Shown: in pieces, positions 1-64,000 of the stretch
Numbering within the stretch: position 1 is the first letter of the stretch
Layout of the letters: every line of letters begins with the position of its first letter
Assembly (NCBI GenBank): GCA_012840965.1
Contig: DUVQ01000121.1
Coordinates: 14,907-78,906, forward strand
Source: Oligoflexales bacterium
GTDB lineage: Bacteria > Myxococcota_A > UBA9042 > DTJE01
Direction of reading: 5' to 3'
DNA length: 64,000 nt
Program-made: the position numbers and the translations under genes
Notes under the pieces: generated by a model
Told to the model about the DNA's origin: nothing
Databases searched by the model: none
Seen by the model: the letters and a program-made list of their open reading frames with translations, nothing else

Positions 1-155
1 ACACGCGAGTTTATCTTTTAGCAAGATTGCGTCTGTCAAACAGTCCGTAATCACGAGGTTTATGCATTCAACTAATCAAGGTTGATTGACTTCTTTTTCG
101 GCTCGCTGATAATCAATCGGACGAAAGCGGGGGCCGTTTAACGGAGAAGGGACCG

Positions 156-635
156 ATGAACCAAGAGCAAGACACACTACAAGAAGGATTCTTTACGACA
201 AGTGTGCGAGCGGCCTTAAACTGGGGGCGCAAGTACTCCTTGTTTCAATATCCTTTTGTTACTGCCTGCTGTGGCATGGAATACATGTCTGTCAGTTGTG
301 CTCACCACGATGTGGCTCGTTTTGGTGCTGAAGTCCCAAGGTTTACCCCAAGGCAAAGTGATTTGCTGTGGGTTGTTGGCACCATTACCCACAAAAACGC
401 TCCGGTTTTGAAGCGGATCTATGATCAAATGTGTGAGCCAAAGTGGGTTATCGCATTTGGTGTGTGTGCTTCAAGTGGCGGATTTTATGACAATTATGCC
501 GCCGTGCCTGGGATCGATCACATAATCCCGGTTGATGTCTATCTCCCAGGCTGTCCCCCACGTCCAGAGCAGGTATTTGATGGACTGATGATGCTTCAAG
601 AGAAGATTCAGCGCGGTCCGATGATGTTGAAATAG
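156..635 (+). CDS. NADH-quinone oxidoreductase subunit B family protein (NuoB / hydrogenase small-subunit-like). The four cysteines for the N2-type [4Fe-4S] cluster are conserved.
   Basis: 159 aa. Motifs ACCGMEYM, GVCASSGG and PGCPP match the NuoB/PSST cluster N2 ligands. A GGAGAAGG ribosome-binding site (RBS) precedes the ATG. Confidence 0.75.
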   Translation: MNQEQDTLQEGFFTTSVRAALNWGRKYSLFQYPFVTACCGMEYMSVSCAHHDVARFGAEVPRFTPRQSDLLWVVGTITHKNAPVLKRIYDQMCEPKWVIAFGVCASSGGFYDNYAAVPGIDHIIPVDVYLPGCPPRPEQVFDGLMMLQEKIQRGPMMLK

Positions 636-648
636 CAGGAGGTAAGTC

Positions 649-1296
649 ATGTCTGAAGCGTTGGAACTTCGTGCTTACACCTTCATTGATAGCTTGCAAC
701 CCCAATTGGCCTCGTTTATTGCCACTGTTGCTCGCGGTTTTTTGCCACTTGAGGATCAAGCCGCCCTTTTTGTCGAGATATCACCGGGTTTACACATTAA
801 TGTCCTTACTGATTTGGTGGTAAAAAGGACGGCTGCCATTCCAGGGATGCAAATCGTCGAAAGAGCCTATGGGCTTCTTGAGGTTCACCACCAGGATCAG
901 GGCCAGATTCGAGAGGCTGGTAGAGTCATTTTTGAGAATCTGGGTTTAAAGGAAGAAGATCGACTAAAGCCACTTATCACATCAACTCAGATGATTACTG
1001 GCGTCGAGAACTACCACACCCATCTGATTAACACCATGCGCCACGGGCAGTTTTTGTTGAAGAACGAAACGCTGCTTGTGGTCGAGTGTCACCCTGCTGC
1101 TTATGCTGCCATTGCCGCTAATGAAGCTGAAAAGGTGGCCCCCATCAATCTCCTTGAGATGATTAGCTTTGGGGCCTTTGGGCGTCTTTACTTGGGTGGG
1201 CCTGAAGACAACATCCGTGAAGCGTCTGCCGCGATTGAAAAAACTTTGGCGGGCCTTGATGGGCGGCCAAATGCTGGTAAGTCCTTGGTGTACTAA
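649..1296 (+). CDS. Bacterial microcompartment shell protein, tandem permuted BMC domains (BMC-T, CcmP/CsoS1D-like)
   Basis: 215 aa with two internal repeats. Strings ELRAYTFIDSLQPQLASFIATVARGFLPL, ...AANEAEKVAPINLLEMISFGAFGRLYLGG resemble recalled CcmP/CsoS1D sequences. AGGAGG RBS. Lies 13 nt after the NuoB-like gene. Confidence 0.65.
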   Translation: MSEALELRAYTFIDSLQPQLASFIATVARGFLPLEDQAALFVEISPGLHINVLTDLVVKRTAAIPGMQIVERAYGLLEVHHQDQGQIREAGRVIFENLGLKEEDRLKPLITSTQMITGVENYHTHLINTMRHGQFLLKNETLLVVECHPAAYAAIAANEAEKVAPINLLEMISFGAFGRLYLGGPEDNIREASAAIEKTLAGLDGRPNAGKSLVY

Positions 1297-1349
1297 ACCA
1301 ACATTTTTGTTACCTGGATTTCTTGGATACAATTGGCTATCAAAAGTCA

Positions 1350-1379
1350 TTGCACTACAATGCGTTAATTTCGTATAAT
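1350..1379 (+). promoter_or_regulatory. Candidate sigma70-type promoter: -35 TTGCAC (1350-1355), 18 nt spacer, -10 TATAAT (1374-1379)
   Basis: Perfect -10 hexamer and near-consensus -35, about 23 nt upstream of the lipoprotein start at 1402. Confidence 0.45.
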
Positions 1380-1401
1380 CCCGCGAGCATCGGAGGTAGG
1401 T

Positions 1402-2973
1402 ATGCGAGAACTCAAGCTTGTGTTGATGGGGACTTTTCTGGCTGTGTTTGCCATGGGATGTGGGGGTTCAAAGACCACAGACCCAGACTTTAGTCCAGAC
1501 ACTCCGACAATGGATCTTAACTATGGCGAAGACACGCCTGATGATGACCAGGCTGAGCCAAGGGAGGATTTGGTTGCTGACGAAGCTGAGCCTGAGGTTG
1601 AAGACTCGGATGAGGCAGATACCTACGTCCCACCTGAACCTGGCACCTTCGGCTATCCATGCAAGGATGGTAATGACTGCCATTCAAACTTCTGTGTTGA
1701 CACCCCGACTGGAAGCGTTTGTACAACAACGTGTGTTGCCGATTGTCCACAGGATTGGGCTTGTAAGATGACTTCGGTTGCTGGTGACCCCATCTCAATC
1801 TGCATGCCAATATTTTTGACCCAATGCGATCCTTGCGTTGAGACGAGGGACTGCAACTCCGACATGGCTGGAGGTACGTCGCTGTGCCTGGACATGGGGA
1901 ATATTGGTAAGTTTTGCGCCGCAGATTGCTCAATCGATGGCTACTGTCCACAGGGATACTTCTGCAAGGATATAACGCTGCCAGGTGGCGCTATTGCAAA
2001 CCACTGTGTGCCAAAAGACGATGCAGAATGCGTGTGTTCAGTCCGAGCCATAAACTTGGGCGCGTCGACCGTTTGCCATGTGGAAAATGAGCACGGCAGA
2101 TGCCCTGGTGAGAGGCGATGTTCAATCCATGGATTGTCAGAATGTAACGCGAAAACACCTCGTCCAGAGGCTTGCAATGGTGTGGATGACAACTGTAATG
2201 GGCTGACCGATGAAGGACTTGAACGGTTCCCCTGCGAAAAGAAGAACGAGTTTGGTACTTGCGAGGGGTTTGGTTACTGTGCCAACGGCTCAATAGTTGA
2301 CTGTGACGCCCGAGAACCACAACCCGAGCTATGTAATGGAATCGACGATAACTGTAATGGTGAGACTGATGAGGATCTTTGCTACGACGGAAAGGATTGT
2401 ACAAGAGACACCTGTGTTCCTGGAGCAACCCCTGAAGAATATACATGTGTTTACACCCCAATTGCCGGTCCATGCGACGACCTGAATCCATGCACCATTG
2501 GGGACCGCTGTGACGACCAAGGGAACTGCATGCCTGGTAGTTTGAAGAATTGTGATGACTTAAACCCATGTACCGATGACTTTTGTGAGCCTGGTACTGG
2601 TAATTGTGTGCACACGTACAATTCAGCCCCATGTGAGGATGGCAATTTCTGTACACAAAACGATTACTGCCTAAATGGTGCTTGTAGATCTGGCACCATG
2701 AAGAGCTGCCTTGACGATAATCCATGCACAAAAAATGAGCGATGTAACCCTGCAACTGGCGAGTGCGACTGGGATCCTGCTGATGGAGTGTCCTGTGATG
2801 ATCAGGATCCGTGCACAGTAAATGACGTATGTTCCGGTGGAAAGTGTATTGGTCCCGATGACTTCTGTGAAGGTACTGTTTGTCAGCCTCAGGGGGACCA
2901 AGTTATTTGCACTTATTCTTGTGTTGTTGTTCCGTTCATAGGCAACGCAACATGCCCGTGCCTTTGTCTCTAG
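1402..2973 (+). CDS. Cysteine-rich secreted lipoprotein with MopE-like CNGxDDNCNG motifs and DDLNPCT repeats
   Basis: 523 aa. Signal peptide with lipobox (LAVFAMGC). About 70 Cys. Motifs CNGVDDNCNGLTDEG / CNGIDDNCNGETDED and repeated D-LNPCT-D-C units. Confidence 0.7.
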   Translation: MRELKLVLMGTFLAVFAMGCGGSKTTDPDFSPDTPTMDLNYGEDTPDDDQAEPREDLVADEAEPEVEDSDEADTYVPPEPGTFGYPCKDGNDCHSNFCVDTPTGSVCTTTCVADCPQDWACKMTSVAGDPISICMPIFLTQCDPCVETRDCNSDMAGGTSLCLDMGNIGKFCAADCSIDGYCPQGYFCKDITLPGGAIANHCVPKDDAECVCSVRAINLGASTVCHVENEHGRCPGERRCSIHGLSECNAKTPRPEACNGVDDNCNGLTDEGLERFPCEKKNEFGTCEGFGYCANGSIVDCDAREPQPELCNGIDDNCNGETDEDLCYDGKDCTRDTCVPGATPEEYTCVYTPIAGPCDDLNPCTIGDRCDDQGNCMPGSLKNCDDLNPCTDDFCEPGTGNCVHTYNSAPCEDGNFCTQNDYCLNGACRSGTMKSCLDDNPCTKNERCNPATGECDWDPADGVSCDDQDPCTVNDVCSGGKCIGPDDFCEGTVCQPQGDQVICTYSCVVVPFIGNATCPCLCL

Positions 2974-3063
2974 GCCTTTTTCAGAAAATCCCCAGGGATC
3001 CTTTTTGCTGTGCTGTGGAATAAAATCCAGCCGAAGTGCGTTCTTGCAAGCACTGGAGGTCGT

Positions 3064-3666
3064 ATGGCCATTTGGAAAAGTCGCAAGTCAAATTCAGAAA
3101 GATTTAAAAGGGAGGCGCTGCCTCACCTTGATGCCGTTTATCGTTTCGCGCTGACCATGACCCATGATGGAGCTTTGGCCGACGATTTGGTTCAAGAAAC
3201 CTACATGAAGGCGTTGGCAGCTTTTGATTCGTTTCAAGAGGGCACCAATTGTAAGGCTTGGCTGTTTCGTATTTTGCGCAATACCTTCGTGAACCAGGTT
3301 CGTGACAGGCGTAAAGAGGTGGTTGTTGAGGAGATTCCTGAAGGTTTAGGGGCTTTATGGGCTGATTCTTCCTCGTTTTCTGACCCAGAATCCGCTGTGA
3401 TCCTGGCTTCAACGCGCCAGCAATTGCAAAACGCCTTGAATGCATTACCAATCGACTTTAGAACAGCGGTTTCCTTATCTGATATTGAGGGGCTGACGTA
3501 CCAAGAAATCGCTGATGTCATGGCTACCCCCATTGGAACTGTTATGTCCAGGCTGTATCGCGGCAGGCGGATGATGAAGGAGTATTTGTTGAGACAAGGT
3601 CAGCAAAGCAACTCACAAGGAAAAGTACTGTCATTAGTTGGTTCAAAAACTGGAAGGGGAGGTTGA
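3064..3666 (+). CDS. ECF-type RNA polymerase sigma-70 factor (RpoE-like)
   Basis: Sigma region 2 (DLVQETYMKALAAFDSF...WLFRILRNTFVNQVRDRR) and region 4 (LTYQEIADVMATPIGTVMSRLYRGRRMM). Start chosen at the internal ATG with a GGAGG RBS; the ORF track extends it to 3010. Confidence 0.8.
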   Translation: MAIWKSRKSNSERFKREALPHLDAVYRFALTMTHDGALADDLVQETYMKALAAFDSFQEGTNCKAWLFRILRNTFVNQVRDRRKEVVVEEIPEGLGALWADSSSFSDPESAVILASTRQQLQNALNALPIDFRTAVSLSDIEGLTYQEIADVMATPIGTVMSRLYRGRRMMKEYLLRQGQQSNSQGKVLSLVGSKTGRGG

Positions 3667-3667
3667 T

Positions 3668-4384
3668 ATGGACTGTGAACACCTGCCCAAATATGTGGAT
3701 TTTTTCTTGGATGGTGAGTTGGCGGACGTGGAGCATGCCGCCATTGAGGCTCACTTGCAGCAGTGCGAATCTTGTCGCGAAGTGATTAGTCGCGAATCAC
3801 GCTTTAGAGCCGCATTACGCCAATCTTTGCGTACGGTTGTGGCACCTGGCAGCCTTAGGGACCAGATTGAGGCCAAGATCGACTCGGCTGGCAAGTCGAG
3901 ATACCTGCCGACGTTGGCGTATGCTGCTGGAATCGCACTTATAGCTGGCCTTGGTTATGCGGTGGTGGCAAACATCATTGCGAATCCAGGGTTTGAAGAG
4001 CAGGCAATAGCCTTTCACCAGCAAAACGAAAAGACCGAGATTGTGGGTAATAGATCTGAGGTTGATTCCTTTTTGAAGATCAGGGCTCCGTTTTCGTATC
4101 AGGTTCCGCTTGAGGATACTGGGGACATAAAGCTGGTTGGCGCACGGCTTGCCACGGTTGGTGGTAATCCTGCTGTGGTGTTCTTGTATGACGGTGGTGG
4201 ACGCAGATTTTCTGTGACTCAGTATAAGCCGCCCTCTGATTGGCAGCCTGGTCCCGCCAGGATTGGGCGCCAGGAAGGGTACACATACGCGACATATGGG
4301 GATGGTGCTTTGGTCCAAACGCTGGTGGGCGATATGCCTGAGGCTGAGCTGACCAAAATTGTTCCTGCTGCCTGGCAAAAGTAG
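3668..4384 (+). CDS. Zinc-finger (zf-HC2/ZAS-type) anti-sigma factor with a single transmembrane helix
   Basis: H-x3-C-x2-C motif (HLQQCESCRE). Transmembrane segment LAYAAGIALIAGLGYAVVANII. Starts 1 nt after the sigma stop with a GGGGAGG RBS. Confidence 0.7.
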   Translation: MDCEHLPKYVDFFLDGELADVEHAAIEAHLQQCESCREVISRESRFRAALRQSLRTVVAPGSLRDQIEAKIDSAGKSRYLPTLAYAAGIALIAGLGYAVVANIIANPGFEEQAIAFHQQNEKTEIVGNRSEVDSFLKIRAPFSYQVPLEDTGDIKLVGARLATVGGNPAVVFLYDGGGRRFSVTQYKPPSDWQPGPARIGRQEGYTYATYGDGALVQTLVGDMPEAELTKIVPAAWQK

Positions 4385-4403
4385 GGGCGTGGCTGGACGA
4401 GGA

Positions 4404-6092
4404 CTATTTAACAAGTAATGAATTTCCAATAAAACGCGTTTCGATGGGTTCGCTTGGATTAAGGCTTGAAAGTGCCAATTCCACTGCCTGAAGCGCATTT
4501 TGCATCCAATATTCCAGGTAAACGGCGTCGGCCTCGTCGGTAAGTCCCAGTTTTACAGGCTCTAACTCTTTTAATTTGGGGCGCAGTTGCTGTCCATCAA
4601 ACGCAGCCACCAATAGCCGTTTTACATCCTCGGAATCTAAGGGTTCAAGGGAGACGGCGCCATCAATAATATTTCTGGCCCAAGCAGTTGCCAGAATGTT
4701 TTCAAAGGTTGCTTTAACCAGTCCAGCTGTCGCTTGGTCCGTCCCAGGGGCATACCCTAGTTTATCCATGGCAAACCTGACCATGAAATCAGCCCGTGCT
4801 GTCAATTGCTTGGCCCAATCTGCATCCTGCGTCGTTTGAAAGTTTCGAACCTGGAAACCGCTACCAACGAATTGGCCAATCATTGGCAAAAAAGCTGCAA
4901 GTGCAGTAAGGCTGGCAGCAATCTCTTCACCAAACAGGCTGAGTTGCGAAGAGCCCAGGATTTTTCCAATGATGCTGCGAGCCTTTATGTGGGCAGGTCT
5001 AACTACCTGGACGCCAGCTTTAAAAAGCTCAGCTGGCCAAGCGACAATCAGGAGGTCTGCGGCTGTTTCCAGGTTATTTTGTGACAGTTCCTGAAGCCCC
5101 AAAGACATGAAGGACAGGGTGCGGTCTGAGGCATCCTTCCAAGCCTCAGAGTCCATCGGGTCTGTTTCAACTGCAGCAAAGACCCTGTTTACAAGCAAGG
5201 TCATTTCCTGGATGTATCCAGATATGTCAGCGCTTTCTTCGGCGATTGCAAGGGCCTTCCAAAAGAAAAGTTTCGAATCGCTTTTTAAAACTTGTAATCC
5301 AAGGGCCGTCCCTTCAGCTGTCCTGGCCGAGATTTTCCCAAGTTGCTTTTCAATTCGTTCAATCAGTGTTTGCTTTAGTTCGGCTAGGACTATCGGCTCG
5401 AAAAGCGAAAAACGGTCCAAACTACGTGGAAATCCAACGTCTTCAAGGCGGGCCTCTCGGAAATGTTCAGCTTGGTCTGCTATTGAAGCTATGGTGTCAC
5501 GACGGCCAGCTTGAATTAGCGAGTGAGCCTCTTCAACTCCGGATGCATAAAGCAATTCCATCAGTTGGCGCAGCGGTGCCACATCGTCCGGAGTGTTGCA
5601 CACTACCAAAAATACACCGTCAGGAGAGTTGAAAAAGACATCATCTGGAATTGAAACGTTTTCTGCCTCTTCCTGGGTGTATACCGTCGCTTTTGAAAAA
5701 ATTCGCAGCGCTATAGTTTCAGGACCAAGCTCGTTTACAAACTGGACAGCAAAATCCCAAGACTCCGCTAGGGCCAGTCCCATGACTTGGTCGAATTTTG
5801 CAGGCTCCAAAGCCGCGTCTCTCCAGATGGCCAGATCCACGAAAGTTTGGCGTTGCTCTTTTGTTGCAAAAGGTAAAAGTTCAAAAGCGTCCTCAATGCC
5901 GATGTCTCTAACTAAATGAAATACTTCGTCGTTTCGTAACGCCTTGAAAACAGCTGGTAAATCTTCTGTTTCAGTTAAAATTCTAAGCTTGTCGGTACCT
6001 GATAATCCGGCGAAATTTTTGGGTAGACTTACCGATTGTTGTGAGGCGCCTTGTGTGGCTAACATCTTGGTTTTATGTGGCTTTGGTTCCAT
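4404..6092 (-). CDS. Hypothetical protein (562 aa, no recognised domain)
   Basis: Long ORF with coding-like composition. No family recognised by eye. Confidence 0.4.
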   Translation of the reverse strand: MEPKPHKTKMLATQGASQQSVSLPKNFAGLSGTDKLRILTETEDLPAVFKALRNDEVFHLVRDIGIEDAFELLPFATKEQRQTFVDLAIWRDAALEPAKFDQVMGLALAESWDFAVQFVNELGPETIALRIFSKATVYTQEEAENVSIPDDVFFNSPDGVFLVVCNTPDDVAPLRQLMELLYASGVEEAHSLIQAGRRDTIASIADQAEHFREARLEDVGFPRSLDRFSLFEPIVLAELKQTLIERIEKQLGKISARTAEGTALGLQVLKSDSKLFFWKALAIAEESADISGYIQEMTLLVNRVFAAVETDPMDSEAWKDASDRTLSFMSLGLQELSQNNLETAADLLIVAWPAELFKAGVQVVRPAHIKARSIIGKILGSSQLSLFGEEIAASLTALAAFLPMIGQFVGSGFQVRNFQTTQDADWAKQLTARADFMVRFAMDKLGYAPGTDQATAGLVKATFENILATAWARNIIDGAVSLEPLDSEDVKRLLVAAFDGQQLRPKLKELEPVKLGLTDEADAVYLEYWMQNALQAVELALSSLNPSEPIETRFIGNSLLVK

Positions 6093-6234
6093 TTGTAATC
6101 CTTAAAAAGCAATCTTTGCTGGCTTTACCCAGCTTTTGTTGTTAAACAGACGCCAGCTTGCAAAAGCGCCGTTAGACAAGTAGTCTACCGCAGTTTTGGT
6201 TTGATACTTTGTTCAAGTTCGTAATCAAATACTA

Positions 6235-9138
6235 ATGGGGCTAAAAATGGCTTTATTAAAACAGTGGGGTGGGGTGGCCACGCTAGTTGTTGCTTCCATC
6301 ATTCTTATTGCTGGTGTTTGGGCGCCAGGTCTTTGGGAACCTTGGGAGATGGACCAATCCCAAGTCAGCCGACTTATGGCTGAGCCGCCTTTGGTTTTGG
6401 TGGCTGAGCCAGGTAATGGTGAAATAAAGGGCAAATTGGAAGCCGGGCTTGCAGATCGAGCGAAGATTGAAGCTTTGTCCGGGGGTTACGATGCGATAAG
6501 GACGGCTACCAGCGACAGGATTTTCGAAGCTGTTGTCATCGATATTGATGGGAGCATCAGCAGTAATGACGATGTCGAGGGCGTCAAGGCGTTGGCAAGC
6601 TTCCTTGCGTCTTCGGCTGTAAAAAACCGTTCGACTAAATTTATCATCTACTCTGGTGGCATGCTTGATTTGCAGGCTATTCACAGCGCAATAAAGGCCC
6701 AGTGGGCGCAGCAAGAAACGACCGATGAGCCACATGTAGCCAAGATGAATGGCTTGGCAGCCTCTTTGACTGAATTTGCCACTCCCGATGAGTTGGTTCC
6801 CAGCGTAAAGTCAGCGTTGGCTGGTCACTCGTGTATTGCCCAGTTTAAAGAGGGTGGATACACCGTATTTTTGGCGCCTTTGCACCCGTGGCTTGTATCT
6901 AAATCATTCAAGATTTTTGGGTTTAACGAGTTTGGCGCTCGTTTTCCATCAGCGCTGATGGGAATTCTTACCCTGATCGTCATCTTTTTCGGGGTTAGAC
7001 GTGCGTTTGATGAAAAAACAGCCATTTTATCGGTCATTATTCTTGCCTCAAGCAGCCTCTTTTTGATTGGTTCTCGTTTTGTACAACCAGGTGCATCGAT
7101 TCAATTTGCCTTGGTGCTAGCTGCCACTGCGTTTGGCGTGGCAGTAACAGGAGCTTTTCGAGTTTGGCCTCTGGTTGTGCTGGGACTGGCCACGATTTTG
7201 CTTTACTTTGCCGGTGGCATGACCGGTCTTGTCATCATCGTCAGTTTGGTGCTTGCTTATCCTCTGGTGGTTGGAAAGTTGTCGCGCCAGACCTTGATTG
7301 CGGCCGCGGTGGTAGTCGGCTTGCTGCTTGTTGGCACTATCCTGACTTTTGTACCTGATGCAGCCTACTTCCTCCAGTTTAGATTTACCAAGGCCCTGTT
7401 CAGCGACGGGATGCAGCCTGTGTATCACAACTACGCTTTTGCCATCAAGCAGATCGGTTTTGGGCTGTTTCCATGGTCTGCCTTTTTGCCCTTAGTATTG
7501 GCATATGCCGTTTCCTTCAAGGAGCCCAAGTCTACCAAAGTCCTTGTTCTTATAGGTGTTTTGGCGCCACTTGGCATGCTGATGATCTCCATTTTTGCCT
7601 TTGATCAGACTTTTTATTATGGAACTCCGTTTTTAGCTGTTCTGATCGCTCTTTATCTGCGTGATCGCGAGGATGATGCACTGGAATCGCGGTTGCTTGC
7701 CCTCTTTGGATTTGGACTGTTTTTGTTACTGGCCAGAAATCTTCTGAAATCACCAGACCCAATAATTTCATTTTTAACCACCGACCCAATGTTTGTCGCC
7801 CCCGGCAAGGGAGACCCCGCATTTCCTGAAAGCGTGTCATTACCTAGCTTGGCTAAGCTTGCTTTGGTGGTTATAGCAGGCCTACTTTTTGCGACCAGTA
7901 CCAAAGCCTTTTCGCTTTTGACCAAGTTGCCAGCCTTTTTGGCGAGGGGGCGCAACTTCTTGATCGTAATGCTGGTGATGGTCGGGGTTATTCTTATCGA
8001 TATCCTCGTTTTTGTAGCGTTGAAATGGGGGCTTTTGGTGAATGGACCTTATCGTGGCAAGGTCCTTTTAAGCATCTTGCTGACCGGTCCTGACATTGTG
8101 TTGCTGTATCTGGTGTGTCTGCTCCTGATTGCAGCTCGTTATGCCGAATCCATTGGAAAGTATGTCAAAAGCGATCTACCAAGGCGCTTTTGGGACGCTT
8201 TGTTGAAGCTGGAAAAGGCGTCTGTCTCTACAGTTGGCATTGCTATCGCAGCCATAGTGTTCGGGTTGACGGTGGCATTTCAGTTGGTTCCAGAACTGTC
8301 TTTGCATTTGTCCCAAAAGCATATAATTGAGGCTTACAAAGTGTCGAATGCCAAGTCGCCTGGAGAGCTTTTCAGGCATCAGCTTGGGCAAAGCAAATCG
8401 AATGTCTATGTTACTGATATCCCAGAGGTAACAGCACGAAATCAAGTCATTTCCAGATTGAAAGACAAATCCAAACGCTCGTTTTTCATCCTGCCAAAAA
8501 ATCAGTTTAGCGAAGTTAATCATGCAATTCGGGCGGCGGGAGGCTCTTTGGCAGTTCTGGATGATTCATCGTCGAGACTTGTTTTAGTCTCCAATACCTT
8601 GGCTGCTGGGGAAGTGGATTATAACTGGCTTGCTGACGCTACTTTGACTGAAGAAGAATTCGCCAAAATTCCCGGGATGCAGACAACATCTGTTGTCTTC
8701 GATGACAAGATCGAGTTAGTCGGTGTCAAGCTTGGAGCGCCAACCGCGAAACGTGGTAGGGAGACTGATATTAAGCTGTATTTCAAGGCTCTTGATAAGA
8801 TTCCGACCTCCTATAGGATGTTTATGCACGTCGACAGAGTTGGGTCGTCATCCCGAATTCATGGTGACCATTGGGTTTTGAACTTGGTAAAGGAAACTGA
8901 AGACCAAAATCAGTGCGTTGGATGTTACGCAACGACCCATTGGCTCAAGGGCGACATTGTGGTTGACACATACAACATCAAGGTCCCTATTGGTGCTCTT
9001 TCGGGGTTGTACAACGTTTGGATTGGCTTTTATCAACCTAGCGGCGGCAGACGCTTAACAGTGACTTCCTTTGACAAAGAAAAGGTCAGGCATGATGGCA
9101 ATAACCGGGTCAGCGTAAGCCCTGTAACCGTGGAATAG
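6235..9138 (+). CDS. Large polytopic membrane protein, PMT_2/ArnT-like GT-C glycosyltransferase fold, with a ~180 aa soluble insertion in the first loop
   Basis: 967 aa with more than 12 predicted transmembrane helices. The motif GYTVFLAPLHPWLVSKSFKIFGFNEFGARFPSALMGILTLIVIFFGVRRAF resembles the PMT_2 signature (...fGvnefaaRlpsal...). Confidence 0.5.
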   Translation: MGLKMALLKQWGGVATLVVASIILIAGVWAPGLWEPWEMDQSQVSRLMAEPPLVLVAEPGNGEIKGKLEAGLADRAKIEALSGGYDAIRTATSDRIFEAVVIDIDGSISSNDDVEGVKALASFLASSAVKNRSTKFIIYSGGMLDLQAIHSAIKAQWAQQETTDEPHVAKMNGLAASLTEFATPDELVPSVKSALAGHSCIAQFKEGGYTVFLAPLHPWLVSKSFKIFGFNEFGARFPSALMGILTLIVIFFGVRRAFDEKTAILSVIILASSSLFLIGSRFVQPGASIQFALVLAATAFGVAVTGAFRVWPLVVLGLATILLYFAGGMTGLVIIVSLVLAYPLVVGKLSRQTLIAAAVVVGLLLVGTILTFVPDAAYFLQFRFTKALFSDGMQPVYHNYAFAIKQIGFGLFPWSAFLPLVLAYAVSFKEPKSTKVLVLIGVLAPLGMLMISIFAFDQTFYYGTPFLAVLIALYLRDREDDALESRLLALFGFGLFLLLARNLLKSPDPIISFLTTDPMFVAPGKGDPAFPESVSLPSLAKLALVVIAGLLFATSTKAFSLLTKLPAFLARGRNFLIVMLVMVGVILIDILVFVALKWGLLVNGPYRGKVLLSILLTGPDIVLLYLVCLLLIAARYAESIGKYVKSDLPRRFWDALLKLEKASVSTVGIAIAAIVFGLTVAFQLVPELSLHLSQKHIIEAYKVSNAKSPGELFRHQLGQSKSNVYVTDIPEVTARNQVISRLKDKSKRSFFILPKNQFSEVNHAIRAAGGSLAVLDDSSSRLVLVSNTLAAGEVDYNWLADATLTEEEFAKIPGMQTTSVVFDDKIELVGVKLGAPTAKRGRETDIKLYFKALDKIPTSYRMFMHVDRVGSSSRIHGDHWVLNLVKETEDQNQCVGCYATTHWLKGDIVVDTYNIKVPIGALSGLYNVWIGFYQPSGGRRLTVTSFDKEKVRHDGNNRVSVSPVTVE

Positions 9139-9150
9139 TTTGGGGGAATC

Positions 9151-10029
9151 ATGCCCGATGCGTTTGACGGCGTGCCTTTATGGATTCTAAAAGCCACTGT
9201 ACTGGCTTTGGGGGCTACCTTTGGGTCTTTTGCGAACGTTGTGATTTACAGGTTGCCTCTAGGCAGATCGATTGTGTATCCCGGGTCGGCGTGTGCAAAA
9301 TGTGAAACGCCCATCAAGTGGTTCGACAACATTCCAGTCATCAGCTACATGCTGCTTTTGGGCAAGTGCAGGGTATGTAAGGACCCAATCTCGATAAGGT
9401 ATCCATTAATTGAGCTTTCAGGTGCTGTTCTATCGCTGGCCTGCCTTTTACTGGCCATAAATGTTGGGTTTGAAGTCGCTGATTTGGCAGGCTTGGCGGT
9501 CCTGTGGGCGTTTTTCTTCGCATTTTGCTTCCTGTTACTGGTCATCACCTTTATCGATCTTGAGCATTGGTGGATTCCACCCTCACTGGTTCTTCCGGGA
9601 ATAGCGATTGGGTTGCTGACCAATATTTTGCTTGGAGATTTGACTAGGGTAAGTTGGCTTGACGCATTGATTGGAATGGTCGCCGGAGCCTTGCCCATAT
9701 GGCTGATTCGAGTCTTGTATTTCAAGATTCGAGGCCATGAAGGTATGGGGCTTGGCGACGTTTTTCTGATGGCAATGGTCGGAGCGATGCTTGGCTATGT
9801 CGCCTTACCTTTTGTGCTACTTGCAGCATCGATTCAAGGCTTGATAGTTGCGATTCCCTTGTCGCTAAAAAAGAAGATATCGGACCCACCATGGGAACCT
9901 GAAGAAGGCCATGAACACCAGGAAACAATGGGCAAAACAGCTGTCCCATTTGGTCCTTTCATAGCGTTAGGTGCTCTTCAGTGGCTGTTCTTTGGCGATG
10001 CAATAGCCGCACTGCTGTTTCAGTTCTAA
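9151..10029 (+). CDS. pilD: Type IV prepilin leader peptidase / N-methyltransferase (A24 family, PilD)
   Basis: N-terminal Zn tetra-Cys motif (CAKC...CRVC). The family's conserved residues are present (FIDLEHWWIP, GLGDVFLMAMVGAMLG). Membrane protein of 292 aa. Confidence 0.8.
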   Translation: MPDAFDGVPLWILKATVLALGATFGSFANVVIYRLPLGRSIVYPGSACAKCETPIKWFDNIPVISYMLLLGKCRVCKDPISIRYPLIELSGAVLSLACLLLAINVGFEVADLAGLAVLWAFFFAFCFLLLVITFIDLEHWWIPPSLVLPGIAIGLLTNILLGDLTRVSWLDALIGMVAGALPIWLIRVLYFKIRGHEGMGLGDVFLMAMVGAMLGYVALPFVLLAASIQGLIVAIPLSLKKKISDPPWEPEEGHEHQETMGKTAVPFGPFIALGALQWLFFGDAIAALLFQF

Positions 10030-10056
10030 AAGTCTCTGAGACTAATCGGACAATTT

Positions 10057-10109
10057 GGGGGAAGGGGAAGGGGCAGGGACAGGGGAAGGGGCAGGGACGG
10101 GGACGGGAA
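10057..10109. repeat. G-rich hexamer tract (GGGGAA/GGGGCA/GGGACA)n, G-quadruplex-capable, intergenic
   Basis: Direct reading: gggggaaggggaaggggcagggacaggggaaggggcagggacggggacggg. Confidence 0.8.
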
Positions 10110-10116
10110 GACGTTT

Positions 10117-10182
10117 GTGCTGATCTGCAGGATTTGGAGCTAAAAGAAGGTCGAGAGGGCACCCAGCAACATGGTCCGGGGG
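10117..10182. repeat. Copy A of a ~65 nt conserved intergenic element (GTGCTGATCTGCAGGATTTGGAGCTAAAAGAAGGTCGAGAGGGCACCCAGCAACATGGTCCGGGG)
   Basis: About 95% identical to 18419-18484. Both copies directly abut G-rich hexamer tracts. Confidence 0.75.
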
Positions 10183-10477
10183 CAATCCTGGAGGGCGCTA
10201 TCGGGAGTTGCCGGGACCCGACGTCTTTTGGTTGACATGAAGGCCGCGAAGCGGCCCGTCCGGGCCAAAAGGATAAACGTGCACGTTAGCAATCGTATAT
10301 TTCGCCCGGACGATGTCACCAAGAGACAGTCGGGATGGCTACGGGAGATTTTGGGTCCGGAAGGATGCCCCCGGACATGTTTTAAAACTCTAACGAAGAG
10401 ATAAAACGCCAAAAAGAACAAACAATCAGGAGTCATAACAAGCTAGTTAGCAGGATCTGCAACAGGGTCAGTATCAG

Positions 10478-10502
10478 AGGCGGGGACAGGGGATGTGGGG
10501 GG
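10478..10502. repeat. G-rich tract (GGCGGGGACAGGGGATGTGGGGGG), intergenic
   Basis: Direct reading. Lies just downstream of the minus-strand HEAT gene stop. Confidence 0.6.
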
Positions 10503-10508
10503 ATTGCG

Positions 10509-12125
10509 TTAGCGGCGCTGGAGTGCGAAGAGTAGGGGTTCGAGTTCGTCGACCCAGAAGCTGCCGCCCTTTGCTTCCTTGTCAGCCTGGATCAAGCGCT
10601 CGACGTCCTTGACGGTAGATTTGTCACCGAGACGCCAAATCCCAATGATCAGGAAGCGTCGCAGGTCGGTCTCTTTTGGGTTCACAGTTGGATAGAAGGT
10701 CAACAGCGCTTCCAGCGCCTTCCTACTGTGATCACCCTTCACGTTACTAAGCAAAATGGCCGCCTTCTGGGAAGCAACGATATCTTCACCCTTAAGCACG
10801 CCAATCAGGCAATCAACGTCGTTCTTAGCGCACTTTTGAAGTACCGAGATCATTGACTGGAACTCGCCAGACTCTTCACCAGTGGTTCGCGCTACAACCA
10901 GCTCACTCTTGTCAGCCTTCAGCATCTTTTCCAGGGCAGGCAGTTCATCCCATGAAATCCCCATAGCGACCGGTTTCAGCAATGGGGCGCGGAAGGTCTG
11001 CAGCTTGGAGGTTTTGTAGATATCCAAAAGGGCAGGCATTCCAGCATAACCTGGGAGCATACCCAGAGCAGTAGCCGTATCGAGGCGAAGCTTAGCGTCA
11101 TTATCTGGGTTAACGATGATCTCTTTAAGCTGAGGGATAATCTCAGGAGAACCAACGTTCCACAGCGCCAGCATGGCCATCGTGATGCGGTTTTGCTGAG
11201 TAATCTGCCAGGAACGAGTGACACGGTCATCAACACCAACAGGTGGGTTCAAAGGCTTTGCAAGGCTCTTTGCGATGGCCGGCGCAGCTGAAATCTCACG
11301 AAGATCACCCAAAACCTGATAAATCTCGGGGCCATCTTGCCATTCCCATTCATTCATCCCAAGGCGACTAGCCGTATTCGCCAGTTCCTCGATCATTGGA
11401 CCGTATTTGGAACGGTCATTAGCCTGCACCGCAACCAAAGGCTCCACAACCTTCGGCCCGATCCTCGCAAGAGCCTTCCTGGCGGCGGTGTACATCTTTT
11501 CACCACGCTGGGTCTTTATAAACATCCCCATGATCAGGTGAGGGATTGCCTCTTCAGAACCAATCTCTCCAAGAAGTCTGGCAGCAGCAGCATTGACCTG
11601 GATACCCTGCAGGTTCGGGTCATTACGCAGTAACTGAATAAACAGTTTTTCGTGCTGCTTCAGGTTATCCTTATCAATCTTGGCCAGAGCATTGATTGCA
11701 TTATGTCTGGCCTTCGGTGCATCACTGGTTGTCAACACCTCGATCAGCGGTTTGCGCAGCTCAGGGATTGCAAAATCCTCTGCGACGGCTGCAGCCTGAG
11801 GCGCAGAATCCGGATCCCGCAGTGCAGCGGTCAGCAGTTCCACTGAGGCAAGAGGCTCATTGATGTTCTTTACAGCGGCAAGGATGTCATCCTTGAACTG
11901 GCTGGTTGGGAAAAGCTCTAATAGAATCGGTAAGCTGTCAACACAGTGCAGCTCACCGGATTCTTTAATCGCCTTTTTGCCATTGACGGGGCTACGCAGC
12001 AATTTAGCCCAGCCATTACACGTGGTCGGAGTGCCTTTGACGCATGCAGTTTCAAGCGTAAGGGCAAACGCCACTGTCACGGTTAACAGAACGACTAGCG
12101 GTTTTCTATCCACGGTGTCCTCCAC
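10509..12125 (-). CDS. HEAT/PBS-lyase-like repeat protein, secreted
   Basis: 538 aa. Repeated helical A-rich units (AAARLLGEIGSEEAIPHLI...). N-terminal hydrophobic signal. Confidence 0.55.
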   Translation of the reverse strand: MEDTVDRKPLVVLLTVTVAFALTLETACVKGTPTTCNGWAKLLRSPVNGKKAIKESGELHCVDSLPILLELFPTSQFKDDILAAVKNINEPLASVELLTAALRDPDSAPQAAAVAEDFAIPELRKPLIEVLTTSDAPKARHNAINALAKIDKDNLKQHEKLFIQLLRNDPNLQGIQVNAAAARLLGEIGSEEAIPHLIMGMFIKTQRGEKMYTAARKALARIGPKVVEPLVAVQANDRSKYGPMIEELANTASRLGMNEWEWQDGPEIYQVLGDLREISAAPAIAKSLAKPLNPPVGVDDRVTRSWQITQQNRITMAMLALWNVGSPEIIPQLKEIIVNPDNDAKLRLDTATALGMLPGYAGMPALLDIYKTSKLQTFRAPLLKPVAMGISWDELPALEKMLKADKSELVVARTTGEESGEFQSMISVLQKCAKNDVDCLIGVLKGEDIVASQKAAILLSNVKGDHSRKALEALLTFYPTVNPKETDLRRFLIIGIWRLGDKSTVKDVERLIQADKEAKGGSFWVDELEPLLFALQRR

Positions 12126-12236
12126 AAGTGATTTGTTGTCACTGAAAGTACCTTATGGAGTATAGTTTGACCGTTGCCACAAGGTCAAGAGGGTTGGCCA
12201 CGTCTATTGACCTTTATTTTTGCGTTGAGGGGGAGA

Positions 12237-12788
12237 ATGAGCCCAAAAAACATGTGGAGAAAGGCCGTTCCGGGCATTTTATTCCTGTCGCTGCTTTCTT
12301 GTGGCGGCGGTCAGACTGCTGGACTGGATGTCGACAGCCTTCTGTTTGGTCTTGAAAAATGCCAGGAAAATTCGGATTGCCAGACAAATATGTGCTCTAT
12401 GGGAATGTGTTTGGGGTTTTTAACCGTAAGTTCCGACCTGCAGCGTGCCGAAATAGGGGCCGTTTTTGGTAAAGCGGCGCCAAGAGCACGAGAGCGCTTG
12501 ATTGACGCTTTGGCTGTGGTGCTTGAAGACGGGGATACATCAAGTGTAATCAGGGCCAGAGCCGCGGATGGGTTGGGTTATTTAGGTGGTGACAGGGTAG
12601 AACAGATGTTGCAGCCAGCCTTGGCTGAACACTCGGAAATTATAAGATTTTTTGCAGCGCGTTCCCTGCATGCCTTGGGTAATTCAGTTGGTACCGAGAC
12701 TCTGCTGACCTTCAAAGACCATGAATCTGAGGCCGTAAGGATAATGACCGAGTTAGCACTGGCTGATCACGGCGAAAACAGGAAGTAA
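12237..12788 (+). CDS. HEAT-repeat lipoprotein
   Basis: Lipobox LLSCGGG after the internal ATG with a GGGGGAG RBS. HEAT-like units (ADGLGYLGGDRVEQMLQPAL, RFFAARSLHALGN). The ORF track start at 12174 is probably too early. Confidence 0.5.
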   Translation: MSPKNMWRKAVPGILFLSLLSCGGGQTAGLDVDSLLFGLEKCQENSDCQTNMCSMGMCLGFLTVSSDLQRAEIGAVFGKAAPRARERLIDALAVVLEDGDTSSVIRARAADGLGYLGGDRVEQMLQPALAEHSEIIRFFAARSLHALGNSVGTETLLTFKDHESEAVRIMTELALADHGENRK

Positions 12789-15685
12789 AACGTGTCTTTA
12801 CCCTTGTCTGCGAATCCGTGCGCGTAGCCTATTTTTAAAGTTGCATCTCTGGCCAAGAACAGATTTATTCCCAAAGATAGTTCAGCCCCAATTCCCCAGT
12901 TAAATCCGCTTGAGCTGTCATTTGTCCAGGTCCTACCCAGATCCGCGAAGACGGCTCCATGGAGGTAGCGTGCAGACAGTGGAATTGTGCCCAAGCTGCG
13001 AAAGATTGGAAAAATTGGGAAGCGATACTCAAGATTGCCAAGAAAGTAAGAGTTTCCCACGAAGGCGTTGTGACCGTAGCCACGTAAGTAACGCCCAGAT
13101 AGTGGCTGATTGTTAATAATTGCCATCACCATGTCTTGTACTGGAAAACCGCCTTGTCCGTAGACTTCTATCGTTCCTATGTCCCCAATAGAAGTCGCTC
13201 CAGATGTAAGCAGGGCCAGCACATGACCATGTCCCCAGGGCATTGGTACATATCCGTCAAGGGTGCCAGTGATTGTTAAGGATTTTCCATCACTTCCAAG
13301 CCATTTGTGGCGCCCTCCAACAGATATGCCACCAGAGAGGCCGCGCTCGGTTGATACAGATTTCGCCCAGGAACGCAGCCAAGAAAAAGACGCAGAAGCG
13401 GTAAGGCCAGCCAGTCTGCGGCTTTCTGGACGAGAAGGTGTGGTAGATGCCGGTTCGTGGGCTTTAGGTATTTCGCCAATCATTTTCCAGCGTATGGAGT
13501 AGCCCAAAGAAACCCTGAATGAAACCACCCGACCAGGAATTGGTAAGGAAGCTCCGGCGTTTATCATCCAGTTCCTGGCGTCCACTTCCTTGATTTGATC
13601 ATCAATTATGGCGCGGTCTGTTCCATTCCAGGTCACAACATCAAGGGATAAATTAGGAAAAAGGCCAAAGTACTTGTACTGTAAAGCCCCGTAGGGTGTA
13701 ATCCTCGTCAAATCAGCATCAAAAGCGGCCAAAAAATAGTGACGGTCTAAAACATCAGAACCAGTAAATTCAAAGCCAAGCCTGTTATTACCCCCGCTTG
13801 AAAAAGCCCACCTTGGTATTATGGAGCGCGGCTTTAACGATGTCGCTCGATAAGGAGTGGCGTCGCCATCGAAGTCAGTTTCCATTGGGAAAGGTGGTGG
13901 AGTTTGGGCTGATTCTAAAGGGCTGTCCGCATGGGGAGCCTTGGTGTCATCTATGGCGATCCAATTCTGTGGCTCCAAGGGTAACATCGCCAAATCATAG
14001 CCTTTTGGGCCATATGCACTGTAAACAATCGAAGTGCCAGCTGGAGAAACGGCCGGCCAAAAGGCGCCTCCAGGTTCCCTTGTAATTCTAAATAGTTGTC
14101 CCGTTGCTAATTCAAGCGCGAAAAGGTCAAAAACACCTTCATGGTCGGAAGAGAAAACTATGAACCTTCCATCAGGCGTGGGCACTGGGTCGCGATCAAG
14201 AAATTTATCGTTTGTTAACTGTTGCAATTGGCCAGTTTCAAGGTTTACTGACCATAAGTCCCATTGGCCGTCTTTTGCACCTGTAAAAACGAGATGCTCT
14301 GATCCTGGCAAAACAACTGGGTCACCCAAATCGCTGAATAATCCAGGTTGGATGATGACTTTCTCACTTTCTGAAGGTTTGTCTTCGCCCACCGCAAATG
14401 AGACTAGCGATGCTTGATCATAGTCTGCCCGAACGTATGCAATGGTCGTGGCATTAAACTTGTCATCAAAGACGGCCAAATCCCTGGCCCTGCTTCTGGA
14501 GGTCAGCTTTTTGAGACCATCTTTTAATTCAAAGATCTCGCCATATTGATAAACCAGACGATTCCAACTGGTTGATGTTGAAAAGATGCGACCACGGTAT
14601 GCAGCAACTGAATGACATCCCCCATCGCAGTCGACCAAGCGCTGTGGCTTTTTATTAGGCCTTTCAATGTCGAGCTGGAACAAACCAGACATGGAACGCC
14701 CGTCGGATTTTACCCACACTACATGTCTTGGGTCCTTGAACACGGCTCGCCCATTGAATTCGCCGCCTTTAGTAAGTCTTTCACCTTGGATTAGACCCAG
14801 TTGCGTTAATTCGGCCAAGTGCTTTTCACTGTCTGCGATAACCTGCGCGTGAAATTCACTCCACAACGAGTAAAAAGTGGTTCCAAAGTGACGTTTTGCC
14901 ACTGTGTTCAGCAAAAACGGTATCACGTTCGCGCCGTAGTTTTTAATGAATTTGGTAATCGTCTCTAGCCCAAACTTTTGTGCCAAAAATTCAAAGAAGA
15001 AGCCTCCAAACAGGTATGGGGAAGTGCCTCTTGGCCAGATGATGGGAGTTACTGTAAGTTGTGATAATTGTGGAAAGGTCCCACCCAAGGCTGCCTGGCG
15101 AAGCATCATTTTGTACTGGCTGGAGCCAAGTCTGCCTCCATCTGGAAGTTGGGACTCCATAAATACTGCCAAGCCTTCGATGAACCATTTCTGGATTGCC
15201 CCGTTTGGCAGAAATGTTTTTCCGATGACCTTGTTGACAAATCCTGGGATCTTGGACACTTCGTCCATGTGCACGATGTGGGTGTATTCGTGGACAACTA
15301 GTGATGAAAGATAATCTGAAAAAACGCCCAACTCTGAGTCTGGCCCGGGTGGCGCAGCAAAAAGTCGAATCTTGTCGTATGGATGAACTGAGGCCCAACC
15401 ATTAGCCGAATCAACATCATCCCAAAGTGATATTTCGACGAGCTGACTTGGGTACAGTCCCAAGAGTTCGCCAACCCACTGGTGCGAGGAATTGGCAATG
15501 CTCATCACCCTGCGAGCCATAAGTTCGCCACCTTGATAAAAGTGAACTTTAAAGTGCTCTGAACTCAGGGTTTTCCAACGTATATTTGGGTCAGTGCCGG
15601 CAAAAGCTTTGGCTGGTGCCAGCAAGAGGATTACCGCCAATATGGCAAGTAAGGCAAAACTGCGTGGTGATGCGATGTTGCTCAC
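12767..15685 (-). CDS. Large secreted protein with an HExxH motif, TolB-like beta-propeller repeats and a C-terminal beta-rich domain
   Basis: 972 aa. Signal peptide. HEYTHIVHMDE. Repeats of the form DG-x-IVFSSD...DLF. C-terminus ends in aromatic-rich beta strands. Confidence 0.45.
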   Translation of the reverse strand: MSNIASPRSFALLAILAVILLLAPAKAFAGTDPNIRWKTLSSEHFKVHFYQGGELMARRVMSIANSSHQWVGELLGLYPSQLVEISLWDDVDSANGWASVHPYDKIRLFAAPPGPDSELGVFSDYLSSLVVHEYTHIVHMDEVSKIPGFVNKVIGKTFLPNGAIQKWFIEGLAVFMESQLPDGGRLGSSQYKMMLRQAALGGTFPQLSQLTVTPIIWPRGTSPYLFGGFFFEFLAQKFGLETITKFIKNYGANVIPFLLNTVAKRHFGTTFYSLWSEFHAQVIADSEKHLAELTQLGLIQGERLTKGGEFNGRAVFKDPRHVVWVKSDGRSMSGLFQLDIERPNKKPQRLVDCDGGCHSVAAYRGRIFSTSTSWNRLVYQYGEIFELKDGLKKLTSRSRARDLAVFDDKFNATTIAYVRADYDQASLVSFAVGEDKPSESEKVIIQPGLFSDLGDPVVLPGSEHLVFTGAKDGQWDLWSVNLETGQLQQLTNDKFLDRDPVPTPDGRFIVFSSDHEGVFDLFALELATGQLFRITREPGGAFWPAVSPAGTSIVYSAYGPKGYDLAMLPLEPQNWIAIDDTKAPHADSPLESAQTPPPFPMETDFDGDATPYRATSLKPRSIIPRWAFSSGGNNRLGFEFTGSDVLDRHYFLAAFDADLTRITPYGALQYKYFGLFPNLSLDVVTWNGTDRAIIDDQIKEVDARNWMINAGASLPIPGRVVSFRVSLGYSIRWKMIGEIPKAHEPASTTPSRPESRRLAGLTASASFSWLRSWAKSVSTERGLSGGISVGGRHKWLGSDGKSLTITGTLDGYVPMPWGHGHVLALLTSGATSIGDIGTIEVYGQGGFPVQDMVMAIINNQPLSGRYLRGYGHNAFVGNSYFLGNLEYRFPIFPIFRSLGTIPLSARYLHGAVFADLGRTWTNDSSSGFNWGIGAELSLGINLFLARDATLKIGYAHGFADKGKDTFYFLFSP

Positions 15686-15753
15686 GCGATAAAGATATCA
15701 CATGGCTCGTGGATCAACGTGCTCAAATTGAGCATTGCCAGGAATAACGTGGC

Positions 15754-16152
15754 TTATTCCTGTGCGGCCTCAGGTGCGGCTTCCTTTGCAGGTTCGGCAG
15801 CAGGTTCGGCAGCAGGTTCGGCAGCAGGCTCTGCGGCAGGCTCTGCAGCTGGTTCGGCAGCAGGCTCAGCGGCTGGTTCGGCAGCTGGTTGTTCCTCGGC
15901 TTTAGGGGCCTCTGCTGGCGGCTGAACCCCTGGTTCCTCGACCACAACGTTGGACAGTTCTATGAACTTGTCTAAATTAGCCAAGTAGTTAGCGCATTCG
16001 TCTCTGGCAGTCAGTTGCCCTGCTTTTTCACAGGCCAGACTTGCTGCATCCTTATCACATACCGCTTTCTTAAGCTCGTTACATTCGTTTTTGCCACACC
16101 CAGTCGCAAAACCTATTGCAACAACACCAGCCAGGATCAATAACCTTTTCAT
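15754..16152 (-). CDS. Small lipoprotein with a C-terminal (AAEP)n low-complexity tail
   Basis: MKRLLILAGVVAIGFATGC lipobox. GGAG RBS 9 nt upstream of the internal ATG. Tail is PAAEPAAEPAAEP... Confidence 0.55.
   Translation of the reverse strand: MKRLLILAGVVAIGFATGCGKNECNELKKAVCDKDAASLACEKAGQLTARDECANYLANLDKFIELSNVVVEEPGVQPPAEAPKAEEQPAAEPAAEPAAEPAAEPAAEPAAEPAAEPAAEPAKEAAPEAAQE
15788..15895. repeat. 12 bp tandem repeat (GCAGGTTCGGCA and variants, about 9 units) inside the lipoprotein gene
   Basis: Direct reading. Encodes the (AAEP)n tail on the minus strand. Confidence 0.8.
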
Positions 16153-16393
16153 CACGATGTACTCCAAAGAAGACGTTCCATCGTATCACAACCGCCCGAA
16201 CTTAAAAGTCCCTTATCTCTGTAGTTTCAAGCGAAAAATACCCCATTTGAGGTTCTTTGTAAGGTTTTTTTCGGGCCCTCGCTTCCATACCAAGTGACCA
16301 CCAAGTAAAACAAAAGTAGACATGAGGACGTATTTGTTCGTTCTATTTAGGGCTATCCACGTCATCTGATGGCGTGCTAGTATCGCGTAAGTT

Positions 16394-17800
16394 TTGGCGG
16401 AGCCTAAGGTGGATCTGGTTGAACTGATCAAGGCTGCAGGTGTTGTTGGTGCTGGTGGGGCTGGATTTCCTACCCATGTCAAGGCCGCTGCAAGGGCGGA
16501 AATATTGATTGCCAACGGTGCTGAGTGCGAGCCTTTACTTGTTACTGACCAATGGACTGTGATTAGTCACGCCAAGTTGATTGCTGAAGGCATGAGAGCC
16601 CTTGGTAATAGGGTGGGTGCGAAACGCCTGATTTTTGGCGTGAAATCCCATTATACCGACGTGATACAGGCGATGACTCCCTTTTTGGATGGGGAATATC
16701 CCATCGAAATAGGTCTGATCGGGGATTTTTATCCTGCCGGTGACGAGCAGGTTTTGGTACACGAACTGACTGGGCGCGTGGTGCCCGAGGGTGGAATTCC
16801 TTTGGATGTGGGGGTGGTAGTTAGCAATGTGGCAACCCTTGCGAACATCAGGCGTTCCATTGACGGCCAGCCTGTTATTCGCAAGGAAGTGACTGTAACA
16901 GGGCTGGTCCGTAACCCAGGTGTCTATGAAGTCCCAATTGGTATTTCAACTGCGGAAGTCGTGGCAGCCGCGGGAGGGGTAACTGACGAAAACGTCGCAA
17001 TCATCGAAGGTGGCCCCATGATGGGCATGCTGATTGAAGACTGGTCCAAACCTGTAACAAAAACCACTGGCGCTTTTTTGGTGTTGCCTGCTGACAACGA
17101 GGTGGTGATTACCAGACGGCGTCCTCATGCTGCTACTTTTCGCCAGGCCCTTGCTGTCTGCTGTCAGTGCCGCATGTGTACTGACCAGTGTTCAAGGTTC
17201 TTGCTTGGGCATCGTATCGCGCCTCACCTTGCGATGAGGGCCTTGCTAGCTGGTGGGGCTTATGATTTGGATGGGGTTGATGCTGAGGGCAGGCGTTTTG
17301 GTCAGCCCAGCGGAGACGACATCCCATTTGAAGTCAGGGCGATGGGCTACTTGTGTTCCCAGTGTGGAATCTGTGAGGTCTGGTCTTGTCCCCTTGGTTT
17401 ATCTCCAAGGTACGTTTTTGGGGACTATAAAGCTGGGATGATTGCAAGAAAACAGCCAAATCCCTTGAAAAATCGACCAGAAACCGCGCTAGAACAGCAA
17501 GCTTGGCTCAGGCTGCCCAAGCCAAGACTCGTAGAGAGGCTTGGACTGAAAGACTATCTATTGCCATACAAGGGCACTACCGTTCCAGTTGCAGATCCTT
17601 GGGAAGTTAACATCAGGCTAAAACAGCATGTCGGAGCCCCAGCCATTCCCATTGTAAAAGTGGGCCAAGCAGTTTCAGCAGGTCAATGCATTGCTGAGAT
17701 TCCGACGGGAGCGCTTGGGGCCAGAGTTCATGCATCCATGACAGGAACGGTTGCAGCGATAACTGACCAGCACATAAAGATTGTTAGGCAAGGTGTCTGA
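16394..17800 (+). CDS. pduS: PduS-like BMC-associated flavo-FeS oxidoreductase (RnfC/NqrA-type NADH-binding domain plus two ferredoxin-type 4Fe-4S motifs; cobalamin-reductase family)
   Basis: Gly-rich nucleotide motif GVVGAGGAGFP. Motifs CCQCRMCTDQC and CSQCGICEVWSCP. Lies immediately upstream of the PduT-like gene. The true start may be the GTG at 16409 (GGAG RBS). Confidence 0.7.
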   Translation: MAEPKVDLVELIKAAGVVGAGGAGFPTHVKAAARAEILIANGAECEPLLVTDQWTVISHAKLIAEGMRALGNRVGAKRLIFGVKSHYTDVIQAMTPFLDGEYPIEIGLIGDFYPAGDEQVLVHELTGRVVPEGGIPLDVGVVVSNVATLANIRRSIDGQPVIRKEVTVTGLVRNPGVYEVPIGISTAEVVAAAGGVTDENVAIIEGGPMMGMLIEDWSKPVTKTTGAFLVLPADNEVVITRRRPHAATFRQALAVCCQCRMCTDQCSRFLLGHRIAPHLAMRALLAGGAYDLDGVDAEGRRFGQPSGDDIPFEVRAMGYLCSQCGICEVWSCPLGLSPRYVFGDYKAGMIARKQPNPLKNRPETALEQQAWLRLPKPRLVERLGLKDYLLPYKGTTVPVADPWEVNIRLKQHVGAPAIPIVKVGQAVSAGQCIAEIPTGALGARVHASMTGTVAAITDQHIKIVRQGV

Positions 17801-17826
17801 TCATTTAATTAAGAGAGGTCCTACAT

Positions 17827-18378
17827 ATGACTTCACTACCGGCGATTGCTTTGATTGAGCTGACTTCCATTGCTCGTGGCGTAGTAGCCTCAGATGCCAT
17901 GGCTAAAACGGCCCCAGTCAAGCTACTTCAGTCCCAGACGATATGTCCAGGCAAATACCTGATAGTCGTAGGCGGCGGCGAAGACCCTGTAAGAGAGGCT
18001 TTTCAGGTCGGCCTACACTACGCTGGCCAGTATCTAGTCGACCACCTTGTAATTCCAAACTTACATCCCCAAGTGCTACCAGCTCTGGCAGCGATGCAGC
18101 CTCTCCAAAAGCTGGAGTCAGTCGGAATCATAGAGACATTCTCTGCAGCAGCAACCGTTTTAGCCGCCGACGCAGCCTGCAAGGCCGCAGAGATCACCCT
18201 AATCGAGCTGCGCCTAGGCAACGGACTAGGCGGAAAAGCCTACCTGACCCTATCAGGCGAACAGTTCTCAGTAGAAGCCGCCCTAAGCGCCGGAGTCGAT
18301 GCAATAGCATCCGGCCTGTTGCTAAGGTCCGAGCTAATCCCAGCCCCCCACCAAGACATGGGCAGGGCTTTGTTGTAG
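17827..18378 (+). CDS. pduT: PduT-like tandem-BMC-domain shell protein (BMC-T) with a conserved cluster-binding Cys
   Basis: Two canonical BMC domains (IALIELTSIARGVVASDAMAKTAPVKLL...; VGIIETFSAAATVLAADAACKAAEITLIEL). The Cys in TICPGKY aligns with the Salmonella PduT [4Fe-4S] ligand (TICPGKF). Confidence 0.8.
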   Translation: MTSLPAIALIELTSIARGVVASDAMAKTAPVKLLQSQTICPGKYLIVVGGGEDPVREAFQVGLHYAGQYLVDHLVIPNLHPQVLPALAAMQPLQKLESVGIIETFSAAATVLAADAACKAAEITLIELRLGNGLGGKAYLTLSGEQFSVEAALSAGVDAIASGLLLRSELIPAPHQDMGRALL

Positions 18379-18412
18379 AGGCGGGGACAGAGGCAGGGAC
18401 AGGGACAGGGAG
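18379..18412. repeat. G-rich hexamer tract (GGCGGGGACAGAGGCAGGGACAGGGACAGGGAG)
   Basis: Direct reading. Adjacent to conserved element copy B. Confidence 0.75.
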
Positions 18413-18418
18413 ATGATC

Positions 18419-18484
18419 GTGGTGATCTGCAGGATTTGGAGCTAAAAAGAGGTCGAGAGGGCACCCAGCAACATGGTCCGGGGC
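18419..18484. repeat. Copy B of the ~65 nt conserved intergenic element
   Basis: GTGGTGATCTGCAGGATTTGGAGCTAAAAAGAGGTCGAGAGGGCACCCAGCAACATGGTCCGGGG, compared with 10117-10182. Confidence 0.75.
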
Positions 18485-18623
18485 AGGGCCAGGGAGACGT
18501 TTCTACAGGTTTTGAACATAAGCTCTGCATTTATGAACGAATCGTTGACAAGCTAGCCGATATGATGCATCATACTCGGCCCGGACTACTTTTCCGCCGG
18601 GAATCAGCCGAAAAAAAAAGAGG

Positions 18624-18651
18624 TTGACATTTACCTTCATGGGTATAGAAT
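18624..18651 (+). promoter_or_regulatory. Candidate sigma70 promoter of the str operon: -35 TTGACA (18624-18629), 16 nt spacer, -10 TAGAAT (18646-18651), preceded by an A9 tract
   Basis: Consensus -35, good -10, about 58 nt upstream of rpsL. Confidence 0.5.
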
Positions 18652-18708
18652 ATCGTGCCCTTTGGTTTGAGTAACCAAAAGGCTTGGGTTTTGGGAATTT
18701 AGGAGTCC

Positions 18709-19092
18709 TTGATGCCGACTATCAATCAACTGGTAAGAAAAGGGCGGACGATCCGCAGACTTAAAACTAAGTCGCCAGCTTTGCAGTCTTGCCCAATGCG
18801 CCGAGGTGTCTGCACGCGTGTCTACACAACCACGCCAAAGAAACCAAACTCGGCTATGCGAAAGGTTGCTAAGGTTCGTCTGACTAACGGTTTTGAAGTC
18901 ATCGCCTATATTCCAGGCGAAGGTCATAACCTTAGTGAACACTCCCAGGTGATGGTCCGTGGCGGTAGGGTCAAGGACCTTCCTGGTGTTCGTTATCACA
19001 TTATTCGTGGAACGATGGATGCGAAGGGTGTGGATAAGCGTCGTCGTAGTCGTTCTAAGTATGGCGCCAAGCAGCCCAAGGGCGTGAAGTAG
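18709..19092 (+). CDS. rpsL: 30S ribosomal protein S12
   Basis: [12 protein letters not shown]... with the conserved PKKPNSA motif. Confidence 0.95.
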
Positions 19093-19108
19093 TCAAGGGA
19101 GGCGATTA

Positions 19109-19579
19109 ATGCCCAGGCGTAGAGAAGTCCCAGTTCGTGAGGTTTTGCCAGATTCGCGGTACAACGACTGGTTGGTGGCAAAGTTTGTAAATCACTTGAT
19201 GTACAAAGGCAAAAAGGCCGTTGCGGAAAAGTTGTTTTACGACTCCATGGACCTGATTGCGCGTAAGACAAAAGAAGATCCCTTGAAAATCTTCAAACGC
19301 GCCGTTGAAAACGTGAAGCCGCAGGTGGAGGTCAAGTCAAGGCGCGTCGGTGGTGCGACCTATCAGGTACCCGTCGAAATTCGCCCTGAAAGAAAGACTG
19401 CCCTTGCAATCCGTTGGTTGCTGTCTTTTTCTCGCAAGCGTTCGGAGAAGGGCATGATCAACAAGCTGTCATCGGAAATCATCGACGCCTTCAACGGTCG
19501 TGGAAACGCGATCAAGAAGCGTGACGATACCCACCGTATGGCAGAGGCAAACAAGGCTTTCGCTCATTATCGTTGGTAG
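19109..19579 (+). CDS. rpsG: 30S ribosomal protein S7
   Basis: [20 protein letters not shown]... 156 aa. Confidence 0.95.
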
Positions 19580-19599
19580 TATTGTAAGGAGTGCCTTTC

Positions 19600-21693
19600 G
19601 TGGCCAAGAAGGTGGATATAAGTTTGGTTCGTAATATCGGCATCATGGCCCACATTGATGCTGGTAAGACGACTACAACCGAACGAATCCTGTTTTTCAC
19701 AGGAGTGTCTCATCGTTTAGGCAACGTAGACTCCGGCGATACCCAGATGGATTGGATGGACCAGGAGCAGGAGCGAGGAATTACCATCACCTCTGCAGCT
19801 AACACCTGTTTCTGGGATGGACGTCAGATCAATGTCATCGACACTCCCGGCCACGTTGATTTCACCGTTGAAGTCGAGCGTTCTTTGCGTGTGCTGGATG
19901 GTGGCGTCGTTGTTTTCTGTTCCGTCGGCGGAGTTCAGCCGCAGTCCGAAACTGTCTGGCGTCAAGCGAATCGTTACAAGGTCCCCAGAGTCGTCTTTGT
20001 CAACAAGATGGACCGCACGGGGGCCGATTTTAATAAAGTGGTAGGTCAGGTTCGAAGCAGACTGCGTGCCAGGGCTGTCCCAATCCAGATACCCATTGGT
20101 AAAGAGTCCGCTTTCAAGGGTGTTGTCGACTTGATTACGATGAAAGCCCTTGTCTGGGGTGATGGACTGGATCATACATTCGTCGAGACCGAAATACCTG
20201 AAGACTACTTAGCCAGTGCTAAAGCTGCCAGGTCCGAAATGTTGGAAGTGGCCGTTGAATTCGACGAAGCGGTCATGGAGAGATACCTTGAAGGGATCCT
20301 GCCAACAAACGAGGAAATCGTCGAGGGACTGCGCAAGGGCACATTGGCGAACCAAATAGTTCCAGTTTTGTGTGGCTCAGCCTTCCGCAACAAGGGAATT
20401 CAGCCCCTGTTGGACGCAGTTGTTCAATATCTGCCTTCCCCCTTGGATATGCCACCAGTTTCGGGAATTGATCCCATCAAATCTAACGGGGAGCTTGTTC
20501 ATGCAGAGCGAAAGCCGACCACGTCAGAGCCGTTGGCCGCTATCGCATTTAAGCTGATGAACGACCCTTATGTCGGGCAGCTTACCTTTGTTCGGGTTTA
20601 TTCTGGTGTGTTCCAGGCAGGCAGTTATGTCCTTAATGCCGGGCAAAATCAGCGTGAACGTGCGGTTAGGCTTTATCGGATTCATGCGAACAAACGTGAA
20701 GAGGTAAGCGAGGTATATGCTGGGGATATCGTCGGTGTGGTTGGATTCAAGACCACTGTAACTGGTGATACGATCTGCGATCCGGAAGCGCCCATTTTGC
20801 TTGAATCTGTAGATTTCCCAGATCCGGTCGTAGAAGTGGCCTTAGAAGCGGCATCCAAGAGCGATACTGAAAAGCTGTTTGCGTCGCTGCGACGTTTAGC
20901 GCTGGAAGATCCAACATTTAAGTTCAAGATTCATGAAGAGACTGGTCAGACAATAGTTGCAGGCATGGGTGAATTGCATCTGGAGATTTTGGTCACCAGA
21001 ATGCAAAGGGAGTTCAATGTTGATGCGCGTGTCGGTCGTCCACAGGTCGCTTACCGTGAGACGGTTACCAGGCCTAGTGAATCCACTATTAAGTACGTTA
21101 AACAAACCGGTGGGCATGGTCAGTATGCTCATGTGGTAATGAAGATTGAGCCTTTACCTCGCAATTCTGGGATTCAGTTTGAAGACGCTACAGTTGGTGG
21201 CAGTGTGCCAAAGGAGTACATTCCTGCGGTAGAACGGGGCGTGCGTGATGCGGCTTCCAACGGTGTTTTGGCTGGATTTCCAGTTGTTGATTGCAAGGTA
21301 ACACTGGTCGATGGCTCGTATCATGAGGTTGACTCCTCTGAAATGGCTTTTCGGGCCGCGGGAACAATGGCCCTAAAGGATCTGGTCGCCCGTGGCCAGC
21401 CTATTTTATTAGAGCCTGTAATGTTGCTCGAAGTCCTGGTCCCAAGTGAATACATTGGGGATGTGTTGGGTAATCTATCGACCAGACGCGCTCGCGTGGT
21501 GAAGATGGAAACCCAAGAAGACGGGACTCAAGCGGTCGGGGCCGAGGCTCCGTTAGGTGAGATGTTTGGGTACGTGACTGACCTTCGGTCGTTGTCGCAG
21601 GGTAGGGGAATCCAGACGATGGAGTTCCTGCACTATGCCCCAGCACCGCAGGCTATCCAGACACGCGTGATCAACGCTGGGAGGATGATCTAG
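19600..21693 (+). CDS. fusA: Elongation factor G
   Basis: GTPase motifs [21 protein letters not shown]; EF-G domains II-V. GTG start with an AAGGAG RBS (the ORF track starts at 19591). Confidence 0.95.
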
Positions 21694-21694
21694 C

Positions 21695-22003
21695 ATGGCA
21701 ACTCAGAGGATTCGTATCCGGCTGAAGGCCTATGACCACAAGATCCTCGACCAATCGGTTGGGGAGATTATCGCTACGGTCAAAAAGACTGATGCGAAGG
21801 TGGCAGGGCCTATTCCATTGCCGACCAAAATTAGTCGTTATACCGTGCTGCGTTCGCCGCACGTGGATAAAAAGAGCAGGGAACAGTTCGAAATCCGCAC
21901 TCACAAGCGGTTGATCGATATTCTGGACCCAACTTTGCAGACGCTGGACGCTTTGACAAAACTCGACCTTAGTCCTGGTGTGGACGTCGAGATCAAGGCT
22001 TGA
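21695..22003 (+). CDS. rpsJ: 30S ribosomal protein S10
   Basis: [16 protein letters not shown]...VDVEIKA. Confidence 0.95.
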
Positions 22004-22020
22004 TTCGAGGCGAGGGGGAC

Positions 22021-22641
22021 ATGCCTAATTTGGATGTTTTTGACCTCGGGCGTAAGAAGGTCGGTTCAATCGACCTTTCTGACGCTGTGTTTGGAGCGGA
22101 ATCACGACCGCATCTTTATCACCAGGTGGTGAGAGCTCAGCTGCTTTCAAAGCGAGCTGGCACCTCCAAGACGAAGAAGCGCGGTGAAGTGTCCGGTTCA
22201 ACCAGGAAGGTTTATCGGCAAAAGGGAACTGGGCGTGCACGTCACGGCGACAGCCGCTCACCACTGTTTAAGCGTGGTGGAACCGTATTCGGCCCAATTC
22301 CAAAGGAATGGGACGTCAAGGTGCCCAAGAAGGTTAAGAGAGCAGCTCTTGTTTCTGCTTTGTCAGATCGTGTTCGCGAAGGACACGTCTGGATTTTGGA
22401 CAAAGCCGAGCTAGAGCAGGCCAAAACCAAACGCATTGCCGAGCTGATGGCCCGCTTTGAGGTTGGTAGTGTTTTATTCGTCGATGTTGACAACAGGAAC
22501 CTGTCGCTGTCTTGCAGAAATCTGCCAACAGCCAAGTACCTGTCAAGTCGCGGATTGAACCTGTTTGACGTGTTGAAGTACGACCACCTCATCTTAACGA
22601 AGGGTGCCGTCGAGGCAATCGAAGGAGCGCTGACGACATGA
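22021..22641 (+). CDS. rplD: 50S ribosomal protein L4
   Basis: [10 protein letters not shown] signature. Follows rpsJ directly with no rplC between. Confidence 0.9.
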
Positions 22642-22928
22642 AGAGCCCTTATGATGTGATTCGTCGCCCTCTCATCACCGAGAAGGCGAATTTGGACAAG
22701 GAGCGTCGTAACACCTACCACTTTGAGGTGCCGGTGGTCGCTGATCGCCAGGAAATCAAAGAGGCTGTTGAACGTGTTTTCAACGTAAAGGTGGACACTG
22801 TTAGGACCCTTATCGTTCGCGGTAAGTTGGTTCGCAGAGGACGCACTTTTGGAAGACGACCCAGTTGGAAAAAGGCGATTGTAACCCTTCGAGAAGGGGA
22901 TTACATCGATCTTTTCGAAGGGATGTAA
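22638..22928 (+). CDS. rplW: 50S ribosomal protein L23
   Basis: Position in operon and L23-like sequence (YDVIRRPLITEKA). Confidence 0.9.
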   Translation: MKSPYDVIRRPLITEKANLDKERRNTYHFEVPVVADRQEIKEAVERVFNVKVDTVRTLIVRGKLVRRGRTFGRRPSWKKAIVTLREGDYIDLFEGM

Positions 22929-22952
22929 CCGCGTATTCGCAGGGAGCGGACG

Positions 22953-23777
22953 ATGGGTATCATCAAGTACAAGCCAACTTCGCCAGGCCGTCGGGCCATG
23001 TATGGGGCGGATTTCTCCGATATTACGAGGGGAACTCCTGAAAAATCCCTGACGACCCACACGACCGGCAAGGCTGGACGAAATAGTGCTGGACGCATAA
23101 CCTCTCGCCATCGTGGCGGTGGGCATAAGCGTCGCTATCGTATTATCGATTTCAAGCGCGACAAGGTTGGGATTCCAGCCAAGATTGCACAGATCGAATA
23201 CGATCCTTATCGCAGCGCCAGAATTGCACTTTTGCACTATGTTGATGGCGAGAAACGCTACATCTTGGCGCCTCGTGAGTGCAAGGTTGGTGACACTGTG
23301 GTGGCGTCGCCACACGCAGACATTCTGCCTGGCAACTGTCTTCCTTTGAAGGCTATTCCCCAGGGGACCCTGATTCACAACATCGAGTTAAAAATCGGTG
23401 GCGGTGGCAAGATGGTTCGAGCCGCTGGTGGATCTGCAAACCTGATGGCCCTTGAGGGTGGATATGCTCTTTTGAGGCTCCCCTCTGGTGAGCTTCGAAA
23501 GGTCAGGGAAGAGTGTCGTGCCACTATCGGCGACCTGTCCAATGGCGATCACGAGAATATGTCGATCGGTAAGGCTGGAAGGAATCGCTGGAAAGGTATC
23601 CGGCCTCAGTCCCGTGGCGTTGTCATGAACCCAGTTGATCACCCAATGGGTGGTGGTGAGGGTAAGACGTCGGGTGGGCGCCACCCAGTTACGCCTTGGG
23701 GTAAGCCGACCAAGGGCTATCGTACGCGCCAAAACAAGCGTACGGATAAATTGATTGTTAAACGGCGCAAAAAGTGA
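22953..23777 (+). CDS. rplB: 50S ribosomal protein L2
   Basis: 274 aa; [15 protein letters not shown]; [11 protein letters not shown]. Confidence 0.95.
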
Positions 23778-23792
23778 CGGACGGAGTGAATA

Positions 23793-24083
23793 ATGCCTAG
23801 GTCAGTAAAAAAAGGACCGTTTATAGACAGCCATTTGGTTGAAAAGATCGAGCAGCAGCTTCGGTCTGGTCAGAAGAAATCGATTAAGACGTGGTCGCGT
23901 CGGTCGGTTATCTTGCCAGAAATGGTGGGGTTAAATTTTGCGGTACACAACGGTAAGAAATTTATACCTGTTTTCGTATCGGAAAATATGGTCGGACATA
24001 AGTTAGGTGAATTTGCTCCTACGCGCACTTTCCACAGCCACGCTGGCGATAAGAAAGGCAAGATGGCGAAGGGTAAGAAGTAA
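23793..24083 (+). CDS. rpsS: 30S ribosomal protein S19
   Basis: [12 protein letters not shown]... Confidence 0.95.
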
Positions 24084-24095
24084 GAGGTGGGACCG

Positions 24096-24440
24096 ATGGA
24101 AGGGCATGTCGTTAAAGCCACCGCTCGTTGGGTCAGGATGGCGCCTAGAAAGGTTCGCCACGTGGCCGATGTGATTCGCGGCAAGCGCGTTGATGAAGCT
24201 AGTGCAATCCTGTCGTTCGTGCCACGGCGAGCAGTTCTGCCAGTAAAGAAGGTTTTGAACTCGGCTGTGGATCAGGCAAGGCAGGCCGGTAATTTTGATT
24301 TGGATAACCTGTACGTAAAGGAAATTTACGTTGATAAGGGGCCTTCCATCAAGAGGACCTTAAGCAGAGCACGCGGAATGGTTAACCGAATTGATAAGTT
24401 TACGAGCCACATAACTGTGGTTCTGGGCGAGTTGGACTAG
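24096..24440 (+). CDS. rplV: 50S ribosomal protein L22
   Basis: L22-like sequence. ATG with a GAGGTGG RBS (the ORF track uses a GTG at 24087). Confidence 0.9.
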   Translation: MEGHVVKATARWVRMAPRKVRHVADVIRGKRVDEASAILSFVPRRAVLPVKKVLNSAVDQARQAGNFDLDNLYVKEIYVDKGPSIKRTLSRARGMVNRIDKFTSHITVVLGELD

Positions 24441-24449
24441 GAGGGTACC

Positions 24450-25079
24450 TTGGGCCAGAAAACTCATCCGGTGGGATTTCGGATCCCCTACATCAAGACT
24501 TGGAACTCGCGTTGGTATGCAGATAAGCACTACGGGGCGTGGGCTGGCGAGGACAAGAAGATCCGTGAAACCGTCCGGAAAAGGATGGGCTTGGCTGGGA
24601 TCTCATCTGTTCAGATTGAGCGCACCGCCAATCGTGTGAAGGTCTATATATTTACCGCTCGGCCTGGCATTGCCATTGGTCAGAAAGGTAAAAATATTGA
24701 GGATTTGAAGCGTGAGCTGACTCGCCTTACTTCTTTGGAAGTTGTGCCCTTTATTCAAGAGGTGCGAAAGGCAGAGCTTGATGCTCAGCTGGTTGCCGAA
24801 TCGATTTCGCAGCAGTTGGAGCGGCGCGTTTCTTTCAGGCGTGCTACCAAGCGGGCCATATCTCAGGCCATGAAAGTTGGGGCAAAGGGTATTAGAGTTC
24901 GTTGCTCAGGTCGGCTTGGCGGAGCTGAAATGGCCCGAGTGCTGACTGATCGTGAGGGGCAGGTCCCATTGCATACCCTGAGGGCAGACATCGATTACGG
25001 TTTGGCAGAAGCCAACACGACTTATGGTGTGATTGGTGTCAAGGTCTGGGTTTACAAGGGCGATATCCTTAAGAAATAA
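24450..25079 (+). CDS. rpsC: 30S ribosomal protein S3
   Basis: [12 protein letters not shown]...; KH domain; TTG start with a GGAGGG RBS. Confidence 0.9.
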
Positions 25080-25143
25080 GTAAGGCCGCGGCCAGCAGGC
25101 TGCGGAACCGAGCGTCCGTTGGGATGCGAAATGGAGGCGGAAG

Positions 25144-25560
25144 ATGCTTTCCCCCAAACGAGTAAAACATCGTAAGGTCCAAAAGGGCAGGATGACTGGG
25201 ATGGCCTATCGCGGGTCAGATGTCTCTTTTGGTGACTACGGCCTGCAGGCTACCGAATGTGGTTGGGTGACTGCACGCCAGATTGAGGCGGCGCGTGTCG
25301 CTATTAACCGATATGTCAGGCGTGGTGGAAAACTGTGGATCCGCGTTTTCCCCGATAAGCCAATCCCGAAGAAGCCGCTTGAAACCAGAATGGGGCGTGG
25401 TAAGGGAGCACCCGACCAATGGGTAGTGGTTATTAGGCCCGGTCGCGTCCTTTATGAAATTGAGGGTGTTGATGAGGCGACGGCGAGGGAAGCCTTTAGG
25501 CTGGCCAGCCATAAGTTGCCCATTCAGACCACGTTTTTGAAGCGGGGAGAGATTCGATGA
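25144..25560 (+). CDS. rplP: 50S ribosomal protein L16
   Basis: [19 protein letters not shown]... Confidence 0.95.
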
Positions 25561-25766
25561 AGGCCTATAAGACTGAAGAGCTTCGCAGCTTGACGGATGA
25601 AGAGTTGATCAGACGCGAGCAGTCACTTAGGAAGACTCTGTTTGACTTCCGGATGAAACTCGCGGTTGGCCAGTTGACCAAGTTTGCAGACATTACTGCT
25701 ACGAAGCGCAACCTGGCCCGCGTTTTGACTGAGTTACAACACCGGCGTGCCGGGCTTTCAGGTTAA
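25557..25766 (+). CDS. rpmC: 50S ribosomal protein L29
   Basis: 69 aa, overlapping start; L29-like. Confidence 0.85.
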
Positions 25767-25777
25767 TGAGGTAAGAG

Positions 25778-26047
25778 ATGGAAGATAACACCATCGTAAA
25801 GACCCAGCGGACCTTTACTGGTAAGGTTAGCAGCGTGTCTGGTGAAAAATCCGTACTGGTTGAAGTCGCAAGACGTTTTCAACATGCGCGGTACCATAAA
25901 GTTATTACCAGGAAAACCCGGTATATGGCTCATGATGAGAGCAGCAGCTGCGCAGTTGGCGACGTTGTGGAAATCGAGGAATGCCGTCCTTTGTCCGCGA
26001 GGAAGCGTTGGCGCGTTGTTAGGACCCTGACAAAGGCCGCTATTTAG
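25778..26047 (+). CDS. rpsQ: 30S ribosomal protein S17
   Basis: 89 aa, OB-fold S17 sequence. Confidence 0.9.
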   Translation: MEDNTIVKTQRTFTGKVSSVSGEKSVLVEVARRFQHARYHKVITRKTRYMAHDESSSCAVGDVVEIEECRPLSARKRWRVVRTLTKAAI

Positions 26048-26093
26048 GTGGCGGTAGTTTTGGGTTGATTTGGAACGCTAGTAGAGGTGGGTG

Positions 26094-26462
26094 ATGATCC
26101 AGACTGAATCCTCTTTGATATCGGCTGACAACTCTGGCGCGAAGCGCTTGAAGGTTATCCGAGTGCTTGGTGGAACTAGGCGGCGCTACGCGACGGTTGG
26201 TGACGTTGTTGTCGCATCGGTCAAAGAAGCAATGCCAAGATCCAAGGTAAAAAAAGGCGACGTCGTTAAGTGCGTTATTGTCCGTACTGCCAAAGAGGTT
26301 GGGCGACCGGACGGGACATACATTCGCTTCGACCAGAATGCGGCTGTCGTTATCAATGCCGCGTTTGAGCCAATTGGTACTCGAATCTTTGGGCCAGTTG
26401 CCCGAGAGTTGAGGGCGAAGCGGTTTATGAAAATCGTATCGCTGGCACCGGAGGTAATTTAA
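26094..26462 (+). CDS. rplN: 50S ribosomal protein L14
   Basis: [18 protein letters not shown]... Confidence 0.95.
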
Positions 26463-26463
26463 C

Positions 26464-26781
26464 ATGCAAAAGATTCGCAAAGGCGATGAAGTAATTGTAT
26501 TGCGTGGCCGCGATCATGGTCGTAAGGGCAAGGTGCTTAGCGTCGATGGCGACAAGGCTATCGTTGACAACATCAACGTAGTCAAGCGACACAGCCGGCG
26601 TCAAGCTAATAACCTGCATGGTGGGATCACCGATAAATCAGCTCCTGTGCCGTTATCAGCTCTGGCTTTGGTCAGCAAAAAAGATGGCAAGGCAGTTCGT
26701 GTTCGGTTTGAGACCCGCGAAACTGCAGGTAAAGTTCGCAAGGTTCGCGTAGCAACACGCACAAACGAAGTTTTCGAATAG
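26464..26781 (+). CDS. rplX: 50S ribosomal protein L24
   Basis: [22 protein letters not shown]; KOW domain. Confidence 0.9.
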
Positions 26782-26806
26782 GCGTAAGGGCCGCAGGTGG
26801 CATGAC

Positions 26807-27361
26807 ATGACCAGATTAAAGAAAAAATACGATGCTGAAATCGTGCCGGAACTGATGAAGCAGTTCAACTATGCAAACCCAATGCAGGTTCCAAGGGTGC
26901 TGAAGGTATCGGTAAACATGGGGATGGGTGAGGCCACTCAAAACCCCAAAATGATTGATACTGCCGTGGCGGAGCTGACCGCGATTACGGGTCAGAAGCC
27001 AGTGATCACTAAAAGTCGGAAGTCTATCGCCGCTTTTAAGGTCAGGGCTGGTATGAATGTAGGCGTGTCAGTGACACTTCGAGGTGATCGGATGTACGAA
27101 TTCCTGGATCGCCTTTTGAACGTCGCGCTGCCTCGTGTTCGAGACTTTAGGGGTGTTTCCACCAAGGCCTTTGATGGGCATGGTGACTACACTTTGGGTA
27201 TTCGCGAACAGATCATTTTCCCTGAAATTGACTACGACAAGGTCGAAAAGCTAAAGGGGATGAATGTCACGATTTGTACTAGTGCAAAAACTGATGAAGA
27301 GGCATTCGCTTTGCTGAAGGGCTTTGGCATGCCTTTTAGAAAGACGGGCTCTGCTAGTTAA
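26807..27361 (+). CDS. rplE: 50S ribosomal protein L5
   Basis: 184 aa; L5 sequence. Confidence 0.95.
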
Positions 27362-27373
27362 GGAGGATAGAGC

Positions 27374-27559
27374 GTGGCGAAAACATCGCTAAGAAACAAG
27401 GCAATTCGCAAGCCGAAATTCAAGGTTCGGGCGTATTCACGCTGCCCGCTCTGTGGAAGGCCCAGAGGCTATCTGCGCAAGTTCAATATGTGTAGAATCT
27501 GCTTTCGCAGTCTGGCTTTGAAGGGCGACCTTCCAGGTGTGATTAAGGCGAGCTGGTAG
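27374..27559 (+). CDS. rpsN: 30S ribosomal protein S14, zinc-binding type Z (61 aa)
   Basis: [22 protein letters not shown]. Confidence 0.9.
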
Positions 27560-27569
27560 GAGGCGGACC

Positions 27570-27965
27570 ATGGTAAACGATCCTATTGGAGATATGCTGG
27601 CGCGCATCAAGAACGCGATTAATGCGGGCTTTGATTCGGTTGAGATACCTAATTCCAAGATGAAGCAGCGCATTGCCGAGATCTTAAAGGAGCAGGGCTA
27701 TATTGAGGATTTCTCAGTAATTGATGACCGGCTTCAGGGAATTTTGAAGCTGTATCTGCGCTATCAATACCAGCGGCGTAATGTGATTGTAGGGCTGAAA
27801 CGAATCAGTAAACCTGGTCGACGGGTGTATGTTGATAAAAACAACATCCCGTTGGTCCAAAGGGGCCTTGGTATAGCCATTCTTTCCACGTCCAGTGGGG
27901 TTATGGCTGATTCTGAAGCCAGGAAGCTAGGCGTTGGCGGCGAAGTGCTGCTATCGGTCTGGTAA
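27570..27965 (+). CDS. rpsH: 30S ribosomal protein S8
   Basis: MVNDPIGDMLARIKNA... Confidence 0.95.
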   Translation: MVNDPIGDMLARIKNAINAGFDSVEIPNSKMKQRIAEILKEQGYIEDFSVIDDRLQGILKLYLRYQYQRRNVIVGLKRISKPGRRVYVDKNNIPLVQRGLGIAILSTSSGVMADSEARKLGVGGEVLLSVW

Positions 27966-28046
27966 TACATTGAGTAGGGCTGCGGCCCGATGGGGTGGCG
28001 GAACCCCCGTGATGAGCGGGTGCGGAGACGTCGCTAGGAGGTCCAA

Positions 28047-28592
28047 GTGTCTAGGATTGGCAAAAAGCCGATTCAGATCCCTGCTGGGGTCGAAGTTAAG
28101 CTGTCGGGTGACGTGGTCAGCGTCAAGGGGCCGCTAGGGTCTTTGTCGCGGACTGTCGAAGGCGTTATCGTCGAGGTGAATTCCGGCGTAGTTAAGGTCA
28201 CTGCTGACGACGGTCATGCAAACGGCCGTGCTATGTGGGGGCTGATGCGCACCCTGATCGATAACATGGTTACTGGTGTAAGTACCGGGTTTTCTAAGAC
28301 ATTGACTATTTCTGGAACCGGTTATAAGGCTGAGGCTGCTGGCGATGGTAAGGCCTTGACCTTGTATTTGGGATATTCCAAGCCTGTTGAATATCCATTG
28401 CCGGCGGATGTCACCGGTGCAGTCGAAGATAGGAATCTGAAGATTGTTTTGCGCAGTATCAACAAGGAATCTCTTGGCGATACAGCCGCAAAGATTCGAG
28501 CATTACGACCTGTCGAGCCTTATAAGGGCAAGGGCGTAGCCTATCTTGGTGAGAAGGTTAGACGTAAAGCTGGTAAGGCCGGCATCAAGTAA
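28047..28592 (+). CDS. rplF: 50S ribosomal protein L6
   Basis: SRIGKKPIQIPAGVEV...; GTG start with a GGAGG RBS. Confidence 0.95.
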   Translation: MSRIGKKPIQIPAGVEVKLSGDVVSVKGPLGSLSRTVEGVIVEVNSGVVKVTADDGHANGRAMWGLMRTLIDNMVTGVSTGFSKTLTISGTGYKAEAAGDGKALTLYLGYSKPVEYPLPADVTGAVEDRNLKIVLRSINKESLGDTAAKIRALRPVEPYKGKGVAYLGEKVRRKAGKAGIK

Positions 28593-28607
28593 CCTCGGAG
28601 GCGCAAC

Positions 28608-28982
28608 GTGGAAGTTAGAGTAGCAAAACGTCGTAGACTGGCGCGTCTGAGCCGGAAGATTCGAATCCGCAAAAAGATTCGAGGGACCGAAGCGCGGCCG
28701 CGTTTAGTGATCTTCAGAAGTGCACGCCATATCGACGTGCAGGTTATCAATGATGATGCTGGCCACACGCTTGTAGCGGCATCTTCGCTATCTCCTGAGA
28801 TTAGAGATAGCTTAAAAGGTTTGAAAAAGATGGAAGTCGCGAAGAAAGTCGGCGCTTTGATTGCTGAACGCTGCAAGGCTAAAGGCATCGAAACGGTCGT
28901 CTTTGATCGAAACGGTTTCCTGTACCACGGCCGAGTAGCGGCCCTGGCCGATGCTGCCCGGGAAGCCGGCCTACAGTTCTGA
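28608..28982 (+). CDS. rplR: 50S ribosomal protein L18
   Basis: 124 aa; L18-like; GTG start. Confidence 0.9.
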
Positions 28983-28998
28983 TGACGGGGGAAAAGTC

Positions 28999-29499
28999 AT
29001 GGCCGATGCGCTCGTGCACGAGAAATTAGAGTTTACAGAGCATGTGGTTCACATGGGACGTGTTGCCAAGGTCGTCAAGGGCGGGCGTCGTTTTTCGTTC
29101 GCAGCTCTTGTTGTGATTGGTAACGGTGAGGGACTTGTCGGTTTTGGCCTTGGTAAGGCTCAAGAAGTGTCCGAGGCTATCCGCAAGGGTGGCGAACGTG
29201 CGCGTAAAAACCTGATTCGCGTACCGATTACTGGCACAACTCTGCCCCATGAAGTTAATGGCCGTTATGGTGCCGGTAACGTTATGATACGCCCAGCGTC
29301 TCCAGGTACTGGAGTTATTGCAGGCGGAGCCGTACGTGCAATTTTGGAAGCTGCTGGTGTTAAAGACGTTTTGACTAAATGCGTGGGATCTCGCAATCCT
29401 CATAACGTTGTCAGAGCAACCATTGATGGCCTGCGGCAGTTGACCACCCGCGATGAGGTGCTGGAAAAGCGCGGGCTTATCCAGAGTGAGGTGGAGTAA
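28999..29499 (+). CDS. rpsE: 30S ribosomal protein S5
   Basis: [19 protein letters not shown]...; internal ATG with RBS (the ORF track starts at 28951). Confidence 0.9.
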
Positions 29500-29960
29500 T
29501 GAAGGAACTGTCTTCACTTAAGCCAATTCCTGGCTCAGTCAAACAACGCAAGCGCGTCGGGCGTGGTCCTGGATCCGGAACCGGTAAAACTGCGGCTCGC
29601 GGTCACAAAGGTACAGGTGCGAGGACTGGTAAAGGCCGGCCCGCTCACTTTGAAGGTGGCCAGATGCCTTTGCAGCGCCGCGTACCAAAACGTGGCTTTA
29701 GACCGCTGGATCATAAGGAATTTGCGGTTGTTAACGTTGGGGAATTGGATATTTTTGAAAACGGAACAAAAGTGGATGTTGCTATGTTGGTAACAACTGG
29801 ATTGGTCCGTAAGATTGGATATGGTGTTAAGCTTTTGGGTAATGGAGACATCACTCGCAAGCTGGACATCGTTGTACATGCCTGCAGCGCTACCGCCAGA
29901 GAAAAGGTCGTAGCCGCTGGTGGCACCGTAAGTGTATTAACCGAGGAGACCGGCGCCTAA
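29499..29960 (+). CDS. rplO: 50S ribosomal protein L15 (no L30 gene precedes it)
   Basis: [21 protein letters not shown]. Confidence 0.9.
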
Positions 29961-29982
29961 GGCGCATGGCGGAGGGAGTTTC

Positions 29983-31317
29983 GTGGCCCACAGCCTGCAA
30001 GGACTTGGAAAAATCCCGGAACTGCGAAAGCGTCTGCTCTATACCTTGGGCATGTTGGCGGTATACCGACTTGGTATTTTCGTCACTGTACCTGGAATAG
30101 ACCGCGAGATTATGTCTAATTTCATCAGATATGGTGAAACTGGCCTGTTAGGCTTGGCAGACATGTTCAGCGGTGGCGCTGTTTCGCAGATGTCAGTTTT
30201 CGCTTTGGGTGTCATGCCCTACATCAGCGCGTCCATCATCTTTCAGCTTTTGGGCGTGGTCATTCCTGCATTGGAACGGCTGCAAAAGGAAGGTGATCAG
30301 GGACGACGCAAGATTAACCAGTACACCAGGTACGCGACGGTTGCACTTTCAATCATCCAGGGTTTTGGTATATCGGTCTGGCTTCAGAGCCTTAACGCTC
30401 AGGCCGGAACGGAACACCTTGTCAGATTGACTGGCTTTACCTTCAAATTCTTGACGGTATTATCCCTTACCTCTGGAACACTTCTGTTGATGTGGATGGG
30501 TGAGCAGATTAGTGATCGTGGAATCGGAAACGGTATCTCCATGATCATTTTTGCCGGTATCGTAGCTCAGCTACCAACCGCTGTGGTTAGGACCTTCGAG
30601 CTTTCCACACTGGCGGGTGGTAAGCTTGCTCCGTTGACCCTGCTTATGATCCTGATCCTCATCATTGTAACCATCGGGATTATCGTGTTCTTTGAAAGGG
30701 CGCAGCGTCGAATCCCAGTGCAGTATGCAAAAAAGGTGGTTGGCAGAAAGCTTTACGGCGGACAGACGACTAGTTTGCCTTTGAAGATCAATACTTCTGG
30801 AGTTATTCCTCCAATTTTTGCATCTTCAATCCTAATGTTCCCGGCCACCATTTCCAACCTGTTTCCTGGAGCTACCTGGGTTATGTGGCTGCAAAGTGCG
30901 CTCATTCCAGGGGAGATGCTCTATAACGTTGTTTATGTTGCGCTGATTGTGTTCTTCACCTTCTTCTACACAGCTGTCACCTTCAACCCAGTTGATGTGG
31001 CTGACAATCTGAAAAAGAACGGTGGATTTGTACCTGGAATCAGGGCAGGTAAGGCTACTGCAGACTATATCGACCGAGTCCTTTCAAGGATTACAGTTGG
31101 TGGTGCAATTTACATTTCCGCCGTCTGCGTGCTGCCAACGATCCTTCAGCAGCAGTTTGGCGTTCCGTTTTATTTCGGTGGAACCTCCTTGTTGATCGTT
31201 GTTGGTGTTGCCCTTGATTTGGTAGCCCAGATCGAGTCCCACCTCATCAGCAGAAACTATGAAGGTTTTGCCGGAGCCCACGGTCCTCGTATGCGCGGGC
31301 GTCGAGACGGTGGTTAG
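29983..31317 (+). CDS. secY: Preprotein translocase subunit SecY
   Basis: 444 aa, 10 transmembrane helices; SecY motifs; GTG start. Confidence 0.95.
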
Positions 31318-31384
31318 ACTGAAATTGTTTCTAGGTGTAAAAAAGAGCTTGCATTATTCGACTAAAAGAGTAAACTAACGGACT

Positions 31385-31410
31385 CGCTAAACTAGGGCGT
31401 TTAGCGTTTG
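31385..31410 (+). terminator. Perfect 8 bp hairpin (CGCTAAAC-TAGGGC-GTTTAGCG) followed by TTTG. Possible weak terminator or attenuator between secY and infA.
   Basis: Direct reading. The T-run is short. Confidence 0.3.
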
Positions 31411-31434
31411 CAAGATGTTTGAAAAAAAGGGGGA

Positions 31435-31656
31435 TTGATGCCGAAGGAAGAGGCCATAGAGGTAGAAGGCGTTGTTGTTGAGTCATTGCCAAATGCTACT
31501 TTTAGAGTGGAACTCCAAAACGGGCACCGAGTGCTCGCGACTGTCTGTGGGAAGATGAGGATGAACTTCATCAAAATTCTCCCAGGGGACAAGGTTAAGT
31601 TGGAGCTTACACCGTATGACCTTACCCGGGGCAGAATCACCTTTAGGGTGCGTTGA
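31435..31656 (+). CDS. infA: Translation initiation factor IF-1
   Basis: 73 aa; S1-like IF-1 sequence. Confidence 0.95.
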
Positions 31657-31667
31657 GGGAGGCTAAC

Positions 31668-31781
31668 GTGAAGGTAAAAGCGTCGGTCCGAAGGATTTGC
31701 GATAAGTGCAAAATTATTAAACGCCACGGCGTAATTCGAGTGATTTGTGAAAATCCTCGACATAAGCAGCGGCAAGGTTAG
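31668..31781 (+). CDS. rpmJ: 50S ribosomal protein L36 (37 aa). Not in the ORF track because of the length cutoff.
   Basis: GTG start. Translates to [37 protein letters not shown], with a C-x2-C...C-x4-H zinc ribbon. Confidence 0.85.
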
Positions 31782-31792
31782 TTGGAGGCGTC

Positions 31793-32164
31793 ATGGCTCG
31801 AATTGCTGGGGTAGACCTTCCTCGAAGGAAGCAGATTGGCATCGCCCTGCGTTACATCTACGGCCTAGGACCAAAGAATTCTCTTGTGGTCTTGGCTCAG
31901 GCCGGTGTTGATGCACGAACCAAAACAGATGATTTGACCGAGGGCGAGGTTGCACGTATTCGTGAAGTGCTCGACAGCGGTGAATTTAAGGTGGAAGGTG
32001 ACCTGCGTCGTGAGGTTTCAGGTAACATCAAGGCTTTGATGGACATGGGATGCTACCGTGGTCTACGTCATCGTCGTGGATTGCCTGTGCGCGGTCAACG
32101 CACCCATACGAACGCCCGGACCCGTAAGGGCCGAAAGGGCACTGCAATCAAGAAGAAGAAGTAA
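31793..32164 (+). CDS. rpsM: 30S ribosomal protein S13
   Basis: [11 protein letters not shown]... Confidence 0.95.
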
Positions 32165-32179
32165 ATAGGAGCTCGATCT

Positions 32180-32569
32180 ATGGCCAGAGCCAAGGTAGTA
32201 GGAAAGAAGAGGGTGCGTAAGGATGTTCCACTGGGGATCGCCTTTATCACATCTTCCTTTAACAACACTATTGTGACCATCACCGACCCGAACGGGAATG
32301 TCGTTTCCTGGTCGTCGGCTGGGCGCCGTGGGTTTAAAGGCTCCCGGAAATCCACACCATTTGCCGCGCAGATGGCCGCTGAAGACGCAGCTAAGAAGGC
32401 GCAAGATAGTGGCATGAGATCCGTCCAGGTCATGGTCCGTGGTCCAGGACAGGGACGCGAGTCTGCAATTAGAGCATTGGCTGCCGCAGGGCTGCGAGTG
32501 AGCTACATCAGAGATGTGACCGCAGTGCCTCATAACGGTTGTCGTCCGCCTAAACGGCGACGGGTCTGA
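32180..32569 (+). CDS. rpsK: 30S ribosomal protein S11
   Basis: 129 aa; S11 sequence. Confidence 0.95.
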
Positions 32570-32583
32570 CGGGAGGTTGTCGC

Positions 32584-33243
32584 GTGGCTAGGTACACCGA
32601 TGCATCATGCCGAATTTGTCGGCGAGAAGGCGTTAAGCTTTATCTTAAAGGCGTACGCTGTGATACAGATAAGTGCTCATTTAACCGGCGTGCTTATGCA
32701 CCTGGCCAGCATGGTCAGGCGCGTAAAAAGGCGACTCCATACAGCATGCAGTTGCGTGAAAAGCAGAAAGTACGTCGTATGTATGGGATGTTAGAACGCC
32801 AGTTTAGGCTGTTTTACGAACGGGCCAATCGGATGAAAGGCCCGACCGGCGACAACCTGCTGCGTCTGTTGGAAACTAGGCTAGACTCCGTGACCTACAA
32901 TGCTGGATTTGGTGTCAGTAGGGCGGAATCGCGGCAGCTGGTTCGCCACGGCCACATCAATGTGAATGGCCAGCGTGTTACCATCCCATCCTATATTGTG
33001 AGGGTTGGTGACGTTATTGAGGTACGCGAGCGCAGCGCCAAGTTACAGCGCGTCATAGATGCTGGGAATTTTGCGGAGCAAAAACGGACGGTGCGGTGGC
33101 TGGAAGTGGATAGAGCCAAGTTCAAGGCCACCGTTTCAGCGCTACCTGAACGCGACGATTTTGACCAGATCCTGCCTGGATCTGAGGATGGAGATCGTCG
33201 TGGGATCAGGGACGAGCTGATCGTTGAATTATATTCCAAGTAG
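32584..33243 (+). CDS. rpsD: 30S ribosomal protein S4
   Basis: MARYTDASCRICRREG...; GTG start. Confidence 0.9.
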   Translation: MARYTDASCRICRREGVKLYLKGVRCDTDKCSFNRRAYAPGQHGQARKKATPYSMQLREKQKVRRMYGMLERQFRLFYERANRMKGPTGDNLLRLLETRLDSVTYNAGFGVSRAESRQLVRHGHINVNGQRVTIPSYIVRVGDVIEVRERSAKLQRVIDAGNFAEQKRTVRWLEVDRAKFKATVSALPERDDFDQILPGSEDGDRRGIRDELIVELYSK

Positions 33244-33279
33244 TACTGCGTTCGTCTCTTTTATGCGGGAGGGTTCAAT

Positions 33280-34335
33280 ATGCATAAGAACTGGCGAGAA
33301 TTGATCCGCCCCAGAGCAATTCTTGTCGATCAGGAATCTCTGACCGATAAGTATGGAAAGTTTACCTGCGAGCCACTTGAGCGCGGTTTTGGTCTGACAC
33401 TTGGTAATGGGCTGCGCCGTGTTTTGTTGTCCAGTATTCGAGGGGCAGCTGTTACCGCGGTTAGAATCGATGGCGTGCTGCACGAGTTTTCCACAGTTCC
33501 TGAAATTGAGGAAGATGTTGCTGAGATTATTTTGAATTTGAAGGCGGTTGACCTGCGGCTTGAGGTTGACGGGCCCAAGACTATTCACGTCAGGCTCGAA
33601 GGTGAACGTGACGTGAAGGCCAAGGATCTTTTCCAGAATCCGGCCGTCACCATTTTTAATCCCGACCTGCATATCTGCTCTATGGGGCCTGGTGCGGTCT
33701 TGGATATCGAGCTTACAATTGCGGCTGGTTTTGGTTATAAGGCCGCTGAAAAGACTGATGAAGACGTGGTGGGAACCATCCCGATGGACGCTATTTACAC
33801 TCCTATTCGGAAGGTAAACTACCGAGTTTCCAACGCTCGTGTTGGTCAGATGACCGACTATGACAAGCTAACCATTGAAGTTTGGACCAATGGTGCTGTA
33901 TCTCCCAGGGATTCAGTGGCTTTGGCCGCAAAGATCCTTAAGGAACAGCTGCAGGTCTTCATTAACTTCCCGGAAGTTGACGAGCCTGTCGAGGTTTATC
34001 CTGCTGTTGCGGTTGAGGATGAAGTTGTGGATTCGCCTGTTCAGACAGCCGAAAACACCCTTCATGAGTCGCTTTATCGTTTGGTCGAGGAATTAGACCT
34101 TTCCGTTAGGGCTCAAAACTGCCTGCAAAGTGCCGGTGTTCGTTACGTCGGTGATCTGGTCCAAAAGACCGAGCAAGAAATGTTGAAGATCAGGAACTTT
34201 GGTCGAAAGTCGTTAAAGGAAATCAAGGATGCTCTTGGCGGTATGGGACTGTCTTTGGGTATGAGAATCGAGGGATTTGCCCCAGAAAAGCGCGTACTTA
34301 GCGAGGCTGCCTTGGCTGAAAAGCGTGGCCAGTAG
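33280..34335 (+). CDS. rpoA: DNA-directed RNA polymerase alpha subunit
   Basis: 351 aa; N-terminal and C-terminal domains recognisable. Confidence 0.95.
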
Positions 34336-34362
34336 GTTACCTGCTGTTGTGAGGAAATTGGA

Positions 34363-34743
34363 ATGCGTCACAATAAAAGAACTTTGAAGCTTGGCAGAAC
34401 AGCTGCTCATAGAAGAGCGTTATTTCGCAACCTTCTGTCTTCGCTTTTTGTACATGGGCATGTCACCACTACCGACGTCAAGGCGAAGGAAGTGAAGCGT
34501 CGTGCTGACATTTTGATTGGCTGGGCTCGTAAAGGCGATTTGCACCATCGTAGGCTTGCTGCCAGGCAGTTGTTTGGTGCTGACGCAGTGCAGCAGTTGT
34601 TTGACCATTGGGGCAAAAGCTTTCCCGACCGTATCAGCGGCTTTACTAGATCCGTTAAGATTGGACAGCGTTCAGGCGATGGCGCTCCCATGAGTTTGGT
34701 CGAGATTATTGTTGATTCACCTGCGAAATCTGCTGGTGAATAA
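34363..34743 (+). CDS. rplQ: 50S ribosomal protein L17
   Basis: MRHNKRTLKLGRTAAHRRALFRNL... Confidence 0.95.
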   Translation: MRHNKRTLKLGRTAAHRRALFRNLLSSLFVHGHVTTTDVKAKEVKRRADILIGWARKGDLHHRRLAARQLFGADAVQQLFDHWGKSFPDRISGFTRSVKIGQRSGDGAPMSLVEIIVDSPAKSAGE

Positions 34744-34785
34744 AAGATTCTTTGGTATATAATTCGTCGCCTTTGTTCTTTAGAT

Positions 34786-34859
34786 TCGGGGATCGTCTAA
34801 CGGTAGGACTGCAGACTCTGGATCTGCCTGTCGGGGTTCGAATCCCTGTCCCCGAACCA
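34786..34859 (+). tRNA. tRNA-Gln (anticodon CTG)
   Basis: Cloverleaf folded by hand: acceptor TCGGGGA/TCCCCGA, anticodon stem GCAGA/TCTGC with loop CTCTGGA, T-loop TTCGAAT, encoded CCA. Confidence 0.7.
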
Positions 34860-34890
34860 AGGCCTATTCGGCCTGTTCGTTTTGCTCTTT

Positions 34891-34966
34891 GGTCCATTAG
34901 TCTAATCGGTTAGGACACAGGCCTCTCAAGCCTGGAGCACGGGTTCGAATCCCGTATGGACCACCA
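34891..34966 (+). tRNA. tRNA-Glu (anticodon CTC)
   Basis: Acceptor GGTCCAT/ATGGACC, anticodon stem CAGGC/GCCTG with loop CTCTCAA, T-loop GGTTCGAATCC, encoded CCA. Confidence 0.7.
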
Positions 34967-34977
34967 TGCCCTTTAGT

Positions 34978-36039
34978 TTAGCTGGCCGTTTTCGTCGAAG
35001 TGTCGGGATTTTCCAAGAAATGATAGCCGTCGTCGTCTGGGCGATGAACACCCTTTTCCGTAATTATTGCGGTAATCAACTGCCATGGGGTGACATCAAA
35101 GGAAGGGTTGATGACCTTTACTCCATCAGCCGCGATTCTATGAGACCCATAATGGGTGACCTCTTCTGACATTCGCTGTTCAATCGGGATTTTGCTGCCA
35201 TCTTCAATGCTTAAGTCTAATGTCGACGATGGTGCGGCTACGTAAAAGGGGATGTTGTGACGCTTTGCCAGCACCGCATGCGTGTAGGTGCCGATTTTAT
35301 TGGCGGTGTCACCGTTTGCTGCTATTCGATCCGCCCCAACAACGATTGCGTCAATCACCCCATTGGCCATCAAGTGGCCTGCTGCGTTATCGGTGATTAA
35401 CGTGGTATCAAACCCATCATGGACCAATTCCCAGACAGTCAAGCGGGCGCCTTGCAGGTACGGCCTTGTCTCGCAGGAAATCACCTTGATTGAGCGGCCT
35501 GCCTCCCTAGCACCACGAATGACTCCAAGTGCGGTTCCAAAGCCGCCTGTGGCAAGGGCTCCAGCGTTGCAGTGGGTCATTACAGTGGCACCGTCAGGTA
35601 TAAGCACACCGCCGTGGGTGCCGATTGCTCGGTTCATCGCAATGTCTTCGTCTAGGATGGCCTCGGCCTCTCGATAAAGGCGTTTGCGCATCGATTCAGC
35701 CGTGTAATCGCTAGGCCAGTTTTCAGCCACCTGAAGCATTCGATCAACGGCCCATTTCAGGTTGACAGCCGTTGGGCGTGATGCCACCAGAATGTCTGCA
35801 ACCTTGTGTAATTCCTTTAAAAAGTCTTCCTTGTTGTCAGGGCAAAGGCTGGAATGAACTGCCAAACCCATAGCAGCCGCAATTCCAATGGCCGGAGCAC
35901 CTCGTACAACCATGTCTTTGATGGCTTTTGCGACCGCTGGCCCGTCATTGAACTTAAGATAAGTTTCGCTAGCTGGCAAAAGACGCTGATCAAGTAAAAC
36001 TACTCGATGTCCCTTCATTGAAACTGGCTTTATGGCCAT
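34978..36039 (-). CDS. mtnA: S-methyl-5-thioribose-1-phosphate isomerase (MtnA, eIF-2B-like family)
   Basis: ETRPYLQGARLTVWEL...GADRIAANGDTANKIGTY...PFYVAAPSST. Confidence 0.75.
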   Translation of the reverse strand: MAIKPVSMKGHRVVLLDQRLLPASETYLKFNDGPAVAKAIKDMVVRGAPAIGIAAAMGLAVHSSLCPDNKEDFLKELHKVADILVASRPTAVNLKWAVDRMLQVAENWPSDYTAESMRKRLYREAEAILDEDIAMNRAIGTHGGVLIPDGATVMTHCNAGALATGGFGTALGVIRGAREAGRSIKVISCETRPYLQGARLTVWELVHDGFDTTLITDNAAGHLMANGVIDAIVVGADRIAANGDTANKIGTYTHAVLAKRHNIPFYVAAPSSTLDLSIEDGSKIPIEQRMSEEVTHYGSHRIAADGVKVINPSFDVTPWQLITAIITEKGVHRPDDDGYHFLENPDTSTKTAS

Positions 36040-36047
36040 TAGCCCCC

Positions 36048-37964
36048 CTAGTCGACCTTTTGAATCTTGCGTTGCAACAGCTGTAGTTCCTCTTCGGAGT
36101 ATGGAATTTTTCCTGCAAAGTAGTCTTTGTCGTAGCTATAGACATCGGCAAAAAACATGCCTCGCCCCTTGTCGTCAACCCCAGCGGAGTTGTATTCAAT
36201 GAAGATCGGAACAGGTGTTTTTAGTCTGATGTCTTTTGGTTCTTCCTTAGCCAGAAAGTGGTTTACCCTCGCCTCAGAGACATCATTTAAGCGCTCAAGC
36301 AGGAAATTGGCGACCTTGAAGGGGTCTTGAAGGCGGATGCATCCATGCGAAAATGCGCGAATCTCACGGTCAAAGATTCTTTTATTGTTGGTATCGTGCA
36401 TGAAAATCCCAAACGAGTTTGGAAACACGAATTTGACCCTACCAAGCGCATTACTATCACCAGAGTCCTGGTACATGACTTCTCGACCATCTGGCAAAAC
36501 CTTGACTACAAAGTTTTGCTTCTGGAAGTAGGTGGGATCGTTTAAAAGCTCATAGTCGAGCTCCAATTTCTTAATCCTTGCGGGCACATGCCATCTTGGG
36601 TTGATGGAAATAACTGTCAACTCAGCTGTAAACAACTTGGTCCTGTTCAAACGGCCTTCAATCTGGTTGTCAGGATCGACGTCCCAACGGTTATTTCCGA
36701 CGATGACACGATTTTTCAGCACCATTTCCTGGTCGGCCCAAACCTCCATCTTAAACTCTGGAATGTTGATCCTTATGTAGGTTGGCTCTTCATGGCGGAT
36801 CTCTGTTTCACGCCATCTTTGCAGTGAAAGTTCAAGCTGCTGGATTCTGGTCTCTACTGGGACGTTCAACGAGGCAAGGTGCCTAGCCTCAACCAAGCCG
36901 TCTTCATTGAAACCGTGGGTGCCTTGATAGGCCTTTACAGCATCCACAACCTCTTGATTAAACACCTCAACTATTTCACCTTCCCAGTAACCTTCCTGTG
37001 CTAGGCGCTGCACCAACTCTTCAACGGCCTGTCCTTTAGCCCCCTTTTTAAGCTCTCTTTTACCAAGGGTTAAAAAACCGCCGTTTGCCTGGATTTGTCG
37101 ATAAAAAGCAAGTGCTTCCACCGTCTTAGCATAGTTCGGGTGCACAGGAAGCAACGCCTTTAACCCAGCTTCAGGCTCTGCCCCAAAATCTGCAAAGGCC
37201 TGTACCAAAGGTTCATGCTGCCTACGTACTGCTGCCCAGAAACTGGGGTGGGCCTTGAATGGCTGAGCCTTAATCCAGAACTTCATGTCCATGGCATATC
37301 TAAAGAAGGCCTCGGATGCAGCTACATCTAGGTTAATCCTGGCTTCCAACAGGGCCTTTTTCTTGGCGGCATATTCTTGAAGGCTGGTCGCAAGTTCATC
37401 TGCTTTTGGCTCGGTGAATTTCTTTAACTCGCCATCATCCGCCAAAGCTTCGACCTGTTCTAAAGTAGGCGCCTCTTTTTGAGTTATCAGCCTTTCTAGG
37501 GCCTTCCATTCAGGAATGGCGAAAAGTTCAGCCTTTGCAGCCTCGAAATCACGGTTGAGGTCGCCGATAGTACCAACGATTTCATCCATTGTTTCAAAGG
37601 GATACTCATCTTTTGATATGGCGTGGGCATCTAAAGTATTCAAAACCTCACGCAGTACTTTGAAAGCATTGGATGGGCCATCTGGCAAGGAAAACAAAAA
37701 TTCGCCACCCCTAGCCTCAACTGTGGCCGCCATGGCAGTCTTGTATCGTTCAACCTTGCCTGCCTTGGCAATAAAAGTTTCCTTGTCGCTGTCATCAATC
37801 CACGAATACTTGCTGTGTAAGGGCAAAAGGACCGAAAGCAATGCCTCGGGTTCCATTTTTGGTGCCTTTGGTTGCTTTTGGACTCCATCTTCCGTTGGTT
37901 TTGTTGTAAAGGAACAGCCGGCAAGGCTAATCACAAATAGAATTAAAAAAGACCGTTTAATCAC
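36048..37964 (-). CDS. L,D-transpeptidase (YkuD catalytic domain; YcbB/LdtD-like with a PG-binding domain), lipoprotein
   Basis: 638 aa. Lipobox LAGCS. Catalytic SHGCIRL. PG_binding-like segment AYQGTHGFNEDG. Confidence 0.7.
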   Translation of the reverse strand: MIKRSFLILFVISLAGCSFTTKPTEDGVQKQPKAPKMEPEALLSVLLPLHSKYSWIDDSDKETFIAKAGKVERYKTAMAATVEARGGEFLFSLPDGPSNAFKVLREVLNTLDAHAISKDEYPFETMDEIVGTIGDLNRDFEAAKAELFAIPEWKALERLITQKEAPTLEQVEALADDGELKKFTEPKADELATSLQEYAAKKKALLEARINLDVAASEAFFRYAMDMKFWIKAQPFKAHPSFWAAVRRQHEPLVQAFADFGAEPEAGLKALLPVHPNYAKTVEALAFYRQIQANGGFLTLGKRELKKGAKGQAVEELVQRLAQEGYWEGEIVEVFNQEVVDAVKAYQGTHGFNEDGLVEARHLASLNVPVETRIQQLELSLQRWRETEIRHEEPTYIRINIPEFKMEVWADQEMVLKNRVIVGNNRWDVDPDNQIEGRLNRTKLFTAELTVISINPRWHVPARIKKLELDYELLNDPTYFQKQNFVVKVLPDGREVMYQDSGDSNALGRVKFVFPNSFGIFMHDTNNKRIFDREIRAFSHGCIRLQDPFKVANFLLERLNDVSEARVNHFLAKEEPKDIRLKTPVPIFIEYNSAGVDDKGRGMFFADVYSYDKDYFAGKIPYSEEELQLLQRKIQKVD

Positions 37965-38180
37965 CCTTTAACCCTCGTCGTCAGGGACAAGGATTCTATA
38001 GTCACAGCGCTAGTTGGTCAAACGCGGGCGAGTGCACCAGGATTATGTATGGTTAAATAGGGTGTTAAGCTTGATTGACAAAGATTCGCCGAGTCGCTAG
38101 CCTTCGCTGTATTTGTTTTTCTTTACCACATGGTAACAGCGCTTTTGAGCCGGAGTTTTGCCGTAACAAGGGGAAAGATA

Positions 38181-40721
38181 ATGCAAGATAAACTAAAAAG
38201 GGGCTTGGTGCCAGTGCTTGTGCTGGTGGGTGCACTGATTGCGTTGGGTTGCGGTGGCGGTAACGACGATGCAGTGTTTGGCAATGGCGAGATCGAGGGT
38301 GACGAGCGGTGTGACGGAGCTGAATTGAACGGTCAGACTTGCATTACCCAGGGCTTTGCTGGGGGCGAGCTTGCTTGTACTGCTGCCTGTCAGTTCGACG
38401 CTAGCGGCTGCACTGCGCCTTCGGCCGACTGCGGCAACGGCAAGATTGACGATGGCGAGCAGTGTGATGGCGAGGAATTGAACGGTCAGACTTGCATTAC
38501 CCAGGGCTTTGCTGGTGGTGATCTTGCTTGTACTGCTGCCTGCCAGTTCGACACCAGCGGCTGTACTGCGCCGCCAGTCGACTGTGGCAACGGCAAGATT
38601 GACGATGGCGAGCAGTGTGACGGCGAGGCATTGAACGGTCATTACTGCACGGATCTCGGCTTCGCTGGCGGTGATCTTGGCTGTTCTGCTGCCTGCCAGT
38701 TCGATACCAGTGGTTGCATCTTGGAGCCGGTCGATTGTGGTAACGGCAAGATCGACGATGGCGAGCAATGCGATGGCGAGGCATTGAACGGTTATTCCTG
38801 CGGGGATTACGGCTTCGCTGGCGGTGATCTTGGCTGTACTGCTGACTGTCGGTTCGATACCAGTGGTTGCACCTTGGAGCCGGTCGACTGTGGTAACGGC
38901 GAGATCGACGATGGCGAGCAGTGTGATGGCGAGGCATTGAACGGTCAGACCTGTGCGGATCACGGTTTCGCTGGCGGTGATCTTGGCTGTACTGCTGCCT
39001 GCCAGTTCGATACCAGTGGTTGCACTGTGCCGTTGGAGGACTGTGGTAACGGCGAGATCGACGATGGCGAGCTGTGCGATGGCGAGGAATTTGACGGTAA
39101 GACCTGCGCGACCCAAGGCTTCGACGGCGGTGATCTTGGCTGCACTTCGACTTGTCAATTCGATACAAGCGCCTGTTTCGTCTGTGGTGACGGTGAGGTT
39201 GGCGGTAACGAGAGGTGCGATGGTGACGATTTGAACAATCAGACTTGTACGTCCCAAGGCTTCGACGGGGGCCAGCTTCGTTGCACCATTGACTGCCAGT
39301 TCGATACAAGCGCCTGTGTCGTCTGCGGCGACGGTAGGGTCGGCGCTGGAGAAGAATGCGACAGCGCGAACTTGAATGGCCATGATTGTGTTAGCCAGGG
39401 CTTTGATGGGGGAAGGCTCGCCTGCACCGCCGACTGTGAGTTTGATACCAGCAATTGTAGCACCTGTGGTGACGGCGTTATCGGGATTGGCGAGCAGTGC
39501 GACGGTGTGGAATTGAACGGTCAGACCTGTGTATCGCAGGGCTTTGTCGACGGCAAGCTTGGCTGTACCGACACTTGCCAGTTCGACACCACTGCCTGCA
39601 GCGAGATTCCACCCGAGTGTGGTAACGGTAGGGTCGACGGTTTCGAGCAGTGCGACGGTGAAGATTTGAATGGTGAGACTTGCGAGACGCTGGACCTCAT
39701 TGATGGCAACCTTAGGTGTACCGATGATTGCCGGTATGACACTAGCCGCTGCGCCTTCGACTGCACCGCGGTATCGCTTGGGATGTTTGATGGCACGCCC
39801 ATCACGCTCACAAATCAAGACAGCTGCTCATCAGGCACTACGCTCTACGATGCAAAAGGCACTGGCAGGACCTGTACGGGCTGGGAGACCGCCGGCTCCG
39901 AGATCGTCTACAGCGTGAGCATTCCGCCAGGCGAGGGGATTTTCGTAGTCATGGATGCCATTGATAGTTTCAACGAGGCGCTTTGGGTGACGATGTCGTG
40001 TCGCGATACCATCGGCTTGCATTGTATCGTAGGGTCAGATGTCCAAGTCAGAGAACCTGAGGAGGTTTCTGTCAGGAACACCTCGAACAAAGCCTTGACC
40101 TACCACATCGTGGCCGACGCCCGCGACGGCTGCGGCAAGTTCAACCTGTCCATCTCAAGGCTTGGTGACTGCGGTGATGGTGTTCGCGAAGGTCCCGAAC
40201 AGTGCGACGGCCGCGACTTTGGGGTACATACTTGTGAGAGCATAGGCTTTGCTCCCGGTACTTTGAGATGCAACTCGGATTGCGAGTTCGATTTTAGCCG
40301 CTGTGGCTGCAAGGCTATCGACCTGGGGGTGTTTGACGGCACGACCATCGCACTGCAAGACCAGGGTGGCTGCCCAGGCTCCAAGCTTTACGATGTGGGC
40401 GGTGACGGCGGAAGCTGCCTTGATGCGCTATTTAGAACGCCCGGTGCAGAGGTCCTATACAAGCTGACACTTCCGGCCGGCGACACGGTCAAAATCGTTT
40501 CGACGTCCCACGGATTCGACGAGACGCTTTGGGTGACTACGTCGTGCTTGGATATCGGCGGCTCGCAGTGTGTTGTTGGTGCTGCGAAGTGGAATCAGCG
40601 TCCTGAGGAGGCCATTCTTTCGAACAACACAGGCAATGCCGCGACATACTACATCGTGGTCGACGCTAAACAACCCAGTGGTTGCGGTAAGTTTGATCTT
40701 AACATTTCAAGGCATCCGTAA
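38181..40721 (+). CDS. Lipoprotein with ~11 tandem Myxococcus-type cysteine-rich repeats (CGNGxIDDGEQCDGEELNGQTC...C-x-FD-SGC) and two C-terminal PPC-like beta domains
   Basis: Lipobox LIALGCGGG. The ~48 aa repeat units carry 6 Cys each, and the first units are nearly identical at DNA level. Start taken at the internal ATG with a GGGGAAAG RBS. Confidence 0.7.
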   Translation: MQDKLKRGLVPVLVLVGALIALGCGGGNDDAVFGNGEIEGDERCDGAELNGQTCITQGFAGGELACTAACQFDASGCTAPSADCGNGKIDDGEQCDGEELNGQTCITQGFAGGDLACTAACQFDTSGCTAPPVDCGNGKIDDGEQCDGEALNGHYCTDLGFAGGDLGCSAACQFDTSGCILEPVDCGNGKIDDGEQCDGEALNGYSCGDYGFAGGDLGCTADCRFDTSGCTLEPVDCGNGEIDDGEQCDGEALNGQTCADHGFAGGDLGCTAACQFDTSGCTVPLEDCGNGEIDDGELCDGEEFDGKTCATQGFDGGDLGCTSTCQFDTSACFVCGDGEVGGNERCDGDDLNNQTCTSQGFDGGQLRCTIDCQFDTSACVVCGDGRVGAGEECDSANLNGHDCVSQGFDGGRLACTADCEFDTSNCSTCGDGVIGIGEQCDGVELNGQTCVSQGFVDGKLGCTDTCQFDTTACSEIPPECGNGRVDGFEQCDGEDLNGETCETLDLIDGNLRCTDDCRYDTSRCAFDCTAVSLGMFDGTPITLTNQDSCSSGTTLYDAKGTGRTCTGWETAGSEIVYSVSIPPGEGIFVVMDAIDSFNEALWVTMSCRDTIGLHCIVGSDVQVREPEEVSVRNTSNKALTYHIVADARDGCGKFNLSISRLGDCGDGVREGPEQCDGRDFGVHTCESIGFAPGTLRCNSDCEFDFSRCGCKAIDLGVFDGTTIALQDQGGCPGSKLYDVGGDGGSCLDALFRTPGAEVLYKLTLPAGDTVKIVSTSHGFDETLWVTTSCLDIGGSQCVVGAAKWNQRPEEAILSNNTGNAATYYIVVDAKQPSGCGKFDLNISRHP

Positions 40722-40755
40722 GTGTCAGCCGTAATTCGATATTGTTGATTAGCAA

Positions 40756-41688
40756 ATGATTCGTCATGTAGACATAAAGCTGCATTATGCTTGTAATAAC
40801 CGCTGTATTCATTGTGTGATCGCAGATCAACGTGATGCGGCAATGGCCAAGAGGGGTAGGGACTTTCGGACTACATCCGAGGTCGTAGCCGAGTTGGTAG
40901 ATGCCGCCACTAAGGGATTCGATGTGGTTACCTTTACCGGTGGTGAGCCAACCTTAAGGCGTGACTTGCCTGAGCTAGTCCAGGCAGCGCACCAGCTTGG
41001 TTTAAAGGTTGGCCTTCAAACCAACGGTCGCGCCCTTTCCTATGCCGAACGGCGAAAGCGGTTGTCTGGTATGGGCGTTGTTTTTGTTGTGGCCATACAC
41101 GGCCCAGATCCAGAGATTCACGATTTGGTCACAGCATCTCCAGGGGCCTTTGAACAAACAATGCAAGCGATTAGGGGGCTTGTTGAAGCGGGTGAAAAAG
41201 TAACAGCCAAGATCGTTATATCCCAAGTAAACATGCGGCATCTACCTGCTTTAGCACAGCTCATGGTTGATACTGGGGTCAAAAGAATGAACCTGACCTT
41301 TCCACATGCGCTGGGTTTGGCTAGGCGTGGATTTGATTTTGTCGTGCCAAGATACTTCGAGGTTATGCCATTTGTACATGAAGCCATTGATATCTTTCAT
41401 GCGGATGGTAGAAATATTGTAACCGAGGCGATTCCGTTGTGCCTGCTTGGTCAACATAAGGACCTGGCATCTGAAAACCTTTATAGGGTGGCAATCAAAA
41501 GTGAAGTGCGACAGCTTGATCAAGACCCCAGAAACTGGAGCGATGACCGGACAGGGGATGGCAAGGCAAAGGGACCCCAGTGTGTCGATTGTGCGCTTAA
41601 CCAAGAGTGTGAGGGTGTCTGGAAGGAATACTACGATGCCTTTGGTGGTGATGAATTGATCCCGGTTACTTTGCATCCAAAGTCGTAG
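40756..41688 (+). CDS. Radical SAM enzyme with a C-terminal auxiliary Cys cluster (SPASM/twitch-like)
   Basis: CNNRCIHC (C-x3-C-x2-C). FTGGEPTLR glycine-rich SAM motif. C-terminal CVDCALNQEC. 310 aa. Confidence 0.7.
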   Translation: MIRHVDIKLHYACNNRCIHCVIADQRDAAMAKRGRDFRTTSEVVAELVDAATKGFDVVTFTGGEPTLRRDLPELVQAAHQLGLKVGLQTNGRALSYAERRKRLSGMGVVFVVAIHGPDPEIHDLVTASPGAFEQTMQAIRGLVEAGEKVTAKIVISQVNMRHLPALAQLMVDTGVKRMNLTFPHALGLARRGFDFVVPRYFEVMPFVHEAIDIFHADGRNIVTEAIPLCLLGQHKDLASENLYRVAIKSEVRQLDQDPRNWSDDRTGDGKAKGPQCVDCALNQECEGVWKEYYDAFGGDELIPVTLHPKS

Positions 41689-41748
41689 ACGCCAATCAAT
41701 TTTCCAACTATCATTGACCTTGGCTTTTTTAAAGTTTGGGGGATTACC

Positions 41749-42357
41749 ATGCGAGTTCTAATTATCGGATTAGTGGCCCTGTTGGTTCTTTTAGTCGCGA
41801 TATTTTGGAAAAGCGTTCCTTTAGAGGGTGCGGAAGGTATCAAAAATGAACTGCAGGCGCTGGAGATGAGTGGTGCCCAAAAATGGGCGCCAGAGTCTTT
41901 TTCTGAGGCGCAGCAGGCTGTGGAAAAGGCATTGGCTGAATTCAAAAAGCAGGATGACAGGATTCCCGTTTTTCGAAGTCTTGGTCAGCTTGATGATGAC
42001 GTTAGTGCAGCTAGGGAACTTATGACGAAAACAGTTGAGGCTGTATCCAAAGCTAAAGAGGCTAGAGCTGCAGAGATATTGAAGGAAATCGCGGTTATTG
42101 AAGAGGGGCTTGGTAAGGCTTTCGAGATGCTAAAACAAGCTCCAAAAGAAGGCAGTGACAGACCTCTCCACACCATCAGAGGCGACCTTGAGTCAATAGG
42201 TCGCACAGTTGGAGATCTGCGTTCAAAAGTCGAAAGGGGTGAAGTTCCTGAAGAGACACCAGACTTTGCAGGAATGTCAGAGCAAGTCAAGAATCTGAGC
42301 GACAAAATTCCGGAAGAATTCGAGAAGATGAAAGCCTCAGCGGGACAGTGCTCGTAG
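41749..42357 (+). CDS. Membrane-anchored coiled-coil protein (hypothetical)
   Basis: N-terminal transmembrane helix, then a long helical A/E/K-rich region. Confidence 0.4.
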   Translation: MRVLIIGLVALLVLLVAIFWKSVPLEGAEGIKNELQALEMSGAQKWAPESFSEAQQAVEKALAEFKKQDDRIPVFRSLGQLDDDVSAARELMTKTVEAVSKAKEARAAEILKEIAVIEEGLGKAFEMLKQAPKEGSDRPLHTIRGDLESIGRTVGDLRSKVERGEVPEETPDFAGMSEQVKNLSDKIPEEFEKMKASAGQCS

Positions 42358-42366
42358 TTACTGGGC

Positions 42367-42450
42367 TGGTGCGAGAGGTGGGACTTGAACCCACACGGTG
42401 TTGCCACCAGAACCTAAATCTGGCGCGTCTGCCAATTCCGCCACTCTCGC
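42367..42450 (-). tRNA. tRNA-Leu (anticodon TAG), long variable arm
   Basis: Reverse complement: GCGAGAGTGGCGGAATTGGCAGACGCGCCAGATTTAGGTTCTGGTGGCAACACCGTGTGGGTTCAAGTCCCACCTCTCGCACCA. Confidence 0.75.
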
Positions 42451-42614
42451 AGACAAATGCAGCGAAAAGGTACATTAATTCAGGTAAAAGTCAATCTGAA
42501 ATTTTAAAACTGGGCATTTTTGCGTCCTTCATAATTTGACTAGACTTTGACTTAAACATGTGCGGTAATCACCAAAGTTGCTTGAATAGGTTATTGGTTC
42601 CGAAGGGGTGGCCA

Positions 42615-44660
42615 ATGAAAGTCTTGAAGTTCTTAGGCGCTTTGTCGTTAATGGTTGCCATTAGCGCAATGATTAGTTGTAGCGGCTCAGACCTGCCGCC
42701 CGACGTATCACCGGATGATTCCCCAGCCTTGGACGATGGTTCGCAGGATGATGGTTCTGATACTGCAGATCCACGTCCAGACTTGGATGACGACGCTGAC
42801 ACTGACACCGAAACTGACAGCGACGCGCCATGCGAGCAAAAGTGCGGTACTCGCGTCTGCGGCCCCGATCCGGTGTGTAAAGAGTCATGCGGGACGTGTG
42901 ATGCCCCATATGCCTGCAATGCTGACGGCCAATGTGAGTGCAAGCCACAGTGTGGTGACCGTCTCTGTGGCCCCGATCCGGTTTGCGAGAAGTCGTGCGG
43001 CGAGTGCGCACCTGGTCATAGTTGCGACTTAAATGGTCGGTGCCAGAAAGATGGCTGTGAAAAGGTATGTGGTAATCGCGTCTGTGGTCCCGATCCAGTT
43101 TGTCATCAGTCCTGCGGGTCCTGTGAGGCGCATGAAAAATGCAATGCTGATGGCCAATGCGAGTGCGTACCCCAGTGTGGTGAACGTAAGTGTGGCATTG
43201 AGCCAGTTTGTCAAACGTCTTGTGGCGTTTGTGAAGCTCCAAACAAATGCAATGAGCAAGGCCAATGTGAGTGCATCCCAGAGTGCGGCGAGCGCAAGTG
43301 CGGTGTTGACCCAGTTTGTGGAACGAAATCCTGTGGTATTTGCGGATTCTACGAAAAATGCAACGACCAATTTCTATGTGAGTGTGTGCCAGATTGCACC
43401 GGCCGCCAGTGCGGCCTTGACCCGATTTGTGGCACTGAGACCTGTGGTTACTGTGAGGCGCATGAGAAATGCAATTTGGTAGGTATATGTGAGTGCGTGC
43501 CCCAGTGTGGCGACCGTAAGTGTGGTATTGAGCCGGTTTGTCAAACGTCTTGTGGCAATTGTACCCCTCCAAACGAATGCAATGAGCAAGGCCAGTGTGA
43601 GTGCTCTCCAGACTGCCGCGGGCGCGATTGCGGCGTAGATCCAGTGTGTGGGCAATCCTGCGGCACTTGTCCTGAAAACTCCATTTGCAATCTTGATGGA
43701 CAATGTTTTGCACCATCGATTGTCTGCTCGGATGACTGGTGCTTGATTCCAGCAGGCACATTCGAGATGGGGGCTCCACAAGGCGAACCTGAATACCGTT
43801 TTGATGAGGGGCCAGTTCATTCAGTGACGATTAGCCGCTCTTTTTACATCAAACAGACTGAAGTAACTCAAGGGGAATGGCAGTCATTGATGGGAAATAA
43901 TCCATCAAATTTTCAGTCCTGTGGCAATAAGTGCCCAGTTGAGATGGTGTATTGGTACGACGCTGTCGCATACGCTAATGCCCTTTCTGAAACGCAAAGC
44001 CTTGAAAGTTGTTACACGTTAAGCAATTGCACAGGTGCACCTGGTACCGTCGGCTATAAATGTACGGTCGAGTTTAATGGTCTTGGCTGCACAGGTTATC
44101 GTTTACCTACCGAAGCTGAGTGGGAATATGCAGCGCGTGCAGGCGTTACTGGCCCAAGGTATGGCGACATTGATGCCATCGCTTGGCACAGTGGTAACAG
44201 TTTGAATAAGACTCGTGTAGTGGCTACAAGGACTGCTAACGCCTGGGGATTAAACGATGTGCTTGGCAATGTCTGGGAGTGGGTAAATGACTGGTATGGG
44301 CCAAACTACTACAGCAGCTGTTCATCGGGTTGTTCTGACCCAATAGGAATCGACGGTGGCAGTATGCGGGGGTATCGTGGCGGATCTTGGATGTCAAGCT
44401 GGAGGCAATTACGCCTGATGATGGCTCAGATACGACTCGCCCAGACATTGAGCCAATGTGTGAGCAAAACTGTGGTAATCGTGAGTGTGGTCCAGATCCG
44501 GTGTGTAAAGAGTCTTGTGGGACGTGTGATGCCCCATATTCCTGCAATGCTGATGGCCAATGTGAGTGCGAGCAAGAGTGCGGTGATCGCGTCTGTGGTC
44601 CTGACCCAGTTTGCGAAAAGTCCTGTGGCACCTGCGAAGCTGGTCATAGTTGTGACTTAA
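42615..44660 (+). CDS. Paralog 1: lipoprotein with acidic linker, 8 octa-Cys repeats (CG-R-CG-DPVC...CG-C...C-x3-GQCEC) and an FGE/SUMF1-like domain. The C-terminus is truncated or frameshifted into paralog 2.
   Basis: Signal/lipobox MISCSGS. FGE-domain motifs (WCLIPAGTFEMG, RLPTEAEWEYAARAG, RGGSW). After RGGSW the reading frame runs out-of-frame through the paralog 2 N-terminal region to a stop at 44660. Confidence 0.55.
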   Translation: MKVLKFLGALSLMVAISAMISCSGSDLPPDVSPDDSPALDDGSQDDGSDTADPRPDLDDDADTDTETDSDAPCEQKCGTRVCGPDPVCKESCGTCDAPYACNADGQCECKPQCGDRLCGPDPVCEKSCGECAPGHSCDLNGRCQKDGCEKVCGNRVCGPDPVCHQSCGSCEAHEKCNADGQCECVPQCGERKCGIEPVCQTSCGVCEAPNKCNEQGQCECIPECGERKCGVDPVCGTKSCGICGFYEKCNDQFLCECVPDCTGRQCGLDPICGTETCGYCEAHEKCNLVGICECVPQCGDRKCGIEPVCQTSCGNCTPPNECNEQGQCECSPDCRGRDCGVDPVCGQSCGTCPENSICNLDGQCFAPSIVCSDDWCLIPAGTFEMGAPQGEPEYRFDEGPVHSVTISRSFYIKQTEVTQGEWQSLMGNNPSNFQSCGNKCPVEMVYWYDAVAYANALSETQSLESCYTLSNCTGAPGTVGYKCTVEFNGLGCTGYRLPTEAEWEYAARAGVTGPRYGDIDAIAWHSGNSLNKTRVVATRTANAWGLNDVLGNVWEWVNDWYGPNYYSSCSSGCSDPIGIDGGSMRGYRGGSWMSSWRQLRLMMAQIRLAQTLSQCVSKTVVIVSVVQIRCVKSLVGRVMPHIPAMLMANVSASKSAVIASVVLTQFAKSPVAPAKLVIVVT

Positions 44661-46120
44661 ATGGCCAGTGTCAGGAAGACGGCTGTGAAAAGGCGTGCGG
44701 TGAACGCGTCTGTGGTCCCGATCCGGTCTGTGGGCAGCCTTGCGGCGACGATTGTCCAGCTCATCACAAATGCAACGACGAAGGCCAATGCGAGTGCGTG
44801 CCTCAGTGTGGCAACCGTAAGTGCGGTGATGATCCGGTCTGTGGGCAGCCTTGCGGCGACGATTGCCCAGCTCATCACAAATGCAACGATGATGGACAAT
44901 GCGAGTGCCAGCCTGAGTGTGGCGGGCGTGAGTGCGGCTATGATCCGGTCTGTGGGCAGCCTTGCGGCGACGATTGCCCAGCTCATCACGAATGCAACGA
45001 TGATGGCCAATGCGAGTGCCAGCCTGAGTGTGGCACCCGTGAGTGCGGCGATGACCCGGTTTGTGGGCAGCCTTGCGGCGATTGCCCAGCTCATCACGAA
45101 TGCAATGATGGCCAATGTCAGTGCGTACCCGACTGTTTGGGCCGTGAGTGCGGCCTAGATCCGGTCTGTGGTGTGCGGCCTTGTGGTATATGCACTGCTC
45201 CAGAGACCTGCTCATCCCAAGGAGTGTGTTGTGAACGAAACTGCACCGGTCGCCAGTGTGGTCCCGATCCTTCTTGCGGTGACTCCTGCGGTAGTTGTCC
45301 AATGTACTTGGTTTGCGAACCTAACAGTGGCCAGTGCGTTCCCCCGTATGTTGATTGCAATTCAGGATGGTGTTTTATCCCAGCAGGTACCTTTTTGATG
45401 GGTTCTCCTGAAGATGATCCAGAGCGTTATAACAATGAAGGTCCGACTTACATAGCGACGATTACCCGCGATTTTTATATGAGTCAGACGGAAGTAACTC
45501 AGGAACAGTGGGAGTCGGTGTTTCAGAACAATCCGTCTAGCACAACTGAATGTGGAGTAGATTGTCCTGTTGAGACTGTAAATTGGTTTGAAGCTGTTGC
45601 TTACGCGAATGCTCTTTCCGACAAGGAAGGTCGTGAAAAGTGTTACACGATAGAGGGTTGTTCTGGTAGTCCTGGAACGGGCCTCAAAAACTGTACAGTA
45701 ACCTATTCTAATCTGCTTGACTGCAAAGGTTATCGTTTGCCAACTGAGACAGAGTGGGAGTATGCAGCACGTGCAGGTACCTCTGAGCCTAGGTACGGCG
45801 AGGTGGACAGGATAGCTTGGCATGTAGGCAACAGTCAACGCACCTATCATCCAGTAGCTAAACTGTTACCTAATGCTTGGGGATTATATGACATGCTTGG
45901 CAACGTTTGGGAGTGGGTGCATGACTACTATGATTTCTACAATACCAGTATTTCCGGTGGGATAGACCCGTTAGGACCCTCGTGGGGCGCTGGCCGGGTT
46001 AGACGTGGCGGTGGTTGGATCTTCGATGCCAGGAACTCGCGGGCAGCTGACCGCAGCTACGACACGCCTGATACACGTAGAAGTTACATTGGCTTGCGCA
46101 TTGTAAGGACTGCGCCGTAG
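44387..46120 (+). CDS. Paralog 2: octa-Cys repeats plus FGE/SUMF1-like domain. It lacks its own signal peptide, and a TTG start is inferred.
   Basis: Its N-terminus DDGSDTTRPDIEPMCEQNCG aligns with the post-signal acidic region of paralog 1. Complete FGE-like domain ending GLRIVRTAP. Confidence 0.55.
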   Translation: MDVKLEAITPDDGSDTTRPDIEPMCEQNCGNRECGPDPVCKESCGTCDAPYSCNADGQCECEQECGDRVCGPDPVCEKSCGTCEAGHSCDLNGQCQEDGCEKACGERVCGPDPVCGQPCGDDCPAHHKCNDEGQCECVPQCGNRKCGDDPVCGQPCGDDCPAHHKCNDDGQCECQPECGGRECGYDPVCGQPCGDDCPAHHECNDDGQCECQPECGTRECGDDPVCGQPCGDCPAHHECNDGQCQCVPDCLGRECGLDPVCGVRPCGICTAPETCSSQGVCCERNCTGRQCGPDPSCGDSCGSCPMYLVCEPNSGQCVPPYVDCNSGWCFIPAGTFLMGSPEDDPERYNNEGPTYIATITRDFYMSQTEVTQEQWESVFQNNPSSTTECGVDCPVETVNWFEAVAYANALSDKEGREKCYTIEGCSGSPGTGLKNCTVTYSNLLDCKGYRLPTETEWEYAARAGTSEPRYGEVDRIAWHVGNSQRTYHPVAKLLPNAWGLYDMLGNVWEWVHDYYDFYNTSISGGIDPLGPSWGAGRVRRGGGWIFDARNSRAADRSYDTPDTRRSYIGLRIVRTAP

Positions 46121-46161
46121 TTTCTTGTGGAGAAGACCATAGTTTTGTTAAGGAGTATTAA

Positions 46162-48159
46162 ATGCGAGTCATGAAGTTTTTAGGCACGCTAGCGCTAGTT
46201 TTTGCAGTCAGCGCAATGACCAGTTGTAAGGGCTCAGACCAGCCTACCGACGTATTTCAGGAAATTCCCGCTGCTACTGACGATTCAGTGCAGGACGAAG
46301 GCGTGGCGGACGAAGGCGTGGCGGACGAAGGTGCGGCGGACGAAGGTGCGGCGGACGAAGGTGCGGCGGACGAAGGTGCGGCGGACGAAGGTTTGGCCGA
46401 CGATACTCCTGTTGACGATGGTTCAGATGTCACAGATTCAGGGGAAGACGCTGACGCAGAGGTGTCTTGCGAGCCAAAGTGCGAAGACCGAGTCTGCGGT
46501 CCTGACCCTGTTTGCAAAGAGTCCTGTGGTACCTGCGAGGCTGGTCACAGTTGTGACTCGAATGGCCAATGCCAGCAAGATGGCTGTGAAAAGGTTTGTG
46601 GTGATCGCGTCTGTGGACCCGATCCAGTTTGTGGCCAGTCTTGCGGCGGTTGTGATGCTCCATACGAATGCAATGACGCGGGCCAATGTGAGTGCGAGCC
46701 AAATTGCCATGGCCTTGATTGCGGCCCAGATCCGAAATGTGGTCAGTCCTGCGGCGGTTGTGATGCCCCATACGAATGCAATGACGCGGGCCAATGCGAG
46801 TGCGAGCCAAATTGCCATGGCCGTGAGTGCGGCAACGATCCGAAATGTGGCCTGTCCTGTGGCGGTTGTGATGCCCCATACGAATGCAATGACGCGGGCC
46901 AATGCGAGTGCAGGCCAAATTGCGAAGGCCTTGAGTGCGGCAACGACCCGAAATGTGGCCTGTCCTGTGGGACATGTACCACCCCAGCATTTTGCAATCC
47001 CCAAGGCTTGTGCGAGTGTACTCAAGAATGTGGCCTCCGCCGCTGCGGCCCTGATCCCATTTGTGGTCAGTCGTGCGGTACTTGTAGCTCTGGTTTTAGT
47101 TGTGATTTAAACGGGCTGTGTTCGCCAGATGAATGTGCAAAACAGTGTGGTACCCGCATCTGTGGTCCCGATCCAGTCTGCGGTGCATCTTGCGGTACTT
47201 GCGACTTTGGTTATAGGTGTGATGCAGATGGTCAATGTCAGCCAGATGGATGCCTGAAACAGTGTGATGGCCGTGTTTGTGGCCCTGACCCAGTATGCGG
47301 TCAAGCCTGCGGTAATTGTGTTGGAAGCCTAGTTTGCGACCTCAAAGGTAAGTGCATCCCCAACACTGCTAGGTGTGATGGTGATTGGTGCTTTATTCAA
47401 GCAGGTACTTTCCAGATGGGCTCTCCCAGTGGCGAGCTTGGCCGTTTTCGTAATGAAGGGCCAGTTCACACAGTCACCATTACACGTCCCTTTTACATAA
47501 AACAGTACGAAGTTACCCAGGGAGAGTGGAAGTCGATGTTTCACAACAATCCGTCTCGTTTCAGCACGTGTGGTGATGAGTGCCCAGTTGATCAAGTAAA
47601 CTGGTTCGAAGCCGTTGCCTACGCGAATGCTCTTTCCGAGAAGGAAGGTCTTGAAAAGTGCTACACGATAAGCGATTGTTCAGGAATCCTTGGTTCTGGA
47701 AATCCTGATTACGACCGCTATCAATGTACAGTGACTTATCCCAATCTGCTTGACTGCAAAGGTTATCGCTTGCCAACTGAGGCTGAGTGGGAGTATGCAG
47801 CACGTGCCGGTGTTCACGGGCCCAGATATGGTGAAATTTATTCCACGACGTGGTTTTCGGGAAACAGTTCCTGGCTTACTCATCCTGCAGGCGAAAAGAG
47901 TCCCAATAACTGGGGACTATATGATGTGCTTGGCAATGTTGAGGAGTGGGTGAATGACTTGTACGACGAATACTACTACTCTTCCTGTAATACCGGTTGC
48001 CAAGATCCTTTAGGGCCTGACAATAGTGATCTTCGCGTTCAACGTGGCGGCTGTTGGGCTAATAGCATCGACTCGGTGCGGTTGGCGGTTCGTGACGGTC
48101 TCTATCCTAGATTTCGTAATGATTACAGTGGGTTCCGTCTTGCAAGGACGGTTCCCTAG
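46162..48159 (+). CDS. Paralog 3: lipoprotein with (ADEG)n acidic linker, about 9 octa-Cys repeats and an FGE/SUMF1-like domain
   Basis: Lipobox AMTSCKGS, AAGGAG RBS, complete domain ending GFRLARTVP. The repeat DNA is nearly identical between units. Confidence 0.7.
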   Translation: MRVMKFLGTLALVFAVSAMTSCKGSDQPTDVFQEIPAATDDSVQDEGVADEGVADEGAADEGAADEGAADEGAADEGLADDTPVDDGSDVTDSGEDADAEVSCEPKCEDRVCGPDPVCKESCGTCEAGHSCDSNGQCQQDGCEKVCGDRVCGPDPVCGQSCGGCDAPYECNDAGQCECEPNCHGLDCGPDPKCGQSCGGCDAPYECNDAGQCECEPNCHGRECGNDPKCGLSCGGCDAPYECNDAGQCECRPNCEGLECGNDPKCGLSCGTCTTPAFCNPQGLCECTQECGLRRCGPDPICGQSCGTCSSGFSCDLNGLCSPDECAKQCGTRICGPDPVCGASCGTCDFGYRCDADGQCQPDGCLKQCDGRVCGPDPVCGQACGNCVGSLVCDLKGKCIPNTARCDGDWCFIQAGTFQMGSPSGELGRFRNEGPVHTVTITRPFYIKQYEVTQGEWKSMFHNNPSRFSTCGDECPVDQVNWFEAVAYANALSEKEGLEKCYTISDCSGILGSGNPDYDRYQCTVTYPNLLDCKGYRLPTEAEWEYAARAGVHGPRYGEIYSTTWFSGNSSWLTHPAGEKSPNNWGLYDVLGNVEEWVNDLYDEYYYSSCNTGCQDPLGPDNSDLRVQRGGCWANSIDSVRLAVRDGLYPRFRNDYSGFRLARTVP

Positions 48160-48261
48160 TCGTTTGGCCCAAAGCCTCCCTTTGCCCCAAAACACCCTAA
48201 TATTCACCATATTTGCAGCCTTGTAGTTGGAATTCCCCTTGTTAACGAGTATCCTTCGCGC

Positions 48262-48648
48262 ATGAAACCGACGCCTTTTACAATTTTTTGCGGTTATTAC
48301 TTGGGATTGGATAAAGAATTCAATTACCGGTTTTTTAACCAGGACCAGTTGGCGCGTCATCTTGGGATCGACCCATCTGAGCTGCGCCACCTGATGGAAG
48401 AATACTATTTGACGCCTGAAATTGTGCGCCACGTGGACTACAATCTGGTAAAGGCTCATGCCACAGCCCAGGAAATAGTGACCTTTGGTGGTGGTGAAGA
48501 CATCAGGGTGTTTGCCAGGCGTACCTTTGAAGAATTCATCCAGGCGTTACAAAAGTACGACCCTACCAAAGACTTCGAAGGTGTGGATTATGACAACCTG
48601 TTTCCAGGTGATCCGCCTCCTGATGAAGACGATGATGTTGTTTTGTGA
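48262..48648 (+). CDS. Hypothetical protein (128 aa), acidic C-terminus, immediately upstream of the NifH-like gene
   Basis: ORF only. Confidence 0.3.
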   Translation: MKPTPFTIFCGYYLGLDKEFNYRFFNQDQLARHLGIDPSELRHLMEEYYLTPEIVRHVDYNLVKAHATAQEIVTFGGGEDIRVFARRTFEEFIQALQKYDPTKDFEGVDYDNLFPGDPPPDEDDDVVL

Positions 48649-48680
48649 CCCTGCATATTGATGGATCCAAGGAGGCAGTG

Positions 48681-49514
48681 ATGTCGCGTCCCAAAGCTAG
48701 GATGTTTGCGATGTATGGAAAGGGTGGGATTGGTAAATCCACCGTTTCATCCAACATATCGGCGGTACTGGCCAAGCAGGGTAAAAAGGTTTTGCATGTT
48801 GGCTGCGATCCCAAAGCAGATTCAACCCTTACTTTGCTGGATGGCCAACCAGTTAAGACAGTCATCCAAAAAATCGCTGGGCGCATCAGTTCCCCGGACG
48901 ACATCATCATGCCTGGGATATTGGGACTTTCTTGCATCGAGTGTGGTGGTCCTGAACCTGGGGTTGGGTGCGGAGGTCGCGGTGTTTCAAGGATGTTCGA
49001 GGTTTTGGATGACCTGGAATTGATTGAAGATGGCGAATATGACGTGGCCGTTTTTGACGTGCTGGGTGACGTCGTGTGTGGTGGCTTTGCGGCACCGCTT
49101 CGCCAGGGGCGAGCAGAACTGGTCTACATCGTTGTAAGCGAAAGCGTGATGGCGCTGTTTGCGGCAAATAACATCGCCAGGGCCATGAAACGTTTCGCTT
49201 CAAATGGAATTGCGCTTGGTGGATTAATAGTCAACCAAGCGGATGAGCACACCCCAATCGAAGGCCTACACAAGTTTGCCAAAGCTCTTGGGACCAGGAT
49301 TATTGGGGTGGTTCCGAGGGACCCTGCAATCAGAAAGGCAGAGGTGATGAAGCGCCCAGTTGTTGACATCGCGCCAGAATCAAAGGCCGCAGCTGTGTTT
49401 GCTGAACTTGCAAACGCCATAATGCAGGATTCTGTTGAAGCGCATCAGGTGCCAACGCCTTTTGACGATGCCGGTTTTGACGCCTTCATAGAACAGACGT
49501 TTGGACAGTCATGA
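48681..49514 (+). CDS. NifH/BchL-family ATPase (nitrogenase iron-protein-like); both [4Fe-4S] bridging Cys conserved
   Basis: YGKGGIGKST Walker A. CGGPEPGVGCGGRGV and DVLGDVVCGGFA match the NifH Cys97/Cys132 contexts. AAGGAGG RBS at the internal ATG. Confidence 0.8.
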   Translation: MSRPKARMFAMYGKGGIGKSTVSSNISAVLAKQGKKVLHVGCDPKADSTLTLLDGQPVKTVIQKIAGRISSPDDIIMPGILGLSCIECGGPEPGVGCGGRGVSRMFEVLDDLELIEDGEYDVAVFDVLGDVVCGGFAAPLRQGRAELVYIVVSESVMALFAANNIARAMKRFASNGIALGGLIVNQADEHTPIEGLHKFAKALGTRIIGVVPRDPAIRKAEVMKRPVVDIAPESKAAAVFAELANAIMQDSVEAHQVPTPFDDAGFDAFIEQTFGQS

Positions 49515-50581
49515 TGGACAGGCCTGGATTTGTGACTGGGGTGGCCTTGGTGGCCAACGCCGTAGCTCGGGAAATCTTCAAGGTGGATGCTTCACCTGAG
49601 GCTATTGAGGCGGTTCAGGCTGTTGTTGAACAGCATGACAGTAAAGGCTGGTGGGGCCAGATAGTTGGTGCTGACGCTTCGGGGCCTGGTTTTGACCTTT
49701 CGCGGTGTGAAAGTTCTGGAAATGATTGGGTGGACGGTTACCAAGAGGCCTTGACAGCTTTGGCCGCGGCTATTGAAGCTGTGCCCCTAGAACCAAATTC
49801 CATCGCTGTGGTTGGGATGCTCCTTGATCGGCGTGAAGCTGATCGTCGTGCTGATTATGATGAGTTGGCAGGCTACTTGGCCGCTCTTGGGTTGGATTTT
49901 TGCGGTTTTTTTCCCGCTTTTGATGTTGTGGATAGCTCCCAACTAAAGGACATCGCGCCTGCTTCAACCATTATTTCACTTCCTTACGGACGCAAAGCGG
50001 CGCACGCCATCTCAAAAAAAACTGGTGCCAAGCTCATCGAGCTGGACCTGCCAATTGGATTTGCCGGGACGAGCGATTGGATTAGCGAGGTGGCCCTTGC
50101 ATGTGGGCGTCAGCAGGCGGCTGAACAGTTGATCAAATCCAAACTTGGCTCAGCAGTACCAAAACTTGAATGGGTAGTCCCTTTTTGGTTGCTGCATCGC
50201 CGAATCTTGCTGGTTGGTGATGTCTACAAAGTTAAAGGTTGGGCCGAAGCCTTGCACGAATTTGGATGCAATGTCTTGGGCGCGATTTGCACCGGTGGAA
50301 ATCCAGCCAGCGCCCCAGATATCAACTGGATTGATAATATTCCTGATGACTTGGAAGTCGATTTAGTCATCGGAAGTCAAGTCGCCGAGGCCAAAGGCCT
50401 GCCATTTTTAGAAATGGGATTTCCAAATTTTGGTGAACATTTCATTTATTCCAGGCCAGAACTTGGTTTCGCAGGCACTCTTGCTACGGTGGAGGCGATC
50501 ATCAACAGGCTGGCCTTGACATCCGTGATGCGCCACTGGCCAGGCGGCAGGGTCAAGTTTGACCTTAGAAAAGATCCCTGA
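49511..50581 (+). CDS. Nitrogenase component-1-like (NifD/K/BchB family) protein of only 356 aa, lacking the N-terminal cluster-Cys domain
   Basis: The C-terminal DLVIGSQVAEAKGLPFLEMGFPNFGEHFIYSRPELGFAGT resembles the conserved NifD/K/E/N/BchB C-terminal Rossmann segment. ATGA overlap with the upstream stop. Confidence 0.5.
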   Translation: MMDRPGFVTGVALVANAVAREIFKVDASPEAIEAVQAVVEQHDSKGWWGQIVGADASGPGFDLSRCESSGNDWVDGYQEALTALAAAIEAVPLEPNSIAVVGMLLDRREADRRADYDELAGYLAALGLDFCGFFPAFDVVDSSQLKDIAPASTIISLPYGRKAAHAISKKTGAKLIELDLPIGFAGTSDWISEVALACGRQQAAEQLIKSKLGSAVPKLEWVVPFWLLHRRILLVGDVYKVKGWAEALHEFGCNVLGAICTGGNPASAPDINWIDNIPDDLEVDLVIGSQVAEAKGLPFLEMGFPNFGEHFIYSRPELGFAGTLATVEAIINRLALTSVMRHWPGGRVKFDLRKDP

Positions 50582-51326
50582 CTGAATAAAGTCCTGGTTT
50601 TTTAAGGACTAATTTTTCGCCCAAAGTTAGAGCTCCTTGTGCGAAGGCCATTCTCGATGAGGCCCTGTGAGTAATCTCGATTCGATCATGTGGCCCCAGG
50701 AAATAGATGGTGTGATCCCCGACTACTTCACCCCCTCGGACTGATAACAAGCCAAGTTCGTTGTCCTTTCTGGCTCCGGCGCCCCTGTTTGTGACTACCT
50801 GCAGGCCATTGCCAAGGGTTGAAGCCAAGGACAAGGCCGTCCCAGATGGGGCATCCTTTTTGTGGCGATGGTGTATCTCAACTATTTCCACGTCATACGT
50901 TGGACCCAGGATCTCCTTAGCCTTGGTGGCCAATTCATGCATGGCAAGGACGCCAATGCTGGTGTTCGCAGCCCACAAGACTGGGATTTTTTGGCTGGCG
51001 ATTTTGATCCTTTCATGGTCTTGCTCGGACAAACCTGTAGTCCCGCTTACCACTGGAATATTCAGGTCCGCCATGGTTTCGATGAAGCTAACTGACGCTT
51101 CGGGGGCGCTGAAATCAATGGCTAGATTTCCATTTAAGGACTTCCAGGAACTTGCATCTGAAGAACTCAAAATAGTTGTGGGGCCAAGTGGGGTGTTTTG
51201 GATAGTGCCAACATCTGGATGATTTGGTGCCTCTATAGCAGCTGCCAACTGGAATTTTCCTGCGGCGGCCTCCATAATCATTTGCCCCATCCGCCCCATT
51301 GCACCGTTTATTATTAATTTCAACAC
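50565..51326 (-). CDS. dapB: 4-hydroxy-tetrahydrodipicolinate reductase
   Basis: MLKLIINGAMGRMGQMI...; DapB N- and C-terminal domains. Confidence 0.8.
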   Translation of the reverse strand: MLKLIINGAMGRMGQMIMEAAAGKFQLAAAIEAPNHPDVGTIQNTPLGPTTILSSSDASSWKSLNGNLAIDFSAPEASVSFIETMADLNIPVVSGTTGLSEQDHERIKIASQKIPVLWAANTSIGVLAMHELATKAKEILGPTYDVEIVEIHHRHKKDAPSGTALSLASTLGNGLQVVTNRGAGARKDNELGLLSVRGGEVVGDHTIYFLGPHDRIEITHRASSRMAFAQGALTLGEKLVLKKPGLYSVRDLF

Positions 51327-51353
51327 CTTTTTACTCCTGTCAGTGGCGTCAAT

Positions 51354-52382
51354 TTACTGGGCCCTAGCTTTAAATATTGCTTCAGCTTCAGCTACTGTCC
51401 TTTCGACTAGCTCTGAAACTGTTGGTAAATCCTGGATCAACCCAGCGATTTGCCCAATGGGCAGTGCCCCCTTGTCCAAGTTGCCATCAGCACACGCTAA
51501 TTCAAACCCTTTAAAGGCATTAGCCATGAAGGCCATCTTTTCGATGTTTTTTGGGCCTGATGCTGCCACACCCAAAGCTAGTTTCAAGTATGGAACATCC
51601 ATCATTTCAGCTATTTGTCGCGAATTTAGGAAGGCCCTTGGCAGATCTAGGCCTCGTTTGACCGCCTTTTGCGCACCTGGGGCCTTCAAAATCCTGCAGG
51701 GCTGACCATCGAACCTTGATGAATAGATCGTGTCATAGGGGCTAGCCTTTAATGCGGCATCTTTGGCGGCTTGGGCAACTGGGCTTTCTTTGGTCAGCAT
51801 CAGCCTAGTTCCCATCGCCACACCTTGGGCACCAAGGGCTAAAGCCGCAGCAAGTCCTCGACCATCGGCAATTCCACCAGCAGCGACCACCGGGATGGAA
51901 ACAGCATCGACCAGAGTTGGCACCAAAACCATGGTGGTGACATCGCCACCGTGAGCGGCGGCCTCGTGGCCTGTCACCAGCAAGGCATGGGCACCCCAGC
52001 TTTCGGCAGCCTTAGCATGTTTTGCATTGACAACGGTGGCAATAACCCTGCCGCCATACGATTTTGCAGCATCAACAATCCAATCACCCTTTCCCATGGA
52101 CACGTTTATTATCGGGACTTGTTCATCCAGCAGGACCTGTGCGTTTTCGCGAGCCCCCGGGAAATAGAGGGTGGCATTTGCACCAAAGGGTTTGTCGGTC
52201 AGTTGCCGAATTTTGCGAACCGCCTCTCTGGTTTGCTTGGCCCCATAAACACCAGTAGCCAAGATTCCAAGGCCACCAGCGTTGCTTACTGCAGCCACCA
52301 TTTCTGGGGTGCTGACCCAGCTCATTCCAGACAGCAGAATTGGATGTTTGATACCGAATAGTTCAGTGATTTCTGTTTTCAC
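51354..52382 (-). CDS. Nitronate monooxygenase / FabK-like FMN enoyl reductase family protein
   Basis: NMO family patterns GIKHPILLSGMSWVS, AAGGIADGRGLAAALALGAQGVAMGTR. Confidence 0.7.
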   Translation of the reverse strand: MKTEITELFGIKHPILLSGMSWVSTPEMVAAVSNAGGLGILATGVYGAKQTREAVRKIRQLTDKPFGANATLYFPGARENAQVLLDEQVPIINVSMGKGDWIVDAAKSYGGRVIATVVNAKHAKAAESWGAHALLVTGHEAAAHGGDVTTMVLVPTLVDAVSIPVVAAGGIADGRGLAAALALGAQGVAMGTRLMLTKESPVAQAAKDAALKASPYDTIYSSRFDGQPCRILKAPGAQKAVKRGLDLPRAFLNSRQIAEMMDVPYLKLALGVAASGPKNIEKMAFMANAFKGFELACADGNLDKGALPIGQIAGLIQDLPTVSELVERTVAEAEAIFKARAQ

Positions 52383-52450
52383 AGGAGCCTCCAGGCAGGG
52401 TTCCAGGGCCTAGGCTAAATGTTTAGCGCTGTGTTGTAAATGGAATTGTG

Positions 52451-52500
52451 CGGGGCGGGGTGGGGGAGGCGGGGCCGGGAGCGGGGGCAGGGGCGGGGGC
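52451..52500. repeat. G-rich tract (GGGGCGGGGTGGGGGAGGCGGGGCCGGGAGCGGGGGCAGGGGCGGGGGC)
   Basis: Direct reading. Intergenic, 3' of the MopE-like gene. Confidence 0.75.
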
Positions 52501-54512
52501 TATTGGCAGGGCTGTACTTGGCTTCTTCTTACCGGCCTACATTCGTTGCCAACCTTGCTACAGGCGATAACGACAGTGCCAGTTTCCCCGCATTCTGGAA
52601 GGGGCTCTAGCCAGCCTTCAAGGTGAAGACATACAATTGTCCCCTCCAAACCGGTTTCTTTCCTGCAGTAGCCAGGTGAATACAACTCCTGCATCGTTTC
52701 TTTGCCGTCACAGTCGTAGTCGAAGTTGTTGCAGTTGTTTTTTGTGGCAAAGAAATCGGTGACGCCCCTATGTACCCTTGAGTCAAGGTCACAGCAATCA
52801 GTTGAGCTGGCCACGTACCCCGCTGGAGGTGTGTCTCTGCATTCACAAGCACTTGGCTCATTAAGTGCTCCGTATCCATCGCCGTCTCTATCTCGGTAGT
52901 AGGTTTTACATTTGAGCGAGCCCGGTTCGTCCGTCTCTCCGTCACAGTCGAGGTCTAGGCCAGAGCACATTTCAGGTCTTGCCTCATATTTCTGGGCGCA
53001 GTTGAGTGCACCGTCTATACAGGTCCACGTGCCCCATTGGCAAATACCAGGCTTACCAGTCTCACAATCTCTGCCATCTTGTGAAAAACTCTCGTCCGTT
53101 TCCCCATCGCAGTCGTTATCTAGGCCATCGCATTCTTCTGTCTCGACATCTTTTATCGGCCAACACCAAAGTTTACCACCTGAACAGTACTGCCTGCCGT
53201 ATTTACAAACACCAAGCATACCTGTGTCACAGTTTTGGCCATCATCAGAGCTATCTTCGTCTGTCTCCCCATCACAGTCGTTGTCTAGGCCATCACAGAC
53301 TTCATGGGACGATGGTGTTTTCGGTTCGCAAGCCAGTGATCCGTTTCTACACACCCGCTTGCCGTCTTTGCAAACACCATCCAAGCGTGTGTCACAATCT
53401 TGGCCATCTTCTGGAAAACTTTCGTCCGTCTCCCCATCACAGTCGTTGTCTAGGCCATCACAGATTTCATGGGACGATGGCGTTTTCTGTTCGCAAGCCA
53501 GTGCTCCGTTTCTACAGACCCACTTGCCGTCTTTGCAAACACCCAGTTTACCGGTGTCACAATTCTGGCCATCTTCAGGAACATCTTCATCAGTCTCGCC
53601 ATCACAGTCGTCGTCCAAGCCATTGCACTTTTCCACAGATGCCTGCGTTGTCTGGGTACAGACGAATGCCCCCCTAATACAGACCATGGTAGCCGCGCTA
53701 CAAACACCCAACTTGTCAGGAACTAGAACACAATCTTGACCACCCCCAGGGTTGTCTTCGTCAATTCGACCATCGCAGTTGTTGTCTTTACCATCGCAGA
53801 TTTCTTCAGTCGGTTGCTTAGTTTGGTTGCAAACAAGAGTTCCATCTTTACAAGTAGTTGTGCCAATTGCGCAGACCCCCTGCAATTCTGTGTCACAATC
53901 CTGACCACTCTCAGGATTGTCTTCGTCGGTCTGGCCATCGCAGTCATTGTCTTTGCCGTCACAAATTTCATCAGTTGGGTCGCCAGGAATGCATTCATTT
54001 AGCACACCATCGGTACATTTCGCGACTTCCCTGAAACATTCTCCGATGCCACAAGTTATGGTCTCACCATTGTCGGCCGGGGTGTTGGTACAGCCTGATT
54101 CGGGCTTGCAACTATCAGCCGTGCAAGGGTTTTTATCGTCACAATCAATAGCCGGGCCACTTATGCACTCACCATCCAAGCAAGTGTCCGGGCCGGTGCA
54201 CCGATCTCCATCAGAGCATGGCGCATCATTTTCCAGCAAGACTTCCGTGCATTCCTTATCAAGGCATTTGAACACGTGGCACTGCTTTGGCTGTTTGTCG
54301 CAGTCTTGATCAAGCTCACACGCGACAGGCTCGGTACTGTCATCATCTTCAAACGCGCCATCATCTCCGTGCTGGCCGCGGTCGTGTTTTGCATCTGTGG
54401 CCGATTTTGAGTCCAGGTCCAGGGCATCCGAATTATTCAAGTCACCACCCCCCTTACATCCCAAGGCCAAAGTGGCGACTATCAAAGGCAACAATGCTAA
54501 GCGCGGCTTCAT
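52500..54512 (-). CDS. Secreted lipoprotein with 7 or more MopE-type putative metal-binding repeats (CDGxDNDCDGxTDE) and Cys-rich C-terminal modules
   Basis: Lipobox LALGCKGG after the internal ATG (GAGGAA RBS). Repeated CDGKDNDCDGQTDED / CDGLDNDCDGETDES. Confidence 0.7.
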   Translation of the reverse strand: MKPRLALLPLIVATLALGCKGGGDLNNSDALDLDSKSATDAKHDRGQHGDDGAFEDDDSTEPVACELDQDCDKQPKQCHVFKCLDKECTEVLLENDAPCSDGDRCTGPDTCLDGECISGPAIDCDDKNPCTADSCKPESGCTNTPADNGETITCGIGECFREVAKCTDGVLNECIPGDPTDEICDGKDNDCDGQTDEDNPESGQDCDTELQGVCAIGTTTCKDGTLVCNQTKQPTEEICDGKDNNCDGRIDEDNPGGGQDCVLVPDKLGVCSAATMVCIRGAFVCTQTTQASVEKCNGLDDDCDGETDEDVPEDGQNCDTGKLGVCKDGKWVCRNGALACEQKTPSSHEICDGLDNDCDGETDESFPEDGQDCDTRLDGVCKDGKRVCRNGSLACEPKTPSSHEVCDGLDNDCDGETDEDSSDDGQNCDTGMLGVCKYGRQYCSGGKLWCWPIKDVETEECDGLDNDCDGETDESFSQDGRDCETGKPGICQWGTWTCIDGALNCAQKYEARPEMCSGLDLDCDGETDEPGSLKCKTYYRDRDGDGYGALNEPSACECRDTPPAGYVASSTDCCDLDSRVHRGVTDFFATKNNCNNFDYDCDGKETMQELYSPGYCRKETGLEGTIVCLHLEGWLEPLPECGETGTVVIACSKVGNECRPVRRSQVQPCQ

Positions 54513-54602
54513 CGCGGTTCCTCGGAACATGATGCTGGCGATTTTATAATCCATCCTTCGAGGATGCAATAAATCGGGGTGGTTAATAGCGAAAATTTTG
54601 TG

Positions 54603-54690
54603 AGGCGGAGCGGGGTGAAGGGGGCAGGGACAGGGGCAGGGATGGGGACAGGATCAGGAACAGGAACAGGAGACAGGGCCAGGAAAGGCT
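54603..54690. repeat. G-rich hexamer tract (GGCGGAGCGGGGTGAAGGGGGCAGGGACAGGGGCAGGGATGGGGACAGGATCAGGAACAGGAACAGGAGACAGGG)
   Basis: Direct reading. Lies in the divergent promoter region between the MopE-like gene and ord. Confidence 0.75.
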
Positions 54691-54836
54691 CAAGCTCAGT
54701 TTCACCTTTTTGCACTTTTGTGCAGTTTGTTAGCTTCATTTGCTGTTGGGTGTGGTAGAGTCTGGCTACACCACTGTTCCTGCCATCCCGGCGGTTCGAA
54801 CGGGTTCCGCTTTTAAACACATTTTGGGGGTTTTCA

Positions 54837-55871
54837 ATGATTCGAGTCATTCAATGGGGACTTGGCGCCATGGGTAGTGGCATGGCCAAATTGATTTTGG
54901 AAAAGGATGGCTTGCAGCTGGTTGGCGCCATCGACACCAGACCTGAATATGCCGGCAAAGACGTCGGCAGTGTCTTGGGGCTTGGACGTGAACTCGGGGT
55001 CGAGGTCCAAGCCACCCCAGACGGCCTGCTTGATCCCGATGTGGCCGATATAGTCGTCATTGCAACCACTTCTTGGACTGCCCAGCAAATGCCCCAGCTA
55101 CGCCAGATTCTAGGCAGTGGCCTCAATTGCATCTCAATCGCCGAAGAAATGGCCTCACCTGAAGCTCAAAGTCCAGAATTGGCCACCGAACTTGACCAAC
55201 TGGCAAAAGCAAACAACGTTTCAGTTTTGGGAACTGGCGTCAACCCTGGTTTCGTCTTGGATCTACTTGTGGTCACTCTCTCCGGAGTTTGCCACAAGGT
55301 TGATCGCATCGAGGCCAGCCGCGTCAACGATTTAAGCCCTTATGGGCCAACAGTTATGGCGACCCAAGGAGTCGGAATCACCCCTGAGGCTTTTAAAGAA
55401 GGCGTCGCCAACGGCACCATCGTCGGCCACGTCGGCTTCCCCGAAAGCATCAGGATGATCTCGGACGCCCTTGGCCTAGGTGTTGATCGCGTTGTTGAAA
55501 CTCGTGAACCCATCGTGTCCAAGGTCCTGCGTGAAGCCGCCCACGTGACGGTTCAGCCCGGGATGGTCGCTGGATGCAAGCATATCGCGGTCGGATACGC
55601 AGGTGATAAGGCGGTTGTCAAACTGGTTCACCCCCAGCAGGTCCATCCGCATCTGGAAGGGCAAAGCACTGGTGACTACATCAACATCTATGGAACGCCA
55701 GATATTGTGATGTCCACCGGACCTGAAATTGCCGGTGGAATTGCAACCCAGGGGCTTGCAGTAAACATGGTTCCACATGTAGTCCAAGCAAGCCCAGGTT
55801 TAAAGAATATGTTGGACCTGCCGGCCCCAGCGGCGTTGATGGGGGCAAGCGCGTACAGGCGCAGAGTTTGA
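54837..55871 (+). CDS. ord: 2,4-diaminopentanoate dehydrogenase (DapB-like NAD(P) fold)
   Basis: 344 aa. N-terminal Rossmann VIQWGLGAMGSGMAK. Size and context match the Clostridium sticklandii ord-ortAB-oraSE cluster. Confidence 0.7.
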   Translation: MIRVIQWGLGAMGSGMAKLILEKDGLQLVGAIDTRPEYAGKDVGSVLGLGRELGVEVQATPDGLLDPDVADIVVIATTSWTAQQMPQLRQILGSGLNCISIAEEMASPEAQSPELATELDQLAKANNVSVLGTGVNPGFVLDLLVVTLSGVCHKVDRIEASRVNDLSPYGPTVMATQGVGITPEAFKEGVANGTIVGHVGFPESIRMISDALGLGVDRVVETREPIVSKVLREAAHVTVQPGMVAGCKHIAVGYAGDKAVVKLVHPQQVHPHLEGQSTGDYINIYGTPDIVMSTGPEIAGGIATQGLAVNMVPHVVQASPGLKNMLDLPAPAALMGASAYRRRV

Positions 55872-55885
55872 ACAAGGAGGGCGAC

Positions 55886-56197
55886 GTGGCTGTAGTCAAT
55901 AAAGGAACTTGGGTTGAGATTGAATCGGTGGTTTTAACGCCTGAAGAAAGGGCGCCTGGGATTCCGCCAGAAACTGCAAAGTGCCCCTTGGTTATGAAGG
56001 TTTCCGGGTTTTTGGCCAATGATGCCTCGCTGGGTGACGAAGTTCGCGTTTACACCATGATCGGGCGCCAAGTTAAGGGACGTTTGGCCACGATTAATCC
56101 TGGATATGACCACAGCTTTGGGTCCACGGTGTCAGAACTGCTGCAAATTGGACGGACACCTGATGTGCCTGCACAACAAGGAGGCCAAAATGACTGA
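55886..56197 (+). CDS. ortA: 2-amino-4-ketopentanoate thiolase alpha subunit
   Basis: About 103 aa. VAVVNKGTWVEIE aligns with the OrtA N-terminus (MKAKKGDWVQI). GTG start after an AAGGAGG RBS. Confidence 0.7.
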   Translation: MAVVNKGTWVEIESVVLTPEERAPGIPPETAKCPLVMKVSGFLANDASLGDEVRVYTMIGRQVKGRLATINPGYDHSFGSTVSELLQIGRTPDVPAQQGGQND

Positions 56198-57605
56198 TCA
56201 CAGCTACCAAGCGGTTTTAAAACGAAAAAACCAGATCATGAAGGCCAGCCTTGGAATCGACTTTGATTCCTATGAAACCAGCCCAATCGCCTTTGATTAT
56301 GAAAAACTGATGCTTGACACTGGCTATTCAATTGAAGAAATCGCCGCAATTCAGGCCAGATCAAAGGTTGGAAACACCCCCCTTTATGAATTGACTAGGC
56401 TGACTGAACTTGTGCGCCAAACTACCGCCCCTGGTAAAGGTGCAAGGATCCTGCTTAAAGATGAGGCCGCAAATGCATCTGGGTCTTTCAAGGCTCGCAG
56501 GGCAAGTATCAGCATTCACGAAGCCAAAAGACTTGGGTTTAAAGGCGTTATCGCCGCAACTTCTGGAAACTATGGAGCGGCTGTAGCCAGCCAAGCGGCT
56601 ATGCATGGTCTAAAGTGCATCGTAATTCAGGAAGTGTTTGACAGTAAAGGGGTTTGTCAGCCTGAAATCATTGAAAAATCCAGGGCTTGTGAGGCATATG
56701 GCGCGGAAGTTCAAAGGCTTTCTGTCGGGCCAGAACTGTTTTATGTCCTTTTAAAGACCTTGGAAGAAACAGGCTTTTTTAACGCCAGCCTTTACACTCC
56801 GTTTGGGATCAGGGGGGTCGAAACTCTGGGCTATGAAATCGCCCAGCAGGTTCGGGCCAGGTACGGCAAGGCGCCTGAAGCCGTAGTTGTTACACACGCA
56901 GGTGGAGGCAATCTGACTGGTACAGCAAGGGGGCTGTTGGCGGCCGGGTGCAAGGACACCAAGGTAGTCGCCTGCTCAGTCGATCTAAAAGGCCTGCACA
57001 TGGCATCGGACATCGACTTCAACAAAAAGAGCTTCACCACCGGCCACACTGGCTTTGGGGTTCCTTTCGCCACATGGCCAGATCGGGTTGACGTCCCAAG
57101 AAACGCCGCCAGAAGCCTGCGCTATATGGATGAATACCAGCTGGTCAGCCAAGGTGAGGTGTTTTATGTCACCGAACTGCTGGCAAAGCTAGAGGGGCTT
57201 GAGCGCGGACCCGCCGGGAACACCAGTCTGACCGCGGCAATTACCTTGGCAAGGCAGATGGACCAGGATGAGATAGTTGTAGTTCAGGAAACCGAGTACA
57301 CGGGCGCTGGAAAGCACCACAACAGCCAGTTGTCCTTTGCCAAGCAAAACGGAATCGAGATCCTGGTTGGTGACCCGTCCCAGAACATCCCAGGCAAAAA
57401 CATCATCCTGCCCAGAAGTCTGGATGATGTCAGAGGGCGACCTCAGGACATGGATCGCCTGAGGCTGTCTTATCTGAAAAACGCCGACAAGGTTCACAGT
57501 TCGAACAATTGGAACGCAGGTGATATCGAGTTTCTGGCATCTGACCTGAAAACAAGTTCCAGTTGGGTAAGGGACGCAATAAGAAACGGCTTTAAGGGGA
57601 CATAG
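56190..57605 (+). CDS. ortB: 2-amino-4-ketopentanoate thiolase beta subunit (PLP-dependent, Trp-synthase-beta fold)
   Basis: 471 aa. PLP-lysine region ANASGSFKARRA. AAGGAGG RBS. Confidence 0.75.
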   Translation: MTDHSYQAVLKRKNQIMKASLGIDFDSYETSPIAFDYEKLMLDTGYSIEEIAAIQARSKVGNTPLYELTRLTELVRQTTAPGKGARILLKDEAANASGSFKARRASISIHEAKRLGFKGVIAATSGNYGAAVASQAAMHGLKCIVIQEVFDSKGVCQPEIIEKSRACEAYGAEVQRLSVGPELFYVLLKTLEETGFFNASLYTPFGIRGVETLGYEIAQQVRARYGKAPEAVVVTHAGGGNLTGTARGLLAAGCKDTKVVACSVDLKGLHMASDIDFNKKSFTTGHTGFGVPFATWPDRVDVPRNAARSLRYMDEYQLVSQGEVFYVTELLAKLEGLERGPAGNTSLTAAITLARQMDQDEIVVVQETEYTGAGKHHNSQLSFAKQNGIEILVGDPSQNIPGKNIILPRSLDDVRGRPQDMDRLRLSYLKNADKVHSSNNWNAGDIEFLASDLKTSSSWVRDAIRNGFKGT

Positions 57606-57614
57606 GGGGCTTGG

Positions 57615-57965
57615 ATGAGTAGCGACAGGCAGCAGACGTTTAAGCAGCGACAGCTTGATAAGCTGACAGATGAGCAGCTAAAGGAACGCTTTTGGCAGCT
57701 TACCAATCAGATTGTTAAACCAATTGTTGAGCTTGCAAAAACTCACACAAGCCCATCCATTGAGCGGTCGATCTTGCTTCGAATGGGCATTGATTCGGTG
57801 TCAAGTCACGGCGTGGTGCAAAGGATTTTGGATGCTGGGCTGCTTGGAAAGGGGGCTGGGCACGTCCTTTTGAAACTGGCTCAAAGGCAAAACATCGACG
57901 TGCGAGCCGCAGCCCAACTTATTCTGGATGATGCCAGTGTTTTAACAGGGCTTTTTAAATCGTAG
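57615..57965 (+). CDS. oraS: D-ornithine 4,5-aminomutase subunit alpha
   Basis: 116 aa small subunit immediately upstream of the B12 subunit. Confidence 0.65.
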   Translation: MSSDRQQTFKQRQLDKLTDEQLKERFWQLTNQIVKPIVELAKTHTSPSIERSILLRMGIDSVSSHGVVQRILDAGLLGKGAGHVLLKLAQRQNIDVRAAAQLILDDASVLTGLFKS

Positions 57966-57974
57966 GGGGCCGTT

Positions 57975-60173
57975 GTGAAAAAACCGATAAAGCCCGAAGA
58001 AAAACTAGATATAGAGGACCTGGTTCATGGGCTTGAAAACTACCACCCACCTAGAAAGGGATGGACTTGGCGAATAAAACCTGCTGATGGCGTGGAAATG
58101 GGCCCCTTTCACTTTAAGGATATGTCCACTCCTTTAAAGAAATCAATAGGTTTGCCGGCATCTAAGTACTTTGATTTTATCGATCCTCAGCCCTCCTGCG
58201 TGGTTACAACCGAGATTGCCTCGGGACGATTTGAAGACGACATTCGTAGGATGCGCATGGCGGCTTGGCATGGTGCTGACCATCTGATGGTGATTAGAAC
58301 CACTGGCCAAAGCCACATCGATGGGCTGTTGGAAGGGACCCCAGAGGGGATTGGCGGTGTGCCAATAACTAGGAAGCAGATTCGAGCCAGCAGAAAGGCG
58401 TGCGATCTGATCGAAGAAGAGGTGGGGCGTCCGATAAATTTCCACAGCTATGTGTCAGGGGTGGCAGGCCCTGAAGTCGCGGTTTTATTTGCTGAAGAGG
58501 GTATAAACGGCGCCCATCAGGACCCTCAGTACAACGTTTTGTATCGAAACGTGAACATGTATCGCTCGTTTGTGGATGCAGCCGAGGCCAAGCATGTGAT
58601 GGCTGGGGCCAGGATCTTCCAAATTGACGGCGCCCACAACGCAAATGCGACTGCTAAGGCTGGCTGGTTGGTGATGCCAGAGTTGATGGTCCAGCATGGC
58701 ATTAACTGCGCTTTTTCAGTGGCCGCTGGAATGGATAAGCAGTTGATTGGCCTTTCAACGGTGCCTCCAAATTCGCCGCCTGCCCCCAAGTTGTGGTACG
58801 ACCTGCCATATGCTGTGGCGCTTCGGGACTTCTTTTCCGAGTACAAGATGAGGGCCCAGCAAAATACCAGGTACATCGAGGCCGATATTGAAGAGGCCAT
58901 TAGAACCCACACGGTGGACACCCTGATTTCGATGCTTACCAGGGCAGACGTGCAAAGCACCATCACCCCTGATGAAGGGCGAAATGTGCCGTGGCACTAC
59001 AACAACATCCGCGGGGTCCAGACCGTGAAGCAGACTTGGGCCGCTTTGGATGGGATAAACGAACTGCTGACGCTGCGCTATGACGGTCCCCTTGGGGAAA
59101 TGGCAAGGGACATCAAGGAAAGGGCAGTTGGCTTTTTGGAGGAAATCATTGAGGTTGGCGGCTATTTTGCGGCGGTTGAAAGGGGCTTTTTCGTTGATTC
59201 AGCCAAGTATCCAGACCGAAATGGCGATGGGATAGCCCGCGATGGGGCAGGTGGGGTGGGGGCCGACACCTTGGTGCCAAGGGACCCAGACTACATGGCC
59301 CCAGTGTGTGACCACTTTGGCAATAATGCGTTGCCCGACGGTTTGAACAAGCCATGTGACCTGATAGGCGGCTGCACGTTGTGCGACCCATCTAAGATCG
59401 TTTTCATCGATGAACTGGACCCTGACGACAACTGCCACAAACGCCTGGAAACCACCCGCCCATATCGTACTGGAGGCAAGATCAAGCCTGAGGTAGAGTG
59501 GGCTGGTGATGGGATCGTTTTGGTACAGTTGTTTGTCCCTGAAAATGAAGATATCGCCCCAGTTTATGCTGTGGAAATGGCCAAAAAGATGGGGCTTGGC
59601 GACCCAGAGGTCATCAATATCCAGGTCATGCATCCCAGTGAAGGCTGCTTTGTGGAAGTAAAGGGCAGGGTCGATTTTGAGATAGACAGAAGCAGCCTGA
59701 AGATCCCTGAAAAAGAGGTCATGCTGCCCGAAGATGAACTGCGGCGGGTGGTAAAAGAAGTTGGCCTCAAAGTCGTTGCTGGCACTGTTGGCGAAGATGA
59801 ACACAGCGTTGGCTTAAGGGAAATCTTGGACATCAAGCACGGTGGAATCGAAAAATATGGCGTGAAGTACCACTACCTGGGGACGTCGGTGCCTGTGGAC
59901 AAGCTTGTGGATGCAGCCATCGAAACTGGCGCTCATGCGATTTTGATATCCACGATTATCAGCCACAACGATGTCCACCGCGCCCAGATGAGGAAGCTTG
60001 CAGAACTCTGTATTGAAAAGGGAATTCGAGATAAAGTAATCCTGATTGCAGGTGGCACTCAGGTGAACCGGGAAATGGCAAAGGAAACTGGCCTTGATGC
60101 AACCTTTGGACGAGGCACAAAGGGTGTGCACGTGGTGAACGCCATGGTAAAAGCATTACGCTCGATGCGGTGA
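57975..60173 (+). CDS. oraE: D-ornithine 4,5-aminomutase subunit beta (PLP TIM-barrel plus C-terminal B12-binding domain)
   Basis: 732 aa. C-terminal DxHxxG cobalamin motif (GEDEHSVG) and ILISTII...GG Rossmann segment. Confidence 0.8.
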   Translation: MKKPIKPEEKLDIEDLVHGLENYHPPRKGWTWRIKPADGVEMGPFHFKDMSTPLKKSIGLPASKYFDFIDPQPSCVVTTEIASGRFEDDIRRMRMAAWHGADHLMVIRTTGQSHIDGLLEGTPEGIGGVPITRKQIRASRKACDLIEEEVGRPINFHSYVSGVAGPEVAVLFAEEGINGAHQDPQYNVLYRNVNMYRSFVDAAEAKHVMAGARIFQIDGAHNANATAKAGWLVMPELMVQHGINCAFSVAAGMDKQLIGLSTVPPNSPPAPKLWYDLPYAVALRDFFSEYKMRAQQNTRYIEADIEEAIRTHTVDTLISMLTRADVQSTITPDEGRNVPWHYNNIRGVQTVKQTWAALDGINELLTLRYDGPLGEMARDIKERAVGFLEEIIEVGGYFAAVERGFFVDSAKYPDRNGDGIARDGAGGVGADTLVPRDPDYMAPVCDHFGNNALPDGLNKPCDLIGGCTLCDPSKIVFIDELDPDDNCHKRLETTRPYRTGGKIKPEVEWAGDGIVLVQLFVPENEDIAPVYAVEMAKKMGLGDPEVINIQVMHPSEGCFVEVKGRVDFEIDRSSLKIPEKEVMLPEDELRRVVKEVGLKVVAGTVGEDEHSVGLREILDIKHGGIEKYGVKYHYLGTSVPVDKLVDAAIETGAHAILISTIISHNDVHRAQMRKLAELCIEKGIRDKVILIAGGTQVNREMAKETGLDATFGRGTKGVHVVNAMVKALRSMR

Positions 60174-60189
60174 ACTTGGTGGGGGTTTT

Positions 60190-61491
60190 GTGGCTATTGA
60201 GGTCCTGACCATCGAAGTCGGATCTACCATCACAAAGGTGATTGGGTTTGCACGCCTGCCAGGCGGCGGTTTTTCGGCGATTGCCAGGGGATTTGCACCG
60301 ACGTCCTTGGCGGATGTTGGGATTGGGGTTGATCAGGCGCTGGCTGACTTGAAGCAGCCTTGGGATCAGGCCGAGATTTTTATAAACAGCTCTGCTGCTG
60401 GTGGCCTGCGGATGACTGTTCATGGGCTGACCGCGTCAATGACCGCCAGAGCCGCCAAGGAAGCGGCCCTAGGTGCTGGTGCAATCGTCAAGCTTGTAAC
60501 AGTTGGACCACTAGATAATTATCAACTTGATGATATTAAACGCATTTCTCCAAATCTAATCTTGCTTGCCGGTGGGGTTGACCACGGTGAAAGGCATACC
60601 GTCCTTGAAAATGCCCATAAATTGGCAGACATGCGCTTAAACATTCCAGTTTTGTATGCTGGTAACATTGATTTACAGCGTCCCGTGGTCGAAATCTTTG
60701 GGGCGGGCCGCGTTGAAATCGCTGAAAACATCTTTCCAGAAGTCGATGTGCTGAATATAGAGCCGCTAAGGCGCTTAATTCATGAGGCTTTTAATAGGCA
60801 CATAATCCACGCACCTGGAATGGAGCGTCTTGGTCAGATAACGAAACATCCAGTGTTGCCTACGCCTGGGGCTGTGTTGCTTGGTGCGGAACTGTTTGCC
60901 AAAGTGGCTGGTGACTGCATGGTGTTTGATGTTGGTGGCGCCACCACGGATGTTCATTCAGTAACACAGGGCGATCCCAAGTGGTACTCCAGTCAGGTGC
61001 AACCAGAGCCGCTGGCAAAACGCACGGTGGAAGGCGACCTTGGAGTCTTTGTAAACGCTGCCAACTTGGCAAAGCTGGCGCTGCCAAACCAGCCTTTGCC
61101 GGCGCTTGAGCATTTGGCCGCGGTGCCTAAAACCAAAGAGCAGATCGAATTGACCAGGTGGCTTTGTTGTCAAGCCGTTGAAATTGCAGCAAAACGTCAT
61201 GCTGGGACCGTGTCGCAGATATATACCCCAACCGGTCGCCGTACCATCGTCAAGGGCAAGGATCTGACAGCGGTATCGTTCATCATTGCAACAGGTGGGG
61301 CGTTGACCCAAGTCCCAGGCGCTGTCGACTGCATTAGACGCGTCTGCACCGGGGCCAAAGACAGCTTGTTACCAGAACCTGGGACAACCGTGTTGGTCGA
61401 CGAGCAGTATATTTTCAGTGCCCTTGGGACTTTGGCCCAGTTTTATCCGGATGATGTGGCAAAAAGCTTTAACAATTTCCAACGTCACTGA
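60190..61491 (+). CDS. GlmL/MutL-like actin-fold ATPase, putative B12-enzyme reactivase/chaperone
   Basis: 433 aa. N-terminal VLTIEVGSTITKV (ASKHA phosphate-1 motif). Context between oraE and orr matches clostridial clusters. Confidence 0.55.
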   Translation: MAIEVLTIEVGSTITKVIGFARLPGGGFSAIARGFAPTSLADVGIGVDQALADLKQPWDQAEIFINSSAAGGLRMTVHGLTASMTARAAKEAALGAGAIVKLVTVGPLDNYQLDDIKRISPNLILLAGGVDHGERHTVLENAHKLADMRLNIPVLYAGNIDLQRPVVEIFGAGRVEIAENIFPEVDVLNIEPLRRLIHEAFNRHIIHAPGMERLGQITKHPVLPTPGAVLLGAELFAKVAGDCMVFDVGGATTDVHSVTQGDPKWYSSQVQPEPLAKRTVEGDLGVFVNAANLAKLALPNQPLPALEHLAAVPKTKEQIELTRWLCCQAVEIAAKRHAGTVSQIYTPTGRRTIVKGKDLTAVSFIIATGGALTQVPGAVDCIRRVCTGAKDSLLPEPGTTVLVDEQYIFSALGTLAQFYPDDVAKSFNNFQRH

Positions 61492-61505
61492 ATAAGGAGA
61501 CTGAC

Positions 61506-62585
61506 ATGCCAGTAAACACACCGCGCCTGGAAATTTACACCGAGCGGATTGCGATGAACGCCAAAGCTGTAATTGGAATGTGTCATAGTCACGGGATCCA
61601 AGTGGCGGCAGCGACAAAGGTGGTGTGTGGCCATTCGGCTGTAACCCACGCACTTGAAGCAGGTGGGGCAGACATGCTGGCCGATAGCCGCGTTCGCAAT
61701 CTGCGCAGAATTGTGGAGGCAGGCATCAGTCGCCCCTTGATGATGCTGCGAATTCCAGCCCCTAGTTGGGTTGCTGATGTGGTTAATTATGCGGAGATAT
61801 CGTTAAACAGCAGTGTCGACACCATTGAGATGCTGTCTGATGCAGCTGAGTTAAGGGGGCTTCGTCATCAAGTCATCGTCATGGTTGACGTGGGTGATCT
61901 GCGAGAGGGTGTGCCGCCTGAGCGTGCTATTGATGTGGTCAAGGAAACGGCACATCTGCCAGGCGTTGAAATAGTTGGATTTGGCGCGAATCTGGCCTGT
62001 TTTGGGGGTGTAATCCCAACACGCAAAAACATGCAGACTTTGGTTGATGTCCGCAACGAATGTCGACGCGTGTGCGGCCTGGAACTGCCCATTTTATCAG
62101 GTGGAAACAGTGCAAACCTGCCGTTGGTTGTCCAAGGTGAAATGCCAAAAGAGATAAACCATCTGCGCGTTGGTGAGGCCATTGTCCTTGGCAGAAATGT
62201 GATCGACCGCTCGCCATGGGAGGGTACCAGGCAGGATACCTTCAGCATGGTTGCAGAAGTGCTGGAAGTTGAAAAGAAGGCCTCCTATCCGATTGGTGAT
62301 AGAGGGCAGGACGCATTTGGGGGCACCCCGGATTTTATCGATTACGGGATGCGCCTGAGGGCAATATGTAACATCGGTCGCCAAGATGTTATTGTCGACG
62401 GGATTCAGCCTGAGATGCCTGGCATTAAGGTACTTGGTGGCAGCAGCGACCATCTGATTTTGGATGTTGAAGATGCCGCCGTTCCTGTTAATGTCGGTGA
62501 TGAGCTTGGGTTTACACCAACATACGGCGCCTTATTGGCATTAAGTACTAGCCCTTATGTACAAAAAGTGGTGGTGCGTGGATGA
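61506..62585 (+). CDS. orr: Ornithine racemase (alanine-racemase-fold PLP enzyme)
   Basis: 359 aa. Alr-N-like barrel (AATKVVCGH). Position in the cluster. Confidence 0.65.
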   Translation: MPVNTPRLEIYTERIAMNAKAVIGMCHSHGIQVAAATKVVCGHSAVTHALEAGGADMLADSRVRNLRRIVEAGISRPLMMLRIPAPSWVADVVNYAEISLNSSVDTIEMLSDAAELRGLRHQVIVMVDVGDLREGVPPERAIDVVKETAHLPGVEIVGFGANLACFGGVIPTRKNMQTLVDVRNECRRVCGLELPILSGGNSANLPLVVQGEMPKEINHLRVGEAIVLGRNVIDRSPWEGTRQDTFSMVAEVLEVEKKASYPIGDRGQDAFGGTPDFIDYGMRLRAICNIGRQDVIVDGIQPEMPGIKVLGGSSDHLILDVEDAAVPVNVGDELGFTPTYGALLALSTSPYVQKVVVRG

Positions 62586-63724
62586 CACAAGAACACCTGA
62601 ATTTAGTCCGTATTGATCTGGGTGCCATAAAGTCAAACTTGGAGGCCATCAAAGAAGCCATAGGTCCAGAAAGGCAGATTTTGGCTATGGTTAAAGGCAA
62701 CGCCTATGGTCATGGCGATTTGCAAGTGGCGCAAATGATTGAAGATACTGGGTGTGCCCAGGTGTTGGGTGTCGCTTGCCCCAGCGAGGCCCAGGGGCTG
62801 AGGGCAGGTGGAATCAAGATGCCAATACTGATTCTGACGCCAACTATTCCCGCAAATCTTGAAACTGCGATTAAAGCCGACGTTATTTTGAGCGTTTGTG
62901 GCCAAAGGGAGGCCTTGGCTGCAGGCCAAGTCGCTGCAAAGTTGGGCAAGTGTGTCTCAGTTCACATTAAGGTCGACACTGGAATGGGGCGAGTTGGAGT
63001 GCCCCCAGAAGGGGCGGTAGAACTTGCCAACCTGATTGAGCAACAACCAAGCCTTAAGCTTGAAGGAATAATGACCCATCTTCCGTCCAGCGATTCGATT
63101 GCTGGCGACGAAATTTCGTGGACTAAAAAGCAGATTGCGCGATTTGCACAAGTGGTGGCAGACGTCAACAACGCGATTGGGCGCAAGATTATTGCCCACT
63201 GTGCCAACTCGGCCGCCGTCTTGGCCCACCCAGACGCGTGGTTTGATATGGTTCGTCCAGGAGTCATGATTTATGGCTACAAACCTGACCCGGCTTGCCC
63301 TTCAACTATCGCGCTAAAACCAGCCATGTCCATGTTTAGCAAGGTCATTTTTATCAAAAAGATTCCAGGTGGCCAATCGGTAAGCTATGGCAGGACTTGG
63401 AAGGCAGATTTTCCAACCACTGTGGCCACCATCGGAGTTGGTTACGCAGATGGATACAACCGACTGTTTTCAAACAAGGGACGTGTTTTGATTAAGGGGC
63501 GCAGCTATCCGGTGATTGGGCGAGTCTGCATGAATATGATCATGGCGGATGTTGGTGCAGACCCCGACATATCCATCGGAGATGACGTCGTTTTGATGGG
63601 GCGCGACGGCGATCAAGAGATCACCTGTGAGGAATGGGCGGCAAAACTCGGCAGCATCCCCTATGAAGTTACCTGTCGAATTGATGCCAGAATACCGAGG
63701 CAGTTTTTGGGGCTGAACGATTGA
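62582..63724 (+). CDS. alr: Alanine racemase
   Basis: MVKGNAYGHG PLP-Lys motif; 380 aa; C-terminal beta domain. Confidence 0.8.
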   Translation: MTQEHLNLVRIDLGAIKSNLEAIKEAIGPERQILAMVKGNAYGHGDLQVAQMIEDTGCAQVLGVACPSEAQGLRAGGIKMPILILTPTIPANLETAIKADVILSVCGQREALAAGQVAAKLGKCVSVHIKVDTGMGRVGVPPEGAVELANLIEQQPSLKLEGIMTHLPSSDSIAGDEISWTKKQIARFAQVVADVNNAIGRKIIAHCANSAAVLAHPDAWFDMVRPGVMIYGYKPDPACPSTIALKPAMSMFSKVIFIKKIPGGQSVSYGRTWKADFPTTVATIGVGYADGYNRLFSNKGRVLIKGRSYPVIGRVCMNMIMADVGADPDISIGDDVVLMGRDGDQEITCEEWAAKLGSIPYEVTCRIDARIPRQFLGLND

Positions 63725-63782
63725 TTCAAAACCTCCAATGGCGTACTCTAACGGCGGAATTTTGGCTTGCCAGGTGGATTCA

Positions 63783-64000
63783 TTGGTAAAAAACCTGACA
63801 TTTTTGGCGATTGTCGCGCTTGGTCTTGCTAGCTGGAGCTGTAAACCTGAGCGCCCGACTGGGGTGTCTGTCGCTCCTGTCGAGACCAAGCGTGAGGACC
63901 CTGCCGCTGAAGTGGTGGTAGCCAGGATCAATGATCGTCTGATCAAGTTTGGCGAGATTGAAGAGCGGCTTGAATCCTTACCAGTGTTTGTAAGGGTCAG
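63783..64000 (+). CDS. Partial (5' end only) secreted protein. The N-terminus resembles SurA/PpiC-type chaperone starts.
   Basis: TTG/GTG start region. Signal-like LTFLAIVALGLASWSC, then ...VARINDRLIKFGEIEERL. Runs off the window end. Confidence 0.3.
   Translation, partial: MVKNLTFLAIVALGLASWSCKPERPTGVSVAPVETKREDPAAEVVVARINDRLIKFGEIEERLESLPVFVRV

Follow-up and report, generated by a model that had tools for sequence, protein, structure and literature searches.

The window, a stretch of 64,000 nucleotides, contains G-rich hexamer tracts on the + strand at 10.06, 10.48, 18.38/18.48, 52.45 and 54.6 kb, and a tract is present at every coordinate at which a sequence-only reading had placed one. 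The repeating unit is CAGGGA/CAGGGG, the same as the GGGRCA of that reading, and TRF gives periods of 6, 12 and 18. The tract at 10057..10109 is built from GGGGAA/GGGGCA/GGGACA/GGGACG units and starts 27 nt past the stop codon of a prepilin-peptidase (A24) gene. The tract at 10451..10502 (CAGGAT CTGCAA CAGGGT CAGTAT CAGAGG CGGGGA CAGGGG ATGTGG GGGG) is degenerate and stops 6 nt short of the stop codon of the convergent HEAT-repeat gene; the segment 10478-10502, which had been read as the whole tract, is its distal end. At 18378..18411, the tract shares the last base of the TAG stop codon (18376-18378) of a BMC shell-protein gene, and a short remainder of two to three units (GGGGCAGGGCCAGGGAG) is located at 18480..18496. 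The two remaining tracts are unoccupied. One (52451..52499), rich in GGGGCG/GGGGTG and of lower regularity, directly abuts the stop codon (52500-52502) of a MopE-like gene on the - strand; the other (54603..54690) lies in the divergent spacer between the MopE-like gene and a 2,4-diaminopentanoate dehydrogenase gene. Both tracts said to flank the MopE-like gene are thus present, but they are separate, with no evidence for a cassette. Look-ups for other alleles of these two tracts returned only near-identical strains with identical tracts.

With up to 2 mismatches allowed, GGGRMRGGGRMRGGGRMRGGG has 16 matches in the window, every one of them on the + strand, where dinucleotide-preserving shuffles lead one to expect 0.02; the proposal of a genome-specific, non-chance family at gene boundaries is upheld. 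Each tract is located between called genes, as had been claimed, and none is in coding DNA although the window is mostly coding. A general compositional bias or chance, to which the positive GC skew of the + strand might point, is already refuted by the shuffles, by the intergenic placement and by the hexamer periodicity, and we give it practically no weight. The placement of all the window's tracts on one strand is a coincidence: on related contigs, tracts and elements (described below) occur on both strands whatever the sign of the GC skew (e.g., L010, L020, L039, and L042). The link to the replication strand of the IS200/IS605 kind that the window had suggested was rejected on these contigs.

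The tracts are predicted to be G-quadruplex (G4) capable, taking as criteria at least four runs of three or more G with loops of 1–7 nt and a G4Hunter score above about 1.5. The (G3+N1-7)x4 pattern is found on the + strand at 10057-10107, 52452-52499, and 54612-54647, with one weak motif on the - strand. G4Hunter maxima at these three loci are 2.4–2.8; the score is 2.36 at 10473-10515 and only 1.56 at 18380-18404. The earlier statement that the tracts satisfy G4 rules agrees with these values.

The two tracts at 10.06 and 10.48 kb had been described as flanking a spacer. They are the 5' and 3' halves of a single tract, split by a full-length, non-coding repeat element of 341 nt (10110..10450, + strand; nhmmer E = 6e-128). 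In the related strain L005, the same convergent spacer is 72 bp long and contains one continuous tract without the element; in other strains it measures 466–479 bp. This is the only true empty/filled pair recovered, and a precise deletion could also yield its empty allele. The element begins between CGGGAA and GACGTTTGTGCTGAT and ends between AGCTAGTTAG and CAGGAT. Three parts can be distinguished. The conserved 5' domain (10110..10167; GACGTTTGTGCTGATCTGCAGGATTTGGAGCTAAAAGAAGGTCGAGAGGGCACCCAGC) is the part kept in truncated copies. It is followed by a long branched hairpin (10168..10381) with the predicted closing helix AACATGGTCCGGGGGCAATCC / GGATGCCCCCGGACATGTT, the inner domains of which are swapped or deleted in other copies. 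An A-rich 3' tail (10382..10450) ends in GCTAGTTAG; the 3' motif of the element is GGAAGGATGCCCCCGGACATG. A promoter and terminator scan of 9900-10700 gave one weak promoter-like match on the - strand and no terminator-like sites, and no tRNA or tmRNA was found in the 10-kb spacer.

The second site carries a shortened copy. A remnant of about 70 nt from the 5' domain (18412..18483, + strand; nhmmer E = 8.5e-21) separates 18378-18411 from 18480-18496, which are one tract split by the deletion remnant of an element copy. The remnant is cut between GGTCCGGGG and CAGGG, and from its sequence the cut appears to have arisen by microhomology with the tract. At this site, the copy is full length in L003 and internally deleted in L005. 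The tract itself also differs, with approximately 35 nt in the window and approximately 115 nt in L005. The adjoining segment 18497..18518 (GACGTTTCTACAGGTTTTGAAC) resembles the 5' start of the element (GACGTTTGTGCTGATCTGCAGGATTTGGAGC) and is possibly a relic of a second, tandem copy.

The 341-nt element is previously undescribed. Its 21-nt 5' motif retrieved 83 metagenome loci representing about 40–55 distinct sites, each with a tract directly upstream; as the loci were fetched by this motif, the numbers of truncated forms and solo tracts carry a sampling bias. The hexamer tracts are the only place where the element is found. Its orientation relative to the G-rich strand is identical at all sites, and it sits exactly at a hexamer boundary, with CAGGRA followed by GAYGWTYGTGCTGAT at the 5' junction and CTAATTAG followed by CAGGAT at the 3' junction. 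This phase is fixed over 61 distinct 5' and 36 distinct 3' junctions. About three hexamer units or more precede each copy on its 5' side, and some flanks comprise only 18–20 nt of tract. Some 3' ends keep the odd units CAGGATCTGTAG and others do not. Copies fall into size classes of 267, 260, 255, 208, 155, and 86 nt (differences of 7, 12, 59, and 112 nt). The same locus can hold different variants in different strains (full type in L024, variant B in L060/L069), and tandem copies are seen in L019, L049, and L088. Deletions between element and tract are frequent, and sites with a solo 5' remnant carry the full element in other strains. A scan of GTDB genomes gave one real match (L007), in a 1.4-kb contig binned as 'Bacteroidetes bacterium ADurb.Bin139'; L008 is a chance match.

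The element is predicted to be strongly folded. The 355-nt stretch 10112-10466 has a folding energy of −145.9 kcal/mol (z = −6.6). In the aligned copies, 95.4% of cells are paired and six pairs carry a compensatory change. Compensatory cells number 19 against 7.7 in shuffles (0/500 shuffles reach this value). The covariation score is 0.047 against 0.034 (0/500), for a structure taken from one aligned copy and copies that are very similar; by the same structure, pairs with a change on both sides are not above shuffles (97/500 reach the observed number). We attribute the modest covariation to the youth of the copies. Whole hairpins are swapped between copies, which supports a fold of the element. 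The folded molecule could be RNA or single-stranded DNA, which are indistinguishable here; G-U cells (152) exceed A-C cells (43), and the + strand is therefore favoured as the folded strand. Inverted repeats I1–I3 are present, and the closing helix holds GGGGGCA/TGCCCCC. Tract-like and anti-tract sequences within the element (GGGGGCA, AUCCUG, and UGCCCCC) would pair with each other.

Known classes of element were considered in turn. At the gathering threshold, Rfam 15 finds only three tRNAs in the whole window, and at E ≤ 10 only one chance-level match over 9900-10700; the element matches no Rfam 15 family, and group I and group II introns, ribozymes, 6S, RNase P, and tmRNA were rejected. No GC-rich hairpin with a U run is present in 9900-10700, which excludes an intrinsic terminator in the element. 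The element contains only short ORFs and its size classes shift the frame, their differences not being generally multiples of 3, and we therefore regard it as non-coding. Gene callers nevertheless put spurious ORFs across copies (e.g., calls of 76–84 aa in L002–L004). A classical MITE was rejected, since no inverted repeat joins the ends and the flanks are tract units without duplicated unique sequence; the only direct repeat within the element is the short internal GCAGGAT(T/C)TG. The occurrence of tracts and elements on both strands whatever the GC skew also rules out an IS200/IS605 PATE. Two viral_contigs scans gave no match, and a phage origin was rejected. An IS110-family or bridge-RNA module would be marked by a DEDD recombinase gene, or by end boxes shared with one, and by a structured RNA whose loops complement target and donor. 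A crude motif search of about 0.9 Mb of partly redundant related loci revealed no IS110-like or reverse transcriptase-like ORF, and no copy that could be an autonomous master was found, the end motifs being at most 463 nt apart in a search that allowed 6 kb. Divergent copy pairs in L016 and L089 enclose ordinary genes (HAD-like protein, lipoprotein, and MBL-fold hydrolase). Truncated copies keep the end beside the long tract, which would be the 5' end because G-U counts and folding energy favour the + strand. A 5' truncation of the TPRT type was rejected; microhomology deletion accounts better for the shortened copies, given that other strains have full copies at the same sites.

The tracts themselves are lineage-specific G-rich hexanucleotide microsatellites, almost always intergenic, and they change length fast between strains (15 nt in L076 versus 117 nt in L074; 65 nt in L032 versus 137 nt in L039). 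They qualify as bacterial simple-sequence repeats (VNTRs), since copy number differs at the same locus between strains. None of their six frames contains a stop codon, and in L074 a tract without element lies in frame inside an Aminotran_5 gene. In 55 distinct sites, tracts are spread over all four gene contexts (<< 13, <> 16, >< 16, and >> 10), and a tie between tract orientation and gene orientation was rejected. A phase-variation (contingency) locus was also rejected: the tracts adjoin housekeeping genes in all four contexts, and with a 6-nt unit a change in tract length causes no frameshift. The suggestion that the tracts are regulatory elements does not fare well, as their orientation is unrelated to promoters or terminators. 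The conservation check that had been proposed points the same way, with hypervariable length, one in-frame coding tract and three similarly distant relatives without tracts in the 13–20 kb examined in each arguing against a conserved cis-regulatory role.

We infer that the element is non-autonomous, that it is moved in trans or through tract homology, and that it homes to G4-capable microsatellites. The fuller account, which we hold to be probable while keeping appreciable doubt, is that lineage-specific microsatellites host a non-autonomous element that is copied into them by a trans-supplied, site-specific enzyme reading the hexamer junction. The nearest analogue would be a MITE-like RNA-gene module that depends for its movement on an IS110-type recombinase aimed at repeats. 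Slipped-strand mispairing would lengthen and shorten the tracts in blocks of one, two, or three units, and the 5' remnants would result from deletions between the internal GGGGGCA of the element and the downstream tract. Several observations count against this explanation. Independent origins of the tracts would leave one hexamer motif at dozens of loci without explanation, and the related loci yielded neither an enzyme, by the crude motif search, nor a copy with end motifs more than 463 nt apart. The single empty/filled pair, the modest covariation and the sampling through the 5' motif weigh against it too.

The tracts might instead be functional cis elements at gene ends, acting as a bidirectional substitute for terminators, with the element an incidental passenger; we consider this unlikely, but worth weighing. 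With a G-rich transcript or non-template strand, G4 or R-loops would halt RNA polymerase or shield the mRNA 3' end; with a C-rich transcript, (UGYCCC)n would offer Rho-loading sites. The location of solo tracts fits such a role, 12 of 27 edges being within 10 nt of a stop codon against 3.8 expected (p about 1e-4), in both orientations, and GGGNATC repeats share the bias towards stop codons (PMC4692102). The 72-bp convergent spacer of L005 is mostly tract, hairpin-plus-U terminators are not in excess over 1–20 kb of the window (25 versus 23.6) with none in the 10-kb spacer, and the G4Hunter scores of up to 2.4–2.8 would allow G4 formation. In a distant relative with a 66% identical BMC protein, a tract (without element) is kept upstream of rpsL. 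However, 16 of the 55 sites lie in divergent spacers, where no gene ends, and length varies several-fold between strains. Three similarly distant relatives are tract-free in the 13–20 kb examined in each, including L097, where the BMC–rpsL spacer is a plain 137 nt. The in-frame tract is likewise hard to reconcile with a role at gene ends, and closeness to stop codons could equally reflect a lower tolerance of insertions in promoter-side DNA.

An explanation that we rate about as improbable dispenses with a dedicated enzyme: tracts would pass the element on through homologous recombination or the repair of breaks, some of which G4 structures might induce. As the flanks are homologous microsatellites, any tract–element–tract donor could convert an empty tract. 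Fixed orientation and phase would follow without a recombinase, and differing variants at one locus, tandem copies, microhomology deletions, the varying retention of CAGGATCTGTAG at 3' ends and the absence of an autonomous copy would all be accounted for. What recombination gives no reason for is the conserved, compensated fold predicted over 215 nt, or that one sequence family alone colonised the tracts; flanks of 18–20 nt of tract are moreover short for RecA-type exchange.

More doubtful still is the converse relationship, in which the tracts are a product or a part of the element, as terminal simple repeats. Either its G-rich ends would seed them, or they would be added as an internal template such as UGCCCC is copied reiteratively, and recombination between the two flanking tracts would delete the element and leave the unoccupied tracts as footprints. 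Such an origin would explain the one hexamer motif at dozens of unrelated loci, and the three or so units at least that lie 5' of every copy; the ends of the element are hexamer-like and in phase (GATCTG CAGGAT; CAGGAT CTGTAG), and GGGGGCA/TGCCCCC is found in its closing helix. The frequent element–tract deletions, with solo 5' remnants where other strains are full, also fit. Against it, 69 of 190 tracts in the related loci show no trace of the element, the Aminotran_5 tract has none, and the distant relative L094 has a 130-nt tract with no element in the 20 kb examined. The tracts are also heterogeneous, with 12- and 18-nt blocks typical of slippage rather than templated addition, and no reverse transcriptase was seen in the related loci by the crude motif search.

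The tracts and the element have partial parallels in several systems. ERIC/IRU of enterobacteria are large imperfect-palindrome intergenic repeats; ERIC is about 127 bp and has no microsatellite target. The element described here resembles them, by description, in being an intergenic, non-coding, long imperfect palindrome with size classes from internal deletions and insertions at fixed points, but it is tied to a microsatellite, and no similarity in sequence is expected. The animal microsatellite-specific non-LTR retrotransposons (Dong, Waldo, Mino, Kibi, and Koshi) are autonomous, encode reverse transcriptase and are 5'-truncated. They likewise enter one particular simple repeat, always in the same orientation, and hence have it on both flanks; here, in contrast, truncated copies keep the 5' end of the best-folding strand and no reverse transcriptase was seen. 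IS200/IS605-derived PATEs have subterminal hairpins at both ends and an orientation tied to the lagging-strand template. Oriented insertion beside a short target, richness in hairpins and the lack of terminal inverted repeats or target duplication are shared with PATEs, whereas here orientation is not linked to the replication strand and the conserved predicted structure spans the whole element.

Two systems are closer. The GGGNATC / GGGGA(C/T)T quadruplex-forming repeats of Xanthomonas and Nostoc (Rehm et al. 2015, PLoS One, PMC4692102) are abundant and over-represented in non-coding DNA, and their unit number varies extensively, even among near relatives. They favour positions no more than 50 bp from a stop codon, at times overlap it, and follow the G4 rule; no function was assigned and no mobile-element association is reported (PMC4692102). 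The tracts share with them a G-rich unit of 6–9 nt, the abundance, the non-coding bias, the variable unit number, the closeness to stop codons and the G4 rule. They differ in belonging to another lineage, that of an uncultured anaerobic-digester bacterium, in not avoiding divergent spacers (16/55) and in being the specific home of a repeat element. The unit is a hexamer rather than a heptamer, that is, two codons, and therefore in-frame coding copies are possible (L074). The second system, ssr9 / MITEPpu9, is a small-RNA module that hitchhikes on the IS110-family ISPpu9 and inserts into REP sequences (Pares-Guillen et al. 2025, NAR, PMC12288879). Both are short non-coding modules that lack a transposase, occur as orphan and tandem copies and sit in an intergenic repeat family always at one position and in one orientation; neither has classical terminal inverted repeats or a duplicated target. 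ssr9/MITEPpu9 specifies a structured RNA, and the element may do so as well. In contrast to ssr9/MITEPpu9, no IS110-family gene and no A/B-box relatives were found in the related loci, the target is a microsatellite and not a REP palindrome, and at least 40 sites are occupied rather than 8.

The G4-capable simple repeats that were known near stop codons in Xanthomonas and Nostoc have been given neither a function nor a connection with mobile DNA. What is new is a hexameric version, in an uncultured digester bacterium, on which a non-coding repeat family with a predicted structure lands exclusively and in exact phase; this links two separate topics, bacterial G4 microsatellites and target-specific non-autonomous elements. 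Public metagenomes offer natural empty, filled, truncated, and tandem alleles for work on the mechanism. There is also a practical side: many metagenome contigs end inside element copies, which thus break assemblies. In an improbable but consequential version, the fold would be a guide-type RNA, in the manner of bridge RNA or seekRNA, that reads the hexamer junction and directs its own insertion; the element would then be a self-specifying, protein-less RNA-guided module homing to G4-forming microsatellites, and the tracts would be kept at gene ends as G4- or Rho-type termination sites. If the fold does act as a guide RNA, the element would be a bacterial counterpart of the microsatellite-homing elements and would extend RNA-guided recombination to a new class of target.

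The sequence-only reading had reported intergenic tracts of G-rich hexamers (GGGRCA) with strong quadruplex potential, and the tracts exist where it placed them; in another register, the unit is CAGGGA or CAGGGG. The tract at 10057–10109 (+ strand) reads GGGGGAAGGGGAAGGGGCAGGGACAGGGGAAGGGGCAGGGACGGGGACGGGAA, and further tracts of like sequence are located at 10478–10502, 18378–18411, 18480–18496, 52451–52499 and 54603–54690, also on the + strand. Tandem Repeats Finder gives periods of 6, 12 and 18. The degenerate pattern GGGRMRGGGRMRGGGRMRGGG, with two mismatches allowed, has 16 matches in the window, all on the + strand, compared to 0.02 in dinucleotide-preserving shuffles. Every tract is intergenic: the 10-kb spacer is flanked by a prepilin peptidase gene and a convergent HEAT-repeat gene, the 18-kb spacer by the BMC shell protein gene and rpsL, the 52.45-kb spacer by a gene for a MopE-like Cys-rich protein and an enoyl reductase/NMO gene, and the 54.6-kb spacer by the MopE-like gene and a divergent 2,4-diaminopentanoate dehydrogenase gene. 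The classical G4 sequence rule predicts three sites on the + strand of the window and a single weak one on the − strand; G4Hunter scores reach 2.4–2.8. A G-rich stretch at 59233–59270 (GGGGCAGGTGGGGTGGGGG, G4Hunter 2.16) lies within ORF 57975–60173, lacks the hexamer periodicity and is outside the tract family.

A 107-nt direct repeat (10075–10181 = 18377–18483, family D20) means that two tracts share the ~60 nt of unique sequence that comes after them. Orthologous loci of other strains were located through exact matches to the BMC protein, and the spacers were compared. The peptidase/HEAT spacer measures 72 bp in strain L005 and holds one unbroken tract; its length is 466–479 bp in the window and in five other contigs, where an insert of ~340 nt, the element, divides the tract. 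The BMC/rpsL spacer of the window retains just the first ~70 nt of the insert, that of strain L003 (GCA_040766975.1) has a full-length element copy, and in L005 a copy with an internal deletion accompanies a ~115-nt tract. Each tract pair at 10 and 18 kb is therefore a single tract interrupted by the element or its remnant, and the earlier idea that the pairs bracket genes or spacers as a regulatory element falls; a genome-specific family with predicted G4 potential at gene boundaries stands. Solo 5′ remnants, including that of the window, stop at GGTCCGGGG(G)/CAGG (the slash marks the break), a microhomology with the tract. As remnant loci hold full copies in other strains, the remnants are products of deletion. 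Immediately 3′ of the window remnant, the sequence at 18497–18518 (GACGTTTCTACAGGTTTTGAAC) resembles the 5′ start of the element and may be what is left of a second tandem copy, ahead of the rpsL promoter (TTGACA-16-TAGAAT, 18624–18651).

Junction tables set the full window copy at 10110–10450. The 5′ junction reads ...CAGGGA CAGGGA CAGGRA/GAYGWTYGTGCTGATCTGCAG (61 distinct) and the 3′ junction ...CATGCTAATTAG/CAGGAT CTGTAG CAGGGA CAGGGA (36 distinct). The hexamer phase is kept for at least five units on either side; thus, the element is placed exactly between two units. It is an insertion restricted to tracts, with orientation and phase fixed. Repeat analysis found no terminal inverted repeats in the element and its flanks show no duplicated unique target sequence, which sets it apart from a classical MITE. 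Its polarity is independent of GC skew, which does not fit an IS200/IS605-PATE, and no Rfam family, introns included, matches it at gathering threshold in the window; at E ≤ 10, positions 9900–10700 gave a single chance-level match.

The family was searched with the 21-nt motif CTGCAGGATTTGGAGCTAAAA. Among GTDB genomes, it occurs in one genuine short contig, the sole binned one, labelled 'Bacteroidetes bacterium ADurb.Bin139'; metagenomes gave 83 stretches, mostly from anaerobic digesters and activated sludge, five of them chance matches in AT-rich DNA. The source organism is an uncultured bacterium of anaerobic digesters, and distant homologs carry mixed source names (Deltaproteobacteria, Myxococcota, Acidobacteriota and Gemmatimonadales). 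The copies occupy roughly 40–55 distinct flanking contexts, every one with a hexamer tract directly upstream and hexamers again downstream, and all in a single orientation relative to the G-rich strand. Many contigs terminate within the element, as expected of a multi-copy repeat. Head-to-tail tandem copies are found in three related loci (L019, L049 and L088), and one locus carries the full type in L024 and variant B in L060 and L069. None of the phage contigs scanned carries the element. Sorted by the span between the 5′ and 3′ motifs, copies fall into classes of 267 nt (as in the window), 260 and 255 nt, 208 nt (inner domain different), 155 and 86 nt (inner domains deleted at helix bases) and 463 nt (an unrelated MITE with terminal inverted repeats nested within). 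Because these sizes differ by numbers that three does not divide, and all ORFs are short, the element is non-coding. Public gene calls in L002–L004 (2095–2421) include ORFs of 76–84 aa that span the tract and the 5′ domain of the element, with GKGKGQGQG... as the translation of the tract; such ORFs are almost certainly spurious. The nested insert (~200 nt, 16-bp terminal inverted repeats GCCCCCAAAATCACCG ... CGGTGATTTTGGGGGC) follows GGGACCCGACG in some copies, occurs in L035 (~800–1260, − strand), L043 and L089 (− strand copy), and is a classical MITE of a family other than the element's.

The predicted folding energy of the window copy is −145.9 kcal/mol for the + strand (z = −6.6), compared to −129.2 kcal/mol for the − strand. 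The predicted fold comprises a weak 5′ stem-loop, a branched long hairpin (10168–10381, closing helix AACATGGTCCGGGGGCAATCC / GGATGCCCCCGGACATGTT) and an A-rich tail. Across 29 copies, standard pairs fill 95.4% of pair cells, with two-sided changes at 6 pairs (19 cells), for example, GGCCGC/GCGGCC to GAGTGC/GCACTC. Some copies have entire hairpins replaced by other hairpins. The covariation score is above 500 of 500 shuffles. However, the count of double-change pairs is not (97/500), and the tested structure came from a single copy in a family that is young and whose members are very similar; we therefore regard the evidence for a base-paired fold kept across copies as supportive rather than conclusive. 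The excess of G-U over A-C cells (152 versus 43) points to the + strand as the one that folds.

That the junction is fixed suggests that the hexamer boundary is recognised, and a conserved fold would point to an RNA or single-stranded form as important for propagation. We infer that the element is non-autonomous and that a site-specific activity acting in trans would copy it into tracts. Spread driven purely by homology between tracts is a serious rival. The closest analogue of the element is ssr9/MITEPpu9, a small-RNA module riding on the IS110-family ISPpu9 transposase, with a fixed insertion position in REP sequences and orphan and tandem copies (PMC12288879); here, by contrast, no candidate enzyme was found in the related loci by motif search or as a longer copy.

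The tracts themselves are hypervariable hexanucleotide repeats, several-fold different in length between strains at one locus. Related loci totalling ~0.82 Mb, whose sampling is skewed by the mode of retrieval, contain 190 tracts: 96 are followed by the element 5′ end, 24 come after its 3′ tail, 1 does both and 69 do neither. Tract polarity is independent of GC skew and unrelated to neighbouring genes (contexts <<, <>, >< and >> number 13, 16, 16 and 10); the common + strand in the window is thus coincidental. Solo-tract edges facing a gene 3′ end lie within 10 nt of it in 12 of 27 cases, whereas edges spread evenly over the spacer would give 3.8 (p about 1e-4); the bias is seen in both orientations. 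The window distances to the stop codon are 0, 0, 6 and 27 nt (edges at 18376–18379, 52499–52502 and 10502–10511 among them), and stop codons are at times fused with the first tract unit (TAGGGCAGG, TGACAGGGG, TAGGACAGG). This proximity would suit G4- or Rho-type termination sites, as would the count of hairpin-plus-U terminator-like sites in window positions 1–20000, which shows no excess (25 versus 23.6 in shuffles); the organism may rely little on intrinsic terminators. The many tracts in divergent spacers and their hypervariable length contradict such a role.

That the element makes the tracts is less likely, since their block-wise heterogeneous composition fits slippage better than templated synthesis, a distant relative (L094) has a tract without the element, and L074 has a coding tract. 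In L094, a relative of 63% GC with a BMC protein 66% identical, the tract is a ~130-nt (CAGGNN)n array at 12745–12880; it precedes the rpsL promoter and has the same strand as rpsL, with no element in 20 kb. The opposite strand of the tract gives PVPVPEPDPEPDPDPDPEPEPEPEPEP as part of a probably spurious ORF of 101 aa. In three further relatives about as distant, the 13–20 kb covered in each contain no tract and no element. The hexamer is free of stop codons in all six frames. In L074, an in-frame tract, (Gly-Thr/Ser/Ala)n, lies inside an Aminotran_5 (NifS/IscS-like) gene (1689–2939, − strand) as SGTGSGAGAGSGSGSGTGAGAGSGTGSGTGSGTGSGTGTGP, right after a GSACS motif; the L076 ortholog has three units only (SGTGSGP), and tracts can thus expand in coding DNA with the frame intact.

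Other features of the window were also observed. A 12-nt tandem repeat, GCAGGTTCGGCA (15788–15890, 8.6 copies), is read as (AEPA)n in ORF 15754–16167 (− strand). The called gene encodes 128, 132, 137, 137, 150 and 157 aa in L001–L006, which makes the repeat a VNTR in coding sequence; its periodicity is of the CAGG type, as in the L094 tract. At 16394–19092, an RnfC/PduS-like flavoprotein and a tandem-BMC shell protein are encoded upstream of the rpsL-rpsG-fusA-rpsJ operon, immediately so in the window, with rpsJ directly after fusA and no intervening tuf gene. The BMC–rpsL neighbourhood is retained in the relatives L094 and L097, with BMC proteins only 64–70% identical; in L094, a CoA-ligase-like gene intervenes. 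Several large Cys-rich repeat proteins with MopE and Dicty_CTDC motifs are encoded at 38130–47300 and 52500–54569, with tandem DNA repeats of 153, 141, 111, 108 and 165 nt. The MopE-like gene encodes 646, 670, 684 or 689 aa depending on the strain.

The closest description of the tracts is that of the GGGNATC / GGGGA(C/T)T repeats of Xanthomonas and Nostoc. These lie between genes and no more than 50 bp from stop codons, differ in unit number and form quadruplexes in vitro; their function is unknown, and they are explicitly without mobile-element association (PMC4692102). What is new here is a G4-type hexamer microsatellite family coupled to a structured, tract-specific repeat element.

Follow-up and report, generated by a model that had tools for sequence, protein, structure and literature searches.

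Bacterial MITEs, such as Correia/NEMIS in Neisseria and Nezha in cyanobacteria, are short, non-coding, intergenic, multi-copy repeats that form long hairpins. The PATEs of IS200/IS605 and the REP/REPIN-RAYT systems have neither inverted ends nor target duplications, are inserted in a fixed orientation and occur in dozens to hundreds of copies. Some insertion sequences target dispersed extragenic repeats, namely IS1397 and ISKpn1, which target BIMEs, and IS621 of the IS110 family, which targets REPs; these are autonomous and carry a transposase gene. For ERIC/IRU and the pneumococcal BOX repeats, we know of no mobilizing enzyme that has been identified. At the level of simple sequence repeats (SSRs), Xanthomonas and Nostoc carry abundant intergenic quadruplex-forming tracts with the units GGGNATC and GGGGA(C/T)T (Rehm et al. 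2015, PMC4692102).

The sequence analyzed here, a 65-mer that occurs twice in a window of 64,000 nt (the whole stretch of DNA that was analyzed), had been put forward in a first-pass annotation as a candidate small RNA, protein-binding site or miniature mobile or repeat element. The 65-mer is the left-end module of a larger element and not a unit of its own. With high probability, it belongs to a non-coding, non-autonomous interspersed repeat family of 180-560 nt that is mobile; in behavior, the element resembles MITE, ERIC and REPIN-type repeats but shows neither the clear inverted ends nor the target duplication that define MITEs. Because the element is dispersed at unrelated sites and is present or absent between strains, it is very probably not a gene-specific regulator, either of pilD or of the str operon, its neighbors in the window.

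Two copies in the window

The duplication reported in the first-pass annotation, two copies of ~65 nt at ~95% identity, is real: positions 10117-10182 and 18419-18484 match at 62-63 of the 65 bases (~95%), where chance predicts no such pair. The blocks GATCTGCAGGATTTGGAGCTAAAA and GGTCGAGAGGGCACCCAGCAACATGGTCCGGGG each have two exact occurrences in the window, all on the + strand, and a match was obtained in 0 of 100 shuffles. The two copies (A and B, respectively) lie in direct orientation, 8302 nt apart, and differ at three or four positions, i.e. C/G at 10120/18422, GAA/AGA at 10146-10148 and the final base. Their likeness reaches into the adjoining tract, for a total of 107 nt at 86% identity (family D20). 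Each copy is located 3' of a G-rich hexamer tract (10058-10107 and 18377-18411) and is followed by G runs, so that this part of the initial description holds by both Tandem Repeats Finder and sequence inspection.

Copy A lies, as first described, in a gap of ~480 bp after pilD, more precisely, in the 479 nt that separate pilD (9151-10029, +; peptidase A24) from a HEAT-repeat gene of convergent orientation (10509-12125, -). Copy B occupies the spacer between a BMC shell gene (17827-18378) and rpsL (18709-19092). Its annotated position upstream of the str-operon promoter is borne out by the promoter scan, which places two promoter-like sites for rpsL, at 18545-18573 and 18624-18651, 60-140 nt downstream of copy B. 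The genes directly upstream of the str operon (16394-18378) encode an RnfC/Nuo51-like flavoprotein and a shell protein with tandem BMC domains; another gene of the BMC type (CsoS1D_N) is found at 649-1296.

Anatomy of the element

The 65 nt were taken as the unit of repetition; this sequence is indeed duplicated, but the conservation of copy A with the rest of the family runs from ~10109 to ~10463. The canonical element is non-coding and ~355 nt long, and copy A (~10109-10463) is a complete example located between two G-rich (CAGGNN)n tracts. A terminal repeat stands at either end; the left one is followed by a unique module and by an imperfect palindrome of ~215 nt composed of nested hairpins, and an A-rich module precedes the right one. 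The features of copy A, with the source of each assignment in parentheses, are the following.

10058-10108, +: left G-rich hexamer tract with GGGGAA, GGGGCA and GGGACA units (Tandem Repeats Finder, 10058-10107)
10109-10140, +: left terminal repeat, AGACGTTTG-TGCTGATCTGCA-GGATTTGGAGC (consensus of left ends)
10141-10167, +: left unique module, TAAAA-RRR-GGTCGAGAGGGCACCC-W-GC, which forms the core of the 65-mer and is not palindromic (>100 distinct copies)
10168-10381, +: central imperfect palindrome of nested hairpins, ending in CAUGUUUUAAAA (RNAalifold, single-sequence fold, size classes)
10382-10440, +: right A-rich unique module (AAACTSTAACGAAGAGATAAAACGCCAAAAAGAACAAAC...), predicted to be unstructured (conserved in 91 paired elements; no RNAalifold pairs)
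10441-10463, +: right terminal repeat (AGCTAGTTAGCAGGATCTGCAAC), matching the left one as a direct repeat (comparison of end consensuses)
10464-10505, +: right G-rich tract, AGGGTC AGTATC AGAGGC GGGGAC AGGGGA TGTGGG GGGA (sequence; a G-rich tract at 10465-10525 with the right-end module upstream)

The left tract contains two regular-expression matches to the G-quadruplex (G4) motif, at 10057-10078 and 10082-10102, and the right tract stops 3 nt short of the stop codon of the convergent HEAT-repeat gene. The 65-mer begins at 10117, within the left terminal repeat, which has the consensus GAYGATYG-TGCTnnnnGCA-GGATTTGGAGC and contains the mini-palindrome TGCTnnnnAGCA. The left unique module is nearly invariant in over 100 distinct copies except for the RRR triplet and W, a conservation that is overstated to the extent that it was forced by the search pattern. 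The GGCCGC-GAA-GCGGCC hairpin (10242-10256) and the TTGACA box (10232-10237), initially listed as features of the gap, are both present but are internal parts of the ~355-nt element: the former is one inner hairpin of the central palindrome, and the latter is a variant peculiar to copy A, most copies having AGCTGACA instead.

The right terminal repeat has the consensus ATGCTAATTAGCAGGATCTGTAGC. When the consensuses of 70 left and 63 right ends are compared, the shared stretch of about 30 nt aligns better in direct orientation (20/32 identical) than in inverted orientation (17/30), and the TGCTnnnnAGCA mini-palindrome is present at both ends, also in direct orientation, with stems of only 4-5 bp. 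In the alignment of the copies, a hairpin is followed by UUUU(A). Overall, the elements fall into 16 length classes of 180-560 nt, in which 7 to 417 nt separate the left core from the right module; the classes differ by the loss, gain or exchange of whole nested hairpins, and both end modules are kept in 91 elements. No co-variation of left-end with right-end hairpin alleles was seen by eye.

A dispersed family

According to the first-pass annotation, its proposal would fail if only these two copies existed, with no expression, or if the similarity came from a segmental duplication that includes the flanking genes. Neither applies: the copies in the genome and metagenome scans greatly outnumber the original pair, and no duplication of the flanking genes is seen. 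When single genomes of 185,579 species were scanned for an exact 19-mer, 18 stretches matched; 16 of these are chance matches in AT-rich genomes, and two (L008 and L014) are true, both in species-representative bins from digesters that carry the deposited name ‘Bacteroidetes bacterium'. With a 21-base pattern, the metagenome scan yielded at least 115 contig stretches. The metagenome matches listed, together with the strain contigs, contain at least 145 instances with at least about 100 distinct sequences, and by clustering of their left flanks, the matches listed occupy at least about 77 separate intergenic locations on the chromosome. The material for comparison consists entirely of metagenome assemblies; searches of the viral, phage and plasmid collections gave no match. 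The host is an uncultured bacterium of anaerobic digesters. Its exact PilD protein is found in 201 data blocks, most of them metagenomes of sludge or anaerobic digesters, and also in the bin GCA_017995135.1. The deposited labels read ‘unclassified Bacteroidota' and ‘Bacteroidetes vadinHA17 sp.', an assignment to be taken with caution in view of the sigma-70-like rpsL promoter.

The neighbors of the element are unrelated to one another, with 104 Pfam families among 84 neighboring proteins of the matches listed. All four gene-orientation contexts are found, without a gene-orientation bias. A replication-strand bias was considered and rejected: the 26 vs 37 split relative to the flanking GC skew is not significant after orthologous sites are collapsed, the raw count being inflated by the redundancy of such sites. 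At several sites (L061/L063, about L061:3000-3300; L115:8500-8950; L095:6590-6640), elements are arranged head-to-tail in tandem with few tract units between them, and 20 nt left over from another left end stand before one of these copies.

Many of the matches are located at contig ends, inside the element, as expected where an assembler meets a multi-copy repeat. The family thus breaks metagenome assemblies and probably yields chimeric joins and gap artefacts, which matters for the bins of this digester-common organism. Gene calling is affected as well: several assemblies call an 84-aa gene (L002-L006:10831-11085, window 9981-10235) that starts inside pilD and runs through the G-rich tract and the left module, probably a spurious call caused by the repeat.

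G-rich tracts as host sites

Every copy of the element is embedded in a G-rich (CAGGNN)n hexamer tract that matches the usual G4 motif. Among the matches listed, the tracts adjoining an element are G-rich on the + strand of the element in 139 of 139 cases and on the opposite strand in none. In the loci examined, 111 tracts lie directly 5' of the left-end module, and in most copies GG[GA]A closes the left flank. The element is missing from another 144 G-rich stretches in these loci, as counted with a crude filter that also picks up some coding repeats.

Within the window, two more intergenic tracts, at 52431-52518 and 54594-54690, consist of (CAGGNN)n and GCGGGG units with G4 motifs and are free of the element. 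All four tract loci of the window are intergenic, with Tandem Repeats Finder periods of 6, 12 and 18. The canonical G4 motifs in the window are all on the + strand, on which the GC skew is positive throughout, and only one C-rich counterpart is present (48168-48197). The tracts flanking the element are tandem arrays of G-rich 6-9-nt units with four or more G runs, mainly intergenic, and judging from these sequence features, look like another case of quadruplex-forming bacterial SSRs.

Several ORFs of the window contain tandem repeats of their own. A 12-nt unit, GCAGGTTCGGCA, is repeated 8.6 times at 15788-15890, inside a small minus-strand ORF (15754-16167) with no Pfam match on record; the repeat is 60 nt longer in L003 and 12 nt shorter in L004. 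The large minus-strand ORFs 38130-40721, 42558-48159 and 52500-54569 contain cysteine-rich tandem repeats of 153, 108-111 and 165 nt, respectively; three paralogues lie in a row at 42.5-48.2 kb, and paralogues flank elements in L008, L068 and L075.

Variation between strains

At four pairs of orthologous sites in closely related strains (L033/L128, L112/L044, L129/L134 and L106/L119), one allele is filled and the other is empty. The flanks of these pairs are 94-99% identical, a single tract is kept in each empty allele, and the tract is often much longer in the filled alleles than in the empty ones. The median identity is 93% for copies at different sites and 99.5% for orthologous flanks. The empty sites could equally be the result of precise deletion between the two flanking tracts. 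Among the options originally listed, that of a miniature mobile or repeat element gains support from the many unrelated sites, the presence or absence between strains and the modular deletion derivatives.

In one case, the inner part of the element is inverted in place (L038:5567-5934 compared with L054:2900-3350 and L094:3440-3808). The breakpoints are at the terminal mini-palindromes and the size class differs, while neither the C-rich tract nor the terminal sequences outside the breakpoints have changed; L038 is the sole exception to the co-orientation of element and tract.

Both copies of the window are unchanged in five of the six retrieved strain contigs. The sixth contig (L005) contains copy A and a third, slightly divergent copy beside other genes. 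It is identical to the window over 10,047 nt and then shows 24 mismatches that start inside the element (L005:10958-11400; window 10230 onward); past the switch, there are different genes (comEC and an FtsX/ABC transporter) and another one-ended left module (L005:13740-13806). The switch at 10230 may reflect either recombination between copies or an assembly chimera. Given that it falls exactly inside the repeat, where an assembler could produce it, this contig was withdrawn as evidence of rearrangement or gene conversion. In the bin GCA_017995135.1, a run of N and a duplicated flank are located exactly at the left tract of copy B (L006:19255-19335); this is a scaffolding artefact, and the spacer between the BMC gene and rpsL is 227 nt longer in that bin.

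Copy B and one-ended remnants

Copy B consists of the left end of the element flanked by tract sequence.

18377-18411, +: left G-rich tract of copy B, starting at the stop codon of the BMC shell gene (Tandem Repeats Finder, sequence)
18412-18483, +: left terminal repeat and left unique module of copy B, ending at GGTCCGGGG (right module lacking)
18484-18497, +: short remnant of the right tract (CAGGGCCAGGGAGA), continuous with the internal G run of copy B (sequence)

There is no right-end module within 3 kb of copy B, which is identical in five strain contigs (L001-L004 and L006). At its junction, GGTCCGGGG is joined to CAGGG, and at least seven other sites are truncated identically, at the same base. 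All one-ended left remnants stop at GGTCC(G)GGG; one-ended right remnants were not seen among the retrieved loci. The canonical sequence at the breakpoint is GGTCC-GGGGGCA-ATCC, in which GGGGCA is one unit of the flanking tract. We infer that copy B is a dead one-ended remnant, the remainder of which was probably deleted by recombination between the internal GGGGGCA and the right-hand tract, or by slippage.

Alternative explanations

An improbable alternative to a mobile repeat is that the element is a multi-copy structured non-coding RNA gene, either a small RNA or a cis-acting stabilizer or terminator, the dispersal of which is secondary. REP and ERIC elements have been proposed to act as cis-acting stabilizers or terminators. 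The whole element folds at -148 kcal/mol (z = -7.0), the hairpin is followed by UUUU(A), and the non-palindromic modules are highly conserved. An RNAalifold alignment of 32 copies gives 74 pairs with a folding term of -99.9 kcal/mol, and 65 of these pairs, rarely broken, lie in the central palindrome (columns 63-277). The search for a conserved structure did find 65 consensus pairs over 32 copies, but covariation is minimal (three pairs with compensatory changes and a covariation term of -0.86), the same signal that a DNA palindrome yields, and a frequent allele, GGACGC, breaks the GGCCGC hairpin in about 12 of the 32 copies. There is no Rfam match at E<=10 in either region of the window, including the stretch around 10030-10508 for which an Rfam scan had been suggested, and none at gathering scores in the whole window; two other subtypes give only sub-threshold matches to microRNA hairpins, which occur on both strands and so mark a generic long hairpin. 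The promoter scan found no promoter-like site before or within the left module. The orientation with respect to genes is random, and the presence or absence between strains argues against an essential RNA. Discrete transcript ends at the left module and CAUGUUUU would favor a role as an RNA or terminator.

For the 65-mer itself, the small RNA option of the first-pass annotation is not supported: as a stand-alone structured RNA, it folds no better than shuffled sequence (z of +1.1 to +1.6) and has no Rfam match. Inspection of the 65-mer by eye and the promoter scan also yielded no convincing ribozyme, sigma-54 or sigma-70 motif, and a CUGAUC-like motif varies between copies.

It is less probable still that the element is a small protein gene, in which an ATG at 10171, in the 65-mer, opens a basic frame of 71-77 aa (MVRGQSWRALSGVAGTRRLL...), the 65-mer being the leader and start region. 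This ORF is intact in 25 of the 30 canonical copies, and synonymous to non-synonymous changes number 17/24, compared with 9/30 and 10/29 in the other frames, a modest enrichment. In other size classes, however, only 13-43 codons of the ORF are left, 207-type copies carry a frameshift, the stop position varies, there is no Pfam or NCBIfam match at E<=1, and in copy B and other one-ended remnants, the ATG is retained but opens no ORF. The frame follows one arm of the palindrome, in which chance alone can keep reading frames open while copies are young. This + strand ORF (77 aa) and a 98-aa ORF on the - strand were rejected as coding sequences, being not conserved across subtypes and without a family match.

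Finally, that the 65-mer is a gene-specific cis-regulatory or protein-binding site of pilD and the str operon, or one of two att-like repeats bounding an 8.3-kb island (10182-18419), is suggested by the two direct copies 8302 nt apart and by the location of copy B 60-140 nt upstream of the rpsL promoter-like sites but is the least likely reading, given that the same module is found at at least about 77 unrelated sites next to 104 Pfam families, that at least seven other sites share the truncation form of copy B, that no integrase or mobile-element genes lie between the copies and that the flanks outside the repeats are not duplicated. Precise loss of the 8.3-kb segment between the copies was not seen in the six strain contigs. 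The protein-binding option is not supported either: nothing links the 65-mer functionally to pilD or the str-operon promoter, and the neighbors of other copies belong to 104 Pfam families. Neither the gap after pilD nor the spacer before the str operon calls for a gene-specific regulator or small RNA.

Possible routes of spread

How the mobile repeat spreads can be approached from its ends and its orientation. No internal deletion has removed either end, the left junction usually falls after GG[GA]A, and the inversion lies exactly at the terminal palindromes; these points favor an enzyme that needs the ends in cis. That the element and its asymmetric target are strictly co-oriented speaks against cut-and-paste transposition of the classical DDE type and fits single-strand (HUH) transposition, site-specific recombination or homologous copying. 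Mobilization in trans by an orientation-specific recombinase or transposase, which would require both terminal repeats in cis and use a tract unit as the target, has about an even chance of being the route; the candidate enzymes would be a single-strand HUH transposase of the IS200/IS605 type or a site-specific recombinase.

No autonomous partner was found in the retrieved loci, where left and right modules are never paired at more than 600 nt and there are no extra pairs of terminal repeats around genes. The 1.1 Mb of flanking sequence contain neither a multi-copy coding sequence nor a parent IS with the same ends, and TnpA, RAYT and TnpB were not found, none of the 84 neighboring proteins scoring among the listed families. 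The 3 nt beside the two ends differ in the copies inspected by eye, i.e. there is no target-site duplication, with the reservation that the repetitive, heterogeneous tract units could hide a short one.

One neighbor encodes a protein of 684 aa (L102:5358-7412, -) that matches PF10136 (‘Site-specific recombinase') over the full length with E = 1.6e-221 and lies, at its end, 6 nt away from an element of the long type; in L082, this site is filled by another size class. As this is 1 of 84 neighbors, the juxtaposition is probably a coincidence, and by domain content the protein would be a candidate mobilizing enzyme.

A less likely but still sizeable alternative is transposase-free copying, in which breaks at G4 tracts would be repaired from a filled tract elsewhere, with the tracts as homology arms. 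The tracts on both sides of every complete copy, the often longer tracts in filled alleles and the failure to find a partner gene in the retrieved loci favor such break-repair copying.

More tentatively, the family might represent a previously undescribed kind of mobile element that homes, in a fixed orientation, into G4-forming hexanucleotide microsatellites, without inverted ends or target duplication. This could work in either of two ways: a recombinase would read the tract, or its single-stranded or quadruplex form, as the target, or else, the element would have no enzyme of its own and would be spread by quadruplex-triggered break repair with the dispersed tracts as portable homology arms (a ‘microsatellite hitch-hiker'). 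For a mobile repeat of any of these kinds, weak one-directional termination by the hairpin and U run, or other effects on neighboring genes, would be incidental. An oriented element in microsatellites predicted to form G4 structures, with no recognizable transposase, offers a system for testing such tracts as hot spots of insertion or recombination and also suits the question of how transposase-free repeats spread.

Comparison with known repeat families

The host tracts themselves resemble the SSRs of Xanthomonas and Nostoc (PMC4692102) in consisting of tandem G-rich 6-7-nt units with at least four G runs, in varying in length and in being mostly intergenic, near gene ends. They differ in the unit, a hexamer here (CAGGNN), and in the phylum; furthermore, the tracts described here host an inserted element, whereas PMC4692102 reports no such element.

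Like MITEs, the element is short, non-coding, multi-copy and interspersed (180-560 nt, at least about 77 sites, with an ORF that is not conserved), forms deletion or size subfamilies, varies in presence between strains and folds into long hairpins. Unlike MITEs, it shows no clear terminal inverted repeats, no target-site duplication and no related IS in the 1.1 Mb of flanks, and its orientation is strictly coupled to an asymmetric target. With ERIC/IRU and BOX, it shares a central imperfect palindrome, whole-segment variants and an A-B(n)-C-like build; it differs from these in having no sequence similarity to them, in its location in microsatellites and in its conserved non-palindromic end modules.

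A possible likeness to PATEs and REPINs lies in the small palindromes on the same strand near both ends and in what may be an oriented insertion beside a short target (left flank GG[GA]A), together with the absence of clear inverted ends and of a target duplication and with copy numbers in the dozens to hundreds. The co-orientation in 139 of 139 cases has to be read in the light of the fact that homologous copying would give the same pattern as oriented PATE-type insertion. In contrast to PATEs and REPINs, the stems at the ends measure no more than 4-5 bp, the total length far exceeds that of a REPIN, and there is no GC-skew bias (26 vs 37). Finally, as with IS1397, ISKpn1 and IS621, the element would home into a dispersed repeat in a fixed orientation, the target here being a tandem microsatellite rather than a palindromic unit.

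Follow-up and report, generated by a model that had tools for sequence, protein, structure and literature searches.

Three consecutive paralogous units (g1, g2 and g3; 42615-48159) lie on the + strand of an uncultured Myxococcota bacterium, each joining a cysteine-rich repeat array to a domain of the formylglycine-generating enzyme (FGE) family. Two questions arise from this locus: whether the three copies are equivalent, and whether their C-terminal domain matures sulfatases or binds ligands. Gene duplication is the best explanation for the tandem array. A preliminary description of the window (the whole 64-kb stretch that was analysed) placed the array right after a tRNA-Leu and an AT-rich spacer; both are there (Table 1), but the tRNA lies on the strand opposite to the genes. 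The spacer has AAGGGG upstream of the g1 ATG at 42615, without significant enrichment of promoters or terminators. Neither g1-g3 nor the dispersed paralogs were found next to a sulfatase, a reverse transcriptase or a conserved partner gene. The gene just upstream (38130-40721) carries repeats of the TIGR02232 type (Myxococcota cysteine-rich acidic repeat). The host is seemingly an anaerobic fermenter, with lysine-fermentation genes present.

Table 1. Features of the g1-g3 locus (positions in the window).
Feature	Position	Strand	Remarks
tRNA-Leu (anticodon tag)	42367..42450	-	ARAGORN; Rfam tRNA 57 bits; context only
Spacer 5' of g1	42451..42614	n/a	164 nt, 38% GC
g1 ORF, 681 codons	42615..44660	+	signal, linker, 8 Cys units, truncated FGE-fold domain, out-of-frame tail
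g1 acidic linker	42681-42830	+	
g1 8 Cys units	42831-43706	+	
g1 FGE-fold domain, cut at RGGSW	43731 to about 44390	+	profile positions 3-230 of 255 (Pfam)
Deletion junction	44385..44398	+	g1 FGE homology end (TCT TGG) meets g2 post-lipobox linker (GAT GTC AAG = DVK), -1 frame
g1 out-of-frame tail, about 90 codons	44391-44660	+	reads through g2 repeats to stop at 44660
g2 ORF, 577 codons	44387..46120	+	residual linker, 8 Cys units, complete FGE-fold domain
g2 residual linker	44390-44458	+	
g2 8 Cys units	44459-45334	+	
Recent tandem array, g2 units 4-6	44720-45171	+	TRF, 87% matches
g2 FGE-fold domain, complete	45365-46108	+	
g3, 665 aa, only intact copy	46162..48159	+	signal, linker, 8 Cys units, FGE-fold domain
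g3 acidic linker	46228-46464	+	
15-nt microsatellite (DEG[AV]A)n, g3 linker	46279..46403	+	TRF; cluster-member alignment
g3 8 Cys units	46468-47355	+	
Recent tandem duplication, g3 units 2/3-5	46630..46967	+	108-nt period, 92% matches
g3 FGE-fold domain	47383-48147	+	
Hypervariable patch, g3 head C-terminus	48022..48127	+	aligned to TvpA C-terminal stretch

We found that g1 lost the last ~35 residues of its FGE-fold domain after RGGSW, unlike the homolog P0004, which continues for about 33 aa more. The g2 ORF starts at a TTG inside g1, in the -1 frame and within a linker remnant, and neither start-codon context nor signal peptide nor evident ribosome-binding site was found for it. At the junction, the g2 linker DVKLEAITPDDGSDTT aligns with TDVFQEIPAATDDS of g3 and TDVLPDNSPATDEGSDTT of the paralog P0002. 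The junction is colinear, gap-free and identical in six independent assemblies (L002-L007; 99.8-99.97% identity), so the deletion fusion is real; no X XXY YYZ slippery heptamer occurs in 44339-44660. After gene duplication, a deletion of about 240 nt (a size estimated from the paralogs) fused the 3' part of g1 to the 5' part of g2 with a shift of frame, removing by this estimate the last ~35 codons of g1, the intergenic spacer and the signal peptide of g2. The outcome is g3 as the sole complete gene, g2 as probably a 5'-truncated pseudogene and g1 as a stalk with a C-terminally damaged head. Since a single deletion truncated both g1 and g2, the initial view of three paralogs with one architecture fails: a lipoprotein signal is present only in g1 (MKVLKFLGALSLMVAISAMISC; lipobox Cys22 at 42678-42680) and g3 (MRVMKFLGTLALVFAVSAMTSC; Cys22 at 46225-46227, Lys at +2), and g3 alone is intact. 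Nevertheless, the truncated g1 may still be functional, against a simple pseudogene reading, because its SNPs between strains are mostly synonymous (7 synonymous and 2 nonsynonymous codons; 7/9 synonymous).

The intact g3 is preceded by a 41-nt spacer with AAGGAG upstream of its ATG, and the exact protein (HHW96998.1 / MBP7161553.1 [Myxococcota bacterium] in NCBI) is encoded on >20 contigs. The linkers are acidic and of low complexity, as first described; in g3 the linker contains a (DEGxA)n microsatellite whose copy number varies between strains, giving forms of 665, 660 and 655 aa. Another variant, P0133 (619 aa), has one unit fewer than g3 within the tandem duplication of its Cys array. Copy-number variation, which the preliminary description had left to comparative genomics, was thus found in both the linker microsatellite and the repeat units, and stalk and linker length differ between paralogs as well as between strains.

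The Cys-rich units number exactly 8 in each paralog and not the 7-9 proposed earlier. Each of the 24 units spans ~36 aa with the pattern C-x3-C-x4-CG-x-[DE]-P-x-C-x3-CG-x-C-x5-C-x5-C, and all eight Cys are invariant in 24/24 units, in line with the first account of the unit. The same account held the units to be nearly identical at the nucleotide level, as a sign of recent expansion or concerted evolution. On average, pairwise identity is 0.62 for units of one gene and 0.61 for units of different genes, 5/276 pairs reach 85% (maximum 92%), and recent duplication is confined to the two sub-arrays of Table 1. With a mean of about 61% the inference of concerted evolution fails; all that remains are local recent duplications and changes in copy number. 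The repeat had not been recognised as a named family, and indeed no Pfam-A or NCBIfam model matched it even at E<=10, nor did the PDB yield a sequence match or a significant fold match.

A profile search with the repeat retrieved 1,672 representative proteins at E<=1e-3 (83 of them at E<=1e-30) and as many as 26 matched stretches in a single protein; the repeat-bearing protein clusters (about 1,700) are mostly from Myxococcota. In 70 proteins the repeat is accompanied by extracellular or binding domains (FGE-sulfatase in 10, Lcl_C/DUF1566 in 4, and also CarboxypepD_reg, PPC, LTD, CBM96, GH16, VWA and FG-GAP), so it behaves as a generic spacer module. This Myxococcota-wide spread with many partners had been overlooked at first reading, as had the TvpA-like head and the focus of allelic divergence in the g3 C-terminal patch, both treated below. 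Each 36-aa unit may hold four disulfides, and an AF2 model of a di-repeat (pLDDT 93.3) has only tiny beta-bridges, as is typical of small disulfide-knotted modules. Another possibility is that the Cys are not disulfide-bonded but bind metal, in metallothionein-like folds or Zn/Cu/Fe-S ribbons, and that the proteins sequester or sense metals. A content of 64 Cys per protein in CG-rich motifs, the seemingly anaerobic host and the weak match of neighbouring Cys-rich proteins to the 'putative metal-binding' MopE motif would agree with such a role, which we nevertheless consider unlikely, since the even number of invariant Cys per unit, their fixed spacing and the conserved Gly/Pro recall EGF-like disulfide knots. 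In addition, no His/Asp ligand patterns and no Pfam match to ferredoxin, zinc-ribbon or metallothionein families were found, all architectures that contain the repeat are secreted or extracellular, and its structural neighbours, weak and non-significant, are all disulfide-rich EGF or furin-like modules.

Downstream of each array, the FGE-sulfatase domain reported at first is confirmed by Pfam (PF03781; E 1.7e-42 in g1, 6.6e-45 in g2 and 4.4e-45 in g3), and so is the lack of the catalytic CxxxxC pair in all three copies. In the alignment to S. coelicolor FGE, C-H-D-S-Y-C stands opposite C-W-A-N-S-I of g3; the position of this lone Cys is taken by Ser in g1 and in the other g3 allele, and by Gly in g2. 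The best PDB sequence match of the head is TvpA (2Y3C; E 3.2e-34 over about 230 residues), with true FGEs at about 1e-14. With an AF2 head model (pLDDT 92.3), Foldseek likewise ranks TvpA first (E 2.5e-22, TM 0.74), then PvdO and next true FGEs (E about 1e-16, TM about 0.62). TvpA lacks FGE activity, and its C-terminal variable residues are believed to bind ligands (PMC5758913). As this nearest solved relative is regarded as a binding protein, binding is better supported than sulfatase maturation, which agrees with the binding or scaffold role preferred in the preliminary description.

The Cys pair is also missing from certain FGE-fold proteins that are enzymes or partners of enzymes, such as EgtB, OvoA and PvdO, so its absence is no proof of a non-catalytic head. 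In this sense, g1-g3 could be enzymes of the SUMF1/EgtB/PvdO superfamily whose substrate is periplasmic or extracellular, the Cys repeats being a mere tether. The strong Pfam match, the automatic NCBI names ('nonheme iron enzyme', 'formylglycine-generating enzyme family protein'), with which JGI names agree, the rank of PvdO and true FGEs in the structural search and the Cys near the first catalytic position in one g3 allele fit this proposal. It appears improbable, given that the Cu(I)-binding pair is missing in 3/3 copies, that the lone Cys is unconserved across alleles and paralogs and that, unlike EgtB/OvoA, the proteins have no DinB-like N-terminal domain. Besides, the heads score far under the cut-offs of the NCBIfam equivalogs PvdO, EgtB, GldK, GldJ, SenA and OvoA (e.g., PvdO 99 bits vs 500, EgtB 70 vs 360), no sulfatase or pathway genes lie nearby, and conservation in the family is lowest in the region equivalent to the active site, whereas a catalytic site should show the reverse. 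GldK, GldJ and PorK are also FGE-fold lipoproteins without FGE activity, which would allow g1-g3 a structural role too, as scaffold lipoproteins in an envelope machine comparable to the type IX secretion/gliding apparatus with its GldJ and GldK/PorK. PorK is among the PDB matches and partial NCBIfam matches reach 74-87 bits, far below the cut-offs (350-458 bits); the TM to PorK is about 0.46 vs 0.68-0.74 to TvpA. With no T9SS or gliding genes in the neighbourhood, and with dispersed, variable-copy paralogs and polymorphic heads that are atypical of machine components, we find a scaffold role highly improbable.

Between the two alleles of g3 there are 17 substitutions, 6 of them transitions and 11 transversions, all inside a stretch of 106 nt. 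They cause 11 aa changes vs 2 synonymous-only codons, and the remaining 3.8 kb of g2 and g3 are identical between the alleles. The variable positions fall on the highest-entropy columns of the family (permutation p=0.008), family-wide entropy and the allelic patch both peaking in the C-terminal ~30 residues. Among the targets of diversity-generating retroelements (DGR), the largest class consists of FGE-type C-type-lectin (CLec) heads whose variable region is C-terminal, many of them lipoproteins (PMC5758913, PMC4891356), and TvpA itself is a DGR variable protein. The heads could be DGR targets, active or relict and possibly with a remote element, and the patch a variable region rewritten by mutagenic retrohoming. 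The transversion-rich substitutions, all at the equivalent of the variable region, which is C-terminal in FGE-type DGR targets (PMC5758913), are compatible with this, as is the g1 deletion breakpoint at RGGSW, inside the equivalent patch, which would become a by-product of aberrant homing. Several observations make DGR activity very unlikely. No template-repeat-like copy occurs in the window or in the 22-kb loci. An invariant 26-mer of the patch has no match in the genome collection, and in metagenome contigs it matches just three g3 copies, all in situ. The window ORFs that were scanned and the called neighbours include no reverse transcriptase. Dozens of contigs and samples yield only two discrete alleles and one minor variant, not a variant cloud, and allele B co-occurs with a 97% lineage, which fits recombination between lineages. 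Also, several variable sites are third codon positions, implying template codons able to give stops, and the paralog P0002 has just 3 variant residues in the patch.

Our preferred explanation, to which we give somewhat better than even credence, is that the g1-g3 family comprises extracytoplasmic, N-terminally lipid-anchored binding proteins (adhesins or receptors) and not sulfatase-maturing enzymes. From the membrane outward, g3 would consist of the lipobox Cys, to which the lipid is attached, then a tether that is acidic and flexible, 8 Cys-rich modules forming a rod, and the head. The rod may act as a rigid spacer of adjustable length, and the head, with its TvpA-like, FGE-type C-type-lectin fold, may offer its last ~35 residues as a ligand-binding face. 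This putative face differs most between paralogs and alleles and therefore probably sets specificity. The Lys at +2 of g3 could mean retention at the inner membrane instead of surface display, under a rule that comes from M. xanthus. The apparently anaerobic host also speaks against this explanation, as oxidative folding of 64 Cys per protein needs machinery.

Among known systems, FGE (SUMF1; bacterial Cu-dependent enzymes, e.g. 6MUJ, 6S07) shares the PF03781 family and the overall fold with the head. However, the sequence similarity is far below that to TvpA, the two catalytic Cu(I)-binding Cys are absent from the head, the equivalent of the active site is the most variable part of the g1-g3 head family, and a sulfatase context is missing. 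TvpA, the variable protein 1 of Treponema denticola, belongs to the DGR variable lipoproteins of the FGE-type C-type-lectin-fold class. It likewise carries a lipoprotein signal, lacks the FGE catalytic pair and shares with the head the C-terminal scaffold motif RGGSW...R.A.R....P......GFRLAR, where sequence divergence is concentrated. It has no Cys-repeat stalk, whereas in the present proteins anchor and head are separated by an acidic tether and an octa-Cys array of 300 residues; in contrast to its class, the searches here gave neither a template repeat nor a reverse transcriptase or Avd, and just two discrete alleles. The stalk resembles eukaryotic EGF-like, laminin-type EGF and furin-like repeats, as well as TIGR02232, which are likewise short tandem modules with 6-8 invariant Cys and rigid extracellular spacers; the EGF and furin-like modules are its sole structural neighbours, at non-significant scores. 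Finally, TraA, the polymorphic kin-recognition receptor of Myxococcus xanthus, also combines in a Myxococcota envelope a polymorphic variable domain for recognition, Cys-rich repeats and a lipid or sorting anchor in the membrane (PMC13184517). Its order is reversed, the PA14-like variable domain being N-terminal and the MYXO-CTERM anchor C-terminal, and its head fold and Cys repeat differ from those of g1-g3, so that the likeness is one of analogy only, with no homology shown.

The units g1, g2 and g3 are predicted from their sequences to belong to a family of lipid-anchored proteins in Myxococcota. In the design that we propose, a flexible acidic tether would carry an adjustable rod of octa-Cys modules and a non-catalytic lectin-fold head like that of TvpA, the variable lipoprotein of a diversity-generating retroelement (DGR) in Treponema denticola, and the C-terminal face of this head is polymorphic. 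Binding of a ligand or a cell surface is the most likely function, a proposal from sequence and structural models in which we have moderate confidence. The exact g3 protein is deposited in NCBI (HHW96998.1, MBP7161553.1 and others, from Myxococcota bacterium) as 'SUMF1/EgtB/PvdO family nonheme iron enzyme' or 'formylglycine-generating enzyme family protein', and is present on more than 20 metagenome contigs. The 3.2-Mb genome encodes at least two further paralogs elsewhere (P0147 and P0150), both singletons in unrelated neighbourhoods that contain no sulfatases; one paralog is filed in NCBI under the organism name 'ADurb.Bin058'. The window itself is core chromosome, with the ribosomal protein/EF-G/SecY region and lysine-fermentation genes. 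At 54837-64000 and in six independent assemblies of the locus (L002-L007) we found DAP_DH-like, OrtA and PALP/OrtB-like proteins and lysine/ornithine aminomutase subunits with a B12-binding domain, a set that points to an anaerobic, amino-acid-fermenting lifestyle of this Myxococcota lineage.

Features of the array and of the tRNA gene that precedes it, in window positions
Feature	Position	Strand	Content
g1	42615-44660	+	lipoprotein signal, acidic linker, 8 Cys units, truncated FGE domain
g2	44387-46120	+	without signal peptide; 8 Cys units, FGE-sulfatase domain
g3	46162-48159	+	lipoprotein signal, acidic linker, 8 Cys units, FGE-sulfatase domain
tRNA-Leu(tag)	42367-42450	-	5' of g1

The preliminary description placed the array directly after a tRNA-Leu and an AT-rich spacer; the tRNA does lie 5' of g1, separated from it by 164 nt of 38% GC, but is itself encoded on the minus strand. 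An Rfam scan of the window returned three tRNAs and nothing else, and a promoter and terminator scan gave nothing above shuffles. The signals of g1 (MKVLKFLGALSLMVAISAMIS before the Cys) and g3 (MRVMKFLGTLALVFAVSAMTS before the Cys) have an n-region with K/R, then a hydrophobic core, and read by eye they end in a lipobox (...ISAMIS in g1, ...VSAMTS in g3, the Cys being residue 22, with Ser next to it in g1 and Lys in g3); by the same reading, g2 has no lipobox signal peptide. An acidic low-complexity linker follows each signal, and in g3 it includes a 15-nt microsatellite (46279-46403) that encodes (DEG[AV]A)n. As had been expected, the heads 3' of the arrays match the Pfam FGE-sulfatase domain PF03781 (E 1.7e-42 in g1, 6.6e-45 in g2, 4.4e-45 in g3). 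The single architecture ascribed to all three genes does not hold, the FGE domain of g1 being incomplete and the signal peptide of g2 missing.

The defects of g1 and g2 meet at one junction. In g1 the FGE domain spans only profile positions 3-230 of 255, and past ...RGYRGGSW (TGG at 44388-44390) the frame continues through about 90 nonsense codons across the first g2 repeats to a stop at 44660, while its homolog P0004 runs about 33 residues beyond RGGSW. Relative to g1, the g2 ORF is shifted to the -1 frame; it has a TTG start inside g1 and no evident ribosome-binding site, and its first residues (DVKLEAITPDDGSDTT) are the counterpart of the linker that follows the lipobox in g3 (TDVFQEIPAATDDS) and in the paralog P0002 (TDVLPDNSPATDEGSDTT). 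From the out-of-frame tail of g1, the linker remnant of g2 and the continuation of P0004 we conclude that a single deletion joined g1 and g2 out of frame; its size, estimated from the paralogs, is about 240 nt, which would take in ~35 codons at the 3' end of g1, the spacer between the genes and the signal peptide of g2. An assembly artefact is ruled out because six independent assemblies, from JGI, ENA and NCBI and one of them a single contig of 3.2 Mb, align colinearly through the junction without a gap, at 99.8-99.97% identity. Programmed -1 frameshifting from g1 into g2 was also rejected, since the overlap (44339-44660) contains no canonical X XXY YYZ slippery heptamer. Another candidate, P0014 as the sign of a further frameshift in g2, was discarded because its source is a 3x-coverage contig full of indels (L126, ENA ERZ2647912 NODE_2275). 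The indels of this contig produce chimeric gene calls, P0014 being an alternative-frame ORF fused to g2, and database entries for the repeat-rich locus include artefacts of this type.

The fusion leaves g3 as the sole intact copy, and g2 is probably a pseudogene. Hence the tandem triplication first proposed stands as three consecutive paralogous units, but as a degenerate one in which one deletion damaged two of the three copies. The SNPs of g1 between two strains affect 7 codons synonymously and 2 nonsynonymously, which hints that g1 is still under constraint. When the window is compared with L003, L004, L006 and L007, all 10 SNPs outside a variable patch in g3 fall in g1 (42890-44225), with none in g2 or in the rest of g3; this concentration suggests mosaic recombination or a separate history of g1.

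The stalks are more regular in their cysteines than in their nucleotides. Each gene has exactly eight modules of 35-39 residues (24 in all), not the seven to nine copies first counted, and every module retains 8/8 cysteines and the core CG-x-[DE]-P-x-C. The units had been described as nearly identical at nucleotide level, which overstates their likeness: mean identity is 0.62 within and 0.61 between genes (276 unit pairs), and only five pairs reach 85% (1.1/2.1, 1.4/1.7, 2.4/2.5, 2.5/2.6 and 3.3/3.4, gene and unit), with a maximum of 92%. Recent duplication is seen in two sub-arrays only, at 44720-45171 (87% matches) and 46630-46967 (92%). Copy-number variation, suggested as a comparison, was indeed found: among strain variants of g3, one or two 5-aa linker units differ (660 and 655 aa) and one variant of 619 aa is without a whole Cys unit, and the dispersed paralog P0002/P0147 has forms of 516 and 542 aa that differ in repeat content. 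The copy number of stalk and linker is dynamic.

The preliminary description did not recognise the repeat as a named family, and our searches bear this out. Pfam-A and NCBIfam gave no match to the arrays even at E <= 10, nothing among PDB sequences was better than E = 3, and neither a family profile nor a fold matched when the repeat was set against EGF, laminin EGF, furin-like, Dicty_CTDC, MopE and TIGR02232. A di-repeat model that draws on the 19 overlapping pairs of units in the window is predicted confidently (pLDDT 93.3) with short beta-bridges only, and this fold has no PDB neighbour. The representative proteins matched by a profile of the repeat number 1,672 at E <= 1e-3, but 578 if the threshold is 1e-10 and 83 if it is 1e-30; among the matches listed, they range from 153 to 3,587 residues and have up to 26 matched stretches. 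Scanning with a degenerate DNA pattern for CGPDPxCGx[ST]CGxC gave more than 113 loci, almost all of those among the matches listed lying in MAGs of Myxococcota/'Deltaproteobacteria' (Myxococcales, Polyangiaceae, Bradymonadales, Anaeromyxobacteraceae). Domains that accompany the repeat in a set of 70 proteins are FGE-sulfatase (10), Lcl_C/DUF1566 (4), CarboxypepD_reg, PPC, LTD, CBM96, GH16, VWA, FG-GAP and others; Lcl_C/DUF1566 is the other lectin-type target domain of DGRs. The repeat, spread over many proteins with many partner domains, behaves like a generic spacer module of extracellular proteins. The cysteines are even in number and invariant and their context is extracytoplasmic, on which grounds we infer four disulfides per unit; alternatively, the units may bind metal.

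Other genes of the window are also rich in cysteine, and Cys-repeat envelope proteins are unusually numerous in this genome. At 38130-40721 (+), an 863-aa ORF (called as 846 aa elsewhere) encodes a large secreted protein with about 11 tandem acidic Cys-rich repeats of ~51 aa (CGNGxIDDGEQCDGExLNGxxC...; 153-nt period, with 5.7 copies at 84% and others that have diverged further), then two C-terminal domains of ~130 aa; it has no Pfam match and TIGR02232 is faint (E 7). By its sequence, this would be a second, distinct uncurated Cys repeat adjoining g1-g3. Between the two sets of Cys-repeat genes lies a radical SAM protein (40756-41688, +), Cys-rich at its C-terminus and with the motif CxxxCxxC, which best matches HxsC4/HxsC-like maturases (134 bits vs a cut-off of 500). 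It might serve anaerobic sulfatase maturation or the cross-linking of Cys-rich proteins, but it is not an anSME, and we found no evidence of a precursor. Two Cys-rich secreted proteins at 52500-54569 (-; 646, 670 and 684 aa across L002-L007) and 1402-2973 (+) match the Dicty_CTDC and MopE 'putative metal-binding' motifs. At 48645-50581 (+), directly after g3 and an orphan ORF of 128 aa, the gene of a NifH/CfbC-like ATPase (E 2e-86 to nifH, 3e-84 to CfbC, neither reaching the cut-off) and a weakly NifD/K/BchN-like (Oxidored_nitro) gene overlap; the two would form a nitrogenase-like two-component reductase in the genome of a fermentative myxococcote.

With respect to the heads, the claim that they lack the catalytic Cys pair of formylglycine-generating enzymes (FGEs) was confirmed: the Cu(I)-binding C-x4-C pair is absent from g1, g2 and g3. 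In the phmmer alignment to the FGE of S. coelicolor (6MUJ), C-H-D-S-Y-C lies opposite C-W-A-N-S-I of g3, where the second Cys is missing, and the single Cys of the g3 head is Ser in g1 and in allele B of g3 and Gly in g2. Equivalogs of NCBIfam for enzymes and scaffolds (PvdO, EgtB, SenA, OvoA, GldJ, GldK/PorK) all remain far under their cut-offs, with 73-99 bits vs 500 for PvdO, 55-70 vs 360 for EgtB, 45-87 vs 350 for GldK and 35-40 vs 458 for GldJ. No T9SS genes lie near g1-g3, and the TM-score to PorK is ~0.46. A search for sulfatases gave none in the called neighbours up to 10 kb away on each side, in the scanned ORFs of the window, or beside the paralogs P0002 and P0003. The closest solved relative by sequence is TvpA (2Y3C; E 3.2e-34 vs ~1e-14 for FGEs). 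An AlphaFold2 model of the last repeat and the head (pLDDT 92.3, pTM 0.88) gave the same order in Foldseek, with TvpA as best match (E 2.5e-22, TM 0.74), then PvdO and then FGEs (E ~1e-16). TvpA lacks FGE activity and is thought to bind ligands via its C-terminal variable region (Wu et al., PMC5758913), and FGE-type heads, many of them in lipoproteins, are the largest class of DGR targets (PMC5758913; PMC4891356).

The variable patch of g3 (48022-48127, 106 nt) lies in the head. Between the window and L006 and L007, otherwise near-identical, the 3.8 kb of g2 and g3 are without difference save 17 substitutions in this patch (6 transitions, 11 transversions), by which 11 residues change, whereas 2 codons have synonymous changes only. 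The patch aligns with the C-terminal part of TvpA, a correspondence of stretches and not of single residues, and in TvpA-class proteins the variable region is at the C-terminus (PMC5758913). The substitutions fall on the columns that vary most among 44 family members, with a mean entropy of 2.46 bits vs 1.73 over the domain (permutation p = 0.008), and no stretch of the domain is more variable than residues 634-658. As the clustered substitutions resembled the activity of a DGR, we tested for one. No template-like copy of the patch was found in the 64-kb window (blastn-short), and an invariant 26-mer from it had 0 matches in contigs of the genome collection and 3 in metagenome contigs, all of them g3 in situ. 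Neither a reverse transcriptase nor a DGR accessory gene was present in the genes called up to 10 kb away on each side, in the scanned window ORFs or beside the paralogs. Dozens of contigs carry only two discrete alleles and one minor variant, and P0002 has three variant residues only in the matching region. Moreover, allele B is the allele of a lineage of 95-97% identity, for which reason L006 and L007 look like recombinants. Although the confinement of 17 substitutions to 106 nt at the position of the TvpA variable region would suit a DGR, the lack of a template and of a reverse transcriptase, the few alleles, the recombinant-looking assemblies and the three variant residues of P0002 make its action on g3 very unlikely, and an active DGR was rejected, with neither template repeat, reverse transcriptase nor allele cloud in the window, neighbours, contig collections and cluster members. 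We propose that the patch would be the specificity-determining face of the head, and that it may evolve by diversifying selection and recombination.

A joint reading goes further, and as a whole we regard it as rather unlikely. In it, the octa-Cys unit (C-x3-C-x4-CG-x-DP-x-C-x3-CG-x-C-x5-C-x5-C) would be an undescribed small disulfide-rich fold that serves as a length-adjustable Myxococcota stalk, and the family of g1-g3 would serve as a polymorphic system for recognising prey, kin or substrate at the surface, with a TvpA-type binding face diversified without a retroelement, by allelic or paralog recombination under diversifying selection, or by a DGR elsewhere in the genome. 

Independently of this joint reading, the two-allele patch offers a natural test of whether retroelements alone diversify C-type-lectin faces or whether ordinary recombination and selection do so too. 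The repeat, with ~1,700 representative clusters, confidently foldable and uncurated, is a candidate new domain family and a structure target. In addition, a large set of Myxococcota envelope proteins bears the database labels 'formylglycine-generating enzyme' or 'nonheme iron enzyme'; on the present evidence these labels mislead, for the proteins resemble binding heads of the TvpA type.

The finding does not indicate a new class of mechanism: FGE-fold binding lipoproteins and Cys-rich spacer repeats are known kinds, and what is uncurated is the g1-g3 repeat and the combination. With catalytic FGEs the heads share the PF03781 fold, whereas the Cu(I)-binding Cys pair belongs to the enzymes only. 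EgtB and OvoA have a DinB-type iron-binding N-terminal domain, while no DinB domain precedes the heads, the signal, linker and Cys repeats of g1 and g3 standing in its place. In the CLec1 FGE class of TvpA there is a cognate template repeat with a nearby reverse transcriptase, which scans of the window, neighbours and contigs did not find for g1-g3, but the FGE-type C-type-lectin fold and the C-terminal scaffold of that class are also those of the g1-g3 heads.
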